Source of the DNA: a virus
IMG/VR virus record: IMGVR_UViG_3300019776_000550
Location: 1-64,000 of that record
Direction: 5' to 3' (one strand)
DNA: 64,000 nucleotides
The translations under genes and the position numbers were made by a program. Below are positions 1 to 64,000 of this stretch, piece by piece (within the stretch, counting starts at the first letter, position 1; each line of letters starts with the position of its first letter). Below the pieces are notes generated by a model that did no database searches, had not been told where the DNA came from, and worked only from the letters and a program-made list of their open reading frames with translations.

Positions 1-2223
1 AATAATCCTCCTAAAATAACTAAAAAAGCATTAGGTGGTTATTTACCCAAACATGGTTTAGGAGCAGGTACTATTTTAAATTTAATTTCAGGTGCATCTA
101 CTGCTACTGCTGGATTAGTAGATAGTTTTAATGACCCTGATAATCCTAAACAAGGTTTAAGTGCAATTAGTGGAGCATTGCAGGGTAATGCTGCAATTCC
201 TGGAGTAGGACTTATTCTTGGTGCAGTTAGTGGACTTAAAAATGCTCAAAAACAAAAAGAACTTCTTGAAAAGAAGGAGATGATGAAAAATAATCAAACT
301 ATGGATTATTTCAAAGTTCGTAGCAAAGGTATTTTAGAAGACTATAATACACAAGGAAATCAAGGTTCTTTTTATGCTAAAGGTGGTAAAATTGCAAATC
401 CTCAATATGAAGTAGAACATGGTGAAGTTGTTATGGGAGATGATGTTCAACTTACTGGAGGTCAAAAATTAGCTTCTAATTTACATAAGGTAGTTGGTAA
501 AACACATGAGCAATATAATCCTAATACAGTAAATGGTACAGGAGAAGATGGCAGCGGAGGTGAATTTATATTTTCAAACAGATTGAAATTAGGAAATAAA
601 ACATTTGCACAACATGCAGAAACAATAGCTAAACAAAAAGCTAAATCTGAAAAAGCATCTAATCATAATGATTATATATTTAAGAATACTGCAAATGCTA
701 ATATTGAACTTGCTGATTCTAAATTGCAACAATTAGCTCAAATACAAGAAGCTATGAAAAAGCAATATGGAGTAACTAAATTTGCTTATGGAGGTAGTAT
801 TCCTAAATTTGGAAAAGGAGGTTTATCTGATTTAATGAAACAAGATAATATAATTAGAAATAGATTAGCTGTTATTGAAAAGAATCTTAAAGGTACTTTT
901 ACAGATAAAAATATACCTGAAGCATTAAAACGAGAAGCTAGAAATTTAAAACTACAATTATCAAATATACAAAGAAGCGTAGCTAGCAGAAGTCAAAACA
1001 TAAATCCAGCAGCTATCAATAATAAAAGTTTGAGTTTAAGAGGTTTAAATTTAAGTAACGGATTAAAAACCGTTGGAAAAGTACTTGGGGCAGGAGCGGG
1101 AAGTTTTGGTAGAGTTTTAAACCATCCTCTTGCATGGTTAGCATTAGGATTAAGTGGTGATACATCACCTACTCAAAAGAAACCTAATGAAAAACCAATT
1201 TCTTCAAAAGTATTAGCTAATTTACAAGCACAAGGTTTTACACCTGATAAAGTAAATGTAAATTCTAAAGTTAATCCTAATGAATTAACAGTTGCTCAAC
1301 GAAGAGCTTTAAGAAATCAAAATCTAGCAGCTTCAACTAATTCTAATGCACCTGTTAGAAATAATACAACAAGACCTGTTGGCAATACCAATCAACAGAC
1401 ACCTCAAGCTACTGAACCTATTGTAGATAATCGCATTAATTATGAAGCAAAACCACTTGCTATTAAACAATTTGATAACACACCTAATAAATTACCTGAT
1501 GTTTCAAATAGAGTAGATGCAGAAGCAGCTGCAAAAGCATTGTCTACAAAACCAGGTGTTGGTGGAGGTGATAAATCAAAGTTAGATTGGACTACAGCAG
1601 CTAGTGGACTTATGTCAGGTCTTAATTACATGACTAACAACAACATGATTAATAATTATAAAACTAATGTTCCAGTAAGTCTTATGCAAAATCCTAATTA
1701 TCAGTATTTTGATAGAAGTGGATTAGCAAGACATAGTGTAAGAGGACTTACTAATTCAGTAATGAATAATCCATTTATAAACCAAGCTGGTAAACAAATG
1801 GCATTTGCAAATAGTTTAAAGGCAACTAATGAAATTGAACAACAAGAAGCTAATAGAAAAATGGATTATGATAGACAGTATAGAGCGCAACTGTTAGATA
1901 CTGAAAATCGCAATTCAATGATTCTTAATAGAGCTAGAGAACAACAACTTGCAAATGAAAATACTAAACTAGGATTAAGACAAGAAAATCTTAATAATAT
2001 GTTTACAAACATTAATACTGCATTATCTGAAAATGCTGCTATGAAGAGCAATGAAAGAGCAATGCAATATCTTGGTGCTGCATATATAAATAGATTAGGA
2101 ATTACACCCGAAGAATTTGCTAAAGACCCACTAGGAATATTAACTGGTAAAAAAGAAAATGTTGATAAACAAAAAATGGGTGGATTTATTAAACTAAAAG
2201 GTTATAAAAATGCTTCCAAATAA
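1..2223 (+). CDS. Virion cargo/ejection protein (5'-truncated; frame is open from base 1)
   Basis: Frame 1 is open upstream of the track start at 178. Repeated K-x-x-x-GG-like motifs and EVExGE / FIFSNRL motifs. Lies upstream of the virion RNAP as in crAss-like cargo blocks. Confidence 0.6.
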   Translation, partial: NNPPKITKKALGGYLPKHGLGAGTILNLISGASTATAGLVDSFNDPDNPKQGLSAISGALQGNAAIPGVGLILGAVSGLKNAQKQKELLEKKEMMKNNQTMDYFKVRSKGILEDYNTQGNQGSFYAKGGKIANPQYEVEHGEVVMGDDVQLTGGQKLASNLHKVVGKTHEQYNPNTVNGTGEDGSGGEFIFSNRLKLGNKTFAQHAETIAKQKAKSEKASNHNDYIFKNTANANIELADSKLQQLAQIQEAMKKQYGVTKFAYGGSIPKFGKGGLSDLMKQDNIIRNRLAVIEKNLKGTFTDKNIPEALKREARNLKLQLSNIQRSVASRSQNINPAAINNKSLSLRGLNLSNGLKTVGKVLGAGAGSFGRVLNHPLAWLALGLSGDTSPTQKKPNEKPISSKVLANLQAQGFTPDKVNVNSKVNPNELTVAQRRALRNQNLAASTNSNAPVRNNTTRPVGNTNQQTPQATEPIVDNRINYEAKPLAIKQFDNTPNKLPDVSNRVDAEAAAKALSTKPGVGGGDKSKLDWTTAASGLMSGLNYMTNNNMINNYKTNVPVSLMQNPNYQYFDRSGLARHSVRGLTNSVMNNPFINQAGKQMAFANSLKATNEIEQQEANRKMDYDRQYRAQLLDTENRNSMILNRAREQQLANENTKLGLRQENLNNMFTNINTALSENAAMKSNERAMQYLGAAYINRLGITPEEFAKDPLGILTGKKENVDKQKMGGFIKLKGYKNASK

Positions 2224-3799
2224 GATAAACTTTTTCAATTACAAACCTATATCAGCACCTGAAAATCTTGATGCTTATAAATCAGCTATTGATAACGCTG
2301 TTAGTCAATATGATAAGAATGTAGAAGCGGCAGGTGTATTAGAAATAGCATTAAGTAAAATTAAAGCTTTACCTTCTGATGTTGAATATGTTAATGCTGT
2401 AAAACAAAAACTTCAAGATTCATTTAGTAATTTAGCTACTACAGTTCAAGGTAACAAAAGATGGGACTTAGCTAATGATACTCTTAATGAAATGAAGCTA
2501 ACAATTCTTAAAGACCAAAATTTACAAGGTATTCAAGATAGTTATAAGGGTTATCAAGATGAATTAGACCTTGAGCAGAAGTTAATGGCATCGGGTAAAA
2601 CACCTGTTAATTTAAATATAGTTGATTGGAAGAATCATCGCACTATTTCTCCTAATGGGGAATTGAATATTTATCGTAGCAAAGTTCAACCTAAAGCAGA
2701 TTACAATGCTGAAATGTTTGAAATTGCTAAAGTTCTTCAACCCGAAGTTATTGATTCTGCATTACAAGCGAGTGGTACAGAAGGATTCTTAATGTCTGTT
2801 AAAAAAGAACAGTTAACAGATGAAATGATTAATAATAAAATGCCTGAAATGTTTAGAACTTATGTTAATACAGATAGTTATAAACAAGAAAAAGTTCTTA
2901 AATTAAAAGAGTTAAATCAAAGAGGAATTACAGGACAAGAAGCTGAAAAACAAGCTGATTTAGAAATAGCAACTAATTTAAAAACTGTTGCTAAACTTAG
3001 AATGGTTAGTAGAGAGGATAAACAGTTTGTTCAAGACCCTAATTATACAAGAGAACAAAACTTACAAAACGAAATTATCAAAATCAAAGCTAAAGAAGAA
3101 GCAAAAAGAAAAGGTAATTTAGCTTATGAAGATGGTGTATTTCAACGAGGTGAAGGTTTCTCATTAGATGGTACTAACATTGATAGAGTAGTAAATATAA
3201 ACAGCAAGAAAATAGTAGATGGTTTAGCTGGTACTAATCTTGTTCCTGATAAATCTGAAGTTAAATTGCTTGATGGAACCGATTTAGATGATTATGATAT
3301 TGTTAAATTTATACCTAAGGGTCTGGTAACATCTAATGTATCAGGAAATGAAGATTTTGTAGGAGCTTTTGTTGGTGATTTACAAGTTAAAGATAGTAAT
3401 GGTAAAATAAAAACAGTAAGAGCTTATTCTAAAAATAGAAATAAAGATATTAAAGCTAGCTTTAATACATTATCAGCAGTTCACAAAGCTAGTATAAACT
3501 TACCCGAAGGCAGAGGACGAGTAGTAGATGATAGTTCTGGAGTTTTAGGTTCTCCTATATTTAAGATTGAAGTTGTAGGTAGAAAGAATGGAACTTTTGT
3601 AATTAAACCTGTTATATTTAATCCTCAAACAAGAGAAACATACTTACCTTCTAAATCAGATTTAGAATCATTTGGATTAAAACCTCAAATGACTTTAGAA
3701 GAATTAGAAAATAGAAGTCTTAATAAACTTGAACCTTTTGTTGAACAACTAAGTAAAAGTAATAAAAATTTAGTAGACGAATCATGGGAAAGCAACTAA
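2210..3799 (+). CDS. Putative virion cargo/ejection protein
   Basis: 529-aa helical ORF overlapping both neighbours, directly before the RNAP gene. Confidence 0.5.
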   Translation: MLPNKINFFNYKPISAPENLDAYKSAIDNAVSQYDKNVEAAGVLEIALSKIKALPSDVEYVNAVKQKLQDSFSNLATTVQGNKRWDLANDTLNEMKLTILKDQNLQGIQDSYKGYQDELDLEQKLMASGKTPVNLNIVDWKNHRTISPNGELNIYRSKVQPKADYNAEMFEIAKVLQPEVIDSALQASGTEGFLMSVKKEQLTDEMINNKMPEMFRTYVNTDSYKQEKVLKLKELNQRGITGQEAEKQADLEIATNLKTVAKLRMVSREDKQFVQDPNYTREQNLQNEIIKIKAKEEAKRKGNLAYEDGVFQRGEGFSLDGTNIDRVVNINSKKIVDGLAGTNLVPDKSEVKLLDGTDLDDYDIVKFIPKGLVTSNVSGNEDFVGAFVGDLQVKDSNGKIKTVRAYSKNRNKDIKASFNTLSAVHKASINLPEGRGRVVDDSSGVLGSPIFKIEVVGRKNGTFVIKPVIFNPQTRETYLPSKSDLESFGLKPQMTLEELENRSLNKLEPFVEQLSKSNKNLVDESWESN

Positions 3800-6700
3800 G
3801 CAAAGCTGCGCAAGACGCATTATCATATTATCAAAATCAAGAAGTAATTAATGCACCTAATACAGAATTAGATGGTAGTAAATACTTAAAAGGATTTAGC
3901 GAAACTAATCTAAACAGCATTAATGATTACAAAGCTAATAAACAAATTTGGTACGAAGGGTTAACTAACTCACTTGTAAAAAATACAGCTAAGGCTGGTA
4001 TCAGATTTGTTGATGGTTTTGGTGGAGTAGCTACAGCTTTAACGGATATTGTTACTAATAATAGTTTGTCATCTGCTATAGAAGGCGAGGATATGGCAGC
4101 TAAAAGAGAAGGTGTTACAGGAGTTCTTGAAACAATTTATGATAATCCTTTTTCTAAAAATATAACAAGACCTTTAGAAGCTTGGTTAGATGAACAATTA
4201 CCAGTTTATCAAACAGAAGCTCAACAACAATCATATAATCCTCTTAATTTAGGATTTCTTGATAAAGCACTTGATGGAGTGGCTTATATAGCAGGTATGG
4301 CAGGAGGAGCTAAATTTGCTACATTAGGAGCTAAAGGTTTAGGAAAAGCAGCTAAGTTTATTTCTGCTGCTGCTAGAGAAGGCAAAGATTTAAATTATGT
4401 TAAAACTCTTTTTGGTGAAAGTACTTCTTTGCTAGATGATTTAGCAAAAAGTAAAAATTCACCTGTTAAAGAATTAGCTACAAACTTATGGGATGATATG
4501 TTTGGAGCTATGGTTGAATCAGGAGCAGAAGCGGCTGAAACTAAGAAAACTATATTTGAAAATCTTAAAAATAAAGCTTTAGCTGAAAACAAAGGACTTC
4601 CGTTAACAAAAGAACAAGAAGCTGAGTTGGAAAAACAAGCTTCTGTAGGAGGTGCTGCTAACTTTTTAGTTAATATGGTTACTACAGGGATGGCTAATAA
4701 TGTTGTATTTAAGCCATTACTTAAAACCAAATGGTTAGATGATGTAATAGGCAATACTGCTATAAAGAATGAAATGATTAATCCTAATTTCATTGGTAAA
4801 AAAGGTACTGACTACATATTAGATAAAACAGTTAAAAATCAAAAGTTATACGAAAGACTATTTAAAAGTGATGTAACTAAAAATATACTTACAGAAGGTA
4901 CACAAGAAGGTGTTCAGTTTGCAAGTAATGATTATTTTGTAAATCTTTTATCAGAACCTTCTAAAGAATCTGTAGATGAATTAGGAGATTTGTATGCTGC
5001 TGTTACTAGAGGTGGTTTAGAAACCTTTATGAAAACTGCTCAAAATATGGGAAGTGTTGATGCAGTTCACTCAATGCTTATAGGTAGTTTATTAGGAGGA
5101 GGTTCATCAGCTTTGCAAAATATAGCTAACAGAAAAGATATTGATGCTAATACACAAGCTGCAATTGATTATGCTAATAGAAATAGTCTGAACAACAAAG
5201 ATGTTACAGAAGGTATTAAATATTTTGCAAAATCAAAAGAATATGCACAAGTAGCTGACGCTGCTGTTAGAAATGGAGATAGACTTACTTATGAAACTGC
5301 TAAGTATTTAGGATTTGCTAATTATATCAATGCAAGAGTTTCTATGAATAAATTTGACGATGTGGTCAGTGAGCTTAATGAGCTTAAATCTGTCCCATTA
5401 GACAAATTTAAGGAACAATTTGATATGACTTATGAAAAAGGATTTGATGAAAAGAAAAGAAATGAAATGATTGATTATGCTCTTGCTGTAGCTAATCAAA
5501 TCAAAACTAGTCAAACTAAAATTATGTCTAACTTTGGACATAAAATTAATGCACTTGAAGCAAAAAATCCTGATAACAAAAAACTATTACCATTTCTTAC
5601 TTCATTAGATATACTTAGAGAAAACTACACAACTAGAGAAAATGAGCTTATTGATAAGTTTAAAGCTAATGGTGTAGATTATACAGCTTTCCAAAAGAAA
5701 GAAGCTAGTGATGAACAAATTGCAGCTAAACAAGGTAATCTAGCAGAATTACAAAAGCAGCTTACTGATATTCAAGGTAATAAAGATTTAGACCCTAAAG
5801 ATAAATTAGCACAAATTAATGAAATTTCTAATAAAATTGTAAAAGCATCTGATGATTTACAAAGAACTGTAACAGAAGGTACTTATAAAGAATTATTTAG
5901 AAAAGAACTTACTGATGAATATAAGCCACAAGTAGATGATAAAACTCAAAGTTTTATTTATGAAACATATTCAAAAGATTTAAATGATTTTGTTGCTATT
6001 CAAACAGCTAAAGAAAAACTTATTGATTTTTATAGCCGAATTACAAAAGATGAATCTTATGCTGAAAAGGTAGTTAAAAAATTAACAGCTAGAAAAAATG
6101 ATACTGAAATCGCTAAAATGTTTACTGTATCAGGTAACTTAGTTAACAAACCTAAAGTAACTAAGAAAACTAATGATGATGGAAAAGAAGAAGAAATATC
6201 AGAAGACAATTATGTTTTTGAAGAAGGTCAAGCACAAGGGGATTTAGGTAGAGAAGAATATATCAAAACAGGTGACGTTTATCAACTAAACAGAAGTATT
6301 TATGGCTATAACAAAGGTTATAGTCAGGCATCTAATAAAGCTGCTGCAAAAAATAAAGGTGAAACTTATGAAATGTTTGAAGTTGTTGATACTAAAACAA
6401 CAGTTTTACCTGACGGAAGTTTAAAAGGAGAAGTTCAGGTATCTAACAATAAAGGTTACAAAGAATGGATTGATGTAAGAGACTTTAAAAAGATAATCAA
6501 ACCAATGGGACAGTCAGCAACTGCTCCTATTAAAATGAATAATCGTAGTGAAGAGTACAAGTTTTATCAAGAATATAATGATAGAGCTGTAAGATTTACT
6601 AGAGATGGAGTAACTTACATTGGTAAAATTGCATTACCTAGAGTTAGAACTACAAAAGATGGTAAATTAGTTGTAAAAGCAGGTACTTATGATATAATTT

Positions 6701-9700
6701 ACTTGGATAAAGATGGTAAGCAAAAGACTATTCAAGGTATTAGCTTTAATAATAATCTTAATCGTAGGTTGAACATTAAATCTATTGAAATACTAAGTAA
6801 AAATCTTAGCAATCTAATAGATTTAAAATTAAATGCTGAATTTTATATAAGCAATCTTCTTAAAACAATTAAAACAAAAGAAGAAAAAATTAACAATTAT
6901 AAACAAAAACTTAAAGCTTTAAATGCAAACGATGGTTCTGTAAAAAATATTGCAGATGATATTAAACAACTTTTAGCAACATCTATAGCAAATGAAATAA
7001 ATACGAGAGAATCAGATGTAGAGGTTTTAAAAGATAGTATTAAAAATTTAAAATTATTTGCAGATAAAGATGAAGCTTTTGATTTAGATAATCCTTTACC
7101 AAAAGTAATTCAAGAAGCTCTTGATACAGTACAAGCTTATCGTGATTCTAATGCTCAATTAAAAGAATCAGATAAGCAAAAACTTCTAAAAGAAAAACTC
7201 AAGCTTATAAATGAAGAAAGAAAAATTATTGCAGAAAAATTAGGTGAAATAAGTGAAGCAATAAAAGCGTCTTTACCTAAAGATGAACTCACACAAAACA
7301 TTTTAGATAAAAATGATAATCTTACAGATGCTTTATTAGAAATTATTGATAGTCAAGCTGAATCACCAAGTAAAGATGCTACATTTGTTGATTTGTATAA
7401 ACAACTTTTAACTAAAGAGATTGAATTAGCTGAAATCAGAAAAGAATTAGAAGATGATTTATATGATAAGATAGCACAAGAAACAGGTATTCTAAGTCCT
7501 AAAGCTATTAAATTAGGAGAATTAGATGCTATGATTAGTTTTTGGAATTATACTACTAACAAAGGTTATCGTTATAGTTCAGGTTATCCTAAATGGTATT
7601 CGAAGAACTTCCACGATGATGCTGATTTTGATGTAAGTGTATCTGAATCAGACAATGCGGATGAAAGTATAATTAAAACAAAAGCTCCTTCTGACCCTTC
7701 TAAGATTTCAGGAAAGTACGCTGATGAAAAAAGAAACTTTTTTAAATATTTTTATAGTGTACCTGTTGATAATGTTAATCCTATTAACTTAGAAGTAGAG
7801 GTAGATGGTGATACTATCTATCTTAAATTTGAGCATAATAAAATTCCAATGGTTACTACTTTACAGAGTTCTGTAAAAGATGGTAGTCCATTAGCTAAAT
7901 TTAGAGAATCACTTAAAGAAGCTTATGCTAAGAATCAAGCTGATGGAAAGAAAACTTTTATTACTCCTAATGGGAAGTTTTCAGCTTTTCAAAAAGGAAG
8001 TGTAAACAAACCTATTCAAGAAGTATTTAAAGGTATTGATTTTGATATAGAAGTTGCTGAAGGAAAGATAGGTGAAGAAGATGTAATTATGGAAGTAAAT
8101 AAGGTATTTTATAATGTTAAAAACGGAAGACCTTATGTTATAAATCGTAAATTAGGCATATTACAACCTGTAATTGTAGGAACTTTAGCAGAAGCTAAAA
8201 TTAAAGATAAAAAAGGTAATGTATTTACTCTTGCTGATACTATTTTCAATTATATAACTTATATTAAGTTATCAAAAGATAAAGTATCTGATAATGACTA
8301 TCAAAACCGAATTAAAAGTTTTTATATGCATTTGAATAGCTTTGTATTTACAGCTAATTCTAATTCTATTGGAACACAAGCTGATATGGTAAAAGGAGCT
8401 ATTGATATTATAGAAGCTGGAGGTGAGTGGTCATTGGTTTATTTAGATGCTGATGGTAATAAACAAAAGATTGATATATTTGATGAAGATGGTGTAAGCA
8501 AATTAGCAAAGGAACAAATTGAAAGACGATTAGTAAACCCTAAATTAGAAACTGAAAACTTTAAATATGATAATAAATTTAGTCCATTTGTTACATTTAT
8601 AGTTAATGAAAATGGACTTCCATTGCCTGTTAAATTAGACAAAGATGATTCTTATACTTACGCAACATTTTTAAAAGAATCAGCAGGTTTAAAAAGTAAT
8701 TTAGAAGTTCAAGATATTACAACTAATCCTACTTATTTTAAAGGAGGTTATTTTACTTTTGATGTTGACAGTAAACCTGTTGTAAATATAAATAATTTTA
8801 GTCCTAGAAGAATCATCAAGAAAGAATCTGCTCAAGAATCAGCAGCTGAAATACCTCCTGTTGTAAACACAAAGGCTAGTAGAAGAATCATCAAGAAAAA
8901 AGATGTAACAGATACAACATCAAGTTTTGATTTTGGTGCAACATCTGCTCAAGAATCAGCAGCTGAAGAAGCTGATGAAACATCTTCTGCTGAAGTACCT
9001 CCTGTTGTAAACACAATGGCTAGTAGATTTTCAGTAACAAAAAATAGATTTCAAAAAGAAGCTGATGATAAATCTGATGATTCAGATAATTTTTTCAATA
9101 AACAATCTCTTGAAATAGCAGGTACAGCTAGACTTAGAGATATGACAACTTCTGAATTAGAAGCTGCTAGAGATAAGTTTGAAAATAAATATGGTGTTAA
9201 TTTTGAATTAGTAAATGGGTTAATCAATGGTAGAGCTTGGGGTATGGTTACAAAAGCTGGTGAGGTATTTATATCAGATACAGCCCCATTAGGAACAGAT
9301 TATCATGAAGAGTTTCACCTAGTTAGTCAGCATATGTTAACTAAATCTGAATTAAATGATTTATATGCAGAAGCAAGAAACAGATACGGAAATCTAAATG
9401 ATTATGAATTAGAAGAACTTCTTGCAGAAGGATTTAGAATGTATGCACTTGGTTATAATGGCTTTGTTGGTAAAATAGCTTATTACTTTAATAAACTAAT
9501 AAATGGTATTAAATTATTATTGGGTATTAAAGGTACACCAATTGAGCAATTATATTCTGATATTTTGTATGGTAAGTATTATGCAAAACCTGTTTATGAA
9601 GGTACAGTTAGAAACAGTCAGGTTTTAAGCTATGATGAAAAGCAAGAAATTTCAAGTCATATTACTAAATTTGTATTACATACGATTAAAACAGCCGGTT

Positions 9701-12700
9701 TAGATAACGATAAAAAGCGATTTATAGAGTTTATTAACGATAGTTATTATCGTGAAAAAATGATAAATGAAGTTCTTAATCCTGAAGATTTTAATGATGA
9801 CCCTGACCTTAAACAACTTATCATTGATAATAACAGTAACGCAGTCGCATCTTATTTTGCTGTAGCGGTTCATACTTACATGGAACATTTGGAAAAAACA
9901 AATCCTTTTTTAGCTACTAAAGCATATAACACGTTTAAATACAGTGAAATATTATCATTTGCAAAAGCTTATTTCAACAACGTTCTTAAAACAAATATTG
10001 AAGAAGAAATTGATGAAGAAGAAGCTTCAACTACAAATGATATTAGAAAAAAAGGAGATGCTGAAACTGACTTCTTTACAAGTAGCTTAACTAAACTTCG
10101 TTTGTTAATTGTAAATGAAAGTGACGGTACAGAGTTTGGACATTTAAATCCTGCTACTTTTATGAGCATGATTTATAATCATATCAGAGATGCTAATGAG
10201 GATATATCTGATTACAATAGTTTTAAAAATAACTTAATAAGTTTATTAAGTAATAAAAATTTAGCAGATAGATACGGTAAAGAATACACAAATGGTTTAA
10301 GAAACATAATTCGATTATTAGATATGGATAAACCATTATCTGATAAAACTGATAAACATACTGTTAATTTACAGAATTTATTATTTGAAGTATTTTCTAA
10401 AGTAGAAAATGAATTTCAAGTATTAAAAGCTATATCAAGTGATGAAATAAAAAATAAATATAATACAGAAAATATAAATGATTTAAAAAAGACAATCCAA
10501 TCATTAGATTCTGAATTACTTTCTAAAATAGAAAATGAATTTGGAGTATCAAAAGCTATATCAAATGACAAAGGTATAATAAGAGCTTTTGTTAATCAAA
10601 CAATTGAAAAACAACATGATGCTATTCAAAAAAGAGTTAGAGATTCTATTATAAAAGAATTAGTTAATGGAAATTTAACATTAGATTCAAAAAAGAGAAG
10701 TTCAGCAGAAATAGCTCGTGTAGCTAATCAATTATTTGGCACAAATATTTATACAGAAAGTATGTTTTCATCTGCTGATTATGCATCTTCTAAGTTAGCT
10801 AATAGCATGTATCATACTATTAATCACATTTTAGATGGTAGAACTAGCGATAAACCTACAGTAAAAGAACGTGAACAACAAAAAGCTGAAAGAGCTGATA
10901 ATATTGCTAAAATATTAGATTATAATAAATCATCTATTGACAGAGTTGTGGCAACAATAGCTACAAGTGAAGGTTTAGATAAAGTATTTAATATTCGTAA
11001 TGCAGAAGGTTCTCCTCAATATAGTTTATCAAATTATTCTAGCGCACATAAAAGACTTGAAGATTACAAGAAGAAAGAAAACCCTTTAAAATCTGATTTA
11101 GAATTTACTAAATTAGTTTTAATGAATGGAGTTCAAACTAAGGGTAATGAAACAGAAGGTATTACAGCTAATAAACTTAATCAGCTTGATATTTTACTTT
11201 ATTATATTGAATCAGTTTTGAAAAACAAAGTTCTACCTTATGCTTTTAGTGGTGATAAATCAACATTATTAGGTATTAAAGCAAAAGGTTATGTTTTTGA
11301 AGATGATTATGATTTTACAAGAGTTTATAGTAAAATTCTTGATAAAGAAATAGCTTTCTTGCAAGCATTTGAAGGTAAAGAAGTTTTTCAAAAGATGAAG
11401 TTAGAACTTCCTACATTTGAAATTTTAAAACTTTCAAATTCTAAATTATACACTCAATTACTTAATGCTGTTAATAATAATACTTTAACCGATAATTTAA
11501 GAGAAGAAGCTATTAAAGCTTTGATTAAACATAATGAAATAAAAGGATATGAGTTAGCTGCTTACATTAAAGATAAAACAGGAGTTGAGTATGCAGAATC
11601 ACAGCTAGTTAAATTTTATAATATTTATACAACATCAATTGCTGAACAAACTAATGAGCTTACAGGCTCTCTTAATTTTTATAGTGATTTTGCTAAACGT
11701 GCTTATGCTTTATCATCTACTAAGATTAATCTTAGATTAGATGAAGAGTTTGTAAATTGGTACAATTCAAAATATAGCAAAGGTTTATATAAAATAAATG
11801 CAAATGAATTAAAATCAGTTGTAATTAATGATGTTGAAAGAAAAGCATTTGCAGCTGAATTAGGTGACTTTGATAATGCAGCTGATGCACAAGGTTACAT
11901 GCACTATCATTCTGCTAGATTTATGCTTGTGTCTAGTGGTAGATGGAATGAAAAACTTGATATGATTTTCAAAGATTTAGATAGATTAGAAGCTAAAACT
12001 CTTTTAACTGAATCAGATATAAGTCAGCATAATGATTTAATTGAAAAACTTAATGAACAAGTTAGTGTATTAAAACCTCAACATTTTGGTTTTCAAAATT
12101 ACAATGGTGTTGACGTACCTACTTTTTATAAGTTATCAGTATTACCACTTTCTAAAGTTATTACAACAGGTAGTAATTTAGATGTTGTTAGACAACTTAT
12201 GTTAAAAAGTGGTGTTGATTTAGTAATGTTTGAATCAGCTAATAAAGTTGGTAGAAGAATAGATAATGGTACTATATCAATGTATGATAAAAATGGTAAT
12301 TTTAATTTAGGAAGAGTTGTTAAATTAAATGTTAATTCTTATGATGGTAATATAAAACCTGATGAAAATACAGTATTTGTATTTGGAGCAAATCCTGAAT
12401 TTAGACATGGAGGAGGAGCAGCTAAAGTAGCCGTTGATAAATTTGGTATTCAAAACAAAGAATCTAAATCAAATAACGCTTATGGTTTAATTACTAAAGA
12501 CTTGATGGGTTATGGTAACTTTGATGAAAGCATTCTTGAAGTATCGGCTTTTGGAGGAGTTTACTATGAATCAGAAGGAGCAACTTTTTGGCCTGATTCT
12601 GTTGATTATAAAGGAGTGCGGTATCAAAAATTAGATGATGGAACTACTACTGTAGGAAAATTAGTTGAAGGTAAATATAGAAAAGGCAGTCAATTTGAAA

Positions 12701-15645
12701 GACCTTCTTATGGCGGCAAATGGCTTCATAAATTACCAAAAGCTTTTATTGAAGTTAAAATTAGAGAATTTTATGAGGAAGCGGCTAATAATCCTGATAA
12801 ACAATATAAAATTGCATATAATGATGATGTTAATAAAGTATTGTTAAATGGTTATACAGGTATAGAAATGGCTGAAATGTTTAAAGCAGCAGGTGATATT
12901 CCTAATAACGTTTTGTTTAGTAAAAAATGGGTAGATGCTGATTTATTCAATAAAGTAGAAAAGCTCGATGAAAATAATATAGAAGATTTTTTACAATATT
13001 CTCATTGGAAGTACATGGGTATTCAAGTTGAAATGCCTTTAGCTCACGAAAAAGTTACTTTTGGTACGCAGTTTCGTAAACTTGTTACTGAAAGTATTCC
13101 TGACGGAATTACATTAAGAAATTATGATAGACCATTAAGTGGTGATGAACTTATTGCAATACATGAAAATCTTATTTTAGAAAAAATTAAAGCTGACACG
13201 GAGAAGTTCAAAGCTCGTTTTAAACTAAAAGATGATTTTACTTTTGGAGAAATTGTAGATAAGAAAGATAGAGAAGAGTTTAAAAAACAACTTATTCAAC
13301 AAGCTACTAGTAGAGAAGTTCCTGAAAGTTTTATTCAAGCTCTTAAAGATAATAACTCTTGGGATTATATTATGAATAAATCTACATTACAAAAAATTCT
13401 AAATGCTTCTATTCGCAATAACTTGATTTCACAAAAGATGACAGGTGATGCTAAAGCAATGGTAAGTAGTGTAGGTTTTGAAAGAGCTAATAAATCTATT
13501 GATTATAGTAACAGACTTCAATTTTATTCAGATACAAATGATGCAATTGAAGTGTTATTACCATATGAACATAGAAAAGCTTTTGTTAAATATACTGTAT
13601 TCAAAGATGGTTATTATCAACTTAGTCCTGATACACCTAGAGAATTAACTGATTTGATAGGGTATCGTATTCCAACACAAGGTCACGCTTCTATTGATAA
13701 ACTTAGAATAAAAGGATTTTTACCAGCAGATTATGGTAATGCAATTGTAGTACCTTTTGAACTTAGTAAAAAAGCAGGTAGTGACTTTGACATTGACAAG
13801 TTAAATATCTTTTTTCCTAAGTTAAAAAATAATGAATATGATACTGAATCTATTGAAAATAAGATTTTAGAATTTTATAATGATGTTCTTTCTTCACCTG
13901 AATATCGTAAATTATTGATGACTTCAATTGATAATAGTGAAATTAAAGATATTATTACAGGAGAAATTGAACCTGCACAAGGTAGTAAGAAGCTTAATGA
14001 TGGTTATTTAATGTTTGACCCATTAAAAGCTGTTGAAAGAAGATATAGCTTTATGAGTGCTAAATCAACATTAGGTAGTGTTGCTCTTCATGCTACTCAC
14101 CATGCTGAATCTCAAAAACATAAACTTGGTATTAGAGTTAGACACACTGTTAATAGTAGAGGAGGTGCTTTAATTACAAAAGTTGATGGTGTAAGTTTAA
14201 TAGATTTGCTTAACTTATTTGAAAGCGGTAGAAATATTAATAATACATATAAAGATTCAGATTTTATACCTCTTTATAATACAGATTCACCATTAGTAAG
14301 AAATGGTGAATTTGTTAAAATATCTGATATAATAGGTCAATTCATTAACGCAACTGTAGATGCTGCTAAAGATGATTATATTACATCTGCTAATATTGAT
14401 ATGAATACTATCAATACAGTTTTAATGTTAATTAGAATAGGAATGCATCCAAGAGAAGTATTAATGATGGTTAGTAATAATGCTGTTAAGCAATATGCAG
14501 AACTTAAAAGAGCTAGAACTGACTTAACTTACGACTCATCACTTATTGATATGAAATTAGAAGCGTTAATATCAAAAGCTAATAATGAAGCTTCTTTTAA
14601 AGGTTTGAATAATGAAACAGCATTAAACTCATTAAAAGAAACTGATTATGGTATTTTAAAAACTTATATGGCTTTAGAAAAATGGTCTGAAAAACTTTCT
14701 GATTTAATGAACATTAGTAACTTTGATACTAAAGGTACTGGTAAAAGCATTGAAGAAAATGAATATAGACAACGCAAGTTTGAACAAAGTAAATCTGATT
14801 TAAAAACTTATTTTCATAACTTTGATAATTCTATTAATCCTGAAAATAGTTTTCAATCAGCATTTAGAGAAATTGCATTTAAAGCTAATAATTTTACTGG
14901 ATTAGCATTTGGTTTAAATAAACTTTATTATTCTAAAACATCTGATGGTAAACCTCAATTTCCTGAATATTATGATGCACTTAATAAATATGCTTATGAT
15001 GAAAAGATTAATGTAGGTTCTACAGAATCAGGTTTTGATAAACTTAAAAGACTATCTGCTGATGAAAGAACTTATAGAGCTAATAGATTTAAACAAATGT
15101 TTTTAACAGCATTGTTACAATATAATATCATTGCTAAAAATAAGTTTGAACAGCCTGATTTAAAATCAATTTATGCAAACCTTAAAGCTAATTTACCTAC
15201 TGGATACTTTAGAAATAAATTATTATTCTTGGATAATGCAGAAGGAGTGTCTGGACAACAAGCAATTGTTTTAAATGAAGGTGCGTCTTTATCAGTAGAT
15301 GAGTCTAATAGAATATCATTTGCATTTGAAGAATTGTATAGAAATAAGCCTGAATTAGCAAAAGATTTGGTTATTTTTAGTATATTCCAATCGGGATTAA
15401 TGAACAGCCCTGTAACTCTTTATCATATTTTACCTGAACATATTATTAAAGAAATTTCAGCACCTGTTGGAAGTAACGATAATTTATTTGATGCATTGAT
15501 GCAAGCTGGTACTAAGTATAATAGCAAGCTTATAGGATATTTAGTATCAGATGTTGAAAATAAGTTAAAATCAAGTAGAAATAAGTATAATAATAAAGTA
15601 GCTGATATGGCTGTTAAAAAAGGTATAGAAATCTGTAATAAGTAA
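3784..15645 (+). CDS. Giant virion-encapsidated DNA-dependent RNA polymerase (crAss-type) with zincin protease domain
   Basis: GSDFDIDKL catalytic motif at ~13783, YRIPTQG at ~13663, DAQGY motif, zincin HEEFH...EELLAEGF at ~9304; 3953 aa. Confidence 0.9.
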   Translation: MGKQLSKAAQDALSYYQNQEVINAPNTELDGSKYLKGFSETNLNSINDYKANKQIWYEGLTNSLVKNTAKAGIRFVDGFGGVATALTDIVTNNSLSSAIEGEDMAAKREGVTGVLETIYDNPFSKNITRPLEAWLDEQLPVYQTEAQQQSYNPLNLGFLDKALDGVAYIAGMAGGAKFATLGAKGLGKAAKFISAAAREGKDLNYVKTLFGESTSLLDDLAKSKNSPVKELATNLWDDMFGAMVESGAEAAETKKTIFENLKNKALAENKGLPLTKEQEAELEKQASVGGAANFLVNMVTTGMANNVVFKPLLKTKWLDDVIGNTAIKNEMINPNFIGKKGTDYILDKTVKNQKLYERLFKSDVTKNILTEGTQEGVQFASNDYFVNLLSEPSKESVDELGDLYAAVTRGGLETFMKTAQNMGSVDAVHSMLIGSLLGGGSSALQNIANRKDIDANTQAAIDYANRNSLNNKDVTEGIKYFAKSKEYAQVADAAVRNGDRLTYETAKYLGFANYINARVSMNKFDDVVSELNELKSVPLDKFKEQFDMTYEKGFDEKKRNEMIDYALAVANQIKTSQTKIMSNFGHKINALEAKNPDNKKLLPFLTSLDILRENYTTRENELIDKFKANGVDYTAFQKKEASDEQIAAKQGNLAELQKQLTDIQGNKDLDPKDKLAQINEISNKIVKASDDLQRTVTEGTYKELFRKELTDEYKPQVDDKTQSFIYETYSKDLNDFVAIQTAKEKLIDFYSRITKDESYAEKVVKKLTARKNDTEIAKMFTVSGNLVNKPKVTKKTNDDGKEEEISEDNYVFEEGQAQGDLGREEYIKTGDVYQLNRSIYGYNKGYSQASNKAAAKNKGETYEMFEVVDTKTTVLPDGSLKGEVQVSNNKGYKEWIDVRDFKKIIKPMGQSATAPIKMNNRSEEYKFYQEYNDRAVRFTRDGVTYIGKIALPRVRTTKDGKLVVKAGTYDIIYLDKDGKQKTIQGISFNNNLNRRLNIKSIEILSKNLSNLIDLKLNAEFYISNLLKTIKTKEEKINNYKQKLKALNANDGSVKNIADDIKQLLATSIANEINTRESDVEVLKDSIKNLKLFADKDEAFDLDNPLPKVIQEALDTVQAYRDSNAQLKESDKQKLLKEKLKLINEERKIIAEKLGEISEAIKASLPKDELTQNILDKNDNLTDALLEIIDSQAESPSKDATFVDLYKQLLTKEIELAEIRKELEDDLYDKIAQETGILSPKAIKLGELDAMISFWNYTTNKGYRYSSGYPKWYSKNFHDDADFDVSVSESDNADESIIKTKAPSDPSKISGKYADEKRNFFKYFYSVPVDNVNPINLEVEVDGDTIYLKFEHNKIPMVTTLQSSVKDGSPLAKFRESLKEAYAKNQADGKKTFITPNGKFSAFQKGSVNKPIQEVFKGIDFDIEVAEGKIGEEDVIMEVNKVFYNVKNGRPYVINRKLGILQPVIVGTLAEAKIKDKKGNVFTLADTIFNYITYIKLSKDKVSDNDYQNRIKSFYMHLNSFVFTANSNSIGTQADMVKGAIDIIEAGGEWSLVYLDADGNKQKIDIFDEDGVSKLAKEQIERRLVNPKLETENFKYDNKFSPFVTFIVNENGLPLPVKLDKDDSYTYATFLKESAGLKSNLEVQDITTNPTYFKGGYFTFDVDSKPVVNINNFSPRRIIKKESAQESAAEIPPVVNTKASRRIIKKKDVTDTTSSFDFGATSAQESAAEEADETSSAEVPPVVNTMASRFSVTKNRFQKEADDKSDDSDNFFNKQSLEIAGTARLRDMTTSELEAARDKFENKYGVNFELVNGLINGRAWGMVTKAGEVFISDTAPLGTDYHEEFHLVSQHMLTKSELNDLYAEARNRYGNLNDYELEELLAEGFRMYALGYNGFVGKIAYYFNKLINGIKLLLGIKGTPIEQLYSDILYGKYYAKPVYEGTVRNSQVLSYDEKQEISSHITKFVLHTIKTAGLDNDKKRFIEFINDSYYREKMINEVLNPEDFNDDPDLKQLIIDNNSNAVASYFAVAVHTYMEHLEKTNPFLATKAYNTFKYSEILSFAKAYFNNVLKTNIEEEIDEEEASTTNDIRKKGDAETDFFTSSLTKLRLLIVNESDGTEFGHLNPATFMSMIYNHIRDANEDISDYNSFKNNLISLLSNKNLADRYGKEYTNGLRNIIRLLDMDKPLSDKTDKHTVNLQNLLFEVFSKVENEFQVLKAISSDEIKNKYNTENINDLKKTIQSLDSELLSKIENEFGVSKAISNDKGIIRAFVNQTIEKQHDAIQKRVRDSIIKELVNGNLTLDSKKRSSAEIARVANQLFGTNIYTESMFSSADYASSKLANSMYHTINHILDGRTSDKPTVKEREQQKAERADNIAKILDYNKSSIDRVVATIATSEGLDKVFNIRNAEGSPQYSLSNYSSAHKRLEDYKKKENPLKSDLEFTKLVLMNGVQTKGNETEGITANKLNQLDILLYYIESVLKNKVLPYAFSGDKSTLLGIKAKGYVFEDDYDFTRVYSKILDKEIAFLQAFEGKEVFQKMKLELPTFEILKLSNSKLYTQLLNAVNNNTLTDNLREEAIKALIKHNEIKGYELAAYIKDKTGVEYAESQLVKFYNIYTTSIAEQTNELTGSLNFYSDFAKRAYALSSTKINLRLDEEFVNWYNSKYSKGLYKINANELKSVVINDVERKAFAAELGDFDNAADAQGYMHYHSARFMLVSSGRWNEKLDMIFKDLDRLEAKTLLTESDISQHNDLIEKLNEQVSVLKPQHFGFQNYNGVDVPTFYKLSVLPLSKVITTGSNLDVVRQLMLKSGVDLVMFESANKVGRRIDNGTISMYDKNGNFNLGRVVKLNVNSYDGNIKPDENTVFVFGANPEFRHGGGAAKVAVDKFGIQNKESKSNNAYGLITKDLMGYGNFDESILEVSAFGGVYYESEGATFWPDSVDYKGVRYQKLDDGTTTVGKLVEGKYRKGSQFERPSYGGKWLHKLPKAFIEVKIREFYEEAANNPDKQYKIAYNDDVNKVLLNGYTGIEMAEMFKAAGDIPNNVLFSKKWVDADLFNKVEKLDENNIEDFLQYSHWKYMGIQVEMPLAHEKVTFGTQFRKLVTESIPDGITLRNYDRPLSGDELIAIHENLILEKIKADTEKFKARFKLKDDFTFGEIVDKKDREEFKKQLIQQATSREVPESFIQALKDNNSWDYIMNKSTLQKILNASIRNNLISQKMTGDAKAMVSSVGFERANKSIDYSNRLQFYSDTNDAIEVLLPYEHRKAFVKYTVFKDGYYQLSPDTPRELTDLIGYRIPTQGHASIDKLRIKGFLPADYGNAIVVPFELSKKAGSDFDIDKLNIFFPKLKNNEYDTESIENKILEFYNDVLSSPEYRKLLMTSIDNSEIKDIITGEIEPAQGSKKLNDGYLMFDPLKAVERRYSFMSAKSTLGSVALHATHHAESQKHKLGIRVRHTVNSRGGALITKVDGVSLIDLLNLFESGRNINNTYKDSDFIPLYNTDSPLVRNGEFVKISDIIGQFINATVDAAKDDYITSANIDMNTINTVLMLIRIGMHPREVLMMVSNNAVKQYAELKRARTDLTYDSSLIDMKLEALISKANNEASFKGLNNETALNSLKETDYGILKTYMALEKWSEKLSDLMNISNFDTKGTGKSIEENEYRQRKFEQSKSDLKTYFHNFDNSINPENSFQSAFREIAFKANNFTGLAFGLNKLYYSKTSDGKPQFPEYYDALNKYAYDEKINVGSTESGFDKLKRLSADERTYRANRFKQMFLTALLQYNIIAKNKFEQPDLKSIYANLKANLPTGYFRNKLLFLDNAEGVSGQQAIVLNEGASLSVDESNRISFAFEELYRNKPELAKDLVIFSIFQSGLMNSPVTLYHILPEHIIKEISAPVGSNDNLFDALMQAGTKYNSKLIGYLVSDVENKLKSSRNKYNNKVADMAVKKGIEICNK

Positions 15646-15661
15646 TAAAAATCTATCAAGC

Positions 15662-18600
15662 ATGAGTTGTCAAGTAACTATTGAGAATGGATTACCTTCT
15701 AAAGTACATTCTACTAATGGGCGAGAAAGTAATCTTTATAAGAATTTGTTAGATTATTATAAAGGAGATTCTGTTACAGCTTTTGAAAAGTGGGCTGATT
15801 TAAATTCTAATAAAGATTTATTAGGTTTAACAAACCTTGATTCAAACGGAGAACCTATTGTAAATAACAATTTATATCTTGATAATGATATAACAACTCT
15901 GCTAGATTTTTATGCAAATGAATCTAATAATAGATATGCAGATAGTAAAGTTGTACTTAATCGAGTATTAAAAAATCTTAAAGCTAAATATCCCAAGTTA
16001 GCTAATAATATATACCCTGTAAAAGTACCTACAGGAGGAGGTTATGCTTATAAATTTGATTTAAAAAGTGATAATGTTTATTATCAACTTGGTAATAGTC
16101 AAGTTAAACCTGGAGTAGAAGAGTTATTTGATTCTAATCCTGAGTTAGCTAATATAGGTACTGCTGAACAATACTCTCAATACTTAGATACCATATTTCC
16201 TGATAGTAAAGTAAAGGATATTGTTTATCATGGTACTAAATCAAATGAAGTAAGAACAATATTTGATAAAAATACAATACAAAAAACAGGAGTTGGTTTA
16301 GGAAAAGGATTCTTTTTTGCAGGAGATAAAAGTTATTCTCAAAGAGATGTATATAGCTACAAAACAATTGGCTCATATCTATTAAATTTAAAAAATCCTA
16401 TTTTTGGTTATCCTAATACTTTTATAGAAAAAAATAGAATTAACGATGTTCCTAAAGAATATCTTGAACAATATTCTGATGAAAAAGAATTAAAAAATTT
16501 AGATGCTTCTGAAAAAACAGAATTAATGCAAAAACTTGGATACGATGGTGTTGTTTATAAACAAGGAGAATACGCTAATGAAAATGTAGTATTTGAACCA
16601 GAACAAATCCACATACTAGGAAGTAAAAAAGATATAGAAGGATTTAAAAAGTTTGTTAATCAAAATCAATTTCAACAAAAACAATCTAATCAAAAGCAAC
16701 CTTCTGATAGTAAGCTCAATGCAAAAATTAAAACACTCTTGGAGGCTATTGGTGTAAGAGTTGATTATATTGAGAACAGTAGATTCAAAGATACAGGAGC
16801 TTTAGGTGTAGCAGATATGTTAGCTAAAGTAGCTTATGTATCTATGAACAAAAGTCGTATTGATACTCTTCCTGAAGAAGCAGCTCACTTTTTTGTTGAT
16901 TATATTGAACAAATTAAAGACCCTTTGTTTAATTCTATGATGTATGATATTGAAAAATATGATATATTTATGGAAACTTATCAACAATATAAAAATACTT
17001 ATACAAAAAGCGACGGAAGTCCTGATATGTATAAAATTAGAAAAGAAGCTATTGGTAAAATGATAGCTAAAATTATTGTTGATAGAAATAATGTAAATGA
17101 ATCACAAGGATTAATTGATAGATTTACAAGATGGCTTGATAAAGTTTTAGATAAATTTAAAACTCAATTAGCTAAAATAGGATTAATTAATGAAGCTGCT
17201 GTAGAAAATTATTTTGAATTAGCAGCTAGTAATATTCTTAAAGGTAAGTATCAAGGTGAATTTAATGCAAATAATAATTATTATAACCAACAACTATTGA
17301 CAGAGTCACAAAGAAAAAACATAGCTAACTTAAAGCAATCAGATAGCAGATGGAGTAAGTATAGTGACGAAGATATACAAAGATTTATTGATTCTGTATT
17401 TCCTAATAGCAAAGTAAAAGATATTGTTTATCATGGTACAAAAAATAAATTTGATAATTTTGATATTACCAAATATAGATTTGAAAAAGCTATTTTCTTT
17501 TTTAAAGATTATATAAATGCTTTAAAATGGGAAAGTAATTCATTTACTATAACAAAAAGAGATTTAAGTAATATATTTAAACTAAATGAAGAAATAAATC
17601 TTGATGATAATAGTATAGAAAATAATATTTTTCATGCTTTAGCAGGTGCTGACAATATAGAACAATTAAAAGAACTTCCTAATTACGAATTGTTAATAGA
17701 AGATTTTAATAAAATAGGAGGTGTTGATATTTATTTAAATAAAAATCTTAATGAAATCAGGTTAATTTTAAATAAATATATAAATAAAAACCAAAATAAT
17801 GTTATTTCTGCGATATTAAATTTAAAAAATCCCAAACAAGCTTCTAATTTAAATTATATTAAACAAAGTAAAGAAGGGGAAGAAATTAAAAAAATTTTTA
17901 ATGATGCTTCTAAAAATAATGATGGTGTTATATTAGAAAATATAACAGAATATACATCTTCTTTAAAAGATGCTGAAAAAAATTATAAAACTAAAACTGT
18001 TACTTTTAATGGAATTTTTGGAATACAAACTGATGATTTATATTCAGTAAATACTGATACTCAATATGCAGTATTTGAACCAAGTCAGATTTATATTCTA
18101 AATTCAGATAAAGCTATATCTGATATGGAAAGATTTGTTAATGAAAGTGCTTATTTTCAGCTTAGTAATGAACAAAAGAAATTAGATGCTATTATTACTA
18201 AAAGAAATGATGAAATACGAACAGTAGAAAAAGCAGATGGAAATGATATAAAAGAGATACTTAAAGATGGAGTTTGGCAATATATTAAACGAGTATCAGA
18301 AGTTGTTAAAGCTAAAGGTAAGTATTATAATAATACACAAGAACTGACAGATGTACAAAAGAAAGCCAATGATAATAAAGCTGCTTTTGGTACTAAAGTT
18401 CACAATGATATGATGATTTTAGTAAATAAAGCTTTAGGTAAAACTGACAATAGACCTTTAATGCTTAATTCAGCTTATCATGCAAAAATGAATCGTTTTA
18501 TAAAAGCTATTATTGAAGAATTTAATCCTGACACACATGAATATTATACAGAAGTAAACATTCACAATGGTAAACTTGCTGGTACAATTGATTTGATTAT

Positions 18601-21600
18601 AATAGATTCAGAAGGAAGAGCTAATATATTTGATTATAAAACATCAACTGGTATAATTGATAGACCTAATATTGCAAAATCTTATACTGACAAGTGGTAT
18701 GAGCAACTTATGCAATATAGAACTATATTAAAAGATTACGGAGTAACCAAGTTTGGTCAAACTCGTATGATACCTATTAACGTTAATTTTAGTGATAAAG
18801 TAACTGCAAAAGAAGGTACAGACTTAGTAACTGAATTTCAAATAGGTAATAACAAATACAACGACGAAGAAGGTTTTCAAAATCTTAATCCAGTACCTTC
18901 ACCAGATGAAAGAACTGGAATTACTAACATTGATAAAATGATTAGCAAAATTGAAGACAGGATTCGTCAATTAAGTGCTAAAAGTGATAGTGAAAGTAGA
19001 TATAAAGTTGATGAATTAAAACGTGATATTGCTAAATTACAAGTTAGTAAAAATCTTGACGTAATTAAAAACCAAGCAGAAATTGATTTAAATATTATTA
19101 AAGGTTTAATTAAGAAATCAGAAAGTGAAAGTTTAACAAGTGAAGAAATTTTTAACTTGTTACAACTTTATGATTATTATGAAGATAGACTTAAAGAGAA
19201 TTTAGTTTTTGATAAAGATAAAAAAGCTATACCTGAAATATTAGAAACTTCGGGTTATGTGCAAGAGCAAAAAGAAGTTATTGATAACATTTTAAAAGCT
19301 TATAATAATACATTTGAGGTAACAGATGAAATTATAAAACCTTCTAGTTGGTGGAATAGATTATATAAATTATCAGATTATGATATTCCTGCATTTCAAG
19401 GTTTGTACAAACTTTTTAATAGAATAGCTGCTCAAAAAGAAATAAAAGTTAGAAAACTTAAAGAAGAAGTTAAAGATATAATTGCTCAAATTAAAACTGA
19501 AACAGGTAAAAGCGGAGTCGATATGTTTTTACCAATTTTACAAAAGGATAAAAATGGTAAACCTAATGGTAAACTAATTGCTCAAAAGAAAGCTGAATGG
19601 TTTACTTTTGTTGACGATAATCAAAAAGGTTTGTATAAAAATCTTGATTCGTTTTCAATGAGTCATATTAAAAATACTCCATTAGGACAATATGTGAAGT
19701 TAGATGAACTCAATGAATACTTTAAAACTAAATTAACAGAAAAAGCAAAATCATTAGAATCATCTTCTGATACTTATAAAGCAGAAGCATTAAAAAGATA
19801 TAAAGCTTTTCTTATTAGTGTTACACTTGGTAAAGCTAATTCAAAGTTTTATGATACTGAAAATGCTAATTTTGATAAATTCTTAAATCCTGAGTATGTT
19901 ACATACATCAGAAGTAATCCTAATGGGGGATTAGCAAAGATTTATAAAAAAATAGTAGAACTTAATCAGTATGCTAATCAACATGCTGACGCTGATATAA
20001 GACATACTAACTTAATACCTTATGTTCGTAAAGGTACAGTTAGGAATTTTATAGATAGTGGATTTAATCTTAGAGCTTTAAGAGACAATGCACTTGATGA
20101 CCTTCGTACAGAAGAGTGGGAATCGTTTGAATTAGATTCACAAGGTAATAAAATATATAAAGTTCCACTTCAATATAATACAAGTGAAAGTAAAAGAGAT
20201 GTATCACAACAGTCATTTGATTTAGGTGAAGTTCTTGTTTTATGGGCTGATGCAGTTTATGGTAATGAACTTTTACAAAATCAACATGATACATCGTTGT
20301 TGTTTTTAGAAGGACTTAAAAGAAGCAAAGAATATGTAACTCAAAATGGTAAGTTAGTTACTAAAAATGGAGAATATGCAACTAAAAATACAGATTTTGA
20401 AACTATTCAACAATATATAGAATATCATAACAATTTCTTTTATGGTCAATCATCTAAAGATGAAGATAGTGAATTATTAGGAATGAGTAGAAGAAAAGCA
20501 GTTAAAGCTGTTAGTAAACATTTTTCAGCTACTCAATTAGCAATAAATTTATTTTCAGGATTATCTAACCTTACAGGAGGATTAGTAGGTGCTTATTCTT
20601 ATGCTGGAGATGAATTTAAAAAATCTGATTATACTAAAGCACAATATCAACTTACATTAAAGAGTATTTTTAACAAGGATTCTAAAGTTTATGCAGCAAT
20701 TAAAATGTTTGATGTAGATTCAAATGTTTATGATGCTAGTAATTTTAAAGATGTAAGTGTTGATAAAATTAATAAATTCTTTACTTGGGATAAACTTTAT
20801 ACTTTACAGAAAAAAGGAGACTGGTTGTTGCAAAATGCAACATTAGTAGCTATGTCACAGAATTATACCATTAAAGATAATAAAATAGTAAAAAAAACAG
20901 ACGGAGATAAAAACCTGTTAGAACTATTAGAAGTTAATGATAAAGGTCAGTATAGATTACCAATAGCTAATGAAGAGGAATTATTTAGATTTAGAGAAAA
21001 AGTAAGAGCTGTTAACTCTCAAATTATAGGTAATACAAGTGAATATGATATACAACTTGCTGGAAATACTCTTACTGGACAACTATCACTTCAATTTCGT
21101 AGATGGATGTTACCAATAGGAACAAGTAAATTTGGTTCTCTTAAATATAATGCAACTTTAGAAAAAATGACTTATGGTAAATACAGAAGTACTGGCAAGC
21201 TTGTGTGGGAAACCATGATAAAAGAAAAAACTCTTAAACCTATATTTGAGTTTATTAAGAATACTAAAAATGGTAAATTAGATTTATGGTTATTAGAAAA
21301 ATATAATGAAGACCTTAAAATTAACCCTAAACTAGGTAGCTTTGATGATTATAGAAATCTATATTTTAGAAATATGAAAGCTACTTTGATGGAAGCTACT
21401 ATTCTACTGGGTATTATAGGACTTAAAGCTGGTTTAAAAGGTGATGATGATGAAGAAAAAGAAGCTTGGCAAAAAGTATTAAATCGTATTTTAAGTAGAA
21501 CAGTTGCTGAAAACAGTTTTTGGTTTAATCCAAATAGCTTTTTTGAAATTGTACAATCACCTATTCCTATGATTAATTTTGCTAGAAATATTTATGATGT

Positions 21601-21745
21601 ATTTACAATACCAAAAGATGTTTATGAAGCATTTATTTTAGGAGAAGAAGATGTTTTTGATAATTATGATAAGTTTGGAAAATTAATAATAGGTTACAAC
21701 AGTTGGTTGTCTTTTATGAATGAAATAGAAAAAGATAATGAGTAA
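15662..21745 (+). CDS. Large polyvalent virion/ejection protein (two ART-like modules, degenerate zincin, PD-(D/E)xK nuclease)
   Basis: Two VYHGT...LNLKNP...DGV...VFEPxQI modules; PEEAAH; GTKVH...AGTIDLIIID...IFDYKT...QLMQY. Confidence 0.7.
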   Translation: MSCQVTIENGLPSKVHSTNGRESNLYKNLLDYYKGDSVTAFEKWADLNSNKDLLGLTNLDSNGEPIVNNNLYLDNDITTLLDFYANESNNRYADSKVVLNRVLKNLKAKYPKLANNIYPVKVPTGGGYAYKFDLKSDNVYYQLGNSQVKPGVEELFDSNPELANIGTAEQYSQYLDTIFPDSKVKDIVYHGTKSNEVRTIFDKNTIQKTGVGLGKGFFFAGDKSYSQRDVYSYKTIGSYLLNLKNPIFGYPNTFIEKNRINDVPKEYLEQYSDEKELKNLDASEKTELMQKLGYDGVVYKQGEYANENVVFEPEQIHILGSKKDIEGFKKFVNQNQFQQKQSNQKQPSDSKLNAKIKTLLEAIGVRVDYIENSRFKDTGALGVADMLAKVAYVSMNKSRIDTLPEEAAHFFVDYIEQIKDPLFNSMMYDIEKYDIFMETYQQYKNTYTKSDGSPDMYKIRKEAIGKMIAKIIVDRNNVNESQGLIDRFTRWLDKVLDKFKTQLAKIGLINEAAVENYFELAASNILKGKYQGEFNANNNYYNQQLLTESQRKNIANLKQSDSRWSKYSDEDIQRFIDSVFPNSKVKDIVYHGTKNKFDNFDITKYRFEKAIFFFKDYINALKWESNSFTITKRDLSNIFKLNEEINLDDNSIENNIFHALAGADNIEQLKELPNYELLIEDFNKIGGVDIYLNKNLNEIRLILNKYINKNQNNVISAILNLKNPKQASNLNYIKQSKEGEEIKKIFNDASKNNDGVILENITEYTSSLKDAEKNYKTKTVTFNGIFGIQTDDLYSVNTDTQYAVFEPSQIYILNSDKAISDMERFVNESAYFQLSNEQKKLDAIITKRNDEIRTVEKADGNDIKEILKDGVWQYIKRVSEVVKAKGKYYNNTQELTDVQKKANDNKAAFGTKVHNDMMILVNKALGKTDNRPLMLNSAYHAKMNRFIKAIIEEFNPDTHEYYTEVNIHNGKLAGTIDLIIIDSEGRANIFDYKTSTGIIDRPNIAKSYTDKWYEQLMQYRTILKDYGVTKFGQTRMIPINVNFSDKVTAKEGTDLVTEFQIGNNKYNDEEGFQNLNPVPSPDERTGITNIDKMISKIEDRIRQLSAKSDSESRYKVDELKRDIAKLQVSKNLDVIKNQAEIDLNIIKGLIKKSESESLTSEEIFNLLQLYDYYEDRLKENLVFDKDKKAIPEILETSGYVQEQKEVIDNILKAYNNTFEVTDEIIKPSSWWNRLYKLSDYDIPAFQGLYKLFNRIAAQKEIKVRKLKEEVKDIIAQIKTETGKSGVDMFLPILQKDKNGKPNGKLIAQKKAEWFTFVDDNQKGLYKNLDSFSMSHIKNTPLGQYVKLDELNEYFKTKLTEKAKSLESSSDTYKAEALKRYKAFLISVTLGKANSKFYDTENANFDKFLNPEYVTYIRSNPNGGLAKIYKKIVELNQYANQHADADIRHTNLIPYVRKGTVRNFIDSGFNLRALRDNALDDLRTEEWESFELDSQGNKIYKVPLQYNTSESKRDVSQQSFDLGEVLVLWADAVYGNELLQNQHDTSLLFLEGLKRSKEYVTQNGKLVTKNGEYATKNTDFETIQQYIEYHNNFFYGQSSKDEDSELLGMSRRKAVKAVSKHFSATQLAINLFSGLSNLTGGLVGAYSYAGDEFKKSDYTKAQYQLTLKSIFNKDSKVYAAIKMFDVDSNVYDASNFKDVSVDKINKFFTWDKLYTLQKKGDWLLQNATLVAMSQNYTIKDNKIVKKTDGDKNLLELLEVNDKGQYRLPIANEEELFRFREKVRAVNSQIIGNTSEYDIQLAGNTLTGQLSLQFRRWMLPIGTSKFGSLKYNATLEKMTYGKYRSTGKLVWETMIKEKTLKPIFEFIKNTKNGKLDLWLLEKYNEDLKINPKLGSFDDYRNLYFRNMKATLMEATILLGIIGLKAGLKGDDDEEKEAWQKVLNRILSRTVAENSFWFNPNSFFEIVQSPIPMINFARNIYDVFTIPKDVYEAFILGEEDVFDNYDKFGKLIIGYNSWLSFMNEIEKDNE

Positions 21746-22298
21746 ATTTATAACAAATTCACAATTACAAAATTTAGCTAAAGAATATGACATTGAATTA
21801 GCTGCTATCAAAGCCGTCTTAGAAGTAGAATCATCAGGTGACGGCTTTGATAACAGCGGTTATCCTTCTGTTCTTTATGAAGGTCATATTTTTCATAGAT
21901 TAACAAAAGGCAAATTTAGTAAAACACATCCACACTTATCTTATCCTAAATGGGTTAAGACTTATTATAATCAAAATCAAATAGAAAGAATTAATGAAGC
22001 TGGAGAATTAGATAATAAAGCAGCTTTAATGTCAGCTTCTTGGGGATGCATGCAAGTTATGGGATTTAATTATAAACTAGTTAATTATAATACAATTGAA
22101 GAGTTTGTAGTTGCTATGTTTGAATCTGAATATAAACAAATTAAAGCAGGTTTAGATTATATTAAAAATGCTGGTTTATTAGATGAACTTAAAACTAAAT
22201 CATGGAGAGCTTTTGCTAGAGGATATAACGGGCCTCAATATGCAGTTAATAATTATCATAATAAATTAAAAAACGCTTATATTAAACACTCAAAGTAA
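21738..22298 (+). CDS. Endolysin, N-acetylmuramidase (DUF3380-like)
   Basis: AVLEVES.G.GF, LYEGHIF, SASWGCMQVMGFN, FARGYNGPQY motifs. Confidence 0.9.
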   Translation: MSKFITNSQLQNLAKEYDIELAAIKAVLEVESSGDGFDNSGYPSVLYEGHIFHRLTKGKFSKTHPHLSYPKWVKTYYNQNQIERINEAGELDNKAALMSASWGCMQVMGFNYKLVNYNTIEEFVVAMFESEYKQIKAGLDYIKNAGLLDELKTKSWRAFARGYNGPQYAVNNYHNKLKNAYIKHSK

Positions 22299-22461
22299 TG
22301 GGAAAGCAAAACAAAGACCCTCGTAAAAATTATGTAAGTAGAATACAACTTCCTGAAACTAAAGTTGTTTCACCTACAGAAAATTTAAAAAAAGATTTAA
22401 GCATAATAAAAAATTGATTAAAGTGTAAATAATAAATACAATCAATAAACAAATAGTTTTC

Positions 22462-22959
22462 ATGGGATTATTAGATAAGTTATTTGGAACAACAGATGCT
22501 GTTAAAGATTTAATAGAAGCAGGTGCTAATACAGTAGATAGATTTGTTCTTACCAAACAAGAAAAGCTTGATTATGAAAAGTTAAAAAATGAGCAAGATT
22601 ATCGTTTGAAAACTTTTGAAGCTGAAAACTTTCAAAAAGAATTAGATAGACAGCTTGAATATTACAAAACAGATGCTGTTGATAGAGCTGATGCAAGAGA
22701 TTTGCAAGTTAAAGCTTTAAGTCAAGATGATTTGTTTTCAAAACGATTTATTTATTACTTTGCTATTTTTATAACTACTCTTCAAATGATTTATGCTTTT
22801 GGAGTTACCTTTTTTGAAGTACCTGAAAAGAATATTAGAAATGCAGATACTCTTTTAGGTATCATGGTAGGTAGTGGTTTAACTGCTATCATAACATTTT
22901 TCTATGGTAGCAGTCTTGGTTCTTCTATTAAAAACGAAACAATTAAAAAACTAAGTTAA
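22462..22959 (+). CDS. Putative holin-like membrane protein
   Basis: Two C-terminal hydrophobic segments, DRADAR and FFYGSSLGS motifs; adjacent to the endolysin. Confidence 0.6.
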   Translation: MGLLDKLFGTTDAVKDLIEAGANTVDRFVLTKQEKLDYEKLKNEQDYRLKTFEAENFQKELDRQLEYYKTDAVDRADARDLQVKALSQDDLFSKRFIYYFAIFITTLQMIYAFGVTFFEVPEKNIRNADTLLGIMVGSGLTAIITFFYGSSLGSSIKNETIKKLS

Positions 22960-22960
22960 T

Positions 22961-23296
22961 ATGAATCTTTGGACTAGATTATCTAATCTCAAATGGAAGG
23001 ATATTAATTTATCTGATGTAATTTTAGGTTGTAGTAATTACTACTTTGGTGATATTATCAATACATCTGAAAAACAAGATAAACTAAAAAAAGTAATTGC
23101 ATATAGACTTGCTATTTGCAATAGCTGTAAGTTAAATGTTGATAATAACGGAGTTTGTGATAACAGTGGAACTATATTAATTGAAAATGTAGATACAGGA
23201 CAATTAGTATCAGGTTGTGGATGCAGCCTTGGTTGTAAGTCTGCTCATCCTGATTATAATTGTCCTGCTGCTAAATGGAAAGCTGTTAAAATCTGA
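22961..23296 (+). CDS. Cys-rich putative metal-binding protein
   Basis: RLAICNSC...C...GCGC...CP..KW pattern. Confidence 0.55.
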   Translation: MNLWTRLSNLKWKDINLSDVILGCSNYYFGDIINTSEKQDKLKKVIAYRLAICNSCKLNVDNNGVCDNSGTILIENVDTGQLVSGCGCSLGCKSAHPDYNCPAAKWKAVKI

Positions 23297-23344
23297 TGAA
23301 AAATTGGTTTGTTTATTGATAGTTAGGATGGATTGAAAGCAAAT

Positions 23345-23369
23345 AAGCCCTTTTTCAAGGGCTTTTTTG
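23345..23369. terminator. Intrinsic terminator at the convergence of the + and - blocks
   Basis: AAGCCCTT-TTTC-AAGGGCTT followed by a T-run, with an A-rich 5' flank. Confidence 0.8.
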
Positions 23370-23477
23370 TTGCAATAACATCAAAAGTAAGCTTCTTATA
23401 GTGACTTAATCAGCTAAAATATTATTAAACTGACTTTACCCATTAGGATAATTAGGAAGTCTTACTAATCATATCCT

Positions 23478-23753
23478 TTAATCTTTAATAGATTTAAGTG
23501 CCTCAAGCAAACCTGCTTCTAGTGCATTTTCATAAGTATCACACTTATAAGCTCTTAACTGAGTAACTCCGTTAACTGAATAAGTGTAATAAGTAACACT
23601 AATGTCTCCCGTATATCTTACTCCGTAGGCATTAACTTCTAAGTTATGTTCTTCTCGCAGCCACTTTTGCAAAATTGATTGTGTTGGTAAAGGTTCAAAA
23701 CCTTTTTCTTTAGCTAATTTAGCTGTTTCAAATATAACTAATTCTTCTTTCAT
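23478..23753 (-). CDS. Conserved small phage protein
   Basis: FETAKLAKEKGF...PTQS.LQKWLRE...YE.ALEAGL pattern, recalled from Bacteroidota phage proteins. Confidence 0.55.
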   Translation of the reverse strand: MKEELVIFETAKLAKEKGFEPLPTQSILQKWLREEHNLEVNAYGVRYTGDISVTYYTYSVNGVTQLRAYKCDTYENALEAGLLEALKSIKD

Positions 23754-23761
23754 ATTAGGAT

Positions 23762-24832
23762 TTAGTTAGATTCAACAATATAACGATAAGAAACAAAACC
23801 TTTAAAATTATTACACCAACCAAACATTGATTTTGAATTATTTGCAGATAATCTGTATAATGAATATAAACCATAAGGTTCAGTAGATTTACCTTTTATA
23901 AATGAATAATATTCATCATTAGTCATAGTTCTAGCAACATGTTCAAAAGGACTCATGTGACCTGATTCTAAAAGTTTATCATATAATTTAATATCACTTT
24001 CATAATCAAACTCTTTATTTTCATCACCAACTGTAGTATAAGAAGTTCTTGCACATCTAGCTATTGATACTTTAATAATATCTTTTACAGTGTTTTCACC
24101 ATAAGTAGGTTCATTATGAGGTATTGCTAATTGTACTTTATCAATTGAATCAATAAAAGGAATATGCCATTCACCAGCTTTTAACTTTTTAGGAACTGTT
24201 TCATTTTGCATATTCCACATTTTTTCAGCTAAATTCATTATATGAATTTCAGATTGACCTTTGTTTTCTTTTAGTTTACCTACAATATCAAAACGTTTAA
24301 CATAATTTTCAGTTTGATAATCTTCAATATGTCCTACATAATCTTCCCAAGATTTGTAATATTCATAATCGTTATAAAGACTATCATAACGAGGACATCT
24401 TAAATCAAAGAAATTATCATATTCTGTAGCAGTTACTAACACTTGATAATACTGATATGGTTCAAGTATTCTATTTACAAGCTGTTTAGTAATACCAAAG
24501 TTACTCATTTTTTCAGCTTGTTGTAAAGCTAATTCAGCACTATCAATCCATAATTGTTTAGCTTGTTCCAACATATCTCCTGTAAAGTATTCTTCTCCTT
24601 GCATACCTTTATGTGACTTCTGTATAGCTAAAGGGATGAACATGTTATTTCTTACAGATTCAATCATTCTTTTAATTGGAACAGCTCTTGAACTAGATGC
24701 GTTTCTTGAGAACATACGATGAGTCATAAGTTCAGCATGAATGATTCTAGGATAAGTAAGTAAATAAGTAGTAATTCTATCACCGTGAATATTAATAGAA
24801 TCAGCAACAATTTTAGCATCAATTTGTGTCAT
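23762..24832 (-). CDS. thyX: Flavin-dependent thymidylate synthase
   Basis: ELMTHRMFSRNASSSRA, ARCARTSY, GHMSPFEH motifs. Confidence 0.88.
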   Translation of the reverse strand: MTQIDAKIVADSINIHGDRITTYLLTYPRIIHAELMTHRMFSRNASSSRAVPIKRMIESVRNNMFIPLAIQKSHKGMQGEEYFTGDMLEQAKQLWIDSAELALQQAEKMSNFGITKQLVNRILEPYQYYQVLVTATEYDNFFDLRCPRYDSLYNDYEYYKSWEDYVGHIEDYQTENYVKRFDIVGKLKENKGQSEIHIMNLAEKMWNMQNETVPKKLKAGEWHIPFIDSIDKVQLAIPHNEPTYGENTVKDIIKVSIARCARTSYTTVGDENKEFDYESDIKLYDKLLESGHMSPFEHVARTMTNDEYYSFIKGKSTEPYGLYSLYRLSANNSKSMFGWCNNFKGFVSYRYIVESN

Positions 24833-24847
24833 ATTTGTTTATTTTTA

Positions 24848-25621
24848 TTATATTTCCAAAAAGTTTTTAATCCATTCAAAACTTTTAATCAATTCAGGAT
24901 TAGGACATCCTACATTTCCTATTCCATCATATAACACTGTTGAGCTAAGATAAATAGGTTTATTATCAACTGAATATTTGGCATCTAAATAATTATAGCA
25001 AACTAGTCCTTTTATAAATCTTATACCAAACCATACTTTATCATCTTTATCGTAAAAAGAAGATATTATTTCTTTGGGTATATCTTTTTTTATGAGGTTA
25101 TTTCTATCCCATTTATTCAAATTAAGAGATTCAATAATCGATTTCCCATGTTGTTCAAATTGTTCAGGTGTTAATTTTGAAACCCCAGTCTCTTCAATAA
25201 CTACATGACATCCTCTATTATTATCTGAATGTACAGAAGCTATTAATAATAAGTTTTCTTCTGTATAACAATAATTATAATCTTTCCAAGCATCCAGTTG
25301 TTCTTGAGTGTACTCTTCTAAAGTATAAAATGGCTTACCCGCCTTAGGATGTTTGAATATTTCCAATACTTCCCATTTATAATTTTTATAAATAGGAATT
25401 TTTTCTACCAACTTTCTAGGCTCTCTTTTATTTACAGTGCCTTTTAAAGTTAGGTTTGGTTCGTATTTACATTCCCAATGTAAGTCTGTTCCAGAATAAT
25501 CTGGTATTTCTGTTTTAATTGGAAATACCTTTTCTCTTTCTCGAGTTTCATTATTCCATTTAGTAAGAGTAGTATATTGTTTACCCCAATCTACTACAAA
25601 TACATAATCTCCAATATTCAT
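24848..25621 (-). CDS. Hypothetical protein
   Basis: 257-aa ORF co-oriented with the operon. Confidence 0.6.
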   Translation of the reverse strand: MNIGDYVFVVDWGKQYTTLTKWNNETREREKVFPIKTEIPDYSGTDLHWECKYEPNLTLKGTVNKREPRKLVEKIPIYKNYKWEVLEIFKHPKAGKPFYTLEEYTQEQLDAWKDYNYCYTEENLLLIASVHSDNNRGCHVVIEETGVSKLTPEQFEQHGKSIIESLNLNKWDRNNLIKKDIPKEIISSFYDKDDKVWFGIRFIKGLVCYNYLDAKYSVDNKPIYLSSTVLYDGIGNVGCPNPELIKSFEWIKNFLEI

Positions 25622-25728
25622 TTTTTTATCTTTTTAATTGTTATGTTAATTTATTATTACGGTTGCTGTCCTATTTATCACTTGAGCTGTGACACTACTC
25701 TCATCAAATGTACACACTACGTTTTATA

Positions 25729-27028
25729 CTAAAAGACTCGTTGAAGTCGTTCAATAACTTTATTATAGCCGTATTTATTTACAGCATTGTCAATTATCTC
25801 ATTTATTAAATCTTTTTGAAAAGAAAAGGATTCATTATCATAGTTTTTAGACAAATACATTCCATAATCTGACAAATATTCAAGAATTTTGGGGATATCA
25901 TCGCGACCTTCTACTACAACGAAGTAGCCCATATCTTCCAAGTATTCTTTTATATCGTCCGTGTCAAAATCTTCAAGTCCAATTTCAATTACAGCTCTCA
26001 TCTTATTAAAGTTTTAGGTTTGTTGGTAGAATTAAATTTTTGCCGTACTTCTTTATCGTACCGTTGTTGGTCTAGTCGTACAGGTACGGTCATGTTAGCT
26101 CGATTTTTTAGGCTCATGTTTACTTTCAATAAAATCTCTTATCTTAGTCAAAGTCTCAATAAATGAGCTTATTCTAAAATATGCCTCATCAAAATCATAA
26201 CTACTATCCAGTAGCCTTTCAGTAAATTGTTCTAGTTGCTCATCAGTATAATTACGGAGAGTTCGTAGGCCGCTAAATGCAGCCCACGGAGAGTTATCTA
26301 GGTTATTCATTGGTCGTTAGTTTTTTAAGGCAAAATTCTAAGCAAAGTTTCTTCATCTTATCTCTTGCAGTGCTTATGTATAGAGCATCTACATCATACA
26401 ATCCTGAAAACTCAAAGTCATCAACAGAATTGTATTTCTCACTTCCACGAACAACTCCATCTGGAAAAAACCGTAGCATACCCTCAAAGTCGTTATTTAT
26501 TACATATTCCAGTAATTCAATTACATCATTCATTCTTTTATAAAGTTATTGTTTTAATACCATCTTTTTCTTCAATACTTTTAATTGAACTCAGTCTAAT
26601 TATTACAACTGGATTACGTGTAGGAGTATATTTATGCCATAATTCTAGGAAACCATCATAAGGAGTTTCAGTTTTAATATAGAAAAACTCACCTGCTTCT
26701 AAATCATTGTAGACTTTATCTTTTGTAACAACAATAATATCATCGTCTATAGATATGCCTTTACGATATTCATTAGGTGTAACTTCGTACAAATGTAAGT
26801 TGTATCTAGGCATTATTGTGATTTTTTAATATTAATAAGTCGAACTCCATTATATCCTGATAATAAATCATCAACAGTAACTCCTTTATGAGATAAAACT
26901 TCTTTGATTAAAGATAAATAAGAATAATCAATATTCTTGTTTTCTTCTAATATTGCATGTTTATCATCTTGTGTAAGAGCCTCATAAAGAGGCTTCTTAC
27001 GTTGAATCATACATTCTATTGTTCCCAT
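25729..27028 (-). CDS. Cluster of small hypothetical ORFs (25729-26001, 25998-26093, 26095-26310, 26303-26533, 26538-26813, 26813-27028)
   Basis: Tightly packed or overlapping small ORFs; the 31-aa 25998-26093 ORF was read by hand. Confidence 0.55.
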
Positions 27029-27032
27029 AATT

Positions 27033-27842
27033 TCATATTATAAGTTCAGCTTTTAAAATTTCTCTTACTGGTTCAATTAAATCATCAATAGTTTTATTAT
27101 TATTAATCACATAATCAAATTCAGCGTCATCAAGAGCTGTTTCTGAAATGTGAGAATAATCATCTGATTCTTTCTGTAAGTCTCTGTTAACTCTAATGGT
27201 AATACCTTTTTTTTCTTTGACAGCCTTTAATTCATTAGGAAATCTTAAATCTGTAATAATCCAATTTGGATATTTTGCGTTTTTTTCAAAATATGGAATA
27301 GGGTCTTCAAAAGGATTTAATTCTTTTATTGATTTATAATAGTCATTAAATAAAGCATTAATCCAAATATTAGGATGAATAGCATCACGCATAACTTCTG
27401 TTCCTATTTGTTGAAGAAGTTGTCTTATTGTAATAGAACGTTTACCAGCTTGATAACAAGTATAATCTGTATGTTTTGTTGTATTAATATAATCTTGCAT
27501 ACTTTTTTCAGTTGCAAAATAAACATACTTTTCATCTACAACGTGGTTATCATTTACCCAATATTCTTTTAATAAATATCTATCCCATTCACTACTTAAT
27601 ACTTTATTTTTAATTTCTTCCTTTTCCAACTCTTCAATTGGAATATTAGTAAGAATAGATATAATTTGTTTAAGTTTAGTTCCAAACTGTTTTATTGTCC
27701 AATCACTTGAATAATCAGAGGTGTAATGCCAATGTGGAACATTACTGTTTGAAATCTTTTTCTTATTTATAATAAGACTTTGAATTATTTCACCAACAGT
27801 ATCTTTACCTGATTGTTTTTTACCACTTATTGCAATTATCAT
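27033..27842 (-). CDS. Deoxynucleoside monophosphate kinase
   Basis: ISGKKQSGKDT P-loop, RQLLQQIGTEVMR, ITDLRFPNE, HISETALD. Confidence 0.88.
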   Translation of the reverse strand: MIIAISGKKQSGKDTVGEIIQSLIINKKKISNSNVPHWHYTSDYSSDWTIKQFGTKLKQIISILTNIPIEELEKEEIKNKVLSSEWDRYLLKEYWVNDNHVVDEKYVYFATEKSMQDYINTTKHTDYTCYQAGKRSITIRQLLQQIGTEVMRDAIHPNIWINALFNDYYKSIKELNPFEDPIPYFEKNAKYPNWIITDLRFPNELKAVKEKKGITIRVNRDLQKESDDYSHISETALDDAEFDYVINNNKTIDDLIEPVREILKAELII

Positions 27843-28641
27843 AGTTTTATTTTGTTTAACATTTCTTTAAATGCTTTGAAAGCTTCTTCTTTTGTTTCAT
27901 AAACATCAGTAAAATCATTCCATTCACATTCATCTTCGTTATTAGGGTAATAATCCTTTACTAAATATAAAGTTTTGCCTTTGCTAATTACAATTTCAAC
28001 AATAGAAACCCTGTTTATAGAAACAGGGTAACTATTATGTTTGTTAATTGCATAGACTACATCACCAATAAGACCTTTTACATTAATTGTTTTCATAAAT
28101 TTGATTAGTCCAAATGCATTCTTGAAATTCATTACCTTCGTAAACTTCAACTGTAGGTTGATTGTTGTTTTCATTAGGATATAAATACTCATCAGCCTCT
28201 GATAAGTATTCTAATTCTTCAAATTCTGATTCATAACATAAATCAAAAGGAAATGTATTTTCTTTTAACTTTTGTATTAAATCTTGCATGTTGGCATCAT
28301 CATTAAAATGCAGTCTTTGCCAAGTTGTTATTTTAACATCTATATACTTATTCATAACCTTTTACATATTGTTTTAAAAATTCATGTACTTCTTCAACTG
28401 TATAATAAGAAGGTGTCCAACTATGTTTATGATAATCATCATAAACAAAGTCTTCTATATATACACTAAATTTTGTTGTTGTAAGTGATTCAATTTCATT
28501 TTCATCAAGTGTTTCATTATAAAAATGTCCACTGTATCCAATTTGTTTTTCAGCAACAATATGTTTATCAGGAAATAAAAGTCTTAATTTATTTACAATT
28601 GATGACATACTTAAAATCGATGATATACTTGCTTGTTCCAT
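27839..28641 (-). CDS. Three small hypothetical ORFs (27839-~28096, 28083-28355, 28348-28641)
   Basis: Coupled small ORFs; the first probably starts at MKTINV rather than at the track start. Confidence 0.5.
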
Positions 28642-28736
28642 TTTGATAGTTGTTTTAAAGTTTATAATATGAAATAAAAAATACCTATAAACTAAAAGTA
28701 AATAGGTATTTAATCAATAAAGTGACTTAATAAATT

Positions 28737-29291
28737 TTATTTTTCAAGTTCTCTTCTTTCAGAATCTAAATCTCTATTAAGAGCTGCTTTTTCTGTAAAT
28801 TTATCAGGGTATCTAACTCTTAATTTGTCAATGTTATTCTGTAGAGCCTTATCAGTGTTAATTTCAAGCACATTTTCACCAATATAAACCCAATGATTAA
28901 AAAGTGCATTTAGATTATTAGAAGTAATGGTTTTGTTATAATTAGTTTTTATTCTAATTTGTTGCATTTGTTTAAATGAAATTACAACATCCATCAAAAT
29001 CTCTTCTATTGGGCAATTAACATAATGTTCTGCTAAATGATAATCTTCAAAGTTTAACAATACACCTGTTCTACAAGCTTCATTAGCTAAATACCAAGCT
29101 ACATCAGCCCATTCTTCTGAAAGATTTACTTTATCAATTGGTTTATCATAAGCTAAATTCTTTTTATAAATGTCAATAATTTCACCTATTTCAGTAATAA
29201 CACCCATCATCATGTGACGAGCATTACTATTTTCTTCATAAAGACTTTTAAAAGTCCTATTAGCTAAGTTTTGATATTCGATGTAATTCAT
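28737..29291 (-). CDS. MazG-like nucleotide pyrophosphohydrolase
   Basis: GVITEIGEIIDIYKK...EEWADVAWY and NIDKLRVRYP motifs. Confidence 0.85.
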   Translation of the reverse strand: MNYIEYQNLANRTFKSLYEENSNARHMMMGVITEIGEIIDIYKKNLAYDKPIDKVNLSEEWADVAWYLANEACRTGVLLNFEDYHLAEHYVNCPIEEILMDVVISFKQMQQIRIKTNYNKTITSNNLNALFNHWVYIGENVLEINTDKALQNNIDKLRVRYPDKFTEKAALNRDLDSERRELEK

Positions 29292-29677
29292 ATTAACTTT
29301 AGTTTGTTTTTCATTATATATTCAAAAATAGCAGGTTCTCTTTTGATTAATTGAACTTGCAAATAACTTTCTAAATAATCAGTAAGAAAAAGAACTTTAT
29401 CTTCTTCATCATGATTCTTTAGAAAATCAATAATGTCAACATCAATATCATATACTGGTTCTAATTCTTCAATTATACAGTTTGTTATTAATAAATCCAT
29501 TATCTCGTTGTAATACTTTTCAGTAGTACTATGTTCATTTGTATAAACATTTTTAGCTAATTGACCAATGTTAACAGTAATCTTAACATGAATTTTTTTC
29601 TTCTTGTTGTGAAACTGTTTTTCTGACAACTCTTTGAATGATGATTTAAGATTTTTGTATCTTTCTTCTATATTCAT
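29288..29677 (-). CDS. Hypothetical protein
   Basis: 129-aa ORF coupled to the MazG-like gene. Confidence 0.5.
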   Translation of the reverse strand: MNIEERYKNLKSSFKELSEKQFHNKKKKIHVKITVNIGQLAKNVYTNEHSTTEKYYNEIMDLLITNCIIEELEPVYDIDVDIIDFLKNHDEEDKVLFLTDYLESYLQVQLIKREPAIFEYIMKNKLKLI

Positions 29678-29681
29678 TATG

Positions 29682-30449
29682 TTATTCTTTTAACAAGTCA
29701 AAGTTAATTTCATTTAGCACTTCTTCTTCTGACCAAATTTTCACAACATTATCTTTTGCAATGTTGTTGTTATTTAATCTATGATTTTTAAATGCTGTAT
29801 CATGGTTTGAATAACCTCCTGACATATGATGAACTCCATTATTCCATTCATATATATAAGTAGCAGGTAGTTCTTTATCTACAATAATACCAGTAGAGCT
29901 TAAGCTTTTAATTAATCCTTCTTCGGGATATTGACTAGGTTCTTCAAATCCATTTAATAATAAAAACTTACTATCAATAAACCAACTACCTTCAAAAGTG
30001 TTAGATTCTAAAGTAGTTTTTTTACTTACACCATCACGATATATGGATTGAAAAGGTTTATATATCTCACCTCTAAAAGAATTACATGCGTTTAGATGAT
30101 TGTGCAAATACATATCATCATCTTGCCATAAACTTACTACATCTGATTGTTTTATATAATTTTGAAAATAATACAAACCATCATTATATATTTCTCCTAG
30201 ATTATCATAATGATTTTCTGTATAAAGTGATATATGATTATTCCATAAAATAATATTATCTTCATACATAATTGAATCACCATCATTACGAATCTTTTTT
30301 AGCTCTAATTCAATATAATTAGGGCTGTTATTATATATACAAAGAGTTTTGTTAAGATAGTCTTGCATTAACCAACATCTAATACTTCTACCAAGAAGAT
30401 GAGGTCTATTATAAGTGTATAATAAAGCTACATGTTTACGATTCTCCAT
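29682..30449 (-). CDS. GT-A fold (family 2-like) glycosyltransferase
   Basis: TYNRPHLL...Q.Y N-terminus and LWQDDDMY DxD-type motif. Confidence 0.75.
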   Translation of the reverse strand: MENRKHVALLYTYNRPHLLGRSIRCWLMQDYLNKTLCIYNNSPNYIELELKKIRNDGDSIMYEDNIILWNNHISLYTENHYDNLGEIYNDGLYYFQNYIKQSDVVSLWQDDDMYLHNHLNACNSFRGEIYKPFQSIYRDGVSKKTTLESNTFEGSWFIDSKFLLLNGFEEPSQYPEEGLIKSLSSTGIIVDKELPATYIYEWNNGVHHMSGGYSNHDTAFKNHRLNNNNIAKDNVVKIWSEEEVLNEINFDLLKE

Positions 30450-30479
30450 ATTTCCTAACGGGTTGTAGTAAGTTGTAAA

Positions 30480-30632
30480 TTATTCATTAGTTACAATAGT
30501 TATTAAATGCTTTTTATCACCTTCAATTCTATCAAGAGTTGATTTAAGAATTTTTAATTGTTTAAAACCTTTACCTTTTAAAGGTATTTTACAATTAACA
30601 TGAGTTCCTGTAACTTTGATGTACTTATTCAT
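30480..30632 (-). CDS. Small basic hypothetical protein (50 aa, not in ORF track)
   Basis: MNKYIKVTGTHVNCKIPLKG...TNE*; its start overlaps the upstream stop codon. Confidence 0.5.
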   Translation of the reverse strand: MNKYIKVTGTHVNCKIPLKGKGFKQLKILKSTLDRIEGDKKHLITIVTNE

Positions 30633-31456
30633 TAGTTTAATAATGAAATATCTTTAACAAACACTTTTTGAAGAAGCATTACTTTAGTACTTTCAGTAAG
30701 AATGTTACTCTTTTTAATAGATTCAGTAACGCTGTTATACATATTCCAAACAGTTGTTTCATCATTTACAATACTATAACGTGATGAAGAATCCATTAAA
30801 GAACTAATAGCATCAGAAACTGGATTAATACCAAGTTCTTTATTCTTTTTAGCAAAGAACAAAAGTTCACCAGCAAGTTCATAAATTTGATTTTTATTAA
30901 GTTTCTGTTCATACATGTATTCAGCTACACGCTTATACTTTTGAACATCACCTAATGAATTATCAATATATCTTACTGTATCATCATAAACTCTATGATA
31001 ATTACCTGTAATTGATAATGAAGTAATATTATCAGCTCCAAAAATACATCCGTTGCTACAGTATGTAATTCGTTTACCTTTGTAAAGACGCATTTCAGGT
31101 TTTAATGAATTGAGATTATAAACTAATCCAATTTCACCTGTCATATCACGAAACAAAGAATCAATATCAGGAACTACACTAAAAGATTCAGGAAGTTTAG
31201 CTTTAGCAAGTATTGTACCATAGGCTACATTTTGAATACCTTCTGCATCTACATTAAGTTCTCCTGTTGACAATGTTTTTTCAGCATTAATAACTTTATC
31301 ATCTGCTTGAAAAGTCCATTCAACTGGAATATCTTGGAATTTATTAAGAAACGGTTCTAAATAATCCATAGGATGTTTAAAACGCAAGGTTTCTGATTTA
31401 GGGTGTACAAAGATTTTAGATTCCTCTAATTGCGAAAGTGTTAGTAAGTCTGCCAT
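30632..31456 (-). CDS. DUF932-like protein
   Basis: YCSNGCIF motif and C-terminal TVWNMYNSVTE. Confidence 0.65.
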   Translation of the reverse strand: MADLLTLSQLEESKIFVHPKSETLRFKHPMDYLEPFLNKFQDIPVEWTFQADDKVINAEKTLSTGELNVDAEGIQNVAYGTILAKAKLPESFSVVPDIDSLFRDMTGEIGLVYNLNSLKPEMRLYKGKRITYCSNGCIFGADNITSLSITGNYHRVYDDTVRYIDNSLGDVQKYKRVAEYMYEQKLNKNQIYELAGELLFFAKKNKELGINPVSDAISSLMDSSSRYSIVNDETTVWNMYNSVTESIKKSNILTESTKVMLLQKVFVKDISLLN

Positions 31457-31547
31457 TTTTTATTGATATTTAAGATTTGAAAAAAAAATAGAGTGCCTTT
31501 TAAAGACACTCTAAATTATAAATAAAAAATTTAATTTGCAAGTAAAA

Positions 31548-31829
31548 TTATTTAATTCTTTTGATTACAAGTTGTCTCTTTGTGGTATCAACTTCCTTGT
31601 ATATAATCGTACTTACTTTAAAATCAGAAGTAAGTTTAGATTGAACATATAATTTTGACCTCATGTGATTAGTAGGATTTTTAACTAATATCTTTTGACC
31701 TACATTAAGTTTTTCAGATGCTTTGATTGCTAAATCAAGTCTACTTGTGTCAAAAGATACAAAGTCACCTACAAAAATTCCTTGTTCAGCTAGTTCAGCT
31801 AATTCTTCTTGTGTTAATTGATTATCCAT
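31548..31829 (-). CDS. Hypothetical protein
   Basis: 93-aa ORF overlapping the ung 3' end. Confidence 0.5.
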   Translation of the reverse strand: MDNQLTQEELAELAEQGIFVGDFVSFDTSRLDLAIKASEKLNVGQKILVKNPTNHMRSKLYVQSKLTSDFKVSTIIYKEVDTTKRQLVIKRIK

Positions 31830-32794
31830 TTGATTGGTTGATTAAAAATATTTAAGATTTCATTTGTTTTTCTAAATACTCCTTCATGTTCCCAAGCACG
31901 TTGTTCATAATTAGCTCTTGCAGGATGTTCGCAAGAAAGCGTAAAATGAAAAGTACTAATATACTTTTTAAAATATTGCGCTTTTGCCCCCATTAGGATA
32001 AATACAACAGGTTGGGTTTGTCCATTTATAACCTCTATCACCTTTTGAATAAAAGGTTTCCATAATTCAGCATGTGAATTAGGTTCTCCTTTTCTAACAG
32101 TCAAAGCAGAATTAAGAAGTAAAACACCTTGATTTGTTAAATGTGACAAAGAATTATCAAGATTAGCTGTTTCATCATAATCAAAATCAGCTTTTATTGC
32201 TTTTTCAATTAGTTGCAAAGAAACTGGTTTTTGTGATTTATGTGTAGCAAATGCAATACCTGTAGCATTATCATTGGGATAAGGGTCTTGAGCTAATATA
32301 ACTGCTTTTATTTTAGTAATATCTAACTCAAAAGATTTAAATACATTTTCTCTTGCAGGATGTACAGTATATGCATTTCTTTCAAGATTATTACATTTGT
32401 AATTAAGTTCTTTGAACCATTCTGTATTCAAAACTTCTCTCAATTCATTAAACCAAGACCAATGAAAACGTTTTAAAATTGCAGTTTCCCAAGTATTAAC
32501 ATCTGGATTTGAGTTAATATTACTGTTATCAGGTTTAAAGATTAATCGATGATTTGAATAAACACCTTCTTGGTAATTAAATTTAGTATAAGGTACAACC
32601 TCACTATCTAATTGTAAATCAAGAAATGTTTTTCTCATATTCAATCCTGTATTAGGATTATGAATAATAATATCTTTATCTTCTTTTTTTAATCTACCAA
32701 CAACAGTACTTTTAATATAAAACTCACCTTTTTCAGAAATGTAATCAGGAACAAAAACACAATTATCAGACATCTTTAGTTTTAACTGTATCAT
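31814..32794 (-). CDS. ung: Uracil-DNA glycosylase with N-terminal extension
   Basis: AVILAQDPYP, GIAF, QGVLLLNSALTV, HAELW, EHPA motifs of family-1 UDG. Confidence 0.92.
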   Translation of the reverse strand: MIQLKLKMSDNCVFVPDYISEKGEFYIKSTVVGRLKKEDKDIIIHNPNTGLNMRKTFLDLQLDSEVVPYTKFNYQEGVYSNHRLIFKPDNSNINSNPDVNTWETAILKRFHWSWFNELREVLNTEWFKELNYKCNNLERNAYTVHPARENVFKSFELDITKIKAVILAQDPYPNDNATGIAFATHKSQKPVSLQLIEKAIKADFDYDETANLDNSLSHLTNQGVLLLNSALTVRKGEPNSHAELWKPFIQKVIEVINGQTQPVVFILMGAKAQYFKKYISTFHFTLSCEHPARANYEQRAWEHEGVFRKTNEILNIFNQPIKWIIN

Positions 32795-33287
32795 TTAGCT
32801 TGTTTGTTTCAAAAAAGTTAAAAAGATTTTCACTTTGTGATTTAGTAAGAGTTCCTGAATTGCAAAGGTTAAAAGCATTTGTTAAAATACTTTTATATTT
32901 AGACAAAGCTTGTTTAGATGGTTGGTCAGCAAAACTTTTACCTTCTGCAAATTCTTCAAATTTCATTCTAGTCTTAGCAATATCAGTTAATTCTTCTTTT
33001 ACTTCACCAAAAAAGTCTGTTACAGTGTCAACTTGCTTCCCAAGAGAATCAAGTTTTTGTGATAAAATGAAGTTATTTTTATCAGATTCAGCTAATTTAA
33101 GATTTAATTCAGCTTTAACAGCATCAGCTAATGATAATTCATTAGTTAAATACTCAACATCCCTTGCTAGATTTTCAACATCATTAGATTTTATTTTTGT
33201 TAATATAAACATTAGTATTAACAATATAGTGTAAGCTATAATAATAATCAATATGGTATGTGGTTGAATAACTGCTAAATTTAACAT
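32766..33287 (-). CDS. Membrane-anchored coiled-coil protein
   Basis: N-terminal hydrophobic helix followed by a heptad-rich region. Confidence 0.5.
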   Translation of the reverse strand: MLNLAVIQPHTILIIIIAYTILLILMFILTKIKSNDVENLARDVEYLTNELSLADAVKAELNLKLAESDKNNFILSQKLDSLGKQVDTVTDFFGEVKEELTDIAKTRMKFEEFAEGKSFADQPSKQALSKYKSILTNAFNLCNSGTLTKSQSENLFNFFETNKLNDTVKTKDV

Positions 33288-33380
33288 TTGTTTATTTGTT
33301 TTAATTGTTTAAAAGATAAATTAACAAAATAGCAACTCAACAAAGTCAAGTTGCTATCTGACAATTGAACTCTCTGAAAC

Positions 33381-33935
33381 CTACCTAATAGTAAGATGTT
33401 GACTTTCAACAAGTTCAGCACCTACTATATCAACTCCCTGTTGAATTTCTTTCTTAATTTCAGTTTTGTTTACTTCTTTTTTGAAAGCTGTAGCATCAAT
33501 ATTAAGTAATGAAGAAACAGCATTTGCATCATTTAAATCAAGTTTTGTAGATAATGTAAATCTACAAAATTTCGGATTAATCAAAGCTTCATCAACTTTA
33601 ACACTTACAGACTTACCAATAGATAAACTAAAATCATCTACTTTAGCTTTACCTCCTCTTAATTGTAAGGAGTGCATTAAATAAGTTTTCAATCTACTAA
33701 TTGTATTATCAGTAGCTTGATTCTTTTGTTTAAGTCTGTCAATTTCTGATTTACGAAGTTCAATAACTTGTTCTAAATTCTTAATAACCCATACATAATC
33801 ATTTGCTTTATCATTAAACTCGGATTGATTAATAGTAAGAATTTCATCAAGTTCGTCTGTTAACTCACCTTCATTTTCAATTAATTGTTGAAATGCAGTT
33901 TGTAAGTCTTTGTCAATCTCCCAAAGTGTCTTCAT
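33381..33935 (-). CDS. Siphovirus Gp157-like protein
   Basis: MKTLWEI...EIDRL...SVKVDE...KTEIKK...GAELVE pattern. Confidence 0.8.
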   Translation of the reverse strand: MKTLWEIDKDLQTAFQQLIENEGELTDELDEILTINQSEFNDKANDYVWVIKNLEQVIELRKSEIDRLKQKNQATDNTISRLKTYLMHSLQLRGGKAKVDDFSLSIGKSVSVKVDEALINPKFCRFTLSTKLDLNDANAVSSLLNIDATAFKKEVNKTEIKKEIQQGVDIVGAELVESQHLTIR

Positions 33936-34590
33936 AAGATTTGTATTTATAAATGTTAATAATAAGTTTTCGGTAATTTGAAACTGAATTTGGGTTGTTA
34001 GAAATTACAATTTCATGTTCAATTCTTTTAATGCAATGAACATTATCATTGAGTATAAATCCAACAGGATTTTTTTCTACTACCCCACGTTCAGTAAATT
34101 CATGTTCTTGTATTACATCTAAAAATGTTTTTTCGTAATACTGTTTGTAATTATCTAAATCATCAATATTAGATTTTGTAGGAGCTACATCATCTAAAGT
34201 TGTGAAATAAATAAATTCTATTCTAATAGGTTCATTTATAATAGCAGAAGGTTTAAGACTTTTCTTAAAATAATCTTTAAGGTATCTTTTGATTGCTATA
34301 TAATTACCTAAATCCATTTGACTTTTTTTACTATTACCTTTAGTATGAAGCCCTTGTCCTGCAATTTTTAAAAAGCGTTGTGTACCAGCTTCTTTTGCAT
34401 TGCTTAAAATAGGTTCATAAGTAGACAAATCTACTAAAACACCTTTTTTATTAAAATCACAAGTATAACCAATTTCATTAGTTAACTTCTTAGGTATTTT
34501 TTTAGAAGATTTAGTGTAATACTTTGCTCTTATTATTCCTTTAGGAACATATCTTGGATAATCATGAAATACAAATTGTCGTAGTAGCAT
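33913..34590 (-). CDS. RusA-like Holliday junction resolvase
   Basis: DDLDN...K.FLD.I...NDNV motif spacing. Confidence 0.6.
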   Translation of the reverse strand: MLLRQFVFHDYPRYVPKGIIRAKYYTKSSKKIPKKLTNEIGYTCDFNKKGVLVDLSTYEPILSNAKEAGTQRFLKIAGQGLHTKGNSKKSQMDLGNYIAIKRYLKDYFKKSLKPSAIINEPIRIEFIYFTTLDDVAPTKSNIDDLDNYKQYYEKTFLDVIQEHEFTERGVVEKNPVGFILNDNVHCIKRIEHEIVISNNPNSVSNYRKLIINIYKYKSYEDTLGD

Positions 34591-34591
34591 A

Positions 34592-34977
34592 TTAATCTAA
34601 ATAAATTTCTTTAACATCTCCATTGTAAACAATTGATGTAACAGTTCCAAAAATATCAATTGAATCTTTAGATTCAAACCAGTAAGACACATTAAGTTCT
34701 TCGCCTACTCTTATAAGTTTAAGAATATCATAAAACTTAGTTGTGTGAGTGCGATACTCTTTATAAATTAGTTCAAATTTCATAATCTTGTTATAAAATA
34801 TCGCATTACGGTATGCAATTTACCTTTTTTAGTATCAATATCATAATTAGTTTCTTTGCCATGATAAGTATTAATAGTTCTTTTACCAACTATAACACCT
34901 TCAACAGATTCAAGTTGACCTTTGTTTCCTTCAAAAACAGCGTCAACCATAACTTTTTGTCCTAGTTGTAGTTCCAT
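34592..34977 (-). CDS. Two small hypothetical ORFs (34592-34783, 34780-34977)
   Basis: Coupled small ORFs. Confidence 0.5.
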
Positions 34978-34979
34978 TC

Positions 34980-35429
34980 TTAAATTGAGTTTTTAGTTAA
35001 AAAATCTATTACAAAATTTCGTTGATTATCAGGAAATGCATTATGTTTTTCATAATACAAAGACTGTCCAACAATGTCAGCATAAAGCAATAACTTTTCA
35101 AAATAATAATTATGATGTAATTGTGATTGCATTATATTATATACTTCTAATTCACCTTTTAATGTAAATGGTAAATCATGTTGTATATGAATAGCATCAT
35201 GCCAAGCTCTAAAAGCCAAGTTTGTATCTTTATTTCCAAAGATTGTATTTTCACAATTCAAATCAGTTATTCCATAAACACCATTAGTTTTATAAAATAA
35301 CTTAATATCATCAAATGTTAATAAATCATTGTTTATAACATAAGGATATTTATATTTATTATCACTAATAAATTGATTTAATTTTTGTGAAAAAGACCAA
35401 TCTGATTTATACTTTTTAAACTCTATCAT
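34980..35429 (-). CDS. Conserved phage protein with FRAWHDxxH motif
   Basis: NLAFRAWHDAIH...FTLKGE, a possible metal-binding motif. Confidence 0.55.
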   Translation of the reverse strand: MIEFKKYKSDWSFSQKLNQFISDNKYKYPYVINNDLLTFDDIKLFYKTNGVYGITDLNCENTIFGNKDTNLAFRAWHDAIHIQHDLPFTLKGELEVYNIMQSQLHHNYYFEKLLLYADIVGQSLYYEKHNAFPDNQRNFVIDFLTKNSI

Positions 35430-36439
35430 AATAAGTGATGTTTATAATATTCAATTAAATCAGTAGTAGCATCTTTACCAAATTTACTTAAAAATTCAGT
35501 AAAATCTTTGCTTTCATCTTCGTTAAAGAGTAACGGAATTGTATTAAATTCTTGTTTATATTTAATTGATTGTCGTTTACCAGTCCAATCATTATCAAAA
35601 AGTGTAAATATCTGAACATCACCCATTAGCAACAATAAGGGAGGTATAACATCAGATGCTCTAATCTTTTCATTAATAATAAAACAAGAATTAATACCAA
35701 ATAACCTTAAATAAAAGGCATCTTTTTTACTCTTTGTAATAACAACATACTCAAATTCAGTATTTAAAAATTCAAAATCACCATATTTAATACCAGTAGG
35801 ATTAATAAACCTTCTTTGATGTTTGTCTTTCAAAGGTGAATAAATTTGATATTTAAAAAGGTCACTTTCATCAGGAAAATAATAAGCAAATGTACATTTA
35901 AGATTATCATAAAATCTTTGTTCATTGTTAACATACTCCCAATAACATTCAATACTAAAAATACTATTGTCTTGAAGTACTTTATACGAAACATCTAATC
36001 CTCCAATATTCCAAAAATCTAAATCTCGTTTAGAAAAATGTTTTCTTTTAATTCTTAAACCATATTTAGCTTTTACAGAAAGTAATTCTTTTCTAGCTTC
36101 AACAACTTTAGTATTTTTAATTAAACCAAAATCATTAGCTATAATCTCAAGAGCTTTGATAAAAGAAACTCCATATTTTTGTTTGACAACATCAAAACAG
36201 TCAAATTGTCGCCAAGCAAAATCATTGAATATCAATCTGTTATCTGTATCTCTGACATAAAAAGAACATTTAGGAAAACTATCTTCTCTAAGTATGTTTG
36301 TATAAAACTTATTGAGAGATACACTAGATATTTCAAGATACCTTTCAAAAATATCAATTTCAGATACTTTAGAAAGTATATACTCTTTAGTGATTTCAAA
36401 TTGAATTAATTTCATTTTGATACATAATCTAAATACCAC
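35426..36439 (-). CDS. DNA primase (crAss-type DnaG/Toprim)
   Basis: LRED..P.C.F, VVITKSKKD, LFDNDWTG, KDFTE Toprim-like motifs. Confidence 0.85.
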   Translation of the reverse strand: MVFRLCIKMKLIQFEITKEYILSKVSEIDIFERYLEISSVSLNKFYTNILREDSFPKCSFYVRDTDNRLIFNDFAWRQFDCFDVVKQKYGVSFIKALEIIANDFGLIKNTKVVEARKELLSVKAKYGLRIKRKHFSKRDLDFWNIGGLDVSYKVLQDNSIFSIECYWEYVNNEQRFYDNLKCTFAYYFPDESDLFKYQIYSPLKDKHQRRFINPTGIKYGDFEFLNTEFEYVVITKSKKDAFYLRLFGINSCFIINEKIRASDVIPPLLLLMGDVQIFTLFDNDWTGKRQSIKYKQEFNTIPLLFNEDESKDFTEFLSKFGKDATTDLIEYYKHHLL

Positions 36440-36693
36440 ACATTACCTATAATCTCTAATTTATATTTACCTTCTATCACATTACATGTTGTAGGTATCC
36501 TATAATTATATCTATTAGGTTCTGTTGGATAATTTATAAAATACTTACCTTTATCATTAACAGTTAAATACAACTGTTTTTCATTAACTATGTAATAAAC
36601 AAAGGGTAAATCAGGATTAAAAGATGCGTATAATCTGTAAACATGACCTCCACCATCTTTAATTATTCTTAGAAAAACTTCATTATCTTCCAT
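36412..36693 (-). CDS. Hypothetical protein
   Basis: 93-aa ORF. Confidence 0.45.
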   Translation of the reverse strand: MEDNEVFLRIIKDGGGHVYRLYASFNPDLPFVYYIVNEKQLYLTVNDKGKYFINYPTEPNRYNYRIPTTCNVIEGKYKLEIIGNVWYLDYVSK

Positions 36694-36745
36694 AGTAATA
36701 AAAAAAAAGGTGTAGAATTAACTACACCTTTTTGGAGTAAGTAAA

Positions 36746-37372
36746 TTAAATTAAATTGGTATTTGTTCTAGCAGCAGGTCTTTCACCATCAGGACTTTTG
36801 TCAGGACGTGTAAGTCTATTATAAGAAGGGTCAAGAGGAGAAAGTTCTCTTGTTTTATATTTGCTGCTAATTACATTTCCATAAGCTGGAAAATCAATAT
36901 ATCCTGTTTTAACAGAATAACCAATCATAATTTGAAATTCCATTTCTAGCAAATCAGATGCATAAAGTTGTTCACAAACTTCAAGAAAATCTTTAGCTCC
37001 ATTAACATCAATATCATCTAACTTCTTATAGTTAGCATCTGTCATAAAACAACCAAAAATATGCTTTAGACGACTAAAGTTACCATTAATCATGTTAGCA
37101 TATTTTGCATCTTCACTTCTATCCTTGCGATTAGCTTGAAGAAGTTTAGCTCCCTTTTCATATCGACTCATGTCAAATTTAAAAGGGTCTAACATACCCG
37201 TATTAAACTCATTGCCATCAGCATCTCTAAATGAAAAATTAATTTTAGCATATGCGTTACCATTACTACTTACAGCTTCTGTATATTCAGGTAGTCCTGC
37301 TAGAAATACTGTAACACCTTTTTCATTTGGTTGAATAAGACCACCTTGACCTTGAATATCTCCTAATTTCAT
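36746..37372 (-). CDS. Putative ssDNA-binding protein
   Basis: Position between primase and the AAA/DnaB genes; SSNGN.Y..I.F pattern. Weak call. Confidence 0.35.
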   Translation of the reverse strand: MKLGDIQGQGGLIQPNEKGVTVFLAGLPEYTEAVSSNGNAYAKINFSFRDADGNEFNTGMLDPFKFDMSRYEKGAKLLQANRKDRSEDAKYANMINGNFSRLKHIFGCFMTDANYKKLDDIDVNGAKDFLEVCEQLYASDLLEMEFQIMIGYSVKTGYIDFPAYGNVISSKYKTRELSPLDPSYNRLTRPDKSPDGERPAARTNTNLI

Positions 37373-37529
37373 TTTTTTTGTTTGTTTATTTTTATTGAAA
37401 ATTTAAAAAAATCGGACTAAAAGATAATAAAAAAGCCCTAAATATTGCTATGAAGGGCTTTCTTTATTTTAAGAAATGATTGTAGAGCCTACCTACTTTT
37501 GCGAGGCATTAAAATACTTTTACAAAAGA

Positions 37530-38054
37530 TTATGATTCCCAACTGTCTTCATCATCTTCTTCTGACTCATCATCAAAATCTTCTGCAACTTGAGCTTCTA
37601 CAGTAGTAGATTTTTCAGGTTTACGAATTAGTTCAGCAGGAGTAACTTCCCACACACTAATAACACCATCTACTTCTTCATCTGTATTACGAGTAAGGTT
37701 AAAACCATGCTTATCATCTTGGATGTTCAACAAAGACTCAAGTTCTTTGTAAACAAACTCTTGTGATTTCTTAGCACCTTTTTTACCCTTCATAATTGCA
37801 CCATCTGTATCAGAAGGTACAACAATAAGAAATACGTTACCCGATTCATTCACACCTGCTGTAAGAGCATAATTATTCAAACCCATATCAGAAAACTTCT
37901 GATTTGAAACTTTAAAAACAATTTTGCTATTACCCTTCTCATCAACACGCTTACTTGCAGTAAGGTCATTAGTACGAATAAGGTTCTTCATTGCAGCTTT
38001 ACCAGCTTCTGTGAAAGTTCTTTCAATTTTCCGAGTTACGATTGTAATACCCAT
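37530..38054 (-). CDS. Hypothetical protein with acidic C-terminal tail
   Basis: Ends EDFDDESEEDDEDSWES; possibly nucleic-acid binding. Confidence 0.45.
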   Translation of the reverse strand: MGITIVTRKIERTFTEAGKAAMKNLIRTNDLTASKRVDEKGNSKIVFKVSNQKFSDMGLNNYALTAGVNESGNVFLIVVPSDTDGAIMKGKKGAKKSQEFVYKELESLLNIQDDKHGFNLTRNTDEEVDGVISVWEVTPAELIRKPEKSTTVEAQVAEDFDDESEEDDEDSWES

Positions 38055-38130
38055 TGTTTTAATTGTTTAATTGGTTTGTAATTGATTATAATGTAAAGGT
38101 ACTCTATTTTTGGATATTCTCCAAATGTTT

Positions 38131-38850
38131 TTAAGATTTCTTGTAATAATTTTTAATGGTTTCAATAACTAAACCCATATCATTGGGTATTTCATAATCT
38201 GCAAAGCAACCTAAAGGACTTTTTGCAGTATTGTAACCATCATTTTGTGTATCAAACCAGTAATTTACTTTCTTTGCTACTTTATCTAATCTACTATTAG
38301 AGTAAAGTACAAATGTAAACATACCTTCTATATTAAGATACTGGTCTGTTAACTTTCCCGCAGTTTTTACACGCTTAAATCCGTCATTATCTTTGTCAAA
38401 GTGATACATAAAGATAATGTTTAAGTCTTCACGTTTGCAACCTTGTGCAGCTCTAATAGGCAGATAAGCAGCTTGTCCAATTTCACTAAACTTATCGTAA
38501 CCTTTTTCGAGTATTTTATCCATAAACATCAGCAACTGAATATAAACAGCATCATCAACTACAATGTTTTTGATACCTTTAAATTTATCATCATTATCAA
38601 TAGCTTCGATAAGTGATTTAATTGCAAATGGGTCATGTGTTTTAAAATGTCTTCCTCCCTGACTTAGTAATTTACCTAATGGGTAAGAAGCTTCTGCATT
38701 AGGAGTAGGTAATGGTTTTCCACTAACATTGATAAGAACTGTTTCATTTGGATTTAGTCCTTTAATTTCAATGTTTTTGTCTTTGTAGGGAAATATAGAT
38801 GTACTTTTACCAGTACCAGTATTTCCTACTACCGCAATAAGAGTTGCCAT
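38131..38850 (-). CDS. AAA-family (Sak4/AAA_24-like) ATPase
   Basis: GNTGTGKST Walker A, IVVDD Walker B, KTAGKL, AKSPLG. Confidence 0.82.
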   Translation of the reverse strand: MATLIAVVGNTGTGKSTSIFPYKDKNIEIKGLNPNETVLINVSGKPLPTPNAEASYPLGKLLSQGGRHFKTHDPFAIKSLIEAIDNDDKFKGIKNIVVDDAVYIQLLMFMDKILEKGYDKFSEIGQAAYLPIRAAQGCKREDLNIIFMYHFDKDNDGFKRVKTAGKLTDQYLNIEGMFTFVLYSNSRLDKVAKKVNYWFDTQNDGYNTAKSPLGCFADYEIPNDMGLVIETIKNYYKKS

Positions 38851-38852
38851 AA

Positions 38853-40034
38853 TTAATCTTTAAAAGTTCCAAGTTTTATTCTGTTAACAACTTCAACAGG
38901 TTTTTCATCTTTGATAATACCTTTTTTAGTAAGGTATTTAACGTAATCTCTGTCAGTCTTAAATTCTTCAACTTTAGGTAATTCTTCAAATGTACCTGTA
39001 GCTCCATTAAATAACATACCAATTCTAAGATTAGGTGCTGAATATCTACTTTTAAGAAGCTTTACACTTCTATAAGTATCTTTTAAGATTTCAATATTGT
39101 AACCTCCTTTTGGATGTTCTTTAATTTCATATCTATCAGGTGCAAATATACCAATTACTTCTGTTGCATCCCTTGCTGTAAGTTTATTGTCACCAAGACC
39201 ATCTAAAGAAGGTTCTAGCTTGGCTTCAATACTCTTACCGCTAAAATCATGTTCAACTCTTTCTTTATCAGCTGCTTGTTGTTGTACAACAATAAGATGA
39301 GCTTGATAATAATTTTTAAGAGTTAAACCATAGTCAGATGAAAACTTAGACATAGCTTGATGAAGTGTCATAGTTTGATTAGTAGACTTATTAGTTTCAG
39401 GTTGAGTTAAACTAATATGGTCAACTATAACTTCTATAAAAACATTATCATCATCGTATCTCCAGTACTTCATTTCAGTACCTTCTTCATCTAATTTAAC
39501 ATCTTCACGCCCTTTTACAGTGTTAATAATAACATCTCTACATTTTTTATACATACCATAAGGATTTTTGATATTAGTATAAATCCTAACATGTTTATTG
39601 AAGAAATCTACATAATCTTGATAAGATTTAAGATATTCAATAATCTTAGAATTTACTTTAACATCTTCACCTTCTCCGTGAATAGAGAGCAACTCTCTAT
39701 AAGATATATCAATGTTATAATCACGTTTAAGAAATGCACATAGAATATCAGCTAAATATTCTTCTGCTGATAATTCTAATGAAAATATGATTATAACAAC
39801 ATTTATATCAGGATTATTTTTTACAAAATCTAATACATTAGAAACATAAAAAAATCTTGTAAACTTACTTTTACCTACACCACTAGATGCCGTAACAATA
39901 GTATAACTACTTTTAACAACTCCAGGAACATATTTGCTGAATCGTTTAAATCCAACAGGTATAAAGTTAAATCCTCCATCTAAATGTCTTTGATAATTAT
40001 TTTCAATATTATTAATGAGTCTCTCAAATATCAT
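38853..40034 (-). CDS. DnaB-like replicative helicase
   Basis: ASSGVGKS, FSLELS, IVDHISL, VVQQQ, LKSRY motifs. Confidence 0.85.
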   Translation of the reverse strand: MIFERLINNIENNYQRHLDGGFNFIPVGFKRFSKYVPGVVKSSYTIVTASSGVGKSKFTRFFYVSNVLDFVKNNPDINVVIIIFSLELSAEEYLADILCAFLKRDYNIDISYRELLSIHGEGEDVKVNSKIIEYLKSYQDYVDFFNKHVRIYTNIKNPYGMYKKCRDVIINTVKGREDVKLDEEGTEMKYWRYDDDNVFIEVIVDHISLTQPETNKSTNQTMTLHQAMSKFSSDYGLTLKNYYQAHLIVVQQQAADKERVEHDFSGKSIEAKLEPSLDGLGDNKLTARDATEVIGIFAPDRYEIKEHPKGGYNIEILKDTYRSVKLLKSRYSAPNLRIGMLFNGATGTFEELPKVEEFKTDRDYVKYLTKKGIIKDEKPVEVVNRIKLGTFKD

Positions 40035-41072
40035 CGTTAAATATTTTTAACTCTGTTTTATGTTGGTCTTCATACATAGCAGCTATACCATCAAAAGCTT
40101 TAAAATAACCTTCAATGTTATAAGGTGCTGAATTTGAATTACAATCATCTAAATAAAGTTTTGTTATTTCCATGAATCTTGTAAAAAGAATATTATTATT
40201 ACCCTTTAGGATATTAACTCTAAACATCTCTACAAGTTCATCTTTACTGTGTTTACCCCAAACAGAATATTTCTTGGGTTTAGTAAGACCATTAATATCT
40301 TTAATATGTACTTGTTTAGGATAAATAGCAATAAACTGTTCAAAAGCATCTTCAACATCTGTGATGTAAAAATATTGAAGAAATTTATCTGTTACTTTTA
40401 AGTTAGTCAGTTTAATGTTTTCATCATTTCCCCATATTTCAAGATATTCCTTTTGTTCAAGATTTTTACATATTTGAATCCAGTTTATATCATGTCTGTC
40501 TTGATATTTTTGAGACAATTGACCAAATTCAATTATGTTTATGTCTCGTGGTACTTTAAATAAATTATCGTCGTAATTATTTTGATTAATCATTACACGA
40601 TAAAGTAACCAGTATTCTTCTGCTGTAATACAAAGTTCATCTAAGAACTTTGCTAGTTTGAAAGGTTCTACCATTTAAGCATTTTTAAAAGTTTCATTTC
40701 TTCTTTATGAACATCAATAGCATCTGTAATTGTATAATTCTTTAAAGGATGTGTGCAACAAAATGTATAAGTTGTAGATTCAAGTTTATACTGAAATTTA
40801 ATCAACCAGTTATCTACTCTTAATGCTGATAAATCCTTAATTAGTTTAACTCTTCTTTTCTTGCTAAGTCTGATTCTAGTATAAAGTCTTTTAAAACTAT
40901 CAGGTGACATAGCAATAGTTATATTTTTACAATTACAATCATTTACTAACCATATCATGTTGCCAATCTCAACGTTCTTTTTTATAAACTGAATAGCAAC
41001 TGTATATCGGTTTCTGTCTTCTATAAACTGTTCAAAATCTGTCTTGTTATTTAACTCGTTTACATCATTCAT
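40024..41072 (-). CDS. Two hypothetical replication-module proteins (40024-40674, 40668-41072)
   Basis: Coupled ORFs between the two helicases. Confidence 0.5.
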
Positions 41073-42355
41073 ATCAGTTCTTTTAGTTCTTCTAAAGTGA
41101 TTGTTTTAGTAAACTGTCCTTTTAAACTTGAAGCTAACCAAACCTTTTCTTGACTTAGTATGGTATCTGCACCAAGTTTAAAATCATCAATGAAGAAATT
41201 AATCATAATAGGTGCTTTATCAGGATTGTCTTCATCAAATCTGATAATTCTACCTAATTGCTGAACAGCATCTAAATCATTAGATGTATAAGAAACTCTT
41301 AATCCAATTCTACAAGATTTAATATCAAAACCTTCTTTGAGAGAATCAATAGAAATTAAATGAGGTTTTTGATTAGAATAGAATTGATTTAGTACTTCTT
41401 CTTTACTCTTCTTTTTAAGTTTAGAATGATAAGAAATACTATTAGGGTTAGCATCTTCAAGCTGTTTAGCAAAATCGATAGTGCTACAAAATATAAGAGC
41501 TTTTTCTTTTACAACTGAAAGTAAATCAAGTGTAGCTAAATATTTAGATTGTGTATTTTGTAAAATCTGTTTTCTAACAGAAATAGCTTTTTGCCATTTC
41601 ATAAGCATACCAAATACAGCACCTTCTTTTTGATTAAGCTGATTAGCAATACGTTCTCTTTCTTTTTTTGCATTAGGTGCAATTAAATTATAAGGAGAGT
41701 AATGTCCTACACCTGCAAAATAAGCACTATACTTTTTGTGTTCATTATGAGCATGAAGATAATCAGATTTTTCTCTAAGAGTTAGTTCAAGTGGCACATT
41801 ATAAATTTGTGTTGCTGGAACTAATCCTTTTTTAAATCCCCAATACAAACTAATTTGATATTTTTCAACTGATTTACCTTTTTTAACCATTTCTTGTCTA
41901 AGAAATGATTCATATTCAGGTTTCAAAGTAGCTGTAAGAAATAATGATTTTTTAAATACAGCATTTTGAATAGCTGTACTAAAATATTCACTACTTTTGT
42001 TCAATGCTCTATGTACTTCATCAATAATAAGTAAATCACATTGATTATTCTTATTATTCATCGTGTAAGAGTTTATTATAAAGATTTCTATTCTTACTAA
42101 TGGGTAATCTTTATATAAATTCTTAGTAGCTTCTGTCCAAGATTCTTTTAGATGTTCTTTAGGTACAATAATATGTACATTAAGATAAGGATTGGCAGCA
42201 GCTTCTTTTGCTATCTTTTTTGTACCAATGTAAGTTTTTCCAAAACCTGTATATGCTTCACAAAGAAGATTATCAGATTCATTGTTAACAATATCATCTT
42301 GTACAAAATTCTTTAAATGGATTCCTTCAAGAGTTGATTCAGGAGGTCTAATCAT
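41069..42355 (-). CDS. Superfamily 2 DEAD/DEAH helicase
   Basis: TGFGKT, IIDEVH, LTAT, EGFDI, QQLGRIIR. Confidence 0.9.
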   Translation of the reverse strand: MIRPPESTLEGIHLKNFVQDDIVNNESDNLLCEAYTGFGKTYIGTKKIAKEAAANPYLNVHIIVPKEHLKESWTEATKNLYKDYPLVRIEIFIINSYTMNNKNNQCDLLIIDEVHRALNKSSEYFSTAIQNAVFKKSLFLTATLKPEYESFLRQEMVKKGKSVEKYQISLYWGFKKGLVPATQIYNVPLELTLREKSDYLHAHNEHKKYSAYFAGVGHYSPYNLIAPNAKKERERIANQLNQKEGAVFGMLMKWQKAISVRKQILQNTQSKYLATLDLLSVVKEKALIFCSTIDFAKQLEDANPNSISYHSKLKKKSKEEVLNQFYSNQKPHLISIDSLKEGFDIKSCRIGLRVSYTSNDLDAVQQLGRIIRFDEDNPDKAPIMINFFIDDFKLGADTILSQEKVWLASSLKGQFTKTITLEELKELI

Positions 42356-42563
42356 AAATTATATCATCAGTTATAATACGTTTCTTATGCTTACTTACAA
42401 CTTTTAATACAAGATAATCATGTGAATTATCTCTTGTAAATTCCTTTGCTTTTTCAGTAGCAATATTTCTATCAGTAGTTACTGTTTCTGAAATCAGTTG
42501 AGCAACTCCTTCTTTTTCTTTTGCTACATAATAAATTGATTTTTCAGGTTCGTTATTTGACAT
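42348..42563 (-). CDS. Hypothetical protein
   Basis: 71-aa ORF. Confidence 0.5.
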   Translation of the reverse strand: MSNNEPEKSIYYVAKEKEGVAQLISETVTTDRNIATEKAKEFTRDNSHDYLVLKVVSKHKKRIITDDIIYD

Positions 42564-42568
42564 ACATG

Positions 42569-44500
42569 TTAAAATAGTTTTAATTGATTTTTGTTAACTT
42601 TTTTATTCTTACTTTTATAATCTTGTTCAATATCATCAATAAGCTTTTGAGCTTCTTGAATATAATATCTAAAATCTATATCAGTAGGAAAATCATCAGG
42701 TAATCTGTTAATTAATTCTACATTAAATCCTGAAACTATTTGAGATATTCTACCATCTTCAAATACTTTTTTAAGTTTCTTATAAGATTTAGCTACATAA
42801 AATCTAACAGTTCTTGATACTTCTTCTTCTTGAATAGAAACACCGTTATAAACTTGAATAACAAGTTTATCTTTTTTGTTACAACGTTCTTTTAAACAAA
42901 ACTTTTTAATATCATAACAAGTTGTTATAGTTTCTCTAATAGAAATATTGTTTACAAAATAGTTAATAGCTGCAATTACACTAATTTGATTGCTATAATC
43001 TTTATGATAAGGGTCAGGTACTGAATCTGATTTTAAATCAGGTACATAAGCTCCTTTGTACTTATATTTATTTTCTTTAGTTATAGCAAAATAATTATTT
43101 ACATCTCTAATAAACATGGCTTTATAAAAAACTTCTTCTAATTCCATGTTAAAAAAAGATTCCCATTGATTACATATCTTTCTAAAATTGTCAATTTGAT
43201 TATTATTAACATAAACGGTAATACCATCTGTATTAGCTTGTATAATTTGACAATCTTCTATTTCTGATATATCTTCTAATAACTTTAATAATCTAAGTTG
43301 ACCATTAATAGTTACTTTAAATGTACACGCAATATCATACAAAAAACTATACTTATCCTTAAATTTGCCATAAACACTATTAAGTGCTTTTTTATAAGTA
43401 TCAGATTGAATTTTAGCATTTTTATCACTTTTAATAAGTGATTTATTTTGCTTTCTCCAAGTAACTTGTGATTTAGCAACTTTAAGAAAAGATTCTTTAT
43501 TAAGATGTTCAGGCACTGCTTCTAAATCTATATAAAGTGAAGGATATAGTGATGCTACATCTACATCAATTATACTATGAGTAGAAGACTCTTTGAAAAC
43601 ACCTTTTAAAGAACCATGAATACCACCTTTTTTAACATCTAATTTAAGTTCTTTAATATATACATCAAATGCAACTTTATTTTCAATGCTATCTTTATTA
43701 TCATTGCTATTATAAATAACAACTTTTTTAAGTTCGTGTTGAAGTTCTTTTAAATGATTTTGTTTAAAGTTGATATGTTGTATTATATCTTTTAAATTAA
43801 CAAAATCTCTATTAGTTCTTCTTTGTAGAACTTCTTGTGGGTTCTCATTTGTTTCTTTACAATAATAATATAAAAAAAGATGTTCTCCTAACTTAGAATC
43901 TGACCAATTAATACAATCTAAATTTGTATTTTGTTTGATATTTTGTCTAAGTCTTATGTTATCAACCATTTTTAAGAAAAACTGATAAGTAGCTTGAACA
44001 TCATTAAGATTGTATTCAAGTATTTTATTTTGTTCTTCTATCTTTGTAATTGTAGAAGTATAATGATAAGGCATATCTTCTACATTAGGCAATTCTAAAG
44101 CAACTTCTAATTGTTTTAAAGAAGTTCTTCTTGCTGGATTATCAAAATGAGCTATACTAAATACATCAATCTGACTAAATATAGGATTTCTAATCCTATT
44201 GAATTTAGGAGTTTCGGTATTTACAAGTCTTTGACTTTCTTTATATAACAAATCATTCATTTCTTCTAATGGGAGATTACCAACTATATTGAAAAGATAA
44301 TCTAAAAGTGGATAATCATAGTTTAAGTTATTAAAACCTATACCTATTATACCACTATTTACAAAATCTTTATATTCTTGATAATCATTATTAAATATAG
44401 ATAAGGTGAAGCTTTTAACTTCACCTGTATCTATATCTAACCACGTTGAACAATGAAAATTTTTAAATTGCTCAATATCATATACCCAAATATTTCTCAT
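42569..44500 (-). CDS. Family B DNA polymerase with 3'-5' exonuclease domain
   Basis: VYDIE, GFNNLNYD, YNLNDV exonuclease motifs; DVASLYPS, KKALNSVYGK, NTDGI polymerase motifs. Confidence 0.92.
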   Translation of the reverse strand: MRNIWVYDIEQFKNFHCSTWLDIDTGEVKSFTLSIFNNDYQEYKDFVNSGIIGIGFNNLNYDYPLLDYLFNIVGNLPLEEMNDLLYKESQRLVNTETPKFNRIRNPIFSQIDVFSIAHFDNPARRTSLKQLEVALELPNVEDMPYHYTSTITKIEEQNKILEYNLNDVQATYQFFLKMVDNIRLRQNIKQNTNLDCINWSDSKLGEHLFLYYYCKETNENPQEVLQRRTNRDFVNLKDIIQHINFKQNHLKELQHELKKVVIYNSNDNKDSIENKVAFDVYIKELKLDVKKGGIHGSLKGVFKESSTHSIIDVDVASLYPSLYIDLEAVPEHLNKESFLKVAKSQVTWRKQNKSLIKSDKNAKIQSDTYKKALNSVYGKFKDKYSFLYDIACTFKVTINGQLRLLKLLEDISEIEDCQIIQANTDGITVYVNNNQIDNFRKICNQWESFFNMELEEVFYKAMFIRDVNNYFAITKENKYKYKGAYVPDLKSDSVPDPYHKDYSNQISVIAAINYFVNNISIRETITTCYDIKKFCLKERCNKKDKLVIQVYNGVSIQEEEVSRTVRFYVAKSYKKLKKVFEDGRISQIVSGFNVELINRLPDDFPTDIDFRYYIQEAQKLIDDIEQDYKSKNKKVNKNQLKLF

Positions 44501-44502
44501 AA

Positions 44503-44968
44503 TTACTGATTTAGTGATTGATAAACTTCAAACACTCCAAGTTTTTCTAATAAAACTCGTAAAGGTTCTCCACCAAAAGAAAATCGTGTATGATTCCATG
44601 ATATTTCTAATGATTCATGTTCGTCGAGATGTACAACAAAATAATTAGATTTATTAAGAATTATACTATTTACAGTATATTCTTTATTTTCTATTATAGG
44701 TAATTCTCCTGATGCTATAATCATAGAAATTATATCATCAGGAATACCTTTATCATTTGTACAAACTACTTTTAATTCACTACTAGGCTTAATTATCATC
44801 TAAATCCTTTTTGACACCTATGATAATTAAAACTAATACTGTTCCATAGATTAAACCATGTATTACAGCTAATGTTGGATTATGCTGAATAGCATAAATT
44901 GTATCTGTAATCCATAAAAACAGCACTAGTGTTAATGCTGCCAAGAATAAGCTCATAATAGTTTTCAT
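44503..44968 (-). CDS. Hypothetical ORF (44503-44799) and a 59-aa two-TM membrane protein (44789-44968, not in track)
   Basis: MKTIMSLFLAALTLVLFLW...VLIIIGVKKDLDDN* read by hand. Confidence 0.5.
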
Positions 44969-45052
44969 TATTAAAATTATTATTGGTTACTGATTAATTA
45001 ACTGCTGTAATTTAACAATAAAAAGGGAGTTTTTCAACTCCCTTTGATTTAA

Positions 45053-45886
45053 TTATGCGTTGATTTCTGTTAACATACCAAGATTACGAACTGCATATTG
45101 GTTTTGTAACCACTCTTGAAATTCAGCATTAAACAATGCACCTTGTTTTACTGCAACAGGAACACTATCAGCAGGGATAACATCATCATGCTTAAATTCA
45201 GCATTATTTTTCAATTCATTTGCTCTAAAACCTGCTAAAGACGCTTGTATGTCAGTAGTAGGTCTTACTACTAATGTAGTAAATTGAAAAATGAGTTTAT
45301 TATTTAATAACAAAACATCACCTCCTTTACCACTACGCTTGGGTTCAAGTGTAATCAAACCTGTTGTGGTAAGCTGTGGCATTTGAAGAGTTGTTGTGTT
45401 ATTACGAACAATATACGTAACAAAATTCTTCTTTACTAAACTTTCACTAAAGTTAAATCCATCTTTAATACCATTAGCTTCACAAAAAGCCAATGTTGTA
45501 GTTTGCCAAAAATACTTTTGGCGACTTGAATTTGACACTCTACCCATTAGGAAATAACCTAACAGACTAGAACTGTCTTCAATTTCATCACTTGATTCAA
45601 CATTTTGAGTAAACTCAAGTTGAAACGTAAGTGCATTAATACATGTAATACGTTTTTCTTCTTTTGAAGAATTTACAAATGCAGCATTAGGTTCTGCATT
45701 AAATATTTGTTTATATACAAAACCAAGTTCTTCATGGCTTTTATCAATAAACAAAGCATTTTTACTGGCTTTGATTTCTTCATAAGAAGTCATTCCAGTA
45801 GCTGCAATAGTAGGTTTTGTTATTTTAACTTTGTTAACAATAACTGGATTTGTGATTTCGAACGGATTTGAAATTTCAGTTGACAT
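45053..45886 (-). CDS. Hypothetical early protein
   Basis: 277-aa ORF followed by a terminator hairpin at ~45020-45046. Confidence 0.6.
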   Translation of the reverse strand: MSTEISNPFEITNPVIVNKVKITKPTIAATGMTSYEEIKASKNALFIDKSHEELGFVYKQIFNAEPNAAFVNSSKEEKRITCINALTFQLEFTQNVESSDEIEDSSSLLGYFLMGRVSNSSRQKYFWQTTTLAFCEANGIKDGFNFSESLVKKNFVTYIVRNNTTTLQMPQLTTTGLITLEPKRSGKGGDVLLLNNKLIFQFTTLVVRPTTDIQASLAGFRANELKNNAEFKHDDVIPADSVPVAVKQGALFNAEFQEWLQNQYAVRNLGMLTEINA

Positions 45887-45939
45887 AGTTTGATTTATTT
45901 AAGTTGGTTTGAAAAAAAAAAAAAAAAAAATATAAGATG

Positions 45940-47266
45940 TTAATATACTACATTGTTCAATCTCAATGATTTAAGATTTTGTTTCTTAATCCATTGTGAA
46001 TTATTGAGAACAGATAAAATCTGTTTACGTGCGTCATAATATGACTTAGCATGTACAGATATGACAAATTCATATCTAGTATTTCCAAACTGTTTATCTT
46101 TACTTTCTGTTTCTCTACCTGTATAACTACAAGTATTTACTTTAGAAATTGAAATTTGTTTACCAAATAAATCTACAATACCCGTGTATATCATAATTTA
46201 AAATAATTGTTTTCAATTTCTTTTTCATATTCAACATGTTCAATAGCTTGTTCTATGTTATGAGGACATGTACTTTGTACTCTTTGATTGTTTCTCACAA
46301 TCATTTTAAGAGTATTACGTAGATGATTGATGTCCATAGCATCAATATCTACATATTTTCCATCTTTAGTTCTCCAATATACTTTTTCCATTGTCATAAA
46401 TTTTTTAAAAAGGAAGTGATTTTTCACTTCCTTTTGTTTGATTTACATCAACCACTTATTTGCATTTTGTTGATGGTATTCAACCATCAAGTTAGCTTTT
46501 TGTGGATTCAAATAAATCCACATTTGCTTCGCCGTTTTGTACTCATCGTACACTTTCTTTGCATTTATGCAAGTAAATTCGTACATGTCAATAACATGTA
46601 CAACTTGCTCTACGTTTTCTCCTCCTGCTGCTTTAGGAAGAGTGAAGTAGAATACCATTTCTCCTATACAAGCGGCAATTTGAAAATTGCCCTTGCAGAA
46701 AATCTTTCCTGTTGGAAATACAGCGGTGAAATTTAATTCACCATTTCCAAACGTCTTTGTGATTTTAATTCCGTTAATGTTATTCATGTTCTTCTATGTT
46801 TAGTGATGTTAAAAATGAAACCATACCCACGATACATAAGTTGTATGTGGCAAAAAATAATTTAACATAAGAGACATGAATGTCTATTACATTAAAAAAT
46901 AAATATTCTGCTAATATCAATAACACATATATAAAAAGTGTCATTAATATTATAAAAATTAATCTTGTTATTTTCATTTTTTTTTTGTGATTAAAATAAA
47001 ATATTCCTATTCAGTAAAACTAAATAGGAATATAATCATTTGTCCATCATTTATCTGAAATATACGAAAATGTCGTCGTATATTTCAGATACAACCACTA
47101 CTGCTCCAATAAGAGCAAACATTAGACCGCCACCTATTAAATAGGCGACTGACATTATTACTTCATGGTAATTAATGTCAAATATAAGACTGATAAAGGC
47201 TGCAGGAATTACGAATAGAATAGACCATACAGCTACAAATCCAATAAGACAAATTAATGCTTTCAT
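45940..47266 (-). CDS. Cluster of small early ORFs (45940-46194, 46191-46427, 46443-46787, 46780-46977, 47051-47266)
   Basis: Small co-oriented ORFs; the last two are hydrophobic two-TM proteins. Confidence 0.55.
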
Positions 47267-47298
47267 TTTATTTTTTTTTTTTTTAAGGTTTATGTTCT

Positions 47299-47369
47299 TT
47301 TTTCTTCACTCTGCTTTTTACAAGGACTTGTGACCTTCTATATTAAATATAGGTAGCATTAAAGAAAAA
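47299..47369 (-). ncRNA. Twister ribozyme (type P1, with P3)
   Basis: Minus strand: UUUUUCUU UAA UGCU AC CUAUA-UUUAA-UAUAG AAGG UCACAAGU CCUU GUAAAA AGCA GAGUG AAGAAAAA. P1, P2, P3 and P4 pair; both pseudoknots (CAC/GUG and AC/GU) pair. Confidence 0.9.
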
Positions 47370-47406
47370 GCATCTATTCTCCCAACAGATGCTTTGAATA
47401 GTTGTG

Positions 47407-47547
47407 CTACACTTTTACACAACTAAGAATCAAGGAACTTTCATCCTTAATAATAGAAATAGCTTCCATAACAGAAGAAGCTTCAATTTCCATATTAAGA
47501 ACAATAATTCCTGTTCTCAGACGGTAACTTACTAAATACTTGTTCAT
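47407..47547 (-). CDS. Small early ORF (46 aa, not in track)
   Basis: MNKYLVSYRLRTG...LSCVKV*. Confidence 0.55.
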   Translation of the reverse strand: MNKYLVSYRLRTGIIVLNMEIEASSVMEAISIIKDESSLILSCVKV

Positions 47548-47580
47548 AGTATTAGGTTTAAATGTAAGAAAATAGAATTA

Positions 47581-47751
47581 CTATTGAATTTTAATAATTC
47601 CGTCATAATCTACGGAATATATCAAAAATCTTTTATCTCTTATCTCTCTCCAGATAGAAGCATTTTTCAGAGTTTTTAATCTTTCTAACGCATCTTCTAA
47701 TGATTCAAACCATATATATTCATAGTCTGAATTAAATATAAAGTATTCCAT
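47581..47751 (-). CDS. Small early ORF (56 aa, not in track)
   Basis: MEYFIFNSDYEYIWFESLEDALERL...IIKIQ*. Confidence 0.55.
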   Translation of the reverse strand: MEYFIFNSDYEYIWFESLEDALERLKTLKNASIWREIRDKRFLIYSVDYDGIIKIQ

Positions 47752-47824
47752 AATAAACAATTAAAAATGAATAAAACAGAATTGTGACAGTTTCTAAGAT
47801 AACTGACAAAACTTATTGTTTGCA

Positions 47825-48240
47825 TTACAATATTGTAACACCTGTTAAAACTCTTGAAGTTGTATTATTTACAACTTCATAAAATTCCCAAACCATGTCT
47901 CCATTGTTATAATTAAACATAGAGACATAAATAGAATTAGAATCATAACATTCTAATTCTATAAATTCTTTCCATGCTTTTTCCAAACCATTTTCATGGT
48001 TTGTATGAGTTGGGAAAAATTCAATAAATTTCAATTCTTTCAACATAAATCTTCTATTTTTAAATCTAAAACTGGAAGTTCTTTTACTATTTTGTAATAA
48101 TAACTTTCTGAGTCATCAGTAGGTTGATTATTAACAAAATTCTGAACTTTTTCTAAGTCTTTTTCTTGTATCTTACCTAGTAAGATATTTTCATCACAGT
48201 GTCCTTTACCGTGATAATAATATTTGAATAAATACATCAT
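47825..48240 (-). CDS. Two small early ORFs (47825-48046, 48040-48240)
   Basis: ORF track; poly-A run immediately before the 48240 start. Confidence 0.55.
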
Positions 48241-48544
48241 TTTTTTTTTTTTGATTTAATTACACAGCTTAAAATAAAATAATTACAATTGTATGATTTA
48301 ATGCAAGTAGTTTGATTAACTTCTCGGAACTAACTTTCATAAGAATTTCTTCTTATAACCAGTACATCCTTTGCACATACAATTGTAATTAATTGTTTTT
48401 AAATGTTCGGTTGTGTCTGTTTTGTATATCACAACTTTATCTTACACATCTATTGAGAAACCTCCAATGTCTCAAATGTTTTTCAATGTGTAAACCAGAT
48501 GCTTTACTTCAAACATTTCAAAGCTTCAATGGAGTTTGTAAGCT

Positions 48545-48670
48545 TTGAATAACAATGACCTTTTAACTTACATGATTTTCTCATGTAAAACTTTTATAAA
48601 AGTAGTTTCAAGATTTATTTAGACACGTTTATCTCATCATCAGATTGTTTTCGTGTATATTTTAATTCAA
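48545..48670 (-). ncRNA. Hammerhead ribozyme, type I
   Basis: Minus strand: AACAAU CUGAUGA U GAGAU-loop-AUCUU GAAA C...GUC AUUGUU. Stem I AACAAU/AUUGUU extends via UUGAAU/AUUCAA. Stem-I bulge ACACG is complementary to loop-II CGUGU. Confidence 0.85.
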
Positions 48671-49030
48671 AACTTAATAATAAAACAACAACTCTAGGTG
48701 TACATATCATAGGTAGTGAGCCTATGTACATATTTTTCACAGTTGAGCGTTGTTGCTTTATTATCTACTTCTAATAACATCAGTTGTCTTTTGTTATTAG
48801 ATTCACCTTCTGTTCACTCTAAGCAAGTACGTGTTATTGTATTAACACAATGCGATATGAGCATAAACAGTTTTCATCTCCTTATTTAAGGGAAACTAGG
48901 TTAGTCAAAAAAAAAAGAAGTAGTTTATTCTTTCAGATGTCTTTTAAAAAGACGGAAAGATGGACACAGCTGACATTGTAAGCAGTCCTACTTCTTTTAC
49001 GTAATCCTACCATCATGTCACTAGGTAGGT

Positions 49031-49095
49031 TTCCCACTCAACCTTCTATCATTATGATAGCTAACCCTTGTGAAGTTAGAATGAGGTTTTAAGAA
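49031..49095 (-). ncRNA. Putative variant twister ribozyme (type P1, with P5)
   Basis: Minus strand: UUCU UAA AACC UC AUU CUAAC UUCACAAGG GUUAG CUAUCA-UAA-UGAUAG AA GGUU GAGUG GGAA. L4 has one extra U and P1 is short. Confidence 0.6.
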
Positions 49096-49149
49096 TCGTT
49101 AGTTTTATTCTGTTGCCAAGAAAAACTAACAAAAAACTCCGAATCTTAT

Positions 49150-49500
49150 TCAGTCGCAGAGTTCAGACCTAACACAACCTGAATGTGCAAATGGAAATCC
49201 ATCATACATTCCACCTCCGCAATGACTACAAGTAGTCTCTGCAAAAGTGTCATGGATTTTTTCCATTGCTTCATTGGTTGCTGGTTCAGACATCAACTCT
49301 AGCAATACTTTCCTTAAATCATAAGGATTATGGACTTTGTAAGTATTATGCTCACAATCCATAGCGTATGCAGAGTCAATATTCTCATGCGTTATGTTTA
49401 TACACTTATTATTGTAATAAGCTGATAAGCAATAAACATGAGGTAGTCTGTGACCATTAAAGTCTAAACCAAACTGCTCTACAAGGACTAATTCTGTCAT
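49150..49500 (-). CDS. Small early protein with C-terminal CxxC
   Basis: Likely start MTELVL at 49500; CSHC...H..C motif. Confidence 0.5.
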   Translation of the reverse strand: MTELVLVEQFGLDFNGHRLPHVYCLSAYYNNKCINITHENIDSAYAMDCEHNTYKVHNPYDLRKVLLELMSEPATNEAMEKIHDTFAETTCSHCGGGMYDGFPFAHSGCVRSELCD

Positions 49501-49642
49501 TGTTTTACAATTTAATTTAAAAAGTTTTTCTACTAACATAACTTCTAGTAGATAAAGTGATACTAATTACCTGTTGATTCTCAAGATGTATCAAGTCTTG
49601 ATTCCTTATACTCAGTTAGCAGGTTCTGAGTTTAGGATTGAG

Positions 49643-50008
49643 TTACAGAGTAACCACTTTCTCTCTCAAATTACGAGAGACATGGTTTCTCAATGTCTGC
49701 AAATCTGCCTGTTCTTTACAGACAAACTCTCCATTTGCTTCTCTAACAAGAGTAGCAATAATAGGAAAGTTCCCTGTAAGTCCATGCAGTGCTACTAATA
49801 CCATAGTAGCTAATGCAGACATTCCTGGAACTGCTACCGTAACAACAGTATTACTTTCAACCCCTAAAGATTGAAGATACTTTGTTACAGCTTCCAAATT
49901 TTCCCCAAATGGTTTTTCAGGGTTAATTTGAACAGTTCCATGAAACTCAAATCCTAATTCATCAAGACTCTTGTTAAAGTGTCCTGACAAGTTAAGTTTC
50001 TTGTTCAT
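49643..50008 (-). CDS. Csx15-like (type III CRISPR accessory, CARF-related) protein
   Basis: LNLSGH...PGMSALATMVLVALHGLTGNFPII...F...DLQTLR...R resembles my recollection of the Csx15 consensus (NFSH..PGL..A..LAELHGR.G.FP...NLQ..R). Likely ATG at 50008. Confidence 0.65.
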   Translation of the reverse strand: MNKKLNLSGHFNKSLDELGFEFHGTVQINPEKPFGENLEAVTKYLQSLGVESNTVVTVAVPGMSALATMVLVALHGLTGNFPIIATLVREANGEFVCKEQADLQTLRNHVSRNLREKVVTL

Positions 50009-50196
50009 TTTTAAGGAACGTAGGAAACTAATGTGTTCTATTCTAAGTAAGAACACTTAACTTGCAACCACTAAAGTAGGTTACTTTCACTTTGTAGCAT
50101 ATTTAAAAATCTGGAGGTAATGCTACTTAACCTCACTGTTAGCTTTTTATATAAAAAAGCTAAAAAAACAAAAACAAAAAGAAAAAAAAGCTAGGA

Positions 50197-50427
50197 TTAA
50201 CCTAGCTTGAATTTCTGGATGATAGCGTCTAACACGCTATCAGCAACACCGTAACCATTTGCGTATTCAATAACACTGACTTCTGCATCAGTGAATTTCT
50301 CCGCGATACATATTAACGTTTGCGAAGCTTTTGACAGCTTCTCGTAAATTTCGTCGGTGACTTCCACACCTTTTCTGCCCGATACCTTTCTATCGGTATC
50401 TTTAACATCTAACTTTATCTGAGCCAT
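50197..50427 (-). CDS. First gene of the leftward (early) unit, hypothetical
   Basis: 76-aa ORF with an overlapping terminator-like hairpin at its 3' end. Confidence 0.6.
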   Translation of the reverse strand: MAQIKLDVKDTDRKVSGRKGVEVTDEIYEKLSKASQTLICIAEKFTDAEVSVIEYANGYGVADSVLDAIIQKFKLG

Positions 50428-50439
50428 TTTCTTTTTTGT

Positions 50440-50880
50440 TTAAAGTTTATTGGGGGTACAACCCCTCGCAATTTCAGTAGGGGGTGGCTAAGGTAAGTAG
50501 TTCCTCAATCAGCAAATTTCCACAACTTCTATTAAAATTATGATGTCTTCATTCAGCAAATCTTTTTGTAGCACTATAATCAGCTAGGGGGGTCTTTTAG
50601 TATATTAATCCAAAGTACCTTCTTTTGTAGTAGGGATATTAGGTATATCATGTTCAGCAAGTGTATTTTTAATGTCAATTCTATTGTTCTAATGGGGGTT
50701 ATTCAGTAGGTTTTTGCTGTTTTTGGCTGTTTTCATTTTAAAATAGTTTTTTTAAGTATATGGAAAACGGTCATTTTAAGCTACTTTTAGAGTTAACTGC
50801 CTGATTATCAATCAGTTTACTATGTCAAAATTATAATTTTACTATGTCAATATTTTGACAGTTTTTTCGCTATATTTGTA
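50440..50880. promoter_or_regulatory. Divergence region: candidate origin/promoter zone
   Basis: Non-coding between divergent blocks. Six WTCAGYW repeats, G-runs, TTTACTATGTCAA direct repeat, Bacteroidota-type -7 box TATATTTG at 50871. Confidence 0.55.
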
Positions 50881-50888
50881 CAAATCAT

Positions 50889-51431
50889 TTGATAAAAATG
50901 AAGATAAAAGAAGTAATAAAAATCAATAAAGTAGCTGTAAAAGTAAGAGATGTAGATATAGGTGTTAATCCTTTCATGAAAGATGTAAATATTAAAGTAT
51001 CTGTAGTAAATTTAGAAGGTGATTATGTTAAAGAGGATGATTTATACTTACCAAATAACACTTATATTGAATCAGAACCTTATACAAAGATTTTTATAAA
51101 TGCTGAAAACAGAAAAATTGTTAATAAATTAACACAACGAGGTAAAGATTTGCTATTATGGTTGCTTTATGAGATGGAAGCTGGTCAAGATTTTATTAAA
51201 ATTAATAAAGTTAGATATATGAAAGAATTAAGTATCAAATCTGTTAATACTTATAAAACAGCTTTATCAGAATTAATAAGATATGGTATGTTAAAGGAGT
51301 CAAAAGCAAAAGATATATACTGGATTAATTCACAATTCTTTTTTAATGGTAATAGAATCAAGAAATATAAAAAACAACTGATAAATAAAGATGGCAATAG
51401 AATTAATAATAAAGAGAAAGGCGTTTCCTGA
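50889..51431 (+). CDS. RepL-like replication/regulatory protein (winged-helix)
   Basis: S.NT...ALSELI..G......YWIN..FFFNGNRI motif. Confidence 0.72.
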   Translation: MIKMKIKEVIKINKVAVKVRDVDIGVNPFMKDVNIKVSVVNLEGDYVKEDDLYLPNNTYIESEPYTKIFINAENRKIVNKLTQRGKDLLLWLLYEMEAGQDFIKINKVRYMKELSIKSVNTYKTALSELIRYGMLKESKAKDIYWINSQFFFNGNRIKKYKKQLINKDGNRINNKEKGVS

Positions 51432-51875
51432 AAGAGAAAAACTAGAGTTAAGGTTAAAAGAAATGGGATTTAAGAATAAAATTGATTCTAAACCTTATAC
51501 TGCTTGGAAAATATGGAATAGTTTTTTGGTTATTCGTACTTACGGTAACTATTATACAGTACATACTAACGGAGATATAGACCATTATGAAGTTAAAAAA
51601 TGTGCTTATCAAGGTATTAGTTACGAAATGAACAATTTTGATTTTTTAGGTCAACTTTTAACAAAAAAAGATATAGAACAATGAACTTAGAAGAAGTAAC
51701 AAAGATAAGAGTAAGAATCAAAGCTCTTCAATTGCAAGTTGATACTGCCAATAGTATCATAGAAAAAGCTGAACTAATGGATGAAATTGAAGATTTAAAA
51801 ATTCAAGTTGGTGATTTTGAAAGAAAAGTAAGAGATATTAGTGATGATTTAGATTGTGAAAACTGTAGCGGATAA
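51391..51875 (+). CDS. Two hypothetical ORFs (51391-51684, 51681-51875)
   Basis: The second ends in DCENCSG. Confidence 0.5.
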
Positions 51876-51876
51876 T

Positions 51877-52644
51877 ATGAAATACTTTATAGACACTGAA
51901 TTTCTTGAAGGAACGCAAGATAAAACTATATTTGGAATTAAATATGGTAAAACGAAGCCTACAATTGATTTAATATCAATAGGTATAGTAGCAGAAGATG
52001 GTAGAGAATATTATGCTATTAGCAAAGATTTTAATTTAAAAGAAGCTTGGAATAGGTATGATTTAAAAATCAATAAACATTTTCCACAAGGTTCTGAATA
52101 TAATAAAGAATATTGGATTAGAGACAATGTGTTATTTTCAATTTGGAAAGAACTTGTAGCTAAAGATGTACAATGGTACAAAGATATGTGGAGAAAAGTT
52201 CCAACTTATACAAATGCTTATAATCCTAAAGACCATTACTTTAATTACAGTAACCTTAAAAGACTTATTAATGATTACGGCAAAACAAATAAACAAATAG
52301 CAGAAGAAGTTAAAGAATTTGTTTATAAAAATAATAAACCTGAGTTTTATGGTTATTATTCAGATTATGATTGGGTAGCTTTTTGCTGGTTATTTGGGAA
52401 AATGATAGATTTACCTAAAGAGTTTCCTCAATATTGTATTGATTTAAAACAAGAATTAGATAATAAAGTTAAAACTTATTTTGCACAAAGAGATGATGAT
52501 TATATATTAAATGTTTATGGTTATGAAGGCGTATTAAATAAAGTTAAACAGTTGCCTGATTACCCAAAGCAAATTAATGAACATCATGCTTTAGCGGATG
52601 CTAAATGGAATAAAGAGTTATATGATTTTTTTGACTTTTATTGA
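51877..52644 (+). CDS. DEDDh 3'-5' exonuclease (DUF5051/Rv2179c-like)
   Basis: MKYFIDTEF, LISIGIV, YDWV, HHALADAKW. Confidence 0.85.
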   Translation: MKYFIDTEFLEGTQDKTIFGIKYGKTKPTIDLISIGIVAEDGREYYAISKDFNLKEAWNRYDLKINKHFPQGSEYNKEYWIRDNVLFSIWKELVAKDVQWYKDMWRKVPTYTNAYNPKDHYFNYSNLKRLINDYGKTNKQIAEEVKEFVYKNNKPEFYGYYSDYDWVAFCWLFGKMIDLPKEFPQYCIDLKQELDNKVKTYFAQRDDDYILNVYGYEGVLNKVKQLPDYPKQINEHHALADAKWNKELYDFFDFY

Positions 52645-52670
52645 ATAATTAAAACTTAACTTATAATATT

Positions 52671-52865
52671 ATGTGGCAAACATGTCCTATATGTAAAGGG
52701 ATTGGTAAAGTCAATCATTCTTATATAAATAATTCAAATACTTCTCTTTGTGAAACTTGTGATGGCAAAGGGATAATTAGTGAATTAACTGGATTATCAC
52801 CTGTTAAAGCCAATAATCAAAATATTAAATATAAAAACTTAAAACAATTTACAAGATGGAAATAA
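52671..52865 (+). CDS. Small zinc-finger protein (DnaJ-type CxxCxGxG repeats)
   Basis: CPICKGIG and CETCDGKG. Confidence 0.65.
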   Translation: MWQTCPICKGIGKVNHSYINNSNTSLCETCDGKGIISELTGLSPVKANNQNIKYKNLKQFTRWK

Positions 52866-53128
52866 AGCAAACTTTTGGGCAAAAAGCAGTAGGTTTAACT
52901 TTTAATCCTAGTGACAACGATAAAGTAGGTAAAGCTAAACAACTAGCTGCTGACTTAATTGATTTAGTAGAGTTAGATTATTATGAAAAAACTACTCTTC
53001 CAACAGATGAAAAAATTAATCAACTTGGCAAATCAAGTTGGTTAACTAATGTTTTTCGTACAGCAGCGTTTAATACAATTATAGCTGCACAAATGGCAGT
53101 AGTTAAATTTTTAACTTGGAAAGATTAA
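52856..53128 (+). CDS. Small helical-hairpin protein, possibly Acb2/Tad1-like
   Basis: GLTFNPS...K...A.LID...AQMAVVK.LTW pattern. Confidence 0.4.
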   Translation: MEIKQTFGQKAVGLTFNPSDNDKVGKAKQLAADLIDLVELDYYEKTTLPTDEKINQLGKSSWLTNVFRTAAFNTIIAAQMAVVKFLTWKD

Positions 53129-53150
53129 TTAGGGTTTGAAAAATAAAACT

Positions 53151-53185
53151 GATAGGTTATGATATTTTATTATAACCTATTTTTT
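53151..53185 (+). terminator. Intrinsic terminator
   Basis: ATAGGTTAT...ATAACCTAT followed by a T-run. Confidence 0.65.
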
Positions 53186-53199
53186 ATATTTACAATATT

Positions 53200-54147
53200 A
53201 TGAGATTAGGAAACATAGGAAATACAAGTTCTGCAACTGATGTTTTTGTAAAAACTGTAGTTGATAGAAATAATTTGCATATTGAAAAAGCAAAAGAAAG
53301 TTCTAATGGTCAAATATCATTTAGAGATGATATACATGAATATAGAAGTGTACATTCAAAAAATGTATATACTTCTGTAACTACTTTTATTGGACAGTTT
53401 CAGAAACCTTTTAAGGCTGAATACTGGAGTTATTATAAAGCTTTAGAAAGTGTTGTAATTGCAACTTATGGTCAACAAACATGGTATGCTATTAAAAGAA
53501 AGTTAAAAGAATTTAGAGCTTTAGATAGAGAAGATGATGGTGTAGTTTACATGAAAGATGTAATTAAACAATTTAACATACCACAAGTTCATACTAAAGT
53601 TGAACATCTTAGACAACAATGGGATAAAAAGAGAGATGATGCTTGTGCTAAAGGAACTGCGTTTCATAACAAAAAAGAAGAAGAATCTTATTCTAATGGG
53701 TATGATTCGATTAATAATATGATAGTTCCTACATCATTGAAATACTCTTTTGACTTATCTAAATTAGAAGATGGATTTCATGCTGAATTACTTGTTTATA
53801 ATGATTACTTTCAGATAGCTGGCAAGATTGATAAATGTATCATTAAAACAGAAGGTAATAAGAGATATGTTTATATTGATGATTATAAGACTAATGAAAA
53901 GATAACTAAGAGAAATGAATTTCAAAGTCTTAAACCTCCTATAAGTCACTTGGATGATTGTAAATGGAATATTTATAGATTGCAGCTATCAATGTATGGA
54001 GTTTTGTTAGAATTAGCAGGATATGAAGTTAAACATTTACAACTTACTCATTGTACTGACTTTGGTGAATTTCCTGAACCATTCACTATTTTAAGAGATG
54101 AAATACATACTATTTTAGAATATAGAGCAAGTCAATTATACAATTAA
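53200..54147 (+). CDS. PD-(D/E)xK exonuclease
   Basis: SVTT, GTAFH, AGKIDK, IDDYKT, QLSMY. Confidence 0.85.
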   Translation: MRLGNIGNTSSATDVFVKTVVDRNNLHIEKAKESSNGQISFRDDIHEYRSVHSKNVYTSVTTFIGQFQKPFKAEYWSYYKALESVVIATYGQQTWYAIKRKLKEFRALDREDDGVVYMKDVIKQFNIPQVHTKVEHLRQQWDKKRDDACAKGTAFHNKKEEESYSNGYDSINNMIVPTSLKYSFDLSKLEDGFHAELLVYNDYFQIAGKIDKCIIKTEGNKRYVYIDDYKTNEKITKRNEFQSLKPPISHLDDCKWNIYRLQLSMYGVLLELAGYEVKHLQLTHCTDFGEFPEPFTILRDEIHTILEYRASQLYN

Positions 54148-54162
54148 ATTAAGCATTCAATT

Positions 54163-54429
54163 ATGTTAAAAGATTATATTGTATCAGCAAATTCTGCTAA
54201 TGTTACAGTAACTAACACTTGTTATACAACTAAATTAGAAACAACAAAACCTGATTTTTATGAATACTGGTGGTTAAACTTAACTGATAACAATGAAGTT
54301 GTAGTAACTCATTCAGGTAAAGCTTATGGTTTTAAAGATGATTTAGAAAAACAATTACTTATTGAATTTGCAAGAAAATTTCCTGATGTAGAAGTATCAG
54401 ATTATATTTTTAAAATGAGAATGTTATGA
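54163..54429 (+). CDS. Hypothetical protein
   Basis: 88-aa ORF. Confidence 0.45.
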   Translation: MLKDYIVSANSANVTVTNTCYTTKLETTKPDFYEYWWLNLTDNNEVVVTHSGKAYGFKDDLEKQLLIEFARKFPDVEVSDYIFKMRML

Positions 54430-54827
54430 TAAATGTAAAAGATTTAAAGAAAGGTGTTTCAATCGAAGATGTTTGTAATACACTTTTAGAAGCAAGAGTT
54501 CAAATACAACTCTATCATTGGGCTGCAAAACCTGCTATTAACTTTGCATTACATGAAGCCTTAGGAGCTTTGTATAATGATATTGATGGTAAACTAGATG
54601 GCTTTGTGGAAACCTCACAAGGAACTTATGGCAAAGTGTTTATGTTAAAAACAAAACCATTAGCAACAAGTAATGGAGTAGTTGCAACTCAAGCATTGTC
54701 TTATGTAAAAGGTTTAAATGAGTTTCTTATATCTGCCAGAAGTAGCATTACACATAGTCATCTACAAAACGAGATAGATGATTTTATTAATATTGTAAAT
54801 TTAGCATTGTATAAGCTTACACCTTAG
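54426..54827 (+). CDS. Ferritin/Dps-like protein (DUF5856-like)
   Basis: YHW...HEALGALY...D.FVE..QG.YG...LQNEIDD...LYKL. Confidence 0.75.
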   Translation: MINVKDLKKGVSIEDVCNTLLEARVQIQLYHWAAKPAINFALHEALGALYNDIDGKLDGFVETSQGTYGKVFMLKTKPLATSNGVVATQALSYVKGLNEFLISARSSITHSHLQNEIDDFINIVNLALYKLTP

Positions 54828-54952
54828 TTTATAAAGGTGTAGTTGATTTATTTACTTATTTTTGGGTTAATTTCAGTTGATTATTTGAAAGCTAGATTAA
54901 CCTAATTCCATTCTATTATCCTAATGGGCATACCAATTTAACACTTATAAAA

Positions 54953-55288
54953 ATGGCATCTTTAACATTAACAGAAGTAGCAATTGAATCATTAATTCCT
55001 AACCCCAATCAGCTTGTTCTTGAATTACCAAAGGATTATGATAAGGGAAAGTTTAACATTCAACGTCAAGATAAACATTTAAGAACTGACCTATTATATA
55101 AAGTAGAAAAAATAGGTCAAAATGCAAAAGACTTTCTTGGTATTGATAAAAATTATTTCATACTTTTACAACCTAACCTTACTGTAATAACAATTTTGAT
55201 AGAAGGGCTTACTTATATCTTAATTGACATGACAGATGTGTTAGTAGCATTTAAAGAAAAAAAGCAATTAGTACATGTTGAACAATAA
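54953..55288 (+). CDS. GroES-like co-chaperonin
   Basis: LIPNPNQLVL...VEKIG...IEGLTYILIDMTDVL matches the GroES topology. Confidence 0.55.
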   Translation: MASLTLTEVAIESLIPNPNQLVLELPKDYDKGKFNIQRQDKHLRTDLLYKVEKIGQNAKDFLGIDKNYFILLQPNLTVITILIEGLTYILIDMTDVLVAFKEKKQLVHVEQ

Positions 55289-55493
55289 TGCAGTTACAGC
55301 TAGATTTATTAAAGAGATAAGTGAAGAACTTAATATTGATGAAGCTAAAGTTGCTGAAATATTAAATAATTTCTTTGATACTATTATTAACTTTGCAAGC
55401 CAAAAGAAAGCTATTTTCTTTTGGCTTACTGGTTTTGGTAAGATTTATTATAGAAAATATAAAAAACCTGATGTAAGGAGGAAATCAAAATGA
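55275..55493 (+). CDS. HU/IHF-like DNA-binding protein
   Basis: IKEISEELNI...FFDTI...LTGFGKI. Confidence 0.7.
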   Translation: MLNNNAVTARFIKEISEELNIDEAKVAEILNNFFDTIINFASQKKAIFFWLTGFGKIYYRKYKKPDVRRKSK

Positions 55494-55632
55494 GATATTT
55501 AATACCATTTTATTTTTTATATGAATTTATAAAAAATGATTTTGAACTACCTGTTTATACTAATGTCAATATTATATATACAACTATTATGTTATTATAT
55601 ATAATAGCGGTTTTACTATTAAATTGTAAATT

Positions 55633-56286
55633 ATGCTAGACGAATGGTTTGAATTAAAATACGATTTACCTGTTCTTAAAACAGAATGTAGAAATGTTGA
55701 ATATCTTAAAAAGATATACACACGAGATAATGGTGATGTAACTAGTGAACCAGGTGGTAAAAGTGTTAGAGTAAAAAAGACAGCAGCTAAAGAAATAGCT
55801 TATATTTACTTTACTTTAAGCACTAATCATTTTCAAGGATATAAAGGTAAACAACGAGATTCAATAATTAAAGAACGTGTAGGACTACCTTTAAACTGGA
55901 CACCTGATGAAGAAATTAAAAATGCAATTAGATTCTTAAAAGAAGATACTACTATTATTGAAGAAAAATTACTTAATACAATTGAAAGTAATTTACAAAC
56001 TAATAGAGAGTTGTTTGAAGAAGTTGAAACTAATAACAAAAAAGTATTAGAATTTCTTCAAAAAGAAGTAAATGAATTAACAACAGAACAGCTTAGTGAA
56101 AGAAAGATTTTAATTGATAATCTTAAAAATGATTTTAGAATCATGTTAGGTTTTATCAATGATTTAGGTAGTGCTTTTGAAAAAGTTAAAAAGCTTAGAA
56201 TTGACTTAAATCAAGCTAAGCGAAAGCAAGGTAAAGAATTAAGTACTATAGAAACTGACAGAAGTTTTTATCAAAGAAATAGATAA
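55633..56286 (+). CDS. Conserved protein upstream of terminase (possible small subunit)
   Basis: Position; KEIAYIYF and GLP.NW.PD motifs. Confidence 0.5.
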   Translation: MLDEWFELKYDLPVLKTECRNVEYLKKIYTRDNGDVTSEPGGKSVRVKKTAAKEIAYIYFTLSTNHFQGYKGKQRDSIIKERVGLPLNWTPDEEIKNAIRFLKEDTTIIEEKLLNTIESNLQTNRELFEEVETNNKKVLEFLQKEVNELTTEQLSERKILIDNLKNDFRIMLGFINDLGSAFEKVKKLRIDLNQAKRKQGKELSTIETDRSFYQRNR

Positions 56287-58452
56287 ATGTTTACAGGAAT
56301 TAATTATTTTAGAGAACTTGCTTTATATTATGATAAGCATGGATATTACCCTTATGCAAATGAATATCAAGAAATTTATAATGAATTAAACCCTGCCAAT
56401 AGCAAATTAAAAGTACCTGTTCCCTTTGATGCTTTACCTTATTACATGCAAGATTTTGCAAAGGAAACTATTACAAAATTTGTAAATGGAGATAGTCATG
56501 GTGATACTATTATTACAGGAGAACATTTCTTTTATCTCAATGCTGTTAATATTGAAAGAACTGTAGTTAATCAACCTGGAATACATAAGAATAACACAAC
56601 TAATGCTAGAAAAGTAGGTAGTAGAAAATTTGCATTTCCTGATTTTTGGGATGAAGATTGGAGATACTTTTGGGCTTGTGATATAGCAAGACACGGATTA
56701 AAAGAAGGATATGAATTAGAAGAATATAATAGAATATGCAAACCATGTAGTTTACAACTCATTACAACTCCTGAAAACTTTAGTGGAGGATTAGATATTT
56801 TTTATCTTAAACCTAGAGGTGTAGGAGCAAGTTGGAAAGGTGGCTCTTATGCTAATTATAATCAATTTTTAATTCCTGACAGTAATACTTTTATTATGGC
56901 TGAAACTCAAGAATACCTTTTGAAAGATGGTATTTTTGATAAGTTTAATAAGATAAGAAGTTTTATTCAAAGTAAATGTTGGTGGTTAAGCAAACATTTT
57001 TATAAAGAAAGTTTAAGTAACTTTGAATATAGCACAGGATTAAAACAAATCATTAATGGAGCAAATGTAACACAAGGCTTTAACACTACCGTTGCAGGTG
57101 TTACAATAGATGGTAGTGCAGACAAAGCTCGTGGTAAAAGAGGTAATATTATATTTGAAGAAGCAGGTTCATTTCCTTCATTAGCAAGAGTATGGGAAGT
57201 AAGTGAAGCTTCTGTAAATGAATATGGTGTTATATATGGACAAAGAAGAGCTTTTGGTACAGGAGGTGATGAAGGAGGTCATTTTGCTTTTATGGAAGAA
57301 GTTACTAATAATCCACAAGATTATAGAGTAATTCAATGTGAAAATATATATGATGAATTTCAAAAACCTATTACATTCTTTACTCCTTGTTATACTAACA
57401 TTACAGATAAAGATGAAAATGGAAATAGTGACAAGGAGTTAGCTAAAAAGAAATTTGACAAAATAGAAGAAGAGTTAAATAAAAGTGATAATATTACAAG
57501 GTTAGACCAGCATAAAGCTGAATTTCCTAGAAAACCATCAGATGCTTTTAGAACATTAGCTGATAATTTATTACCATCAGCTAAGGCTAAACAAAGGTTG
57601 GAATATCTTGAAAAAACAAATATAGATAGAGCAGTTTGTACTTATGGTACTTTAGAAACTAATACAAAAGAAATTATATTTCTACCTGACAATGTTTTAC
57701 CTTTTGAGCAATATCCTGTAAAATCTGATGGTAAGAGTAAAAAAGGTTGTATTGCTATATTTCAACAACCTTTTAAAGTTCGCAATACAGTACCTGACGA
57801 TTTGTATATTCTTTATGTAGATGCTTATACGCAAGATGAATCTCAATCAGGTTCAGTAGGAGCTGCTTATGTATATGAACAACCTAATAGATATACTAGA
57901 TTTAAAGGAGGTATAAGTCCTGCTTGGTATGTAAGTAGACCTGAGGGATTTAATGGTTCTACAGAATTTGCTAAAAATGTATTTTTACTTGCTGAATTTT
58001 ACAATGCTAAGATTAGTTTAGAAAATGACCAAGTAGGAGATTTAGTAAGTTATGCAAAAAAGAATAGAGATACTAAAGGTAGAAAGCTTACTTTGTATTT
58101 AAGTGAACAGTTTGATTTAGGTTTTGATGAAAAATTAGCTACTAAAGCATCTATGAAAAGAAGTTTTGGTATGCACATGACAGAACCTAGAAAACGACAA
58201 GGTTTGAAGTATTTAGATGAATGGTTAACTACTCCAAGAGGTATAAATGAAGATGGTCAGATTATTTATAATATCGATATGATTTATGATAGAGGACTAC
58301 TTAAAGAAATTAAATATTATAAGTATGGAGTAAACGCTGATAGAATTTCTAGTTGGTTAATTGGTATGTATCATATCAAAGAAGAAGAATATCAAGAAAC
58401 TAAAAGAAGAAGACGAGAACACAATAGTTTAGAAAACCTAAGATTATACTAA
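56287..58452 (+). CDS. Terminase large subunit
   Basis: ITGEHFFYLN, KPRGVGASW, FEEAG, FGTGG, VDAY, NADRISS. Confidence 0.88.
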   Translation: MFTGINYFRELALYYDKHGYYPYANEYQEIYNELNPANSKLKVPVPFDALPYYMQDFAKETITKFVNGDSHGDTIITGEHFFYLNAVNIERTVVNQPGIHKNNTTNARKVGSRKFAFPDFWDEDWRYFWACDIARHGLKEGYELEEYNRICKPCSLQLITTPENFSGGLDIFYLKPRGVGASWKGGSYANYNQFLIPDSNTFIMAETQEYLLKDGIFDKFNKIRSFIQSKCWWLSKHFYKESLSNFEYSTGLKQIINGANVTQGFNTTVAGVTIDGSADKARGKRGNIIFEEAGSFPSLARVWEVSEASVNEYGVIYGQRRAFGTGGDEGGHFAFMEEVTNNPQDYRVIQCENIYDEFQKPITFFTPCYTNITDKDENGNSDKELAKKKFDKIEEELNKSDNITRLDQHKAEFPRKPSDAFRTLADNLLPSAKAKQRLEYLEKTNIDRAVCTYGTLETNTKEIIFLPDNVLPFEQYPVKSDGKSKKGCIAIFQQPFKVRNTVPDDLYILYVDAYTQDESQSGSVGAAYVYEQPNRYTRFKGGISPAWYVSRPEGFNGSTEFAKNVFLLAEFYNAKISLENDQVGDLVSYAKKNRDTKGRKLTLYLSEQFDLGFDEKLATKASMKRSFGMHMTEPRKRQGLKYLDEWLTTPRGINEDGQIIYNIDMIYDRGLLKEIKYYKYGVNADRISSWLIGMYHIKEEEYQETKRRRREHNSLENLRLY

Positions 58453-60872
58453 TGAACGGCACATTACCTTTACAGAAAATACCTAAGAATAAAAAGGATA
58501 GAGAGTGGAAAGTTAATAACTTAAAATATTACAATACATTTGCGTATAGTAATAATTCACTTTCTTACAACAAAGCTATTGAAAGATTATTTAAAATAGC
58601 TGCTGGTATTATGGATGTAACTGATTATAGTCACATTCAAAATCCTTATCATTTAATAGGTGAACAGTATAAAAAGTACCCTGAAAAACTTCGTAGATAT
58701 GATATTGTAAGTCCTTTGTTTTTAAGAGCATTAAGAGAATTTAAGAAAAGACCATTTGAACCTGTTGTTTATACTCAAAATAGTAATTTTGATAGTATGA
58801 AACAACAAGCTGAAAAAGCATTAATAGAAGAAAGTTTACAAAGGAAGTTTGTTAATATGTTAATTCAAACAGGTCAGCTACAAGAACAAGAACCTGTTGA
58901 AGAAATTAGTCCTGATGTTATTAAGCAAAAAGTCAGTACTTTAAAAGATATTGAAACTATATCTGGACAAAAAGTATTAGATTATATACTATCAAAAGAA
59001 GATATTTACTCTCAATATGTGAGAGAATTTTATCATTTTATATGCAGTAACAGATGTAGTAGTTATGCAGATGTAAGGTATGATAATATCATAAGATATT
59101 CAGTACATCCTATGATTATTGATTCATATGGCAGTAAAAATAATAGGTTGTTAGAAGATGCTAACGTAGTTAGAGCTAGATATAATTTTACTTACGAAGA
59201 AGTTATTGATATATTTCAAGGAGAAGATTTGAGTGAATATCCTGATTTCTTTGAATATCTTGAAAGATATAATACTAATAGAACTACAAGTAATTCTGAT
59301 TTTTATGATGATAGAGTTACTAATTATCTATCGCAGTATATGTATAACAGGTATGGAATTACAAGAAATGATACTGCTATTAGTAATACAAAGTATATAA
59401 ATGTAAATCATATTCAATGGACTAGTTTTAGACTTGTACACTTTATTCCTAATGGGGATTCTTTTATTGAAGTAGATGAAGATTATCAAGGTAATGATAT
59501 TATATACAGTGAGTGGAAAGAAGAAGTTAGAGAAGGTTATGTAGTAGCTAACAAGTATTTTATTGGAGGTGATTGTTTAGAATTTCCTCGATATGATTTT
59601 AATAATCCATTTAAAGCAAAAAACAGTTATTGTGGAATTACTTTTATGGATGATTTAGTTCAACAAATTAGTATTCCTGAAAAAATAGTACAGTATCAAG
59701 AAGCTTATGATGTTGTTAAATTTAAAATTCAATATACAATAAATAAAAACAAAGATAAAATAGCCACAATACCTTTAAGTTTGATTAGAGGTTCTATGCC
59801 TATTGATTCTTCTAAAGATAAATTTGAACATACATTTGGTGAAGATGAAGATAAAGACTTGCAGTTTTTACAAAAAGAAATGGAGAGAGGTAGGAATCAT
59901 CCATTGGCAGAAGCTATGTATTTTGCTGATACTACTCAAATGCTTTTTGTAGATGATACTAGTGAAACTGCTGCTACTGCTGTACAAATGTTAAAACAAA
60001 TAGATTTAAGCTTAGGTAATTATATTGGGTTTTTAATGGATTACGCTCGTAGCATTAAAGCAGAAGCAGAAGACTTATTTGGATTTAATAGATTTGTTAA
60101 TGGTGATATAGGTCAAAGAGATTCTGTTAGAAATGTTCAACAGGGTTTAGAACAATCTACAGCTATTATTGATTTATATTATGATGAATTTGAAAGGTAT
60201 CAAGCTTGTGATTTGCAGAGATTATTAGATTTAAGTAGATATGCTTTTAGAACAGGTAAGAATCTTACTTATGTGAGAGATAATACTGACATTGAAAGAC
60301 TACAGATTCCTGATAATTATCAACACTTGTCTTATGGTATATTTGTTCGCAATAGTGCTAAGACAAAAGAAGTATTAGATAGACTTAAAAATCTTGCAAA
60401 TGAGTTTATTCAAAATGGAATGAAACCTTCTGTTTATGGAAAATTAATTTCACAATCTTCTAATTATGCTAGTATTATAAAAGAGATTGAAGACAAAGAA
60501 ATTGAAATGCAAAAGCAACAAGAAATGCAAGCTCAAGCTGATAGAGATAATCAAATTAAGCTTCAAGAAATGCAAATGCAAGATAAACAAGCTGATAGAG
60601 ATATTGAAAAATATAAAATAGATACAAATGCAGAAGTTGCGATTAATAAAACAATTGCTACTTTGCAATCTATGAGTATTGGCAATGATGATGATAATGC
60701 TGTTTTAGAGTTAGAAAAGATAAGAATGGCTCAAATAACAGAACTTCAAAATAACATGATTAAGAAAGAAGATATTAAGACTAAAAAAGAAATAGCAAAA
60801 GCTAATAATGATACTAAAAGATTTGTAGCTGAACAATCATTAAAAGTAGCTAAAGAAAATAAAGGTAAGTAA
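58452..60872 (+). CDS. Portal protein
   Basis: 806 aa directly after the terminase; LPLQK...K..EW N-terminus and coiled-coil C-terminus. Confidence 0.82.
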   Translation: MNGTLPLQKIPKNKKDREWKVNNLKYYNTFAYSNNSLSYNKAIERLFKIAAGIMDVTDYSHIQNPYHLIGEQYKKYPEKLRRYDIVSPLFLRALREFKKRPFEPVVYTQNSNFDSMKQQAEKALIEESLQRKFVNMLIQTGQLQEQEPVEEISPDVIKQKVSTLKDIETISGQKVLDYILSKEDIYSQYVREFYHFICSNRCSSYADVRYDNIIRYSVHPMIIDSYGSKNNRLLEDANVVRARYNFTYEEVIDIFQGEDLSEYPDFFEYLERYNTNRTTSNSDFYDDRVTNYLSQYMYNRYGITRNDTAISNTKYINVNHIQWTSFRLVHFIPNGDSFIEVDEDYQGNDIIYSEWKEEVREGYVVANKYFIGGDCLEFPRYDFNNPFKAKNSYCGITFMDDLVQQISIPEKIVQYQEAYDVVKFKIQYTINKNKDKIATIPLSLIRGSMPIDSSKDKFEHTFGEDEDKDLQFLQKEMERGRNHPLAEAMYFADTTQMLFVDDTSETAATAVQMLKQIDLSLGNYIGFLMDYARSIKAEAEDLFGFNRFVNGDIGQRDSVRNVQQGLEQSTAIIDLYYDEFERYQACDLQRLLDLSRYAFRTGKNLTYVRDNTDIERLQIPDNYQHLSYGIFVRNSAKTKEVLDRLKNLANEFIQNGMKPSVYGKLISQSSNYASIIKEIEDKEIEMQKQQEMQAQADRDNQIKLQEMQMQDKQADRDIEKYKIDTNAEVAINKTIATLQSMSIGNDDDNAVLELEKIRMAQITELQNNMIKKEDIKTKKEIAKANNDTKRFVAEQSLKVAKENKGK

Positions 60873-60952
60873 ATAAAATTAGCTTAAAAAATAATTTTAA
60901 TTTATTGTTGTATAAATTTGGAAATGTAGTTACAAACTTAAATATTTGAAAT

Positions 60953-61933
60953 ATGAATGAGTTACTAGAAGGATTAGAAAAAATCACAAAAGTAGAACCA
61001 CTGTTAACATCAGTTAATGCAGAAACAAATGATAATGCTGCTTCTTTTGAAAATAATCAAATAGCAGAACCTCAACCTACAGCAACAGAAACTTCTGTTG
61101 GAGATAACGGTTTTGAATCAGAAGAAGACCTTATTAATTATGTAGCTGCTAATTTAGAAATAGACGATTTTAAACCTAGCAAATCAGGTATTGATGCTAT
61201 AGTTGAATTAGCTCAATATAAGCTTAACAGTATTCAAGAACAATACAGGTCTTTTGAAAATCAAGAATTACTTGAATACAAAGAACATCTTGAAAACGGA
61301 GGTAATTACGAAACATTTAAACAAATTCAAAGTCTTGACAATGAATATGCTAAAATTGTAGTAATGGAAGATGATATTGAAGGACAAGAAGCTTTGGCAA
61401 AACATATTTACGATTTACAAGGTTTAGATGAAGTTGATATTGAATCATTGATTGAAAAAAGAAAAGATAATGGTACTCTTTTTGATTTTGCATATCAAGG
61501 TTTAAATAGATTAGCTGAAATTAGAGAAGCTGAAGTACAAGAAGCTAGAAATCGTATTTCTGCTGAAATAGAAGCTAACAATAGAGCTGCTATGCAATTT
61601 CAGCAAGAAATTGAAAATGCTTTAAAAACAAACAATTTTAATGGAGTTCGTTTAGATAATAATGTGTTGAGAGAAGTTGAAAAGCAACTCACGATTGATG
61701 CTAATGGGCAAATACCTTTGCAAGAAACTGTAAATAATTTTAACGGAACTCAACATACTTTAATGAATTACTTTGCTTATTGTTTAGCAAATAATCTACC
61801 AATTGAATATAAACCTGTTAATGCAAGACCTGTAGGTAATAACAAACCTATACACTCTATTTTAAATAAACAATCATCTATTCAAGAAAAACAAGGTAAA
61901 TTAGAAGATTTATTGCCACTTATAAAACCATAA
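60953..61933 (+). CDS. Putative scaffold-like protein
   Basis: Acidic helical protein between the portal and capsid genes. Confidence 0.55.
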   Translation: MNELLEGLEKITKVEPLLTSVNAETNDNAASFENNQIAEPQPTATETSVGDNGFESEEDLINYVAANLEIDDFKPSKSGIDAIVELAQYKLNSIQEQYRSFENQELLEYKEHLENGGNYETFKQIQSLDNEYAKIVVMEDDIEGQEALAKHIYDLQGLDEVDIESLIEKRKDNGTLFDFAYQGLNRLAEIREAEVQEARNRISAEIEANNRAAMQFQQEIENALKTNNFNGVRLDNNVLREVEKQLTIDANGQIPLQETVNNFNGTQHTLMNYFAYCLANNLPIEYKPVNARPVGNNKPIHSILNKQSSIQEKQGKLEDLLPLIKP

Positions 61934-61942
61934 TATAATAAC

Positions 61943-63463
61943 ATGTATCCTTTTAAATCCGACATAGTTCTAGGTGAAGGAATCTACAACGATAATGAAT
62001 ATGCAGGTATTCAAAGACTTGATGCTATTCGTCAATCTAGTGGTATTGACCCTGCCATTAAAGAACTTTTAAACAGTCAAGCAGTTTATGCTTTTGGTAA
62101 TGATGCTCAATTTGGTAGCAAAAACTTTCCTATTCTTATGCAAACGCAAGGTATGGGAAGAAAACGTGCTGTAACATCTTATGATGGGCAAGTTTATAAT
62201 ATGATTTTTGGTAAACCAAAGAAAGTATCTGTAATTGCTCGTACTATTCAATATGGTACTGATACAGTAGGTTTAAATTACAATCCTTTTTATATTATTT
62301 TTAAAGACCGTCATTTCATGAAAAATCAAATTATCATGGCTGGTGGTATTATGGGTAATGTTCAAGTACAACTCAAAGATGGTGGAGTTAAAGAAGGTGC
62401 TGGTTGGAAATACCAATGTGTTGTTTTTGGTAAAGTAACTGATTTTGTTCGTTCAAGTTATCTTCGTGCTAATCAAGTATGGGCAGAAGGAGTTGTTAAA
62501 GTTTCTCAAGAACACTCACGAGGAACTGAACATCGTAGTTATGGCCCTTCACGTGTACAAAATCAACTATCTTTGATTCGTCAATCTATTAAAGTAGCTG
62601 GTAACATTGCTAACAAAGTACTTAACTTTACTATCAATGTTGATGGTAAGTCTATTAAGAGTTTTGTTGAGTGGGAAAAGTATTTGACAGAACTTGCGTT
62701 TAACGAAAAGAAAGAAACTGATATTCTACTTTCTAAATCAAATCGTGGAGAAGATGGTTTTGTACAAAACTTTGATGCTGACAGTAACAAACCTGTAGTT
62801 TCAGGTCACGGTATTATCAATCAAATTCCTGATACACACGTTCTTTCATATACACGTATGACAGAAAAGAAACTTGATACTTTCCTTACAGATACACTTG
62901 ATATTAGTATGAATCTTGATACAGATTTGACTAAGACTAAGGTTGTTGATATTATGGGAGGTTATGGTTTGTTCCAAGAATTTGATTATGCTATGAAGCG
63001 TAATATGAATACTCTTGTACCAATGCTTAATTCTGATTTGTTTATTCAAAAGAATGGAGAAGGTGGTCTTACTTATGGTGGTTACTTTACTCAATACAAA
63101 CACCGTTCAGGAGCTGTTTATCGCTTTACACATCACCCATTCTTTGAAAATAGTGCTGTAGCTCAATCTGCTCCTCGTCACCCTGTTACAAATCGTCCTA
63201 TTACTTCTTACGAAGGTATTATTTTGAACTTTGCTGAAATTTCAATGGGTGAAGGTAAAACAGCACCAAATATTGAGTTTCTTTATGAAGAAGGTCGTGA
63301 ATACATTGAAGGTACTGTAAGAGGTATGGCTAAGATTGAAGGTCGTCAAGGTGGTGATATTAGCACTGATATTGATGCTTCATCATTGGAGATGATGTGT
63401 TCACAAGGAGTACACGTAAACCAACCACTAGGTCTTGGTTATGTTAGATGTAAACTATCTTAA
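61943..63463 (+). CDS. Major capsid protein
   Basis: 506 aa; crAss-like gene order; G.G...QI, GGYF..Y, HP.T..P..SY motifs. Confidence 0.82.
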   Translation: MYPFKSDIVLGEGIYNDNEYAGIQRLDAIRQSSGIDPAIKELLNSQAVYAFGNDAQFGSKNFPILMQTQGMGRKRAVTSYDGQVYNMIFGKPKKVSVIARTIQYGTDTVGLNYNPFYIIFKDRHFMKNQIIMAGGIMGNVQVQLKDGGVKEGAGWKYQCVVFGKVTDFVRSSYLRANQVWAEGVVKVSQEHSRGTEHRSYGPSRVQNQLSLIRQSIKVAGNIANKVLNFTINVDGKSIKSFVEWEKYLTELAFNEKKETDILLSKSNRGEDGFVQNFDADSNKPVVSGHGIINQIPDTHVLSYTRMTEKKLDTFLTDTLDISMNLDTDLTKTKVVDIMGGYGLFQEFDYAMKRNMNTLVPMLNSDLFIQKNGEGGLTYGGYFTQYKHRSGAVYRFTHHPFFENSAVAQSAPRHPVTNRPITSYEGIILNFAEISMGEGKTAPNIEFLYEEGREYIEGTVRGMAKIEGRQGGDISTDIDASSLEMMCSQGVHVNQPLGLGYVRCKLS

Positions 63464-63472
63464 TTAAATTAT

Positions 63473-64000
63473 ATGACTGCACAAACCGTAGAAAGAAAAG
63501 CTATTGCATTCGCTTGTTTTAACAATGCTTATTTACCAAAAAAGTTTGTTGAAGAGTTTGACAATAAGCAAGTACCCTATACTATAGGATACGGAGAATT
63601 TGGAATTAACAGACCTATACCTCTTGAAACAGAAACTAAAGTTCCTGCGTTTGCTAAATTAGTAGGAGTAGACTTTAACAATCCTAATTGGACAGAGCGA
63701 GTTGAAGACTTTTTAGCTGAATGGGAAATTAAAATCCCATTAGGAGAAATGAAAGGTTCTAAAGTAGATGGAGGAATGATTTTAGATGGTGGATATAGAC
63801 AAGATGAAAATGGTATTATTCATCCAAACGACATCAATGCTTATATTGCACTTAATCTTATGAGTCAGGATGGTGAAGTTGGTAAAGATGTTGATAGTTA
63901 CAAATACAAATCTCAATACAAGTTTTTCTGTTTAGATGTTACAAAACAAAAAGCAGAAGAAATTGCATCTATTGAGAATGAGAAAAAGAATTATCAACGT
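63473..64000 (+). CDS. Conserved protein downstream of MCP (3'-truncated)
   Basis: ATG at 63473 (MTAQTVERK...), open to the window end. Confidence 0.6.
   Translation, partial: MTAQTVERKAIAFACFNNAYLPKKFVEEFDNKQVPYTIGYGEFGINRPIPLETETKVPAFAKLVGVDFNNPNWTERVEDFLAEWEIKIPLGEMKGSKVDGGMILDGGYRQDENGIIHPNDINAYIALNLMSQDGEVGKDVDSYKYKSQYKFFCLDVTKQKAEEIASIENEKKNYQR

Follow-up and report, generated by a model that had tools for sequence, protein, structure and literature searches.

The phage studied here encodes a 121-aa protein that is a member of the Csx15 family, with a sequence similarity far beyond chance. Judging from its residues and those of its relatives, we consider it probable (about 0.65) that the protein is a stand-alone, catalytically complete Csx15 which serves a non-temperate phage as a cyclic oligoadenylate (cOA)-binding anti-defence protein. 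Its role would most likely be the removal of the cyclic oligoadenylate alarm of the host, either by cleavage or by sequestration. The analysed stretch of viral DNA comprises 64,000 nucleotides and is referred to as the window; positions are those of the window.

An earlier note on this DNA had described a phage-encoded Csx15-like protein of 121 aa. The reading frame is present on the minus strand, where it begins with an ATG at 50008 and ends with a stop codon at 49643-49645:

49643..50008, minus strand: csx15-like gene, 121 codons plus stop (coding part 49646-50008)

An alternative GTG start at 50056 would extend the ORF to 137 aa. One reason to prefer the 121-aa form is that 35/35 members of the Csx15 subfamily start close to its ATG, at most a few residues away; another is that the catalytic histidine of characterised Csx15 proteins is found at residues 8-13. 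The motif that the earlier note had given for the family was found as well (PG at 61-62, LVALHGLTGNFP at 71-82 and DLQTLR at 102-107). On the NCBIfam model NF040560 (CAS_Csx15), which is a Csx15 equivalog model with a curated cut-off of 35 bits, the protein scored 48.1 bits (E 1.2e-12), and in a six-frame search of the genome with the same model the csx15 gene reached 47.5 bits. All 35 subfamily members match this model. The PADLOC model for Csx15 matched the 121-aa protein with an E value of 7.6e-8. Among PDB sequences the protein matched solely the two Csx15 crystal structures, i.e. 9tet (PfCsx15 of Pseudomonas fluorescens) and 9teu (CliCsx15 of Chlorobaculum limnaeum), with E values of 2e-5 for chain 9tet_A and 7e-4 for chain 9teu_A; these improved to 5e-11 and 5e-9 when the subfamily profile was used. 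Hence, the Csx15 identity and the profile similarity proposed as its check both held, since the NCBIfam model, the PADLOC model and the PDB chains all match. The 121-aa protein had no match in Pfam and none in PHROGs. The gene is under purifying selection, as indicated by a dN/dS of 0.03 against the copy in L002, a 136-kb IMG/VR phage record (98% identical protein; dS 0.26), and of 0.15 against the copy in another phage, L003 (70% identical).

The residues that mutagenesis papers have tied to cA4 binding and cleavage are all present in the phage protein (S8/H10, H75, F95 and R107/R112/R115). We mapped them with HMMER alignments and with Chlorobia-type cellular Csx15 sequences taken from genomes, one of which is nearly the 9teu sequence. 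The counterparts are as follows:

S8/H10 of the phage protein: H13 in CliCsx15, S9/H11 in PfCsx15, H8 in HaCsx15
H75: H90 in CliCsx15, H82 in PfCsx15, none listed for HaCsx15
F95: Y113 in CliCsx15, from the profile alignment
R107/R112/R115: R125/R129/R132 in CliCsx15, R116/R120/R123 in PfCsx15, R118/R122/R125 in HaCsx15 (by spacing)

The head-surface motif N6-L-S8-G-H10 aligns with the NFSGH of 9tet and 9teu, and H75 lies within LVALHGLTG, which aligns with the LHGL/LHGR of the characterised chains. The aromatic residue flanking the adenine (Y113 in CliCsx15, F106 in PfCsx15) corresponds to F95, which hardly varies across the subfamily. All 35 subfamily members have H10 and R107, and H75, R112 and R115 are retained in at least 90% of them. 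There is one extra residue between R107 and R112; some members of the subfamily have the canonical spacing. Mutagenesis of the characterised proteins has shown that cA4 binding, filament formation and catalysis depend on the mapped positions (10.64898/2026.01.21.700848; 10.64898/2026.10.26.761840).

An AF2 model built from 35 relatives has an alpha/beta fold with a pLDDT of 95.1. When 48,161 PDB representatives were scanned with it, the top matches were cOA-binding CARF and SAVED domains:

6wxq, Csa3 with cA4: Z 6.2
9r8s, viral SAVED ring nuclease: Z 5.9
8bao, Can2: Z 5.6
7qqk, TIR-SAVED: Z 5.3
7rwk, Cap5: Z 5.3

These matches are of middling Z (maximum 6.2), obtained with a fold library that lacks the Csx15 crystal structures 9tet and 9teu. 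Foldseek against the PDB returned nothing below an E value of 1e-3 in a library evidently also without 9tet/9teu, and against BFVD it gave weak matches to uncharacterised viral proteins (best E 1.1e-3, TM about 0.46).

The mechanism we propose is modelled on the characterised homologues (10.64898/2026.01.21.700848; 10.64898/2026.10.26.761840). The phage protein would form dimers, and these would stack head-to-tail once cA4 binds between them; cA3 or related trinucleotides are possible alternative ligands. In the composite site, one dimer would contribute H10 (with S8) from its head, and the next would contribute H75, F95, R107, R112 and R115 from its tail. There, the cOA ring would undergo metal-independent cleavage or would at least be held, and the cOA-activated effectors of the host would stay silent during phage replication. 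Since all residues for cA4 binding and cleavage are conserved, a ring nuclease or cA4 sponge with an AcrIII-1-like role is the best supported reading.

Nuclease and sponge cannot be told apart from the residues, since the inactive PfCsx15 keeps the same ones. PfCsx15 resembles the phage protein in several respects: it is encoded as an orphan outside type III loci, it has the same residues and it is the best single-sequence match in the PDB. PfCsx15 binds cA4 in head-to-tail stacks. It differs in that it is bacterial and reported to be non-catalytic. That the phage protein is likewise a pure sponge, binding cA4 in filaments without cleavage, is in our view improbable. PfCsx15 shares the Ser/His, His and Arg residues, lacks nuclease activity and acts as a stoichiometric inhibitor of a cA4-activated RNase, and phage sponges for cyclic nucleotides are common; however, HaCsx15, CsCsx15 and CliCsx15 all cleave, and PfCsx15 was described as an outlier. 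As the phage clade stands apart from all confirmed cellular sequences, neither a cleaving nor a non-cleaving state can be inferred from its relatives.

Among the cleaving homologues, CliCsx15 is small and stand-alone as well and shares the NxSGH motif, the histidine of LHG, the aromatic residue and the three C-terminal arginines with the phage protein. It was reported to neutralise cA4-dependent type III immunity in E. coli (10.64898/2026.01.21.700848). In contrast to the orphan phage gene, CliCsx15 is part of a type III locus and adjoins Cas10 there, and the same holds for its relatives L139-L143. Moreover, it is 10-20 residues longer, scores 130-148 bits on NF040560 compared to 48 here, and falls on the opposite side of a tree split with 98% support. 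For HaCsx15/CsCsx15, the catalytic H8 and R118/R122/R125 have their phage counterparts in H10 and R107/R112/R115; these two are, however, cellular enzymes of the major Csx15 cluster, and the spacing between the first and second arginine is one residue longer in the phage protein. Both were described as metal-independent enzymes that need the filament for cleavage and act on cA4 as well as on CBASS trinucleotides (10.64898/2026.10.26.761840).

The phage protein belongs to a short Csx15 subfamily of about 115-125 aa. A HMMER scan of 1.84 billion cluster representatives (E up to 1e-3) yielded 128 Csx15-related clusters; the close clusters of the phage protein were all metagenomic. In a maximum-likelihood tree (quick search, 120 rows, 131 columns), a split with 98% SH-aLRT separates a clade of 45 rows, which holds all seven confirmed viral sequences, from a remainder of 75 rows, which holds all six confirmed cellular ones. 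The latter are five Chlorobia-type genes located within a few kb of Cas10 and one protein from a Hydrogenedentes MAG. Apparently, the short clade is confined to viruses. As a viral origin is confirmed for 7/45 rows, this restriction is a strong lead and no proof. Members of the clade are found on 10 distinct IMG/VR records (11 with the present genome) of 11-216 kb, where phage genes for a helicase, a tape-measure protein, replication initiation and homing endonucleases lie near csx15. A tyrosine integrase is absent from 7/8 searchable related records, and Cas10 was found in none of the four related phage records searched.

A further 42 clade loci are located on metagenome contigs. Type III cas families were matched by 0/51 neighbour proteins on 15 of these metagenome loci, and the few neighbours that did match a family look phage-like (ribonucleotide reductase, Dda/PIF1 helicase, tRNA nucleotidyltransferase, DprA). 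One of the 51 matched the TnpB-type models Cas12f1-like_TNB and OrfB_IS605 transposase. On another branch of the clade, six metagenome loci (L150, L153, L156, L159, L162 and L163) have a 118-aa Csx15 with a conserved ORF of 262-265 aa behind it; in L150, L162 and L163 another ORF, of 287-292 aa, comes next. The 262-265-aa ORF had no Pfam or PHROG match. The 118-aa Csx15 and the trailing ORFs may form a linked module.

In cellular genomes and known phages the search for this subfamily was negative. None of 185,579 species genomes yielded a member in a motif scan, although the scan needs two motifs and would miss divergent cellular copies. The subfamily profile detected none of its kind in 301 genomes of the class Bacteroidia, where it found one canonical Csx15 at 38 bits. 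Likewise, tblastn against 50,697 GenBank phage records gave no match to the phage csx15. The earlier note had regarded the gene as captured; as a recent event this was not borne out, since the Csx15 clade to which the gene belongs stands apart and appears to be associated with viruses. We also rejected the idea that the gene had recently been taken from a Bacteroidota host, because the profile search of the 301 Bacteroidia genomes found no such gene and the clade is separate from cellular Csx15.

The window is taken from an IMG/VR record of 91,498 bp (91.5 kb) with direct terminal repeats and an estimated completeness of 100%, which represents an uncultured phage from freshwater. DNA polymerase, helicases, primase, terminase, portal and capsid genes are present. 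The terminal repeats together with these replication and structural genes confirm that csx15 is phage-encoded. No tyrosine integrase was found in the genome, and the phage is non-temperate. The absence of cas genes and of an array, on which the earlier note had remarked, was also seen here, with no CRISPR-like array in the window and no Cas10 in the whole 91.5-kb genome. On these two results we rejected the possibility that csx15 is part of a phage-borne CRISPR system. The assignment to a family different from AcrIII-1 was upheld by the missing Pfam match of the protein and by 0 matches to AcrIII-1/DUF1874 (PF08960) in the genome. Two giant ORFs are located in a rightward-strand block at the left end of the window, one at 3784-15645 (plus strand, 3953 aa) and one at 15662-21745 (plus strand, 2027 aa); they gave only one weak PHROG match, which is of unknown function.

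The csx15 gene lies close to a strand switch, where the GC skew changes its sign at about 50 kb in the window:

50428..50888, no strand: divergent intergenic region between the leftward and the rightward unit, with the GC-skew switch
50197..50427, minus strand: 76-aa ORF, gene 1 of the leftward unit, no family match
50009..50196, minus strand: spacer of 188 nt upstream of csx15, no Shine-Dalgarno motif before the ATG
49150..49539, minus strand: 129-aa ORF directly downstream of csx15, with a Cys-rich C-terminus
49147..50093, minus strand: 947-bp block of csx15, the 129-aa ORF and 85 nt upstream, 92.6% nucleotide identity to L002

Leftward from 50428 the order is the 76-aa ORF, csx15, the 129-aa ORF, an ORF-poor stretch, small ORFs and the replication genes (DNA polymerase, helicases, primase and thymidylate synthase). 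The rightward unit contains RNase H, exonuclease, terminase, portal and major capsid protein genes. Accordingly, csx15 is indeed, as the earlier note had placed it, the second ORF to the left of the intergenic region, behind the 76-aa ORF. From this position in a unit with replication genes it can reasonably be assumed that csx15 would be expressed early. A terminator-like hairpin at 50208-50188, just past the 76-aa ORF, separates the latter from csx15. In the divergent intergenic region we noticed a tandem 22-nt repeat with TTTACTATGTCAA at 50811-50854 and several copies of a TTGCTGA-type motif at 50480-50700. Both may be promoter or operator sites.

The 947-bp block matches positions 9919-10862 of L002, where the genes flanking it are different or rearranged compared to the window. 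The csx15 proteins of the two phages are 98% identical and the 129-aa proteins 88%, while a nearby exonuclease shares 29% identity. The 129-aa ORF accompanies csx15 in L002 and is absent beside the homologue in L003; Pfam, PHROG and Atlas gave no lead on it. In L002 and L003 the csx15 homologue is likewise located just past a strand switch. Such mobility of the block together with the position at the strand switch would be typical of phage accessory counter-defence genes. A 59-nt element that is 83% identical between the phages (window 49034-49092, L002 9854-9911) follows the csx15/129-aa block on the 3' side in the window and directly precedes it, on the 5' side, in L002. Because it is found on opposite sides of the block, it marks the edge of the exchanged segment. 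Its folding (z -1.3) is not better than that of shuffled sequences.

Two further elements were observed on this side of csx15. In the ORF-poor stretch, a 127-nt element (window 48270-48396, minus strand) recurs at 11493-11613 in L002 and at 10446-10539 in L003 with 99% and 80% identity, respectively, despite mosaic flanks. It folds with -33.1 kcal/mol (z -5.7), which is far better than shuffled sequences, and has a closing stem of 16 bp. It may be a conserved non-coding RNA of the phage; a scan of 46500-51000 against Rfam (E up to 1) gave no match for it. Besides, a match to the Rfam twister-P1 ribozyme was found at 47303-47365 (minus strand; E 7.3e-12), on the csx15 strand about 2.3 kb downstream of the gene, with 58.9 bits and thus under the gathering score of 67.2. 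Neither a hammerhead at 48545-48670 nor a second twister at about 49090 was detected by Rfam in 46500-51000 at E up to 1.

DNA of this phage recurs in aquatic and freshwater metagenomes from at least eight studies besides the probable source. In contigs of two metatranscriptome runs and of one doubtful RNA run the flanks of csx15 were covered and the ORF was not. The 3' flank at 49558-49633 was matched by contigs of two metatranscriptome runs of one study, which turn unlike the window at 49633, where the csx15 ORF begins. This break in the contigs hints that related phages carry something else at the position of csx15.

The genomic context also bears on whether the protein has a role in anti-defence at all. 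It could instead be a sensor or regulator of the cOA levels of the host, or bind an unrelated nucleotide ligand. About 25% of the cellular Csx15 genes are found in genomes without type III loci, and Csx15 is also fused to effectors as a sensor domain, for instance to Schlafen in Cash proteins. The phage protein, however, has 121 aa and no second domain to which it could signal, its complete catalytic and binding set is conserved, and the gene is placed and transferred between mosaic genomes in the manner typical of accessory counter-defence genes in phages. Such a sensor or regulator thus seems very improbable to us, and we retain the cOA-binding anti-defence protein as the preferred reading.

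The defence system of the host which might be targeted depends on the host itself. A Shine-Dalgarno-like motif was found in 3/55 genes of at least 80 aa, and the upstream regions are A-rich. Genes poor in Shine-Dalgarno motifs fit the translation initiation of Bacteroidota. The sole cultured relatives found were Cellulophaga phages, which share one gene at about 75% nucleotide identity. Together, the genes without Shine-Dalgarno motif and the gene of Cellulophaga phages hint at a Bacteroidota host. In genomes of this group the following frequencies were found:

Flavobacteriaceae, Cas10-like: 4/401 genomes, none over the cut-off
Flavobacteriaceae, SMODS (CBASS cyclase): 28/301 genomes
Class Bacteroidia, Cas10-like: 21/301 genomes
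Phylum sample, Cas10-like: 42/301 genomes

The target could be type III CRISPR-Cas or CBASS signalling with cyclic trinucleotides. It is conceivable that the main target is CBASS or another cyclic-trinucleotide system, where Csx15 would degrade or hold the cA3 or cAAG made by a CD-NTase. CsCsx15 and HaCsx15 cleave 3'3'3'-cAAG, 2'3'3'-cAAA and cA3 (10.64898/2026.10.26.761840). In addition, the hints at a Bacteroidota host come together with SMODS domains that are seen in more of the sampled flavobacterial genomes than Cas10-like genes. Given these frequencies, a role against CBASS, or a dual one, has to be taken seriously as a rival reading if the phage infects a flavobacterium. On the other hand, Cas10-like genes do occur in the class Bacteroidia, cellular Csx15 is linked to Cas10 and not to CBASS, the symmetric site of the dimer suits cA4 best, and the cyclic dinucleotides used by many CBASS are not cut by Csx15. 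On balance, CBASS or another trinucleotide system as the main target appears unlikely to us, and we favour the removal of the cOA alarm in the wider sense.

Virus-encoded proteins with a comparable proposed role have been described before. AcrIII-1 (DUF1874) has an unrelated fold and belongs to an unrelated family, so that the analogy to the phage Csx15 is limited to the proposed role. The viral SAVED protein AcrIII-2 (PDB 9r8s) is two-lobed with about 235 aa, whereas the phage Csx15 corresponds to one lobe and would need to form a homodimer. A further case is the likewise virus-encoded vCsx15 or 'AcrIII-3', a putative viral ring nuclease known from the Lokiarchaeota virus Skoll (URC17498) and more than 20 metagenomic sequences. 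In October 2026, Klimavicius et al. listed a single homologue from a virus in NCBI, along with over 20 from env_nr and IMG/VR, described such cases as rare and mostly prophage-borne, and proposed the name AcrIII-3 for the putative viral Csx15 (10.64898/2026.10.26.761840); we found no other paper that uses this name. The phage Csx15 is therefore a new instance of a kind already in print. While the vCsx15 of the preprint are mostly located in prophage regions, the present gene is part of a complete, integrase-free genome with terminal repeats. Besides this genome, our analysis contributes the complete set of catalytic residues, the conserved position of the gene, the mosaic cassette, the distinct, apparently viral clade and the point that CBASS is possibly no less likely a target than type III CRISPR.

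The demonstration that Csx15 acts as a cA4 sponge or ring nuclease dates only from 2026. Its use by viruses has been viewed with scepticism. Hoikkala et al. reported that Csx15 is absent from 28,114 phage genomes, and Chi et al. concluded that it is perhaps of no use to a virus against CRISPR. Moreover, both Csx15 papers doubt that a slow enzyme or sponge can cope with the large cOA output of type III systems (10.64898/2026.01.21.700848; 10.64898/2026.10.26.761840). With its gene at the head of a transcription unit of a recurrent phage, the protein offers a clean test case for this question. If it is inactive, this would support the view that the kinetics of Csx15 are unsuited to viruses. If it is active, a third family of viral type III anti-CRISPR ring nucleases would be confirmed, and cross-inhibition of CBASS might be shown as well. 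A more far-reaching idea, which we regard as tentative and rather doubtful at present, is that the short Csx15 proteins form a virus-restricted lineage, exchanged as a cassette by large phages of Bacteroidota-like hosts, that disarms both type III systems (cA4) and CBASS with trinucleotides. If this were true, broad-spectrum viral nucleases for cyclic oligonucleotides would overturn the printed view of Csx15 as too slow for viruses.
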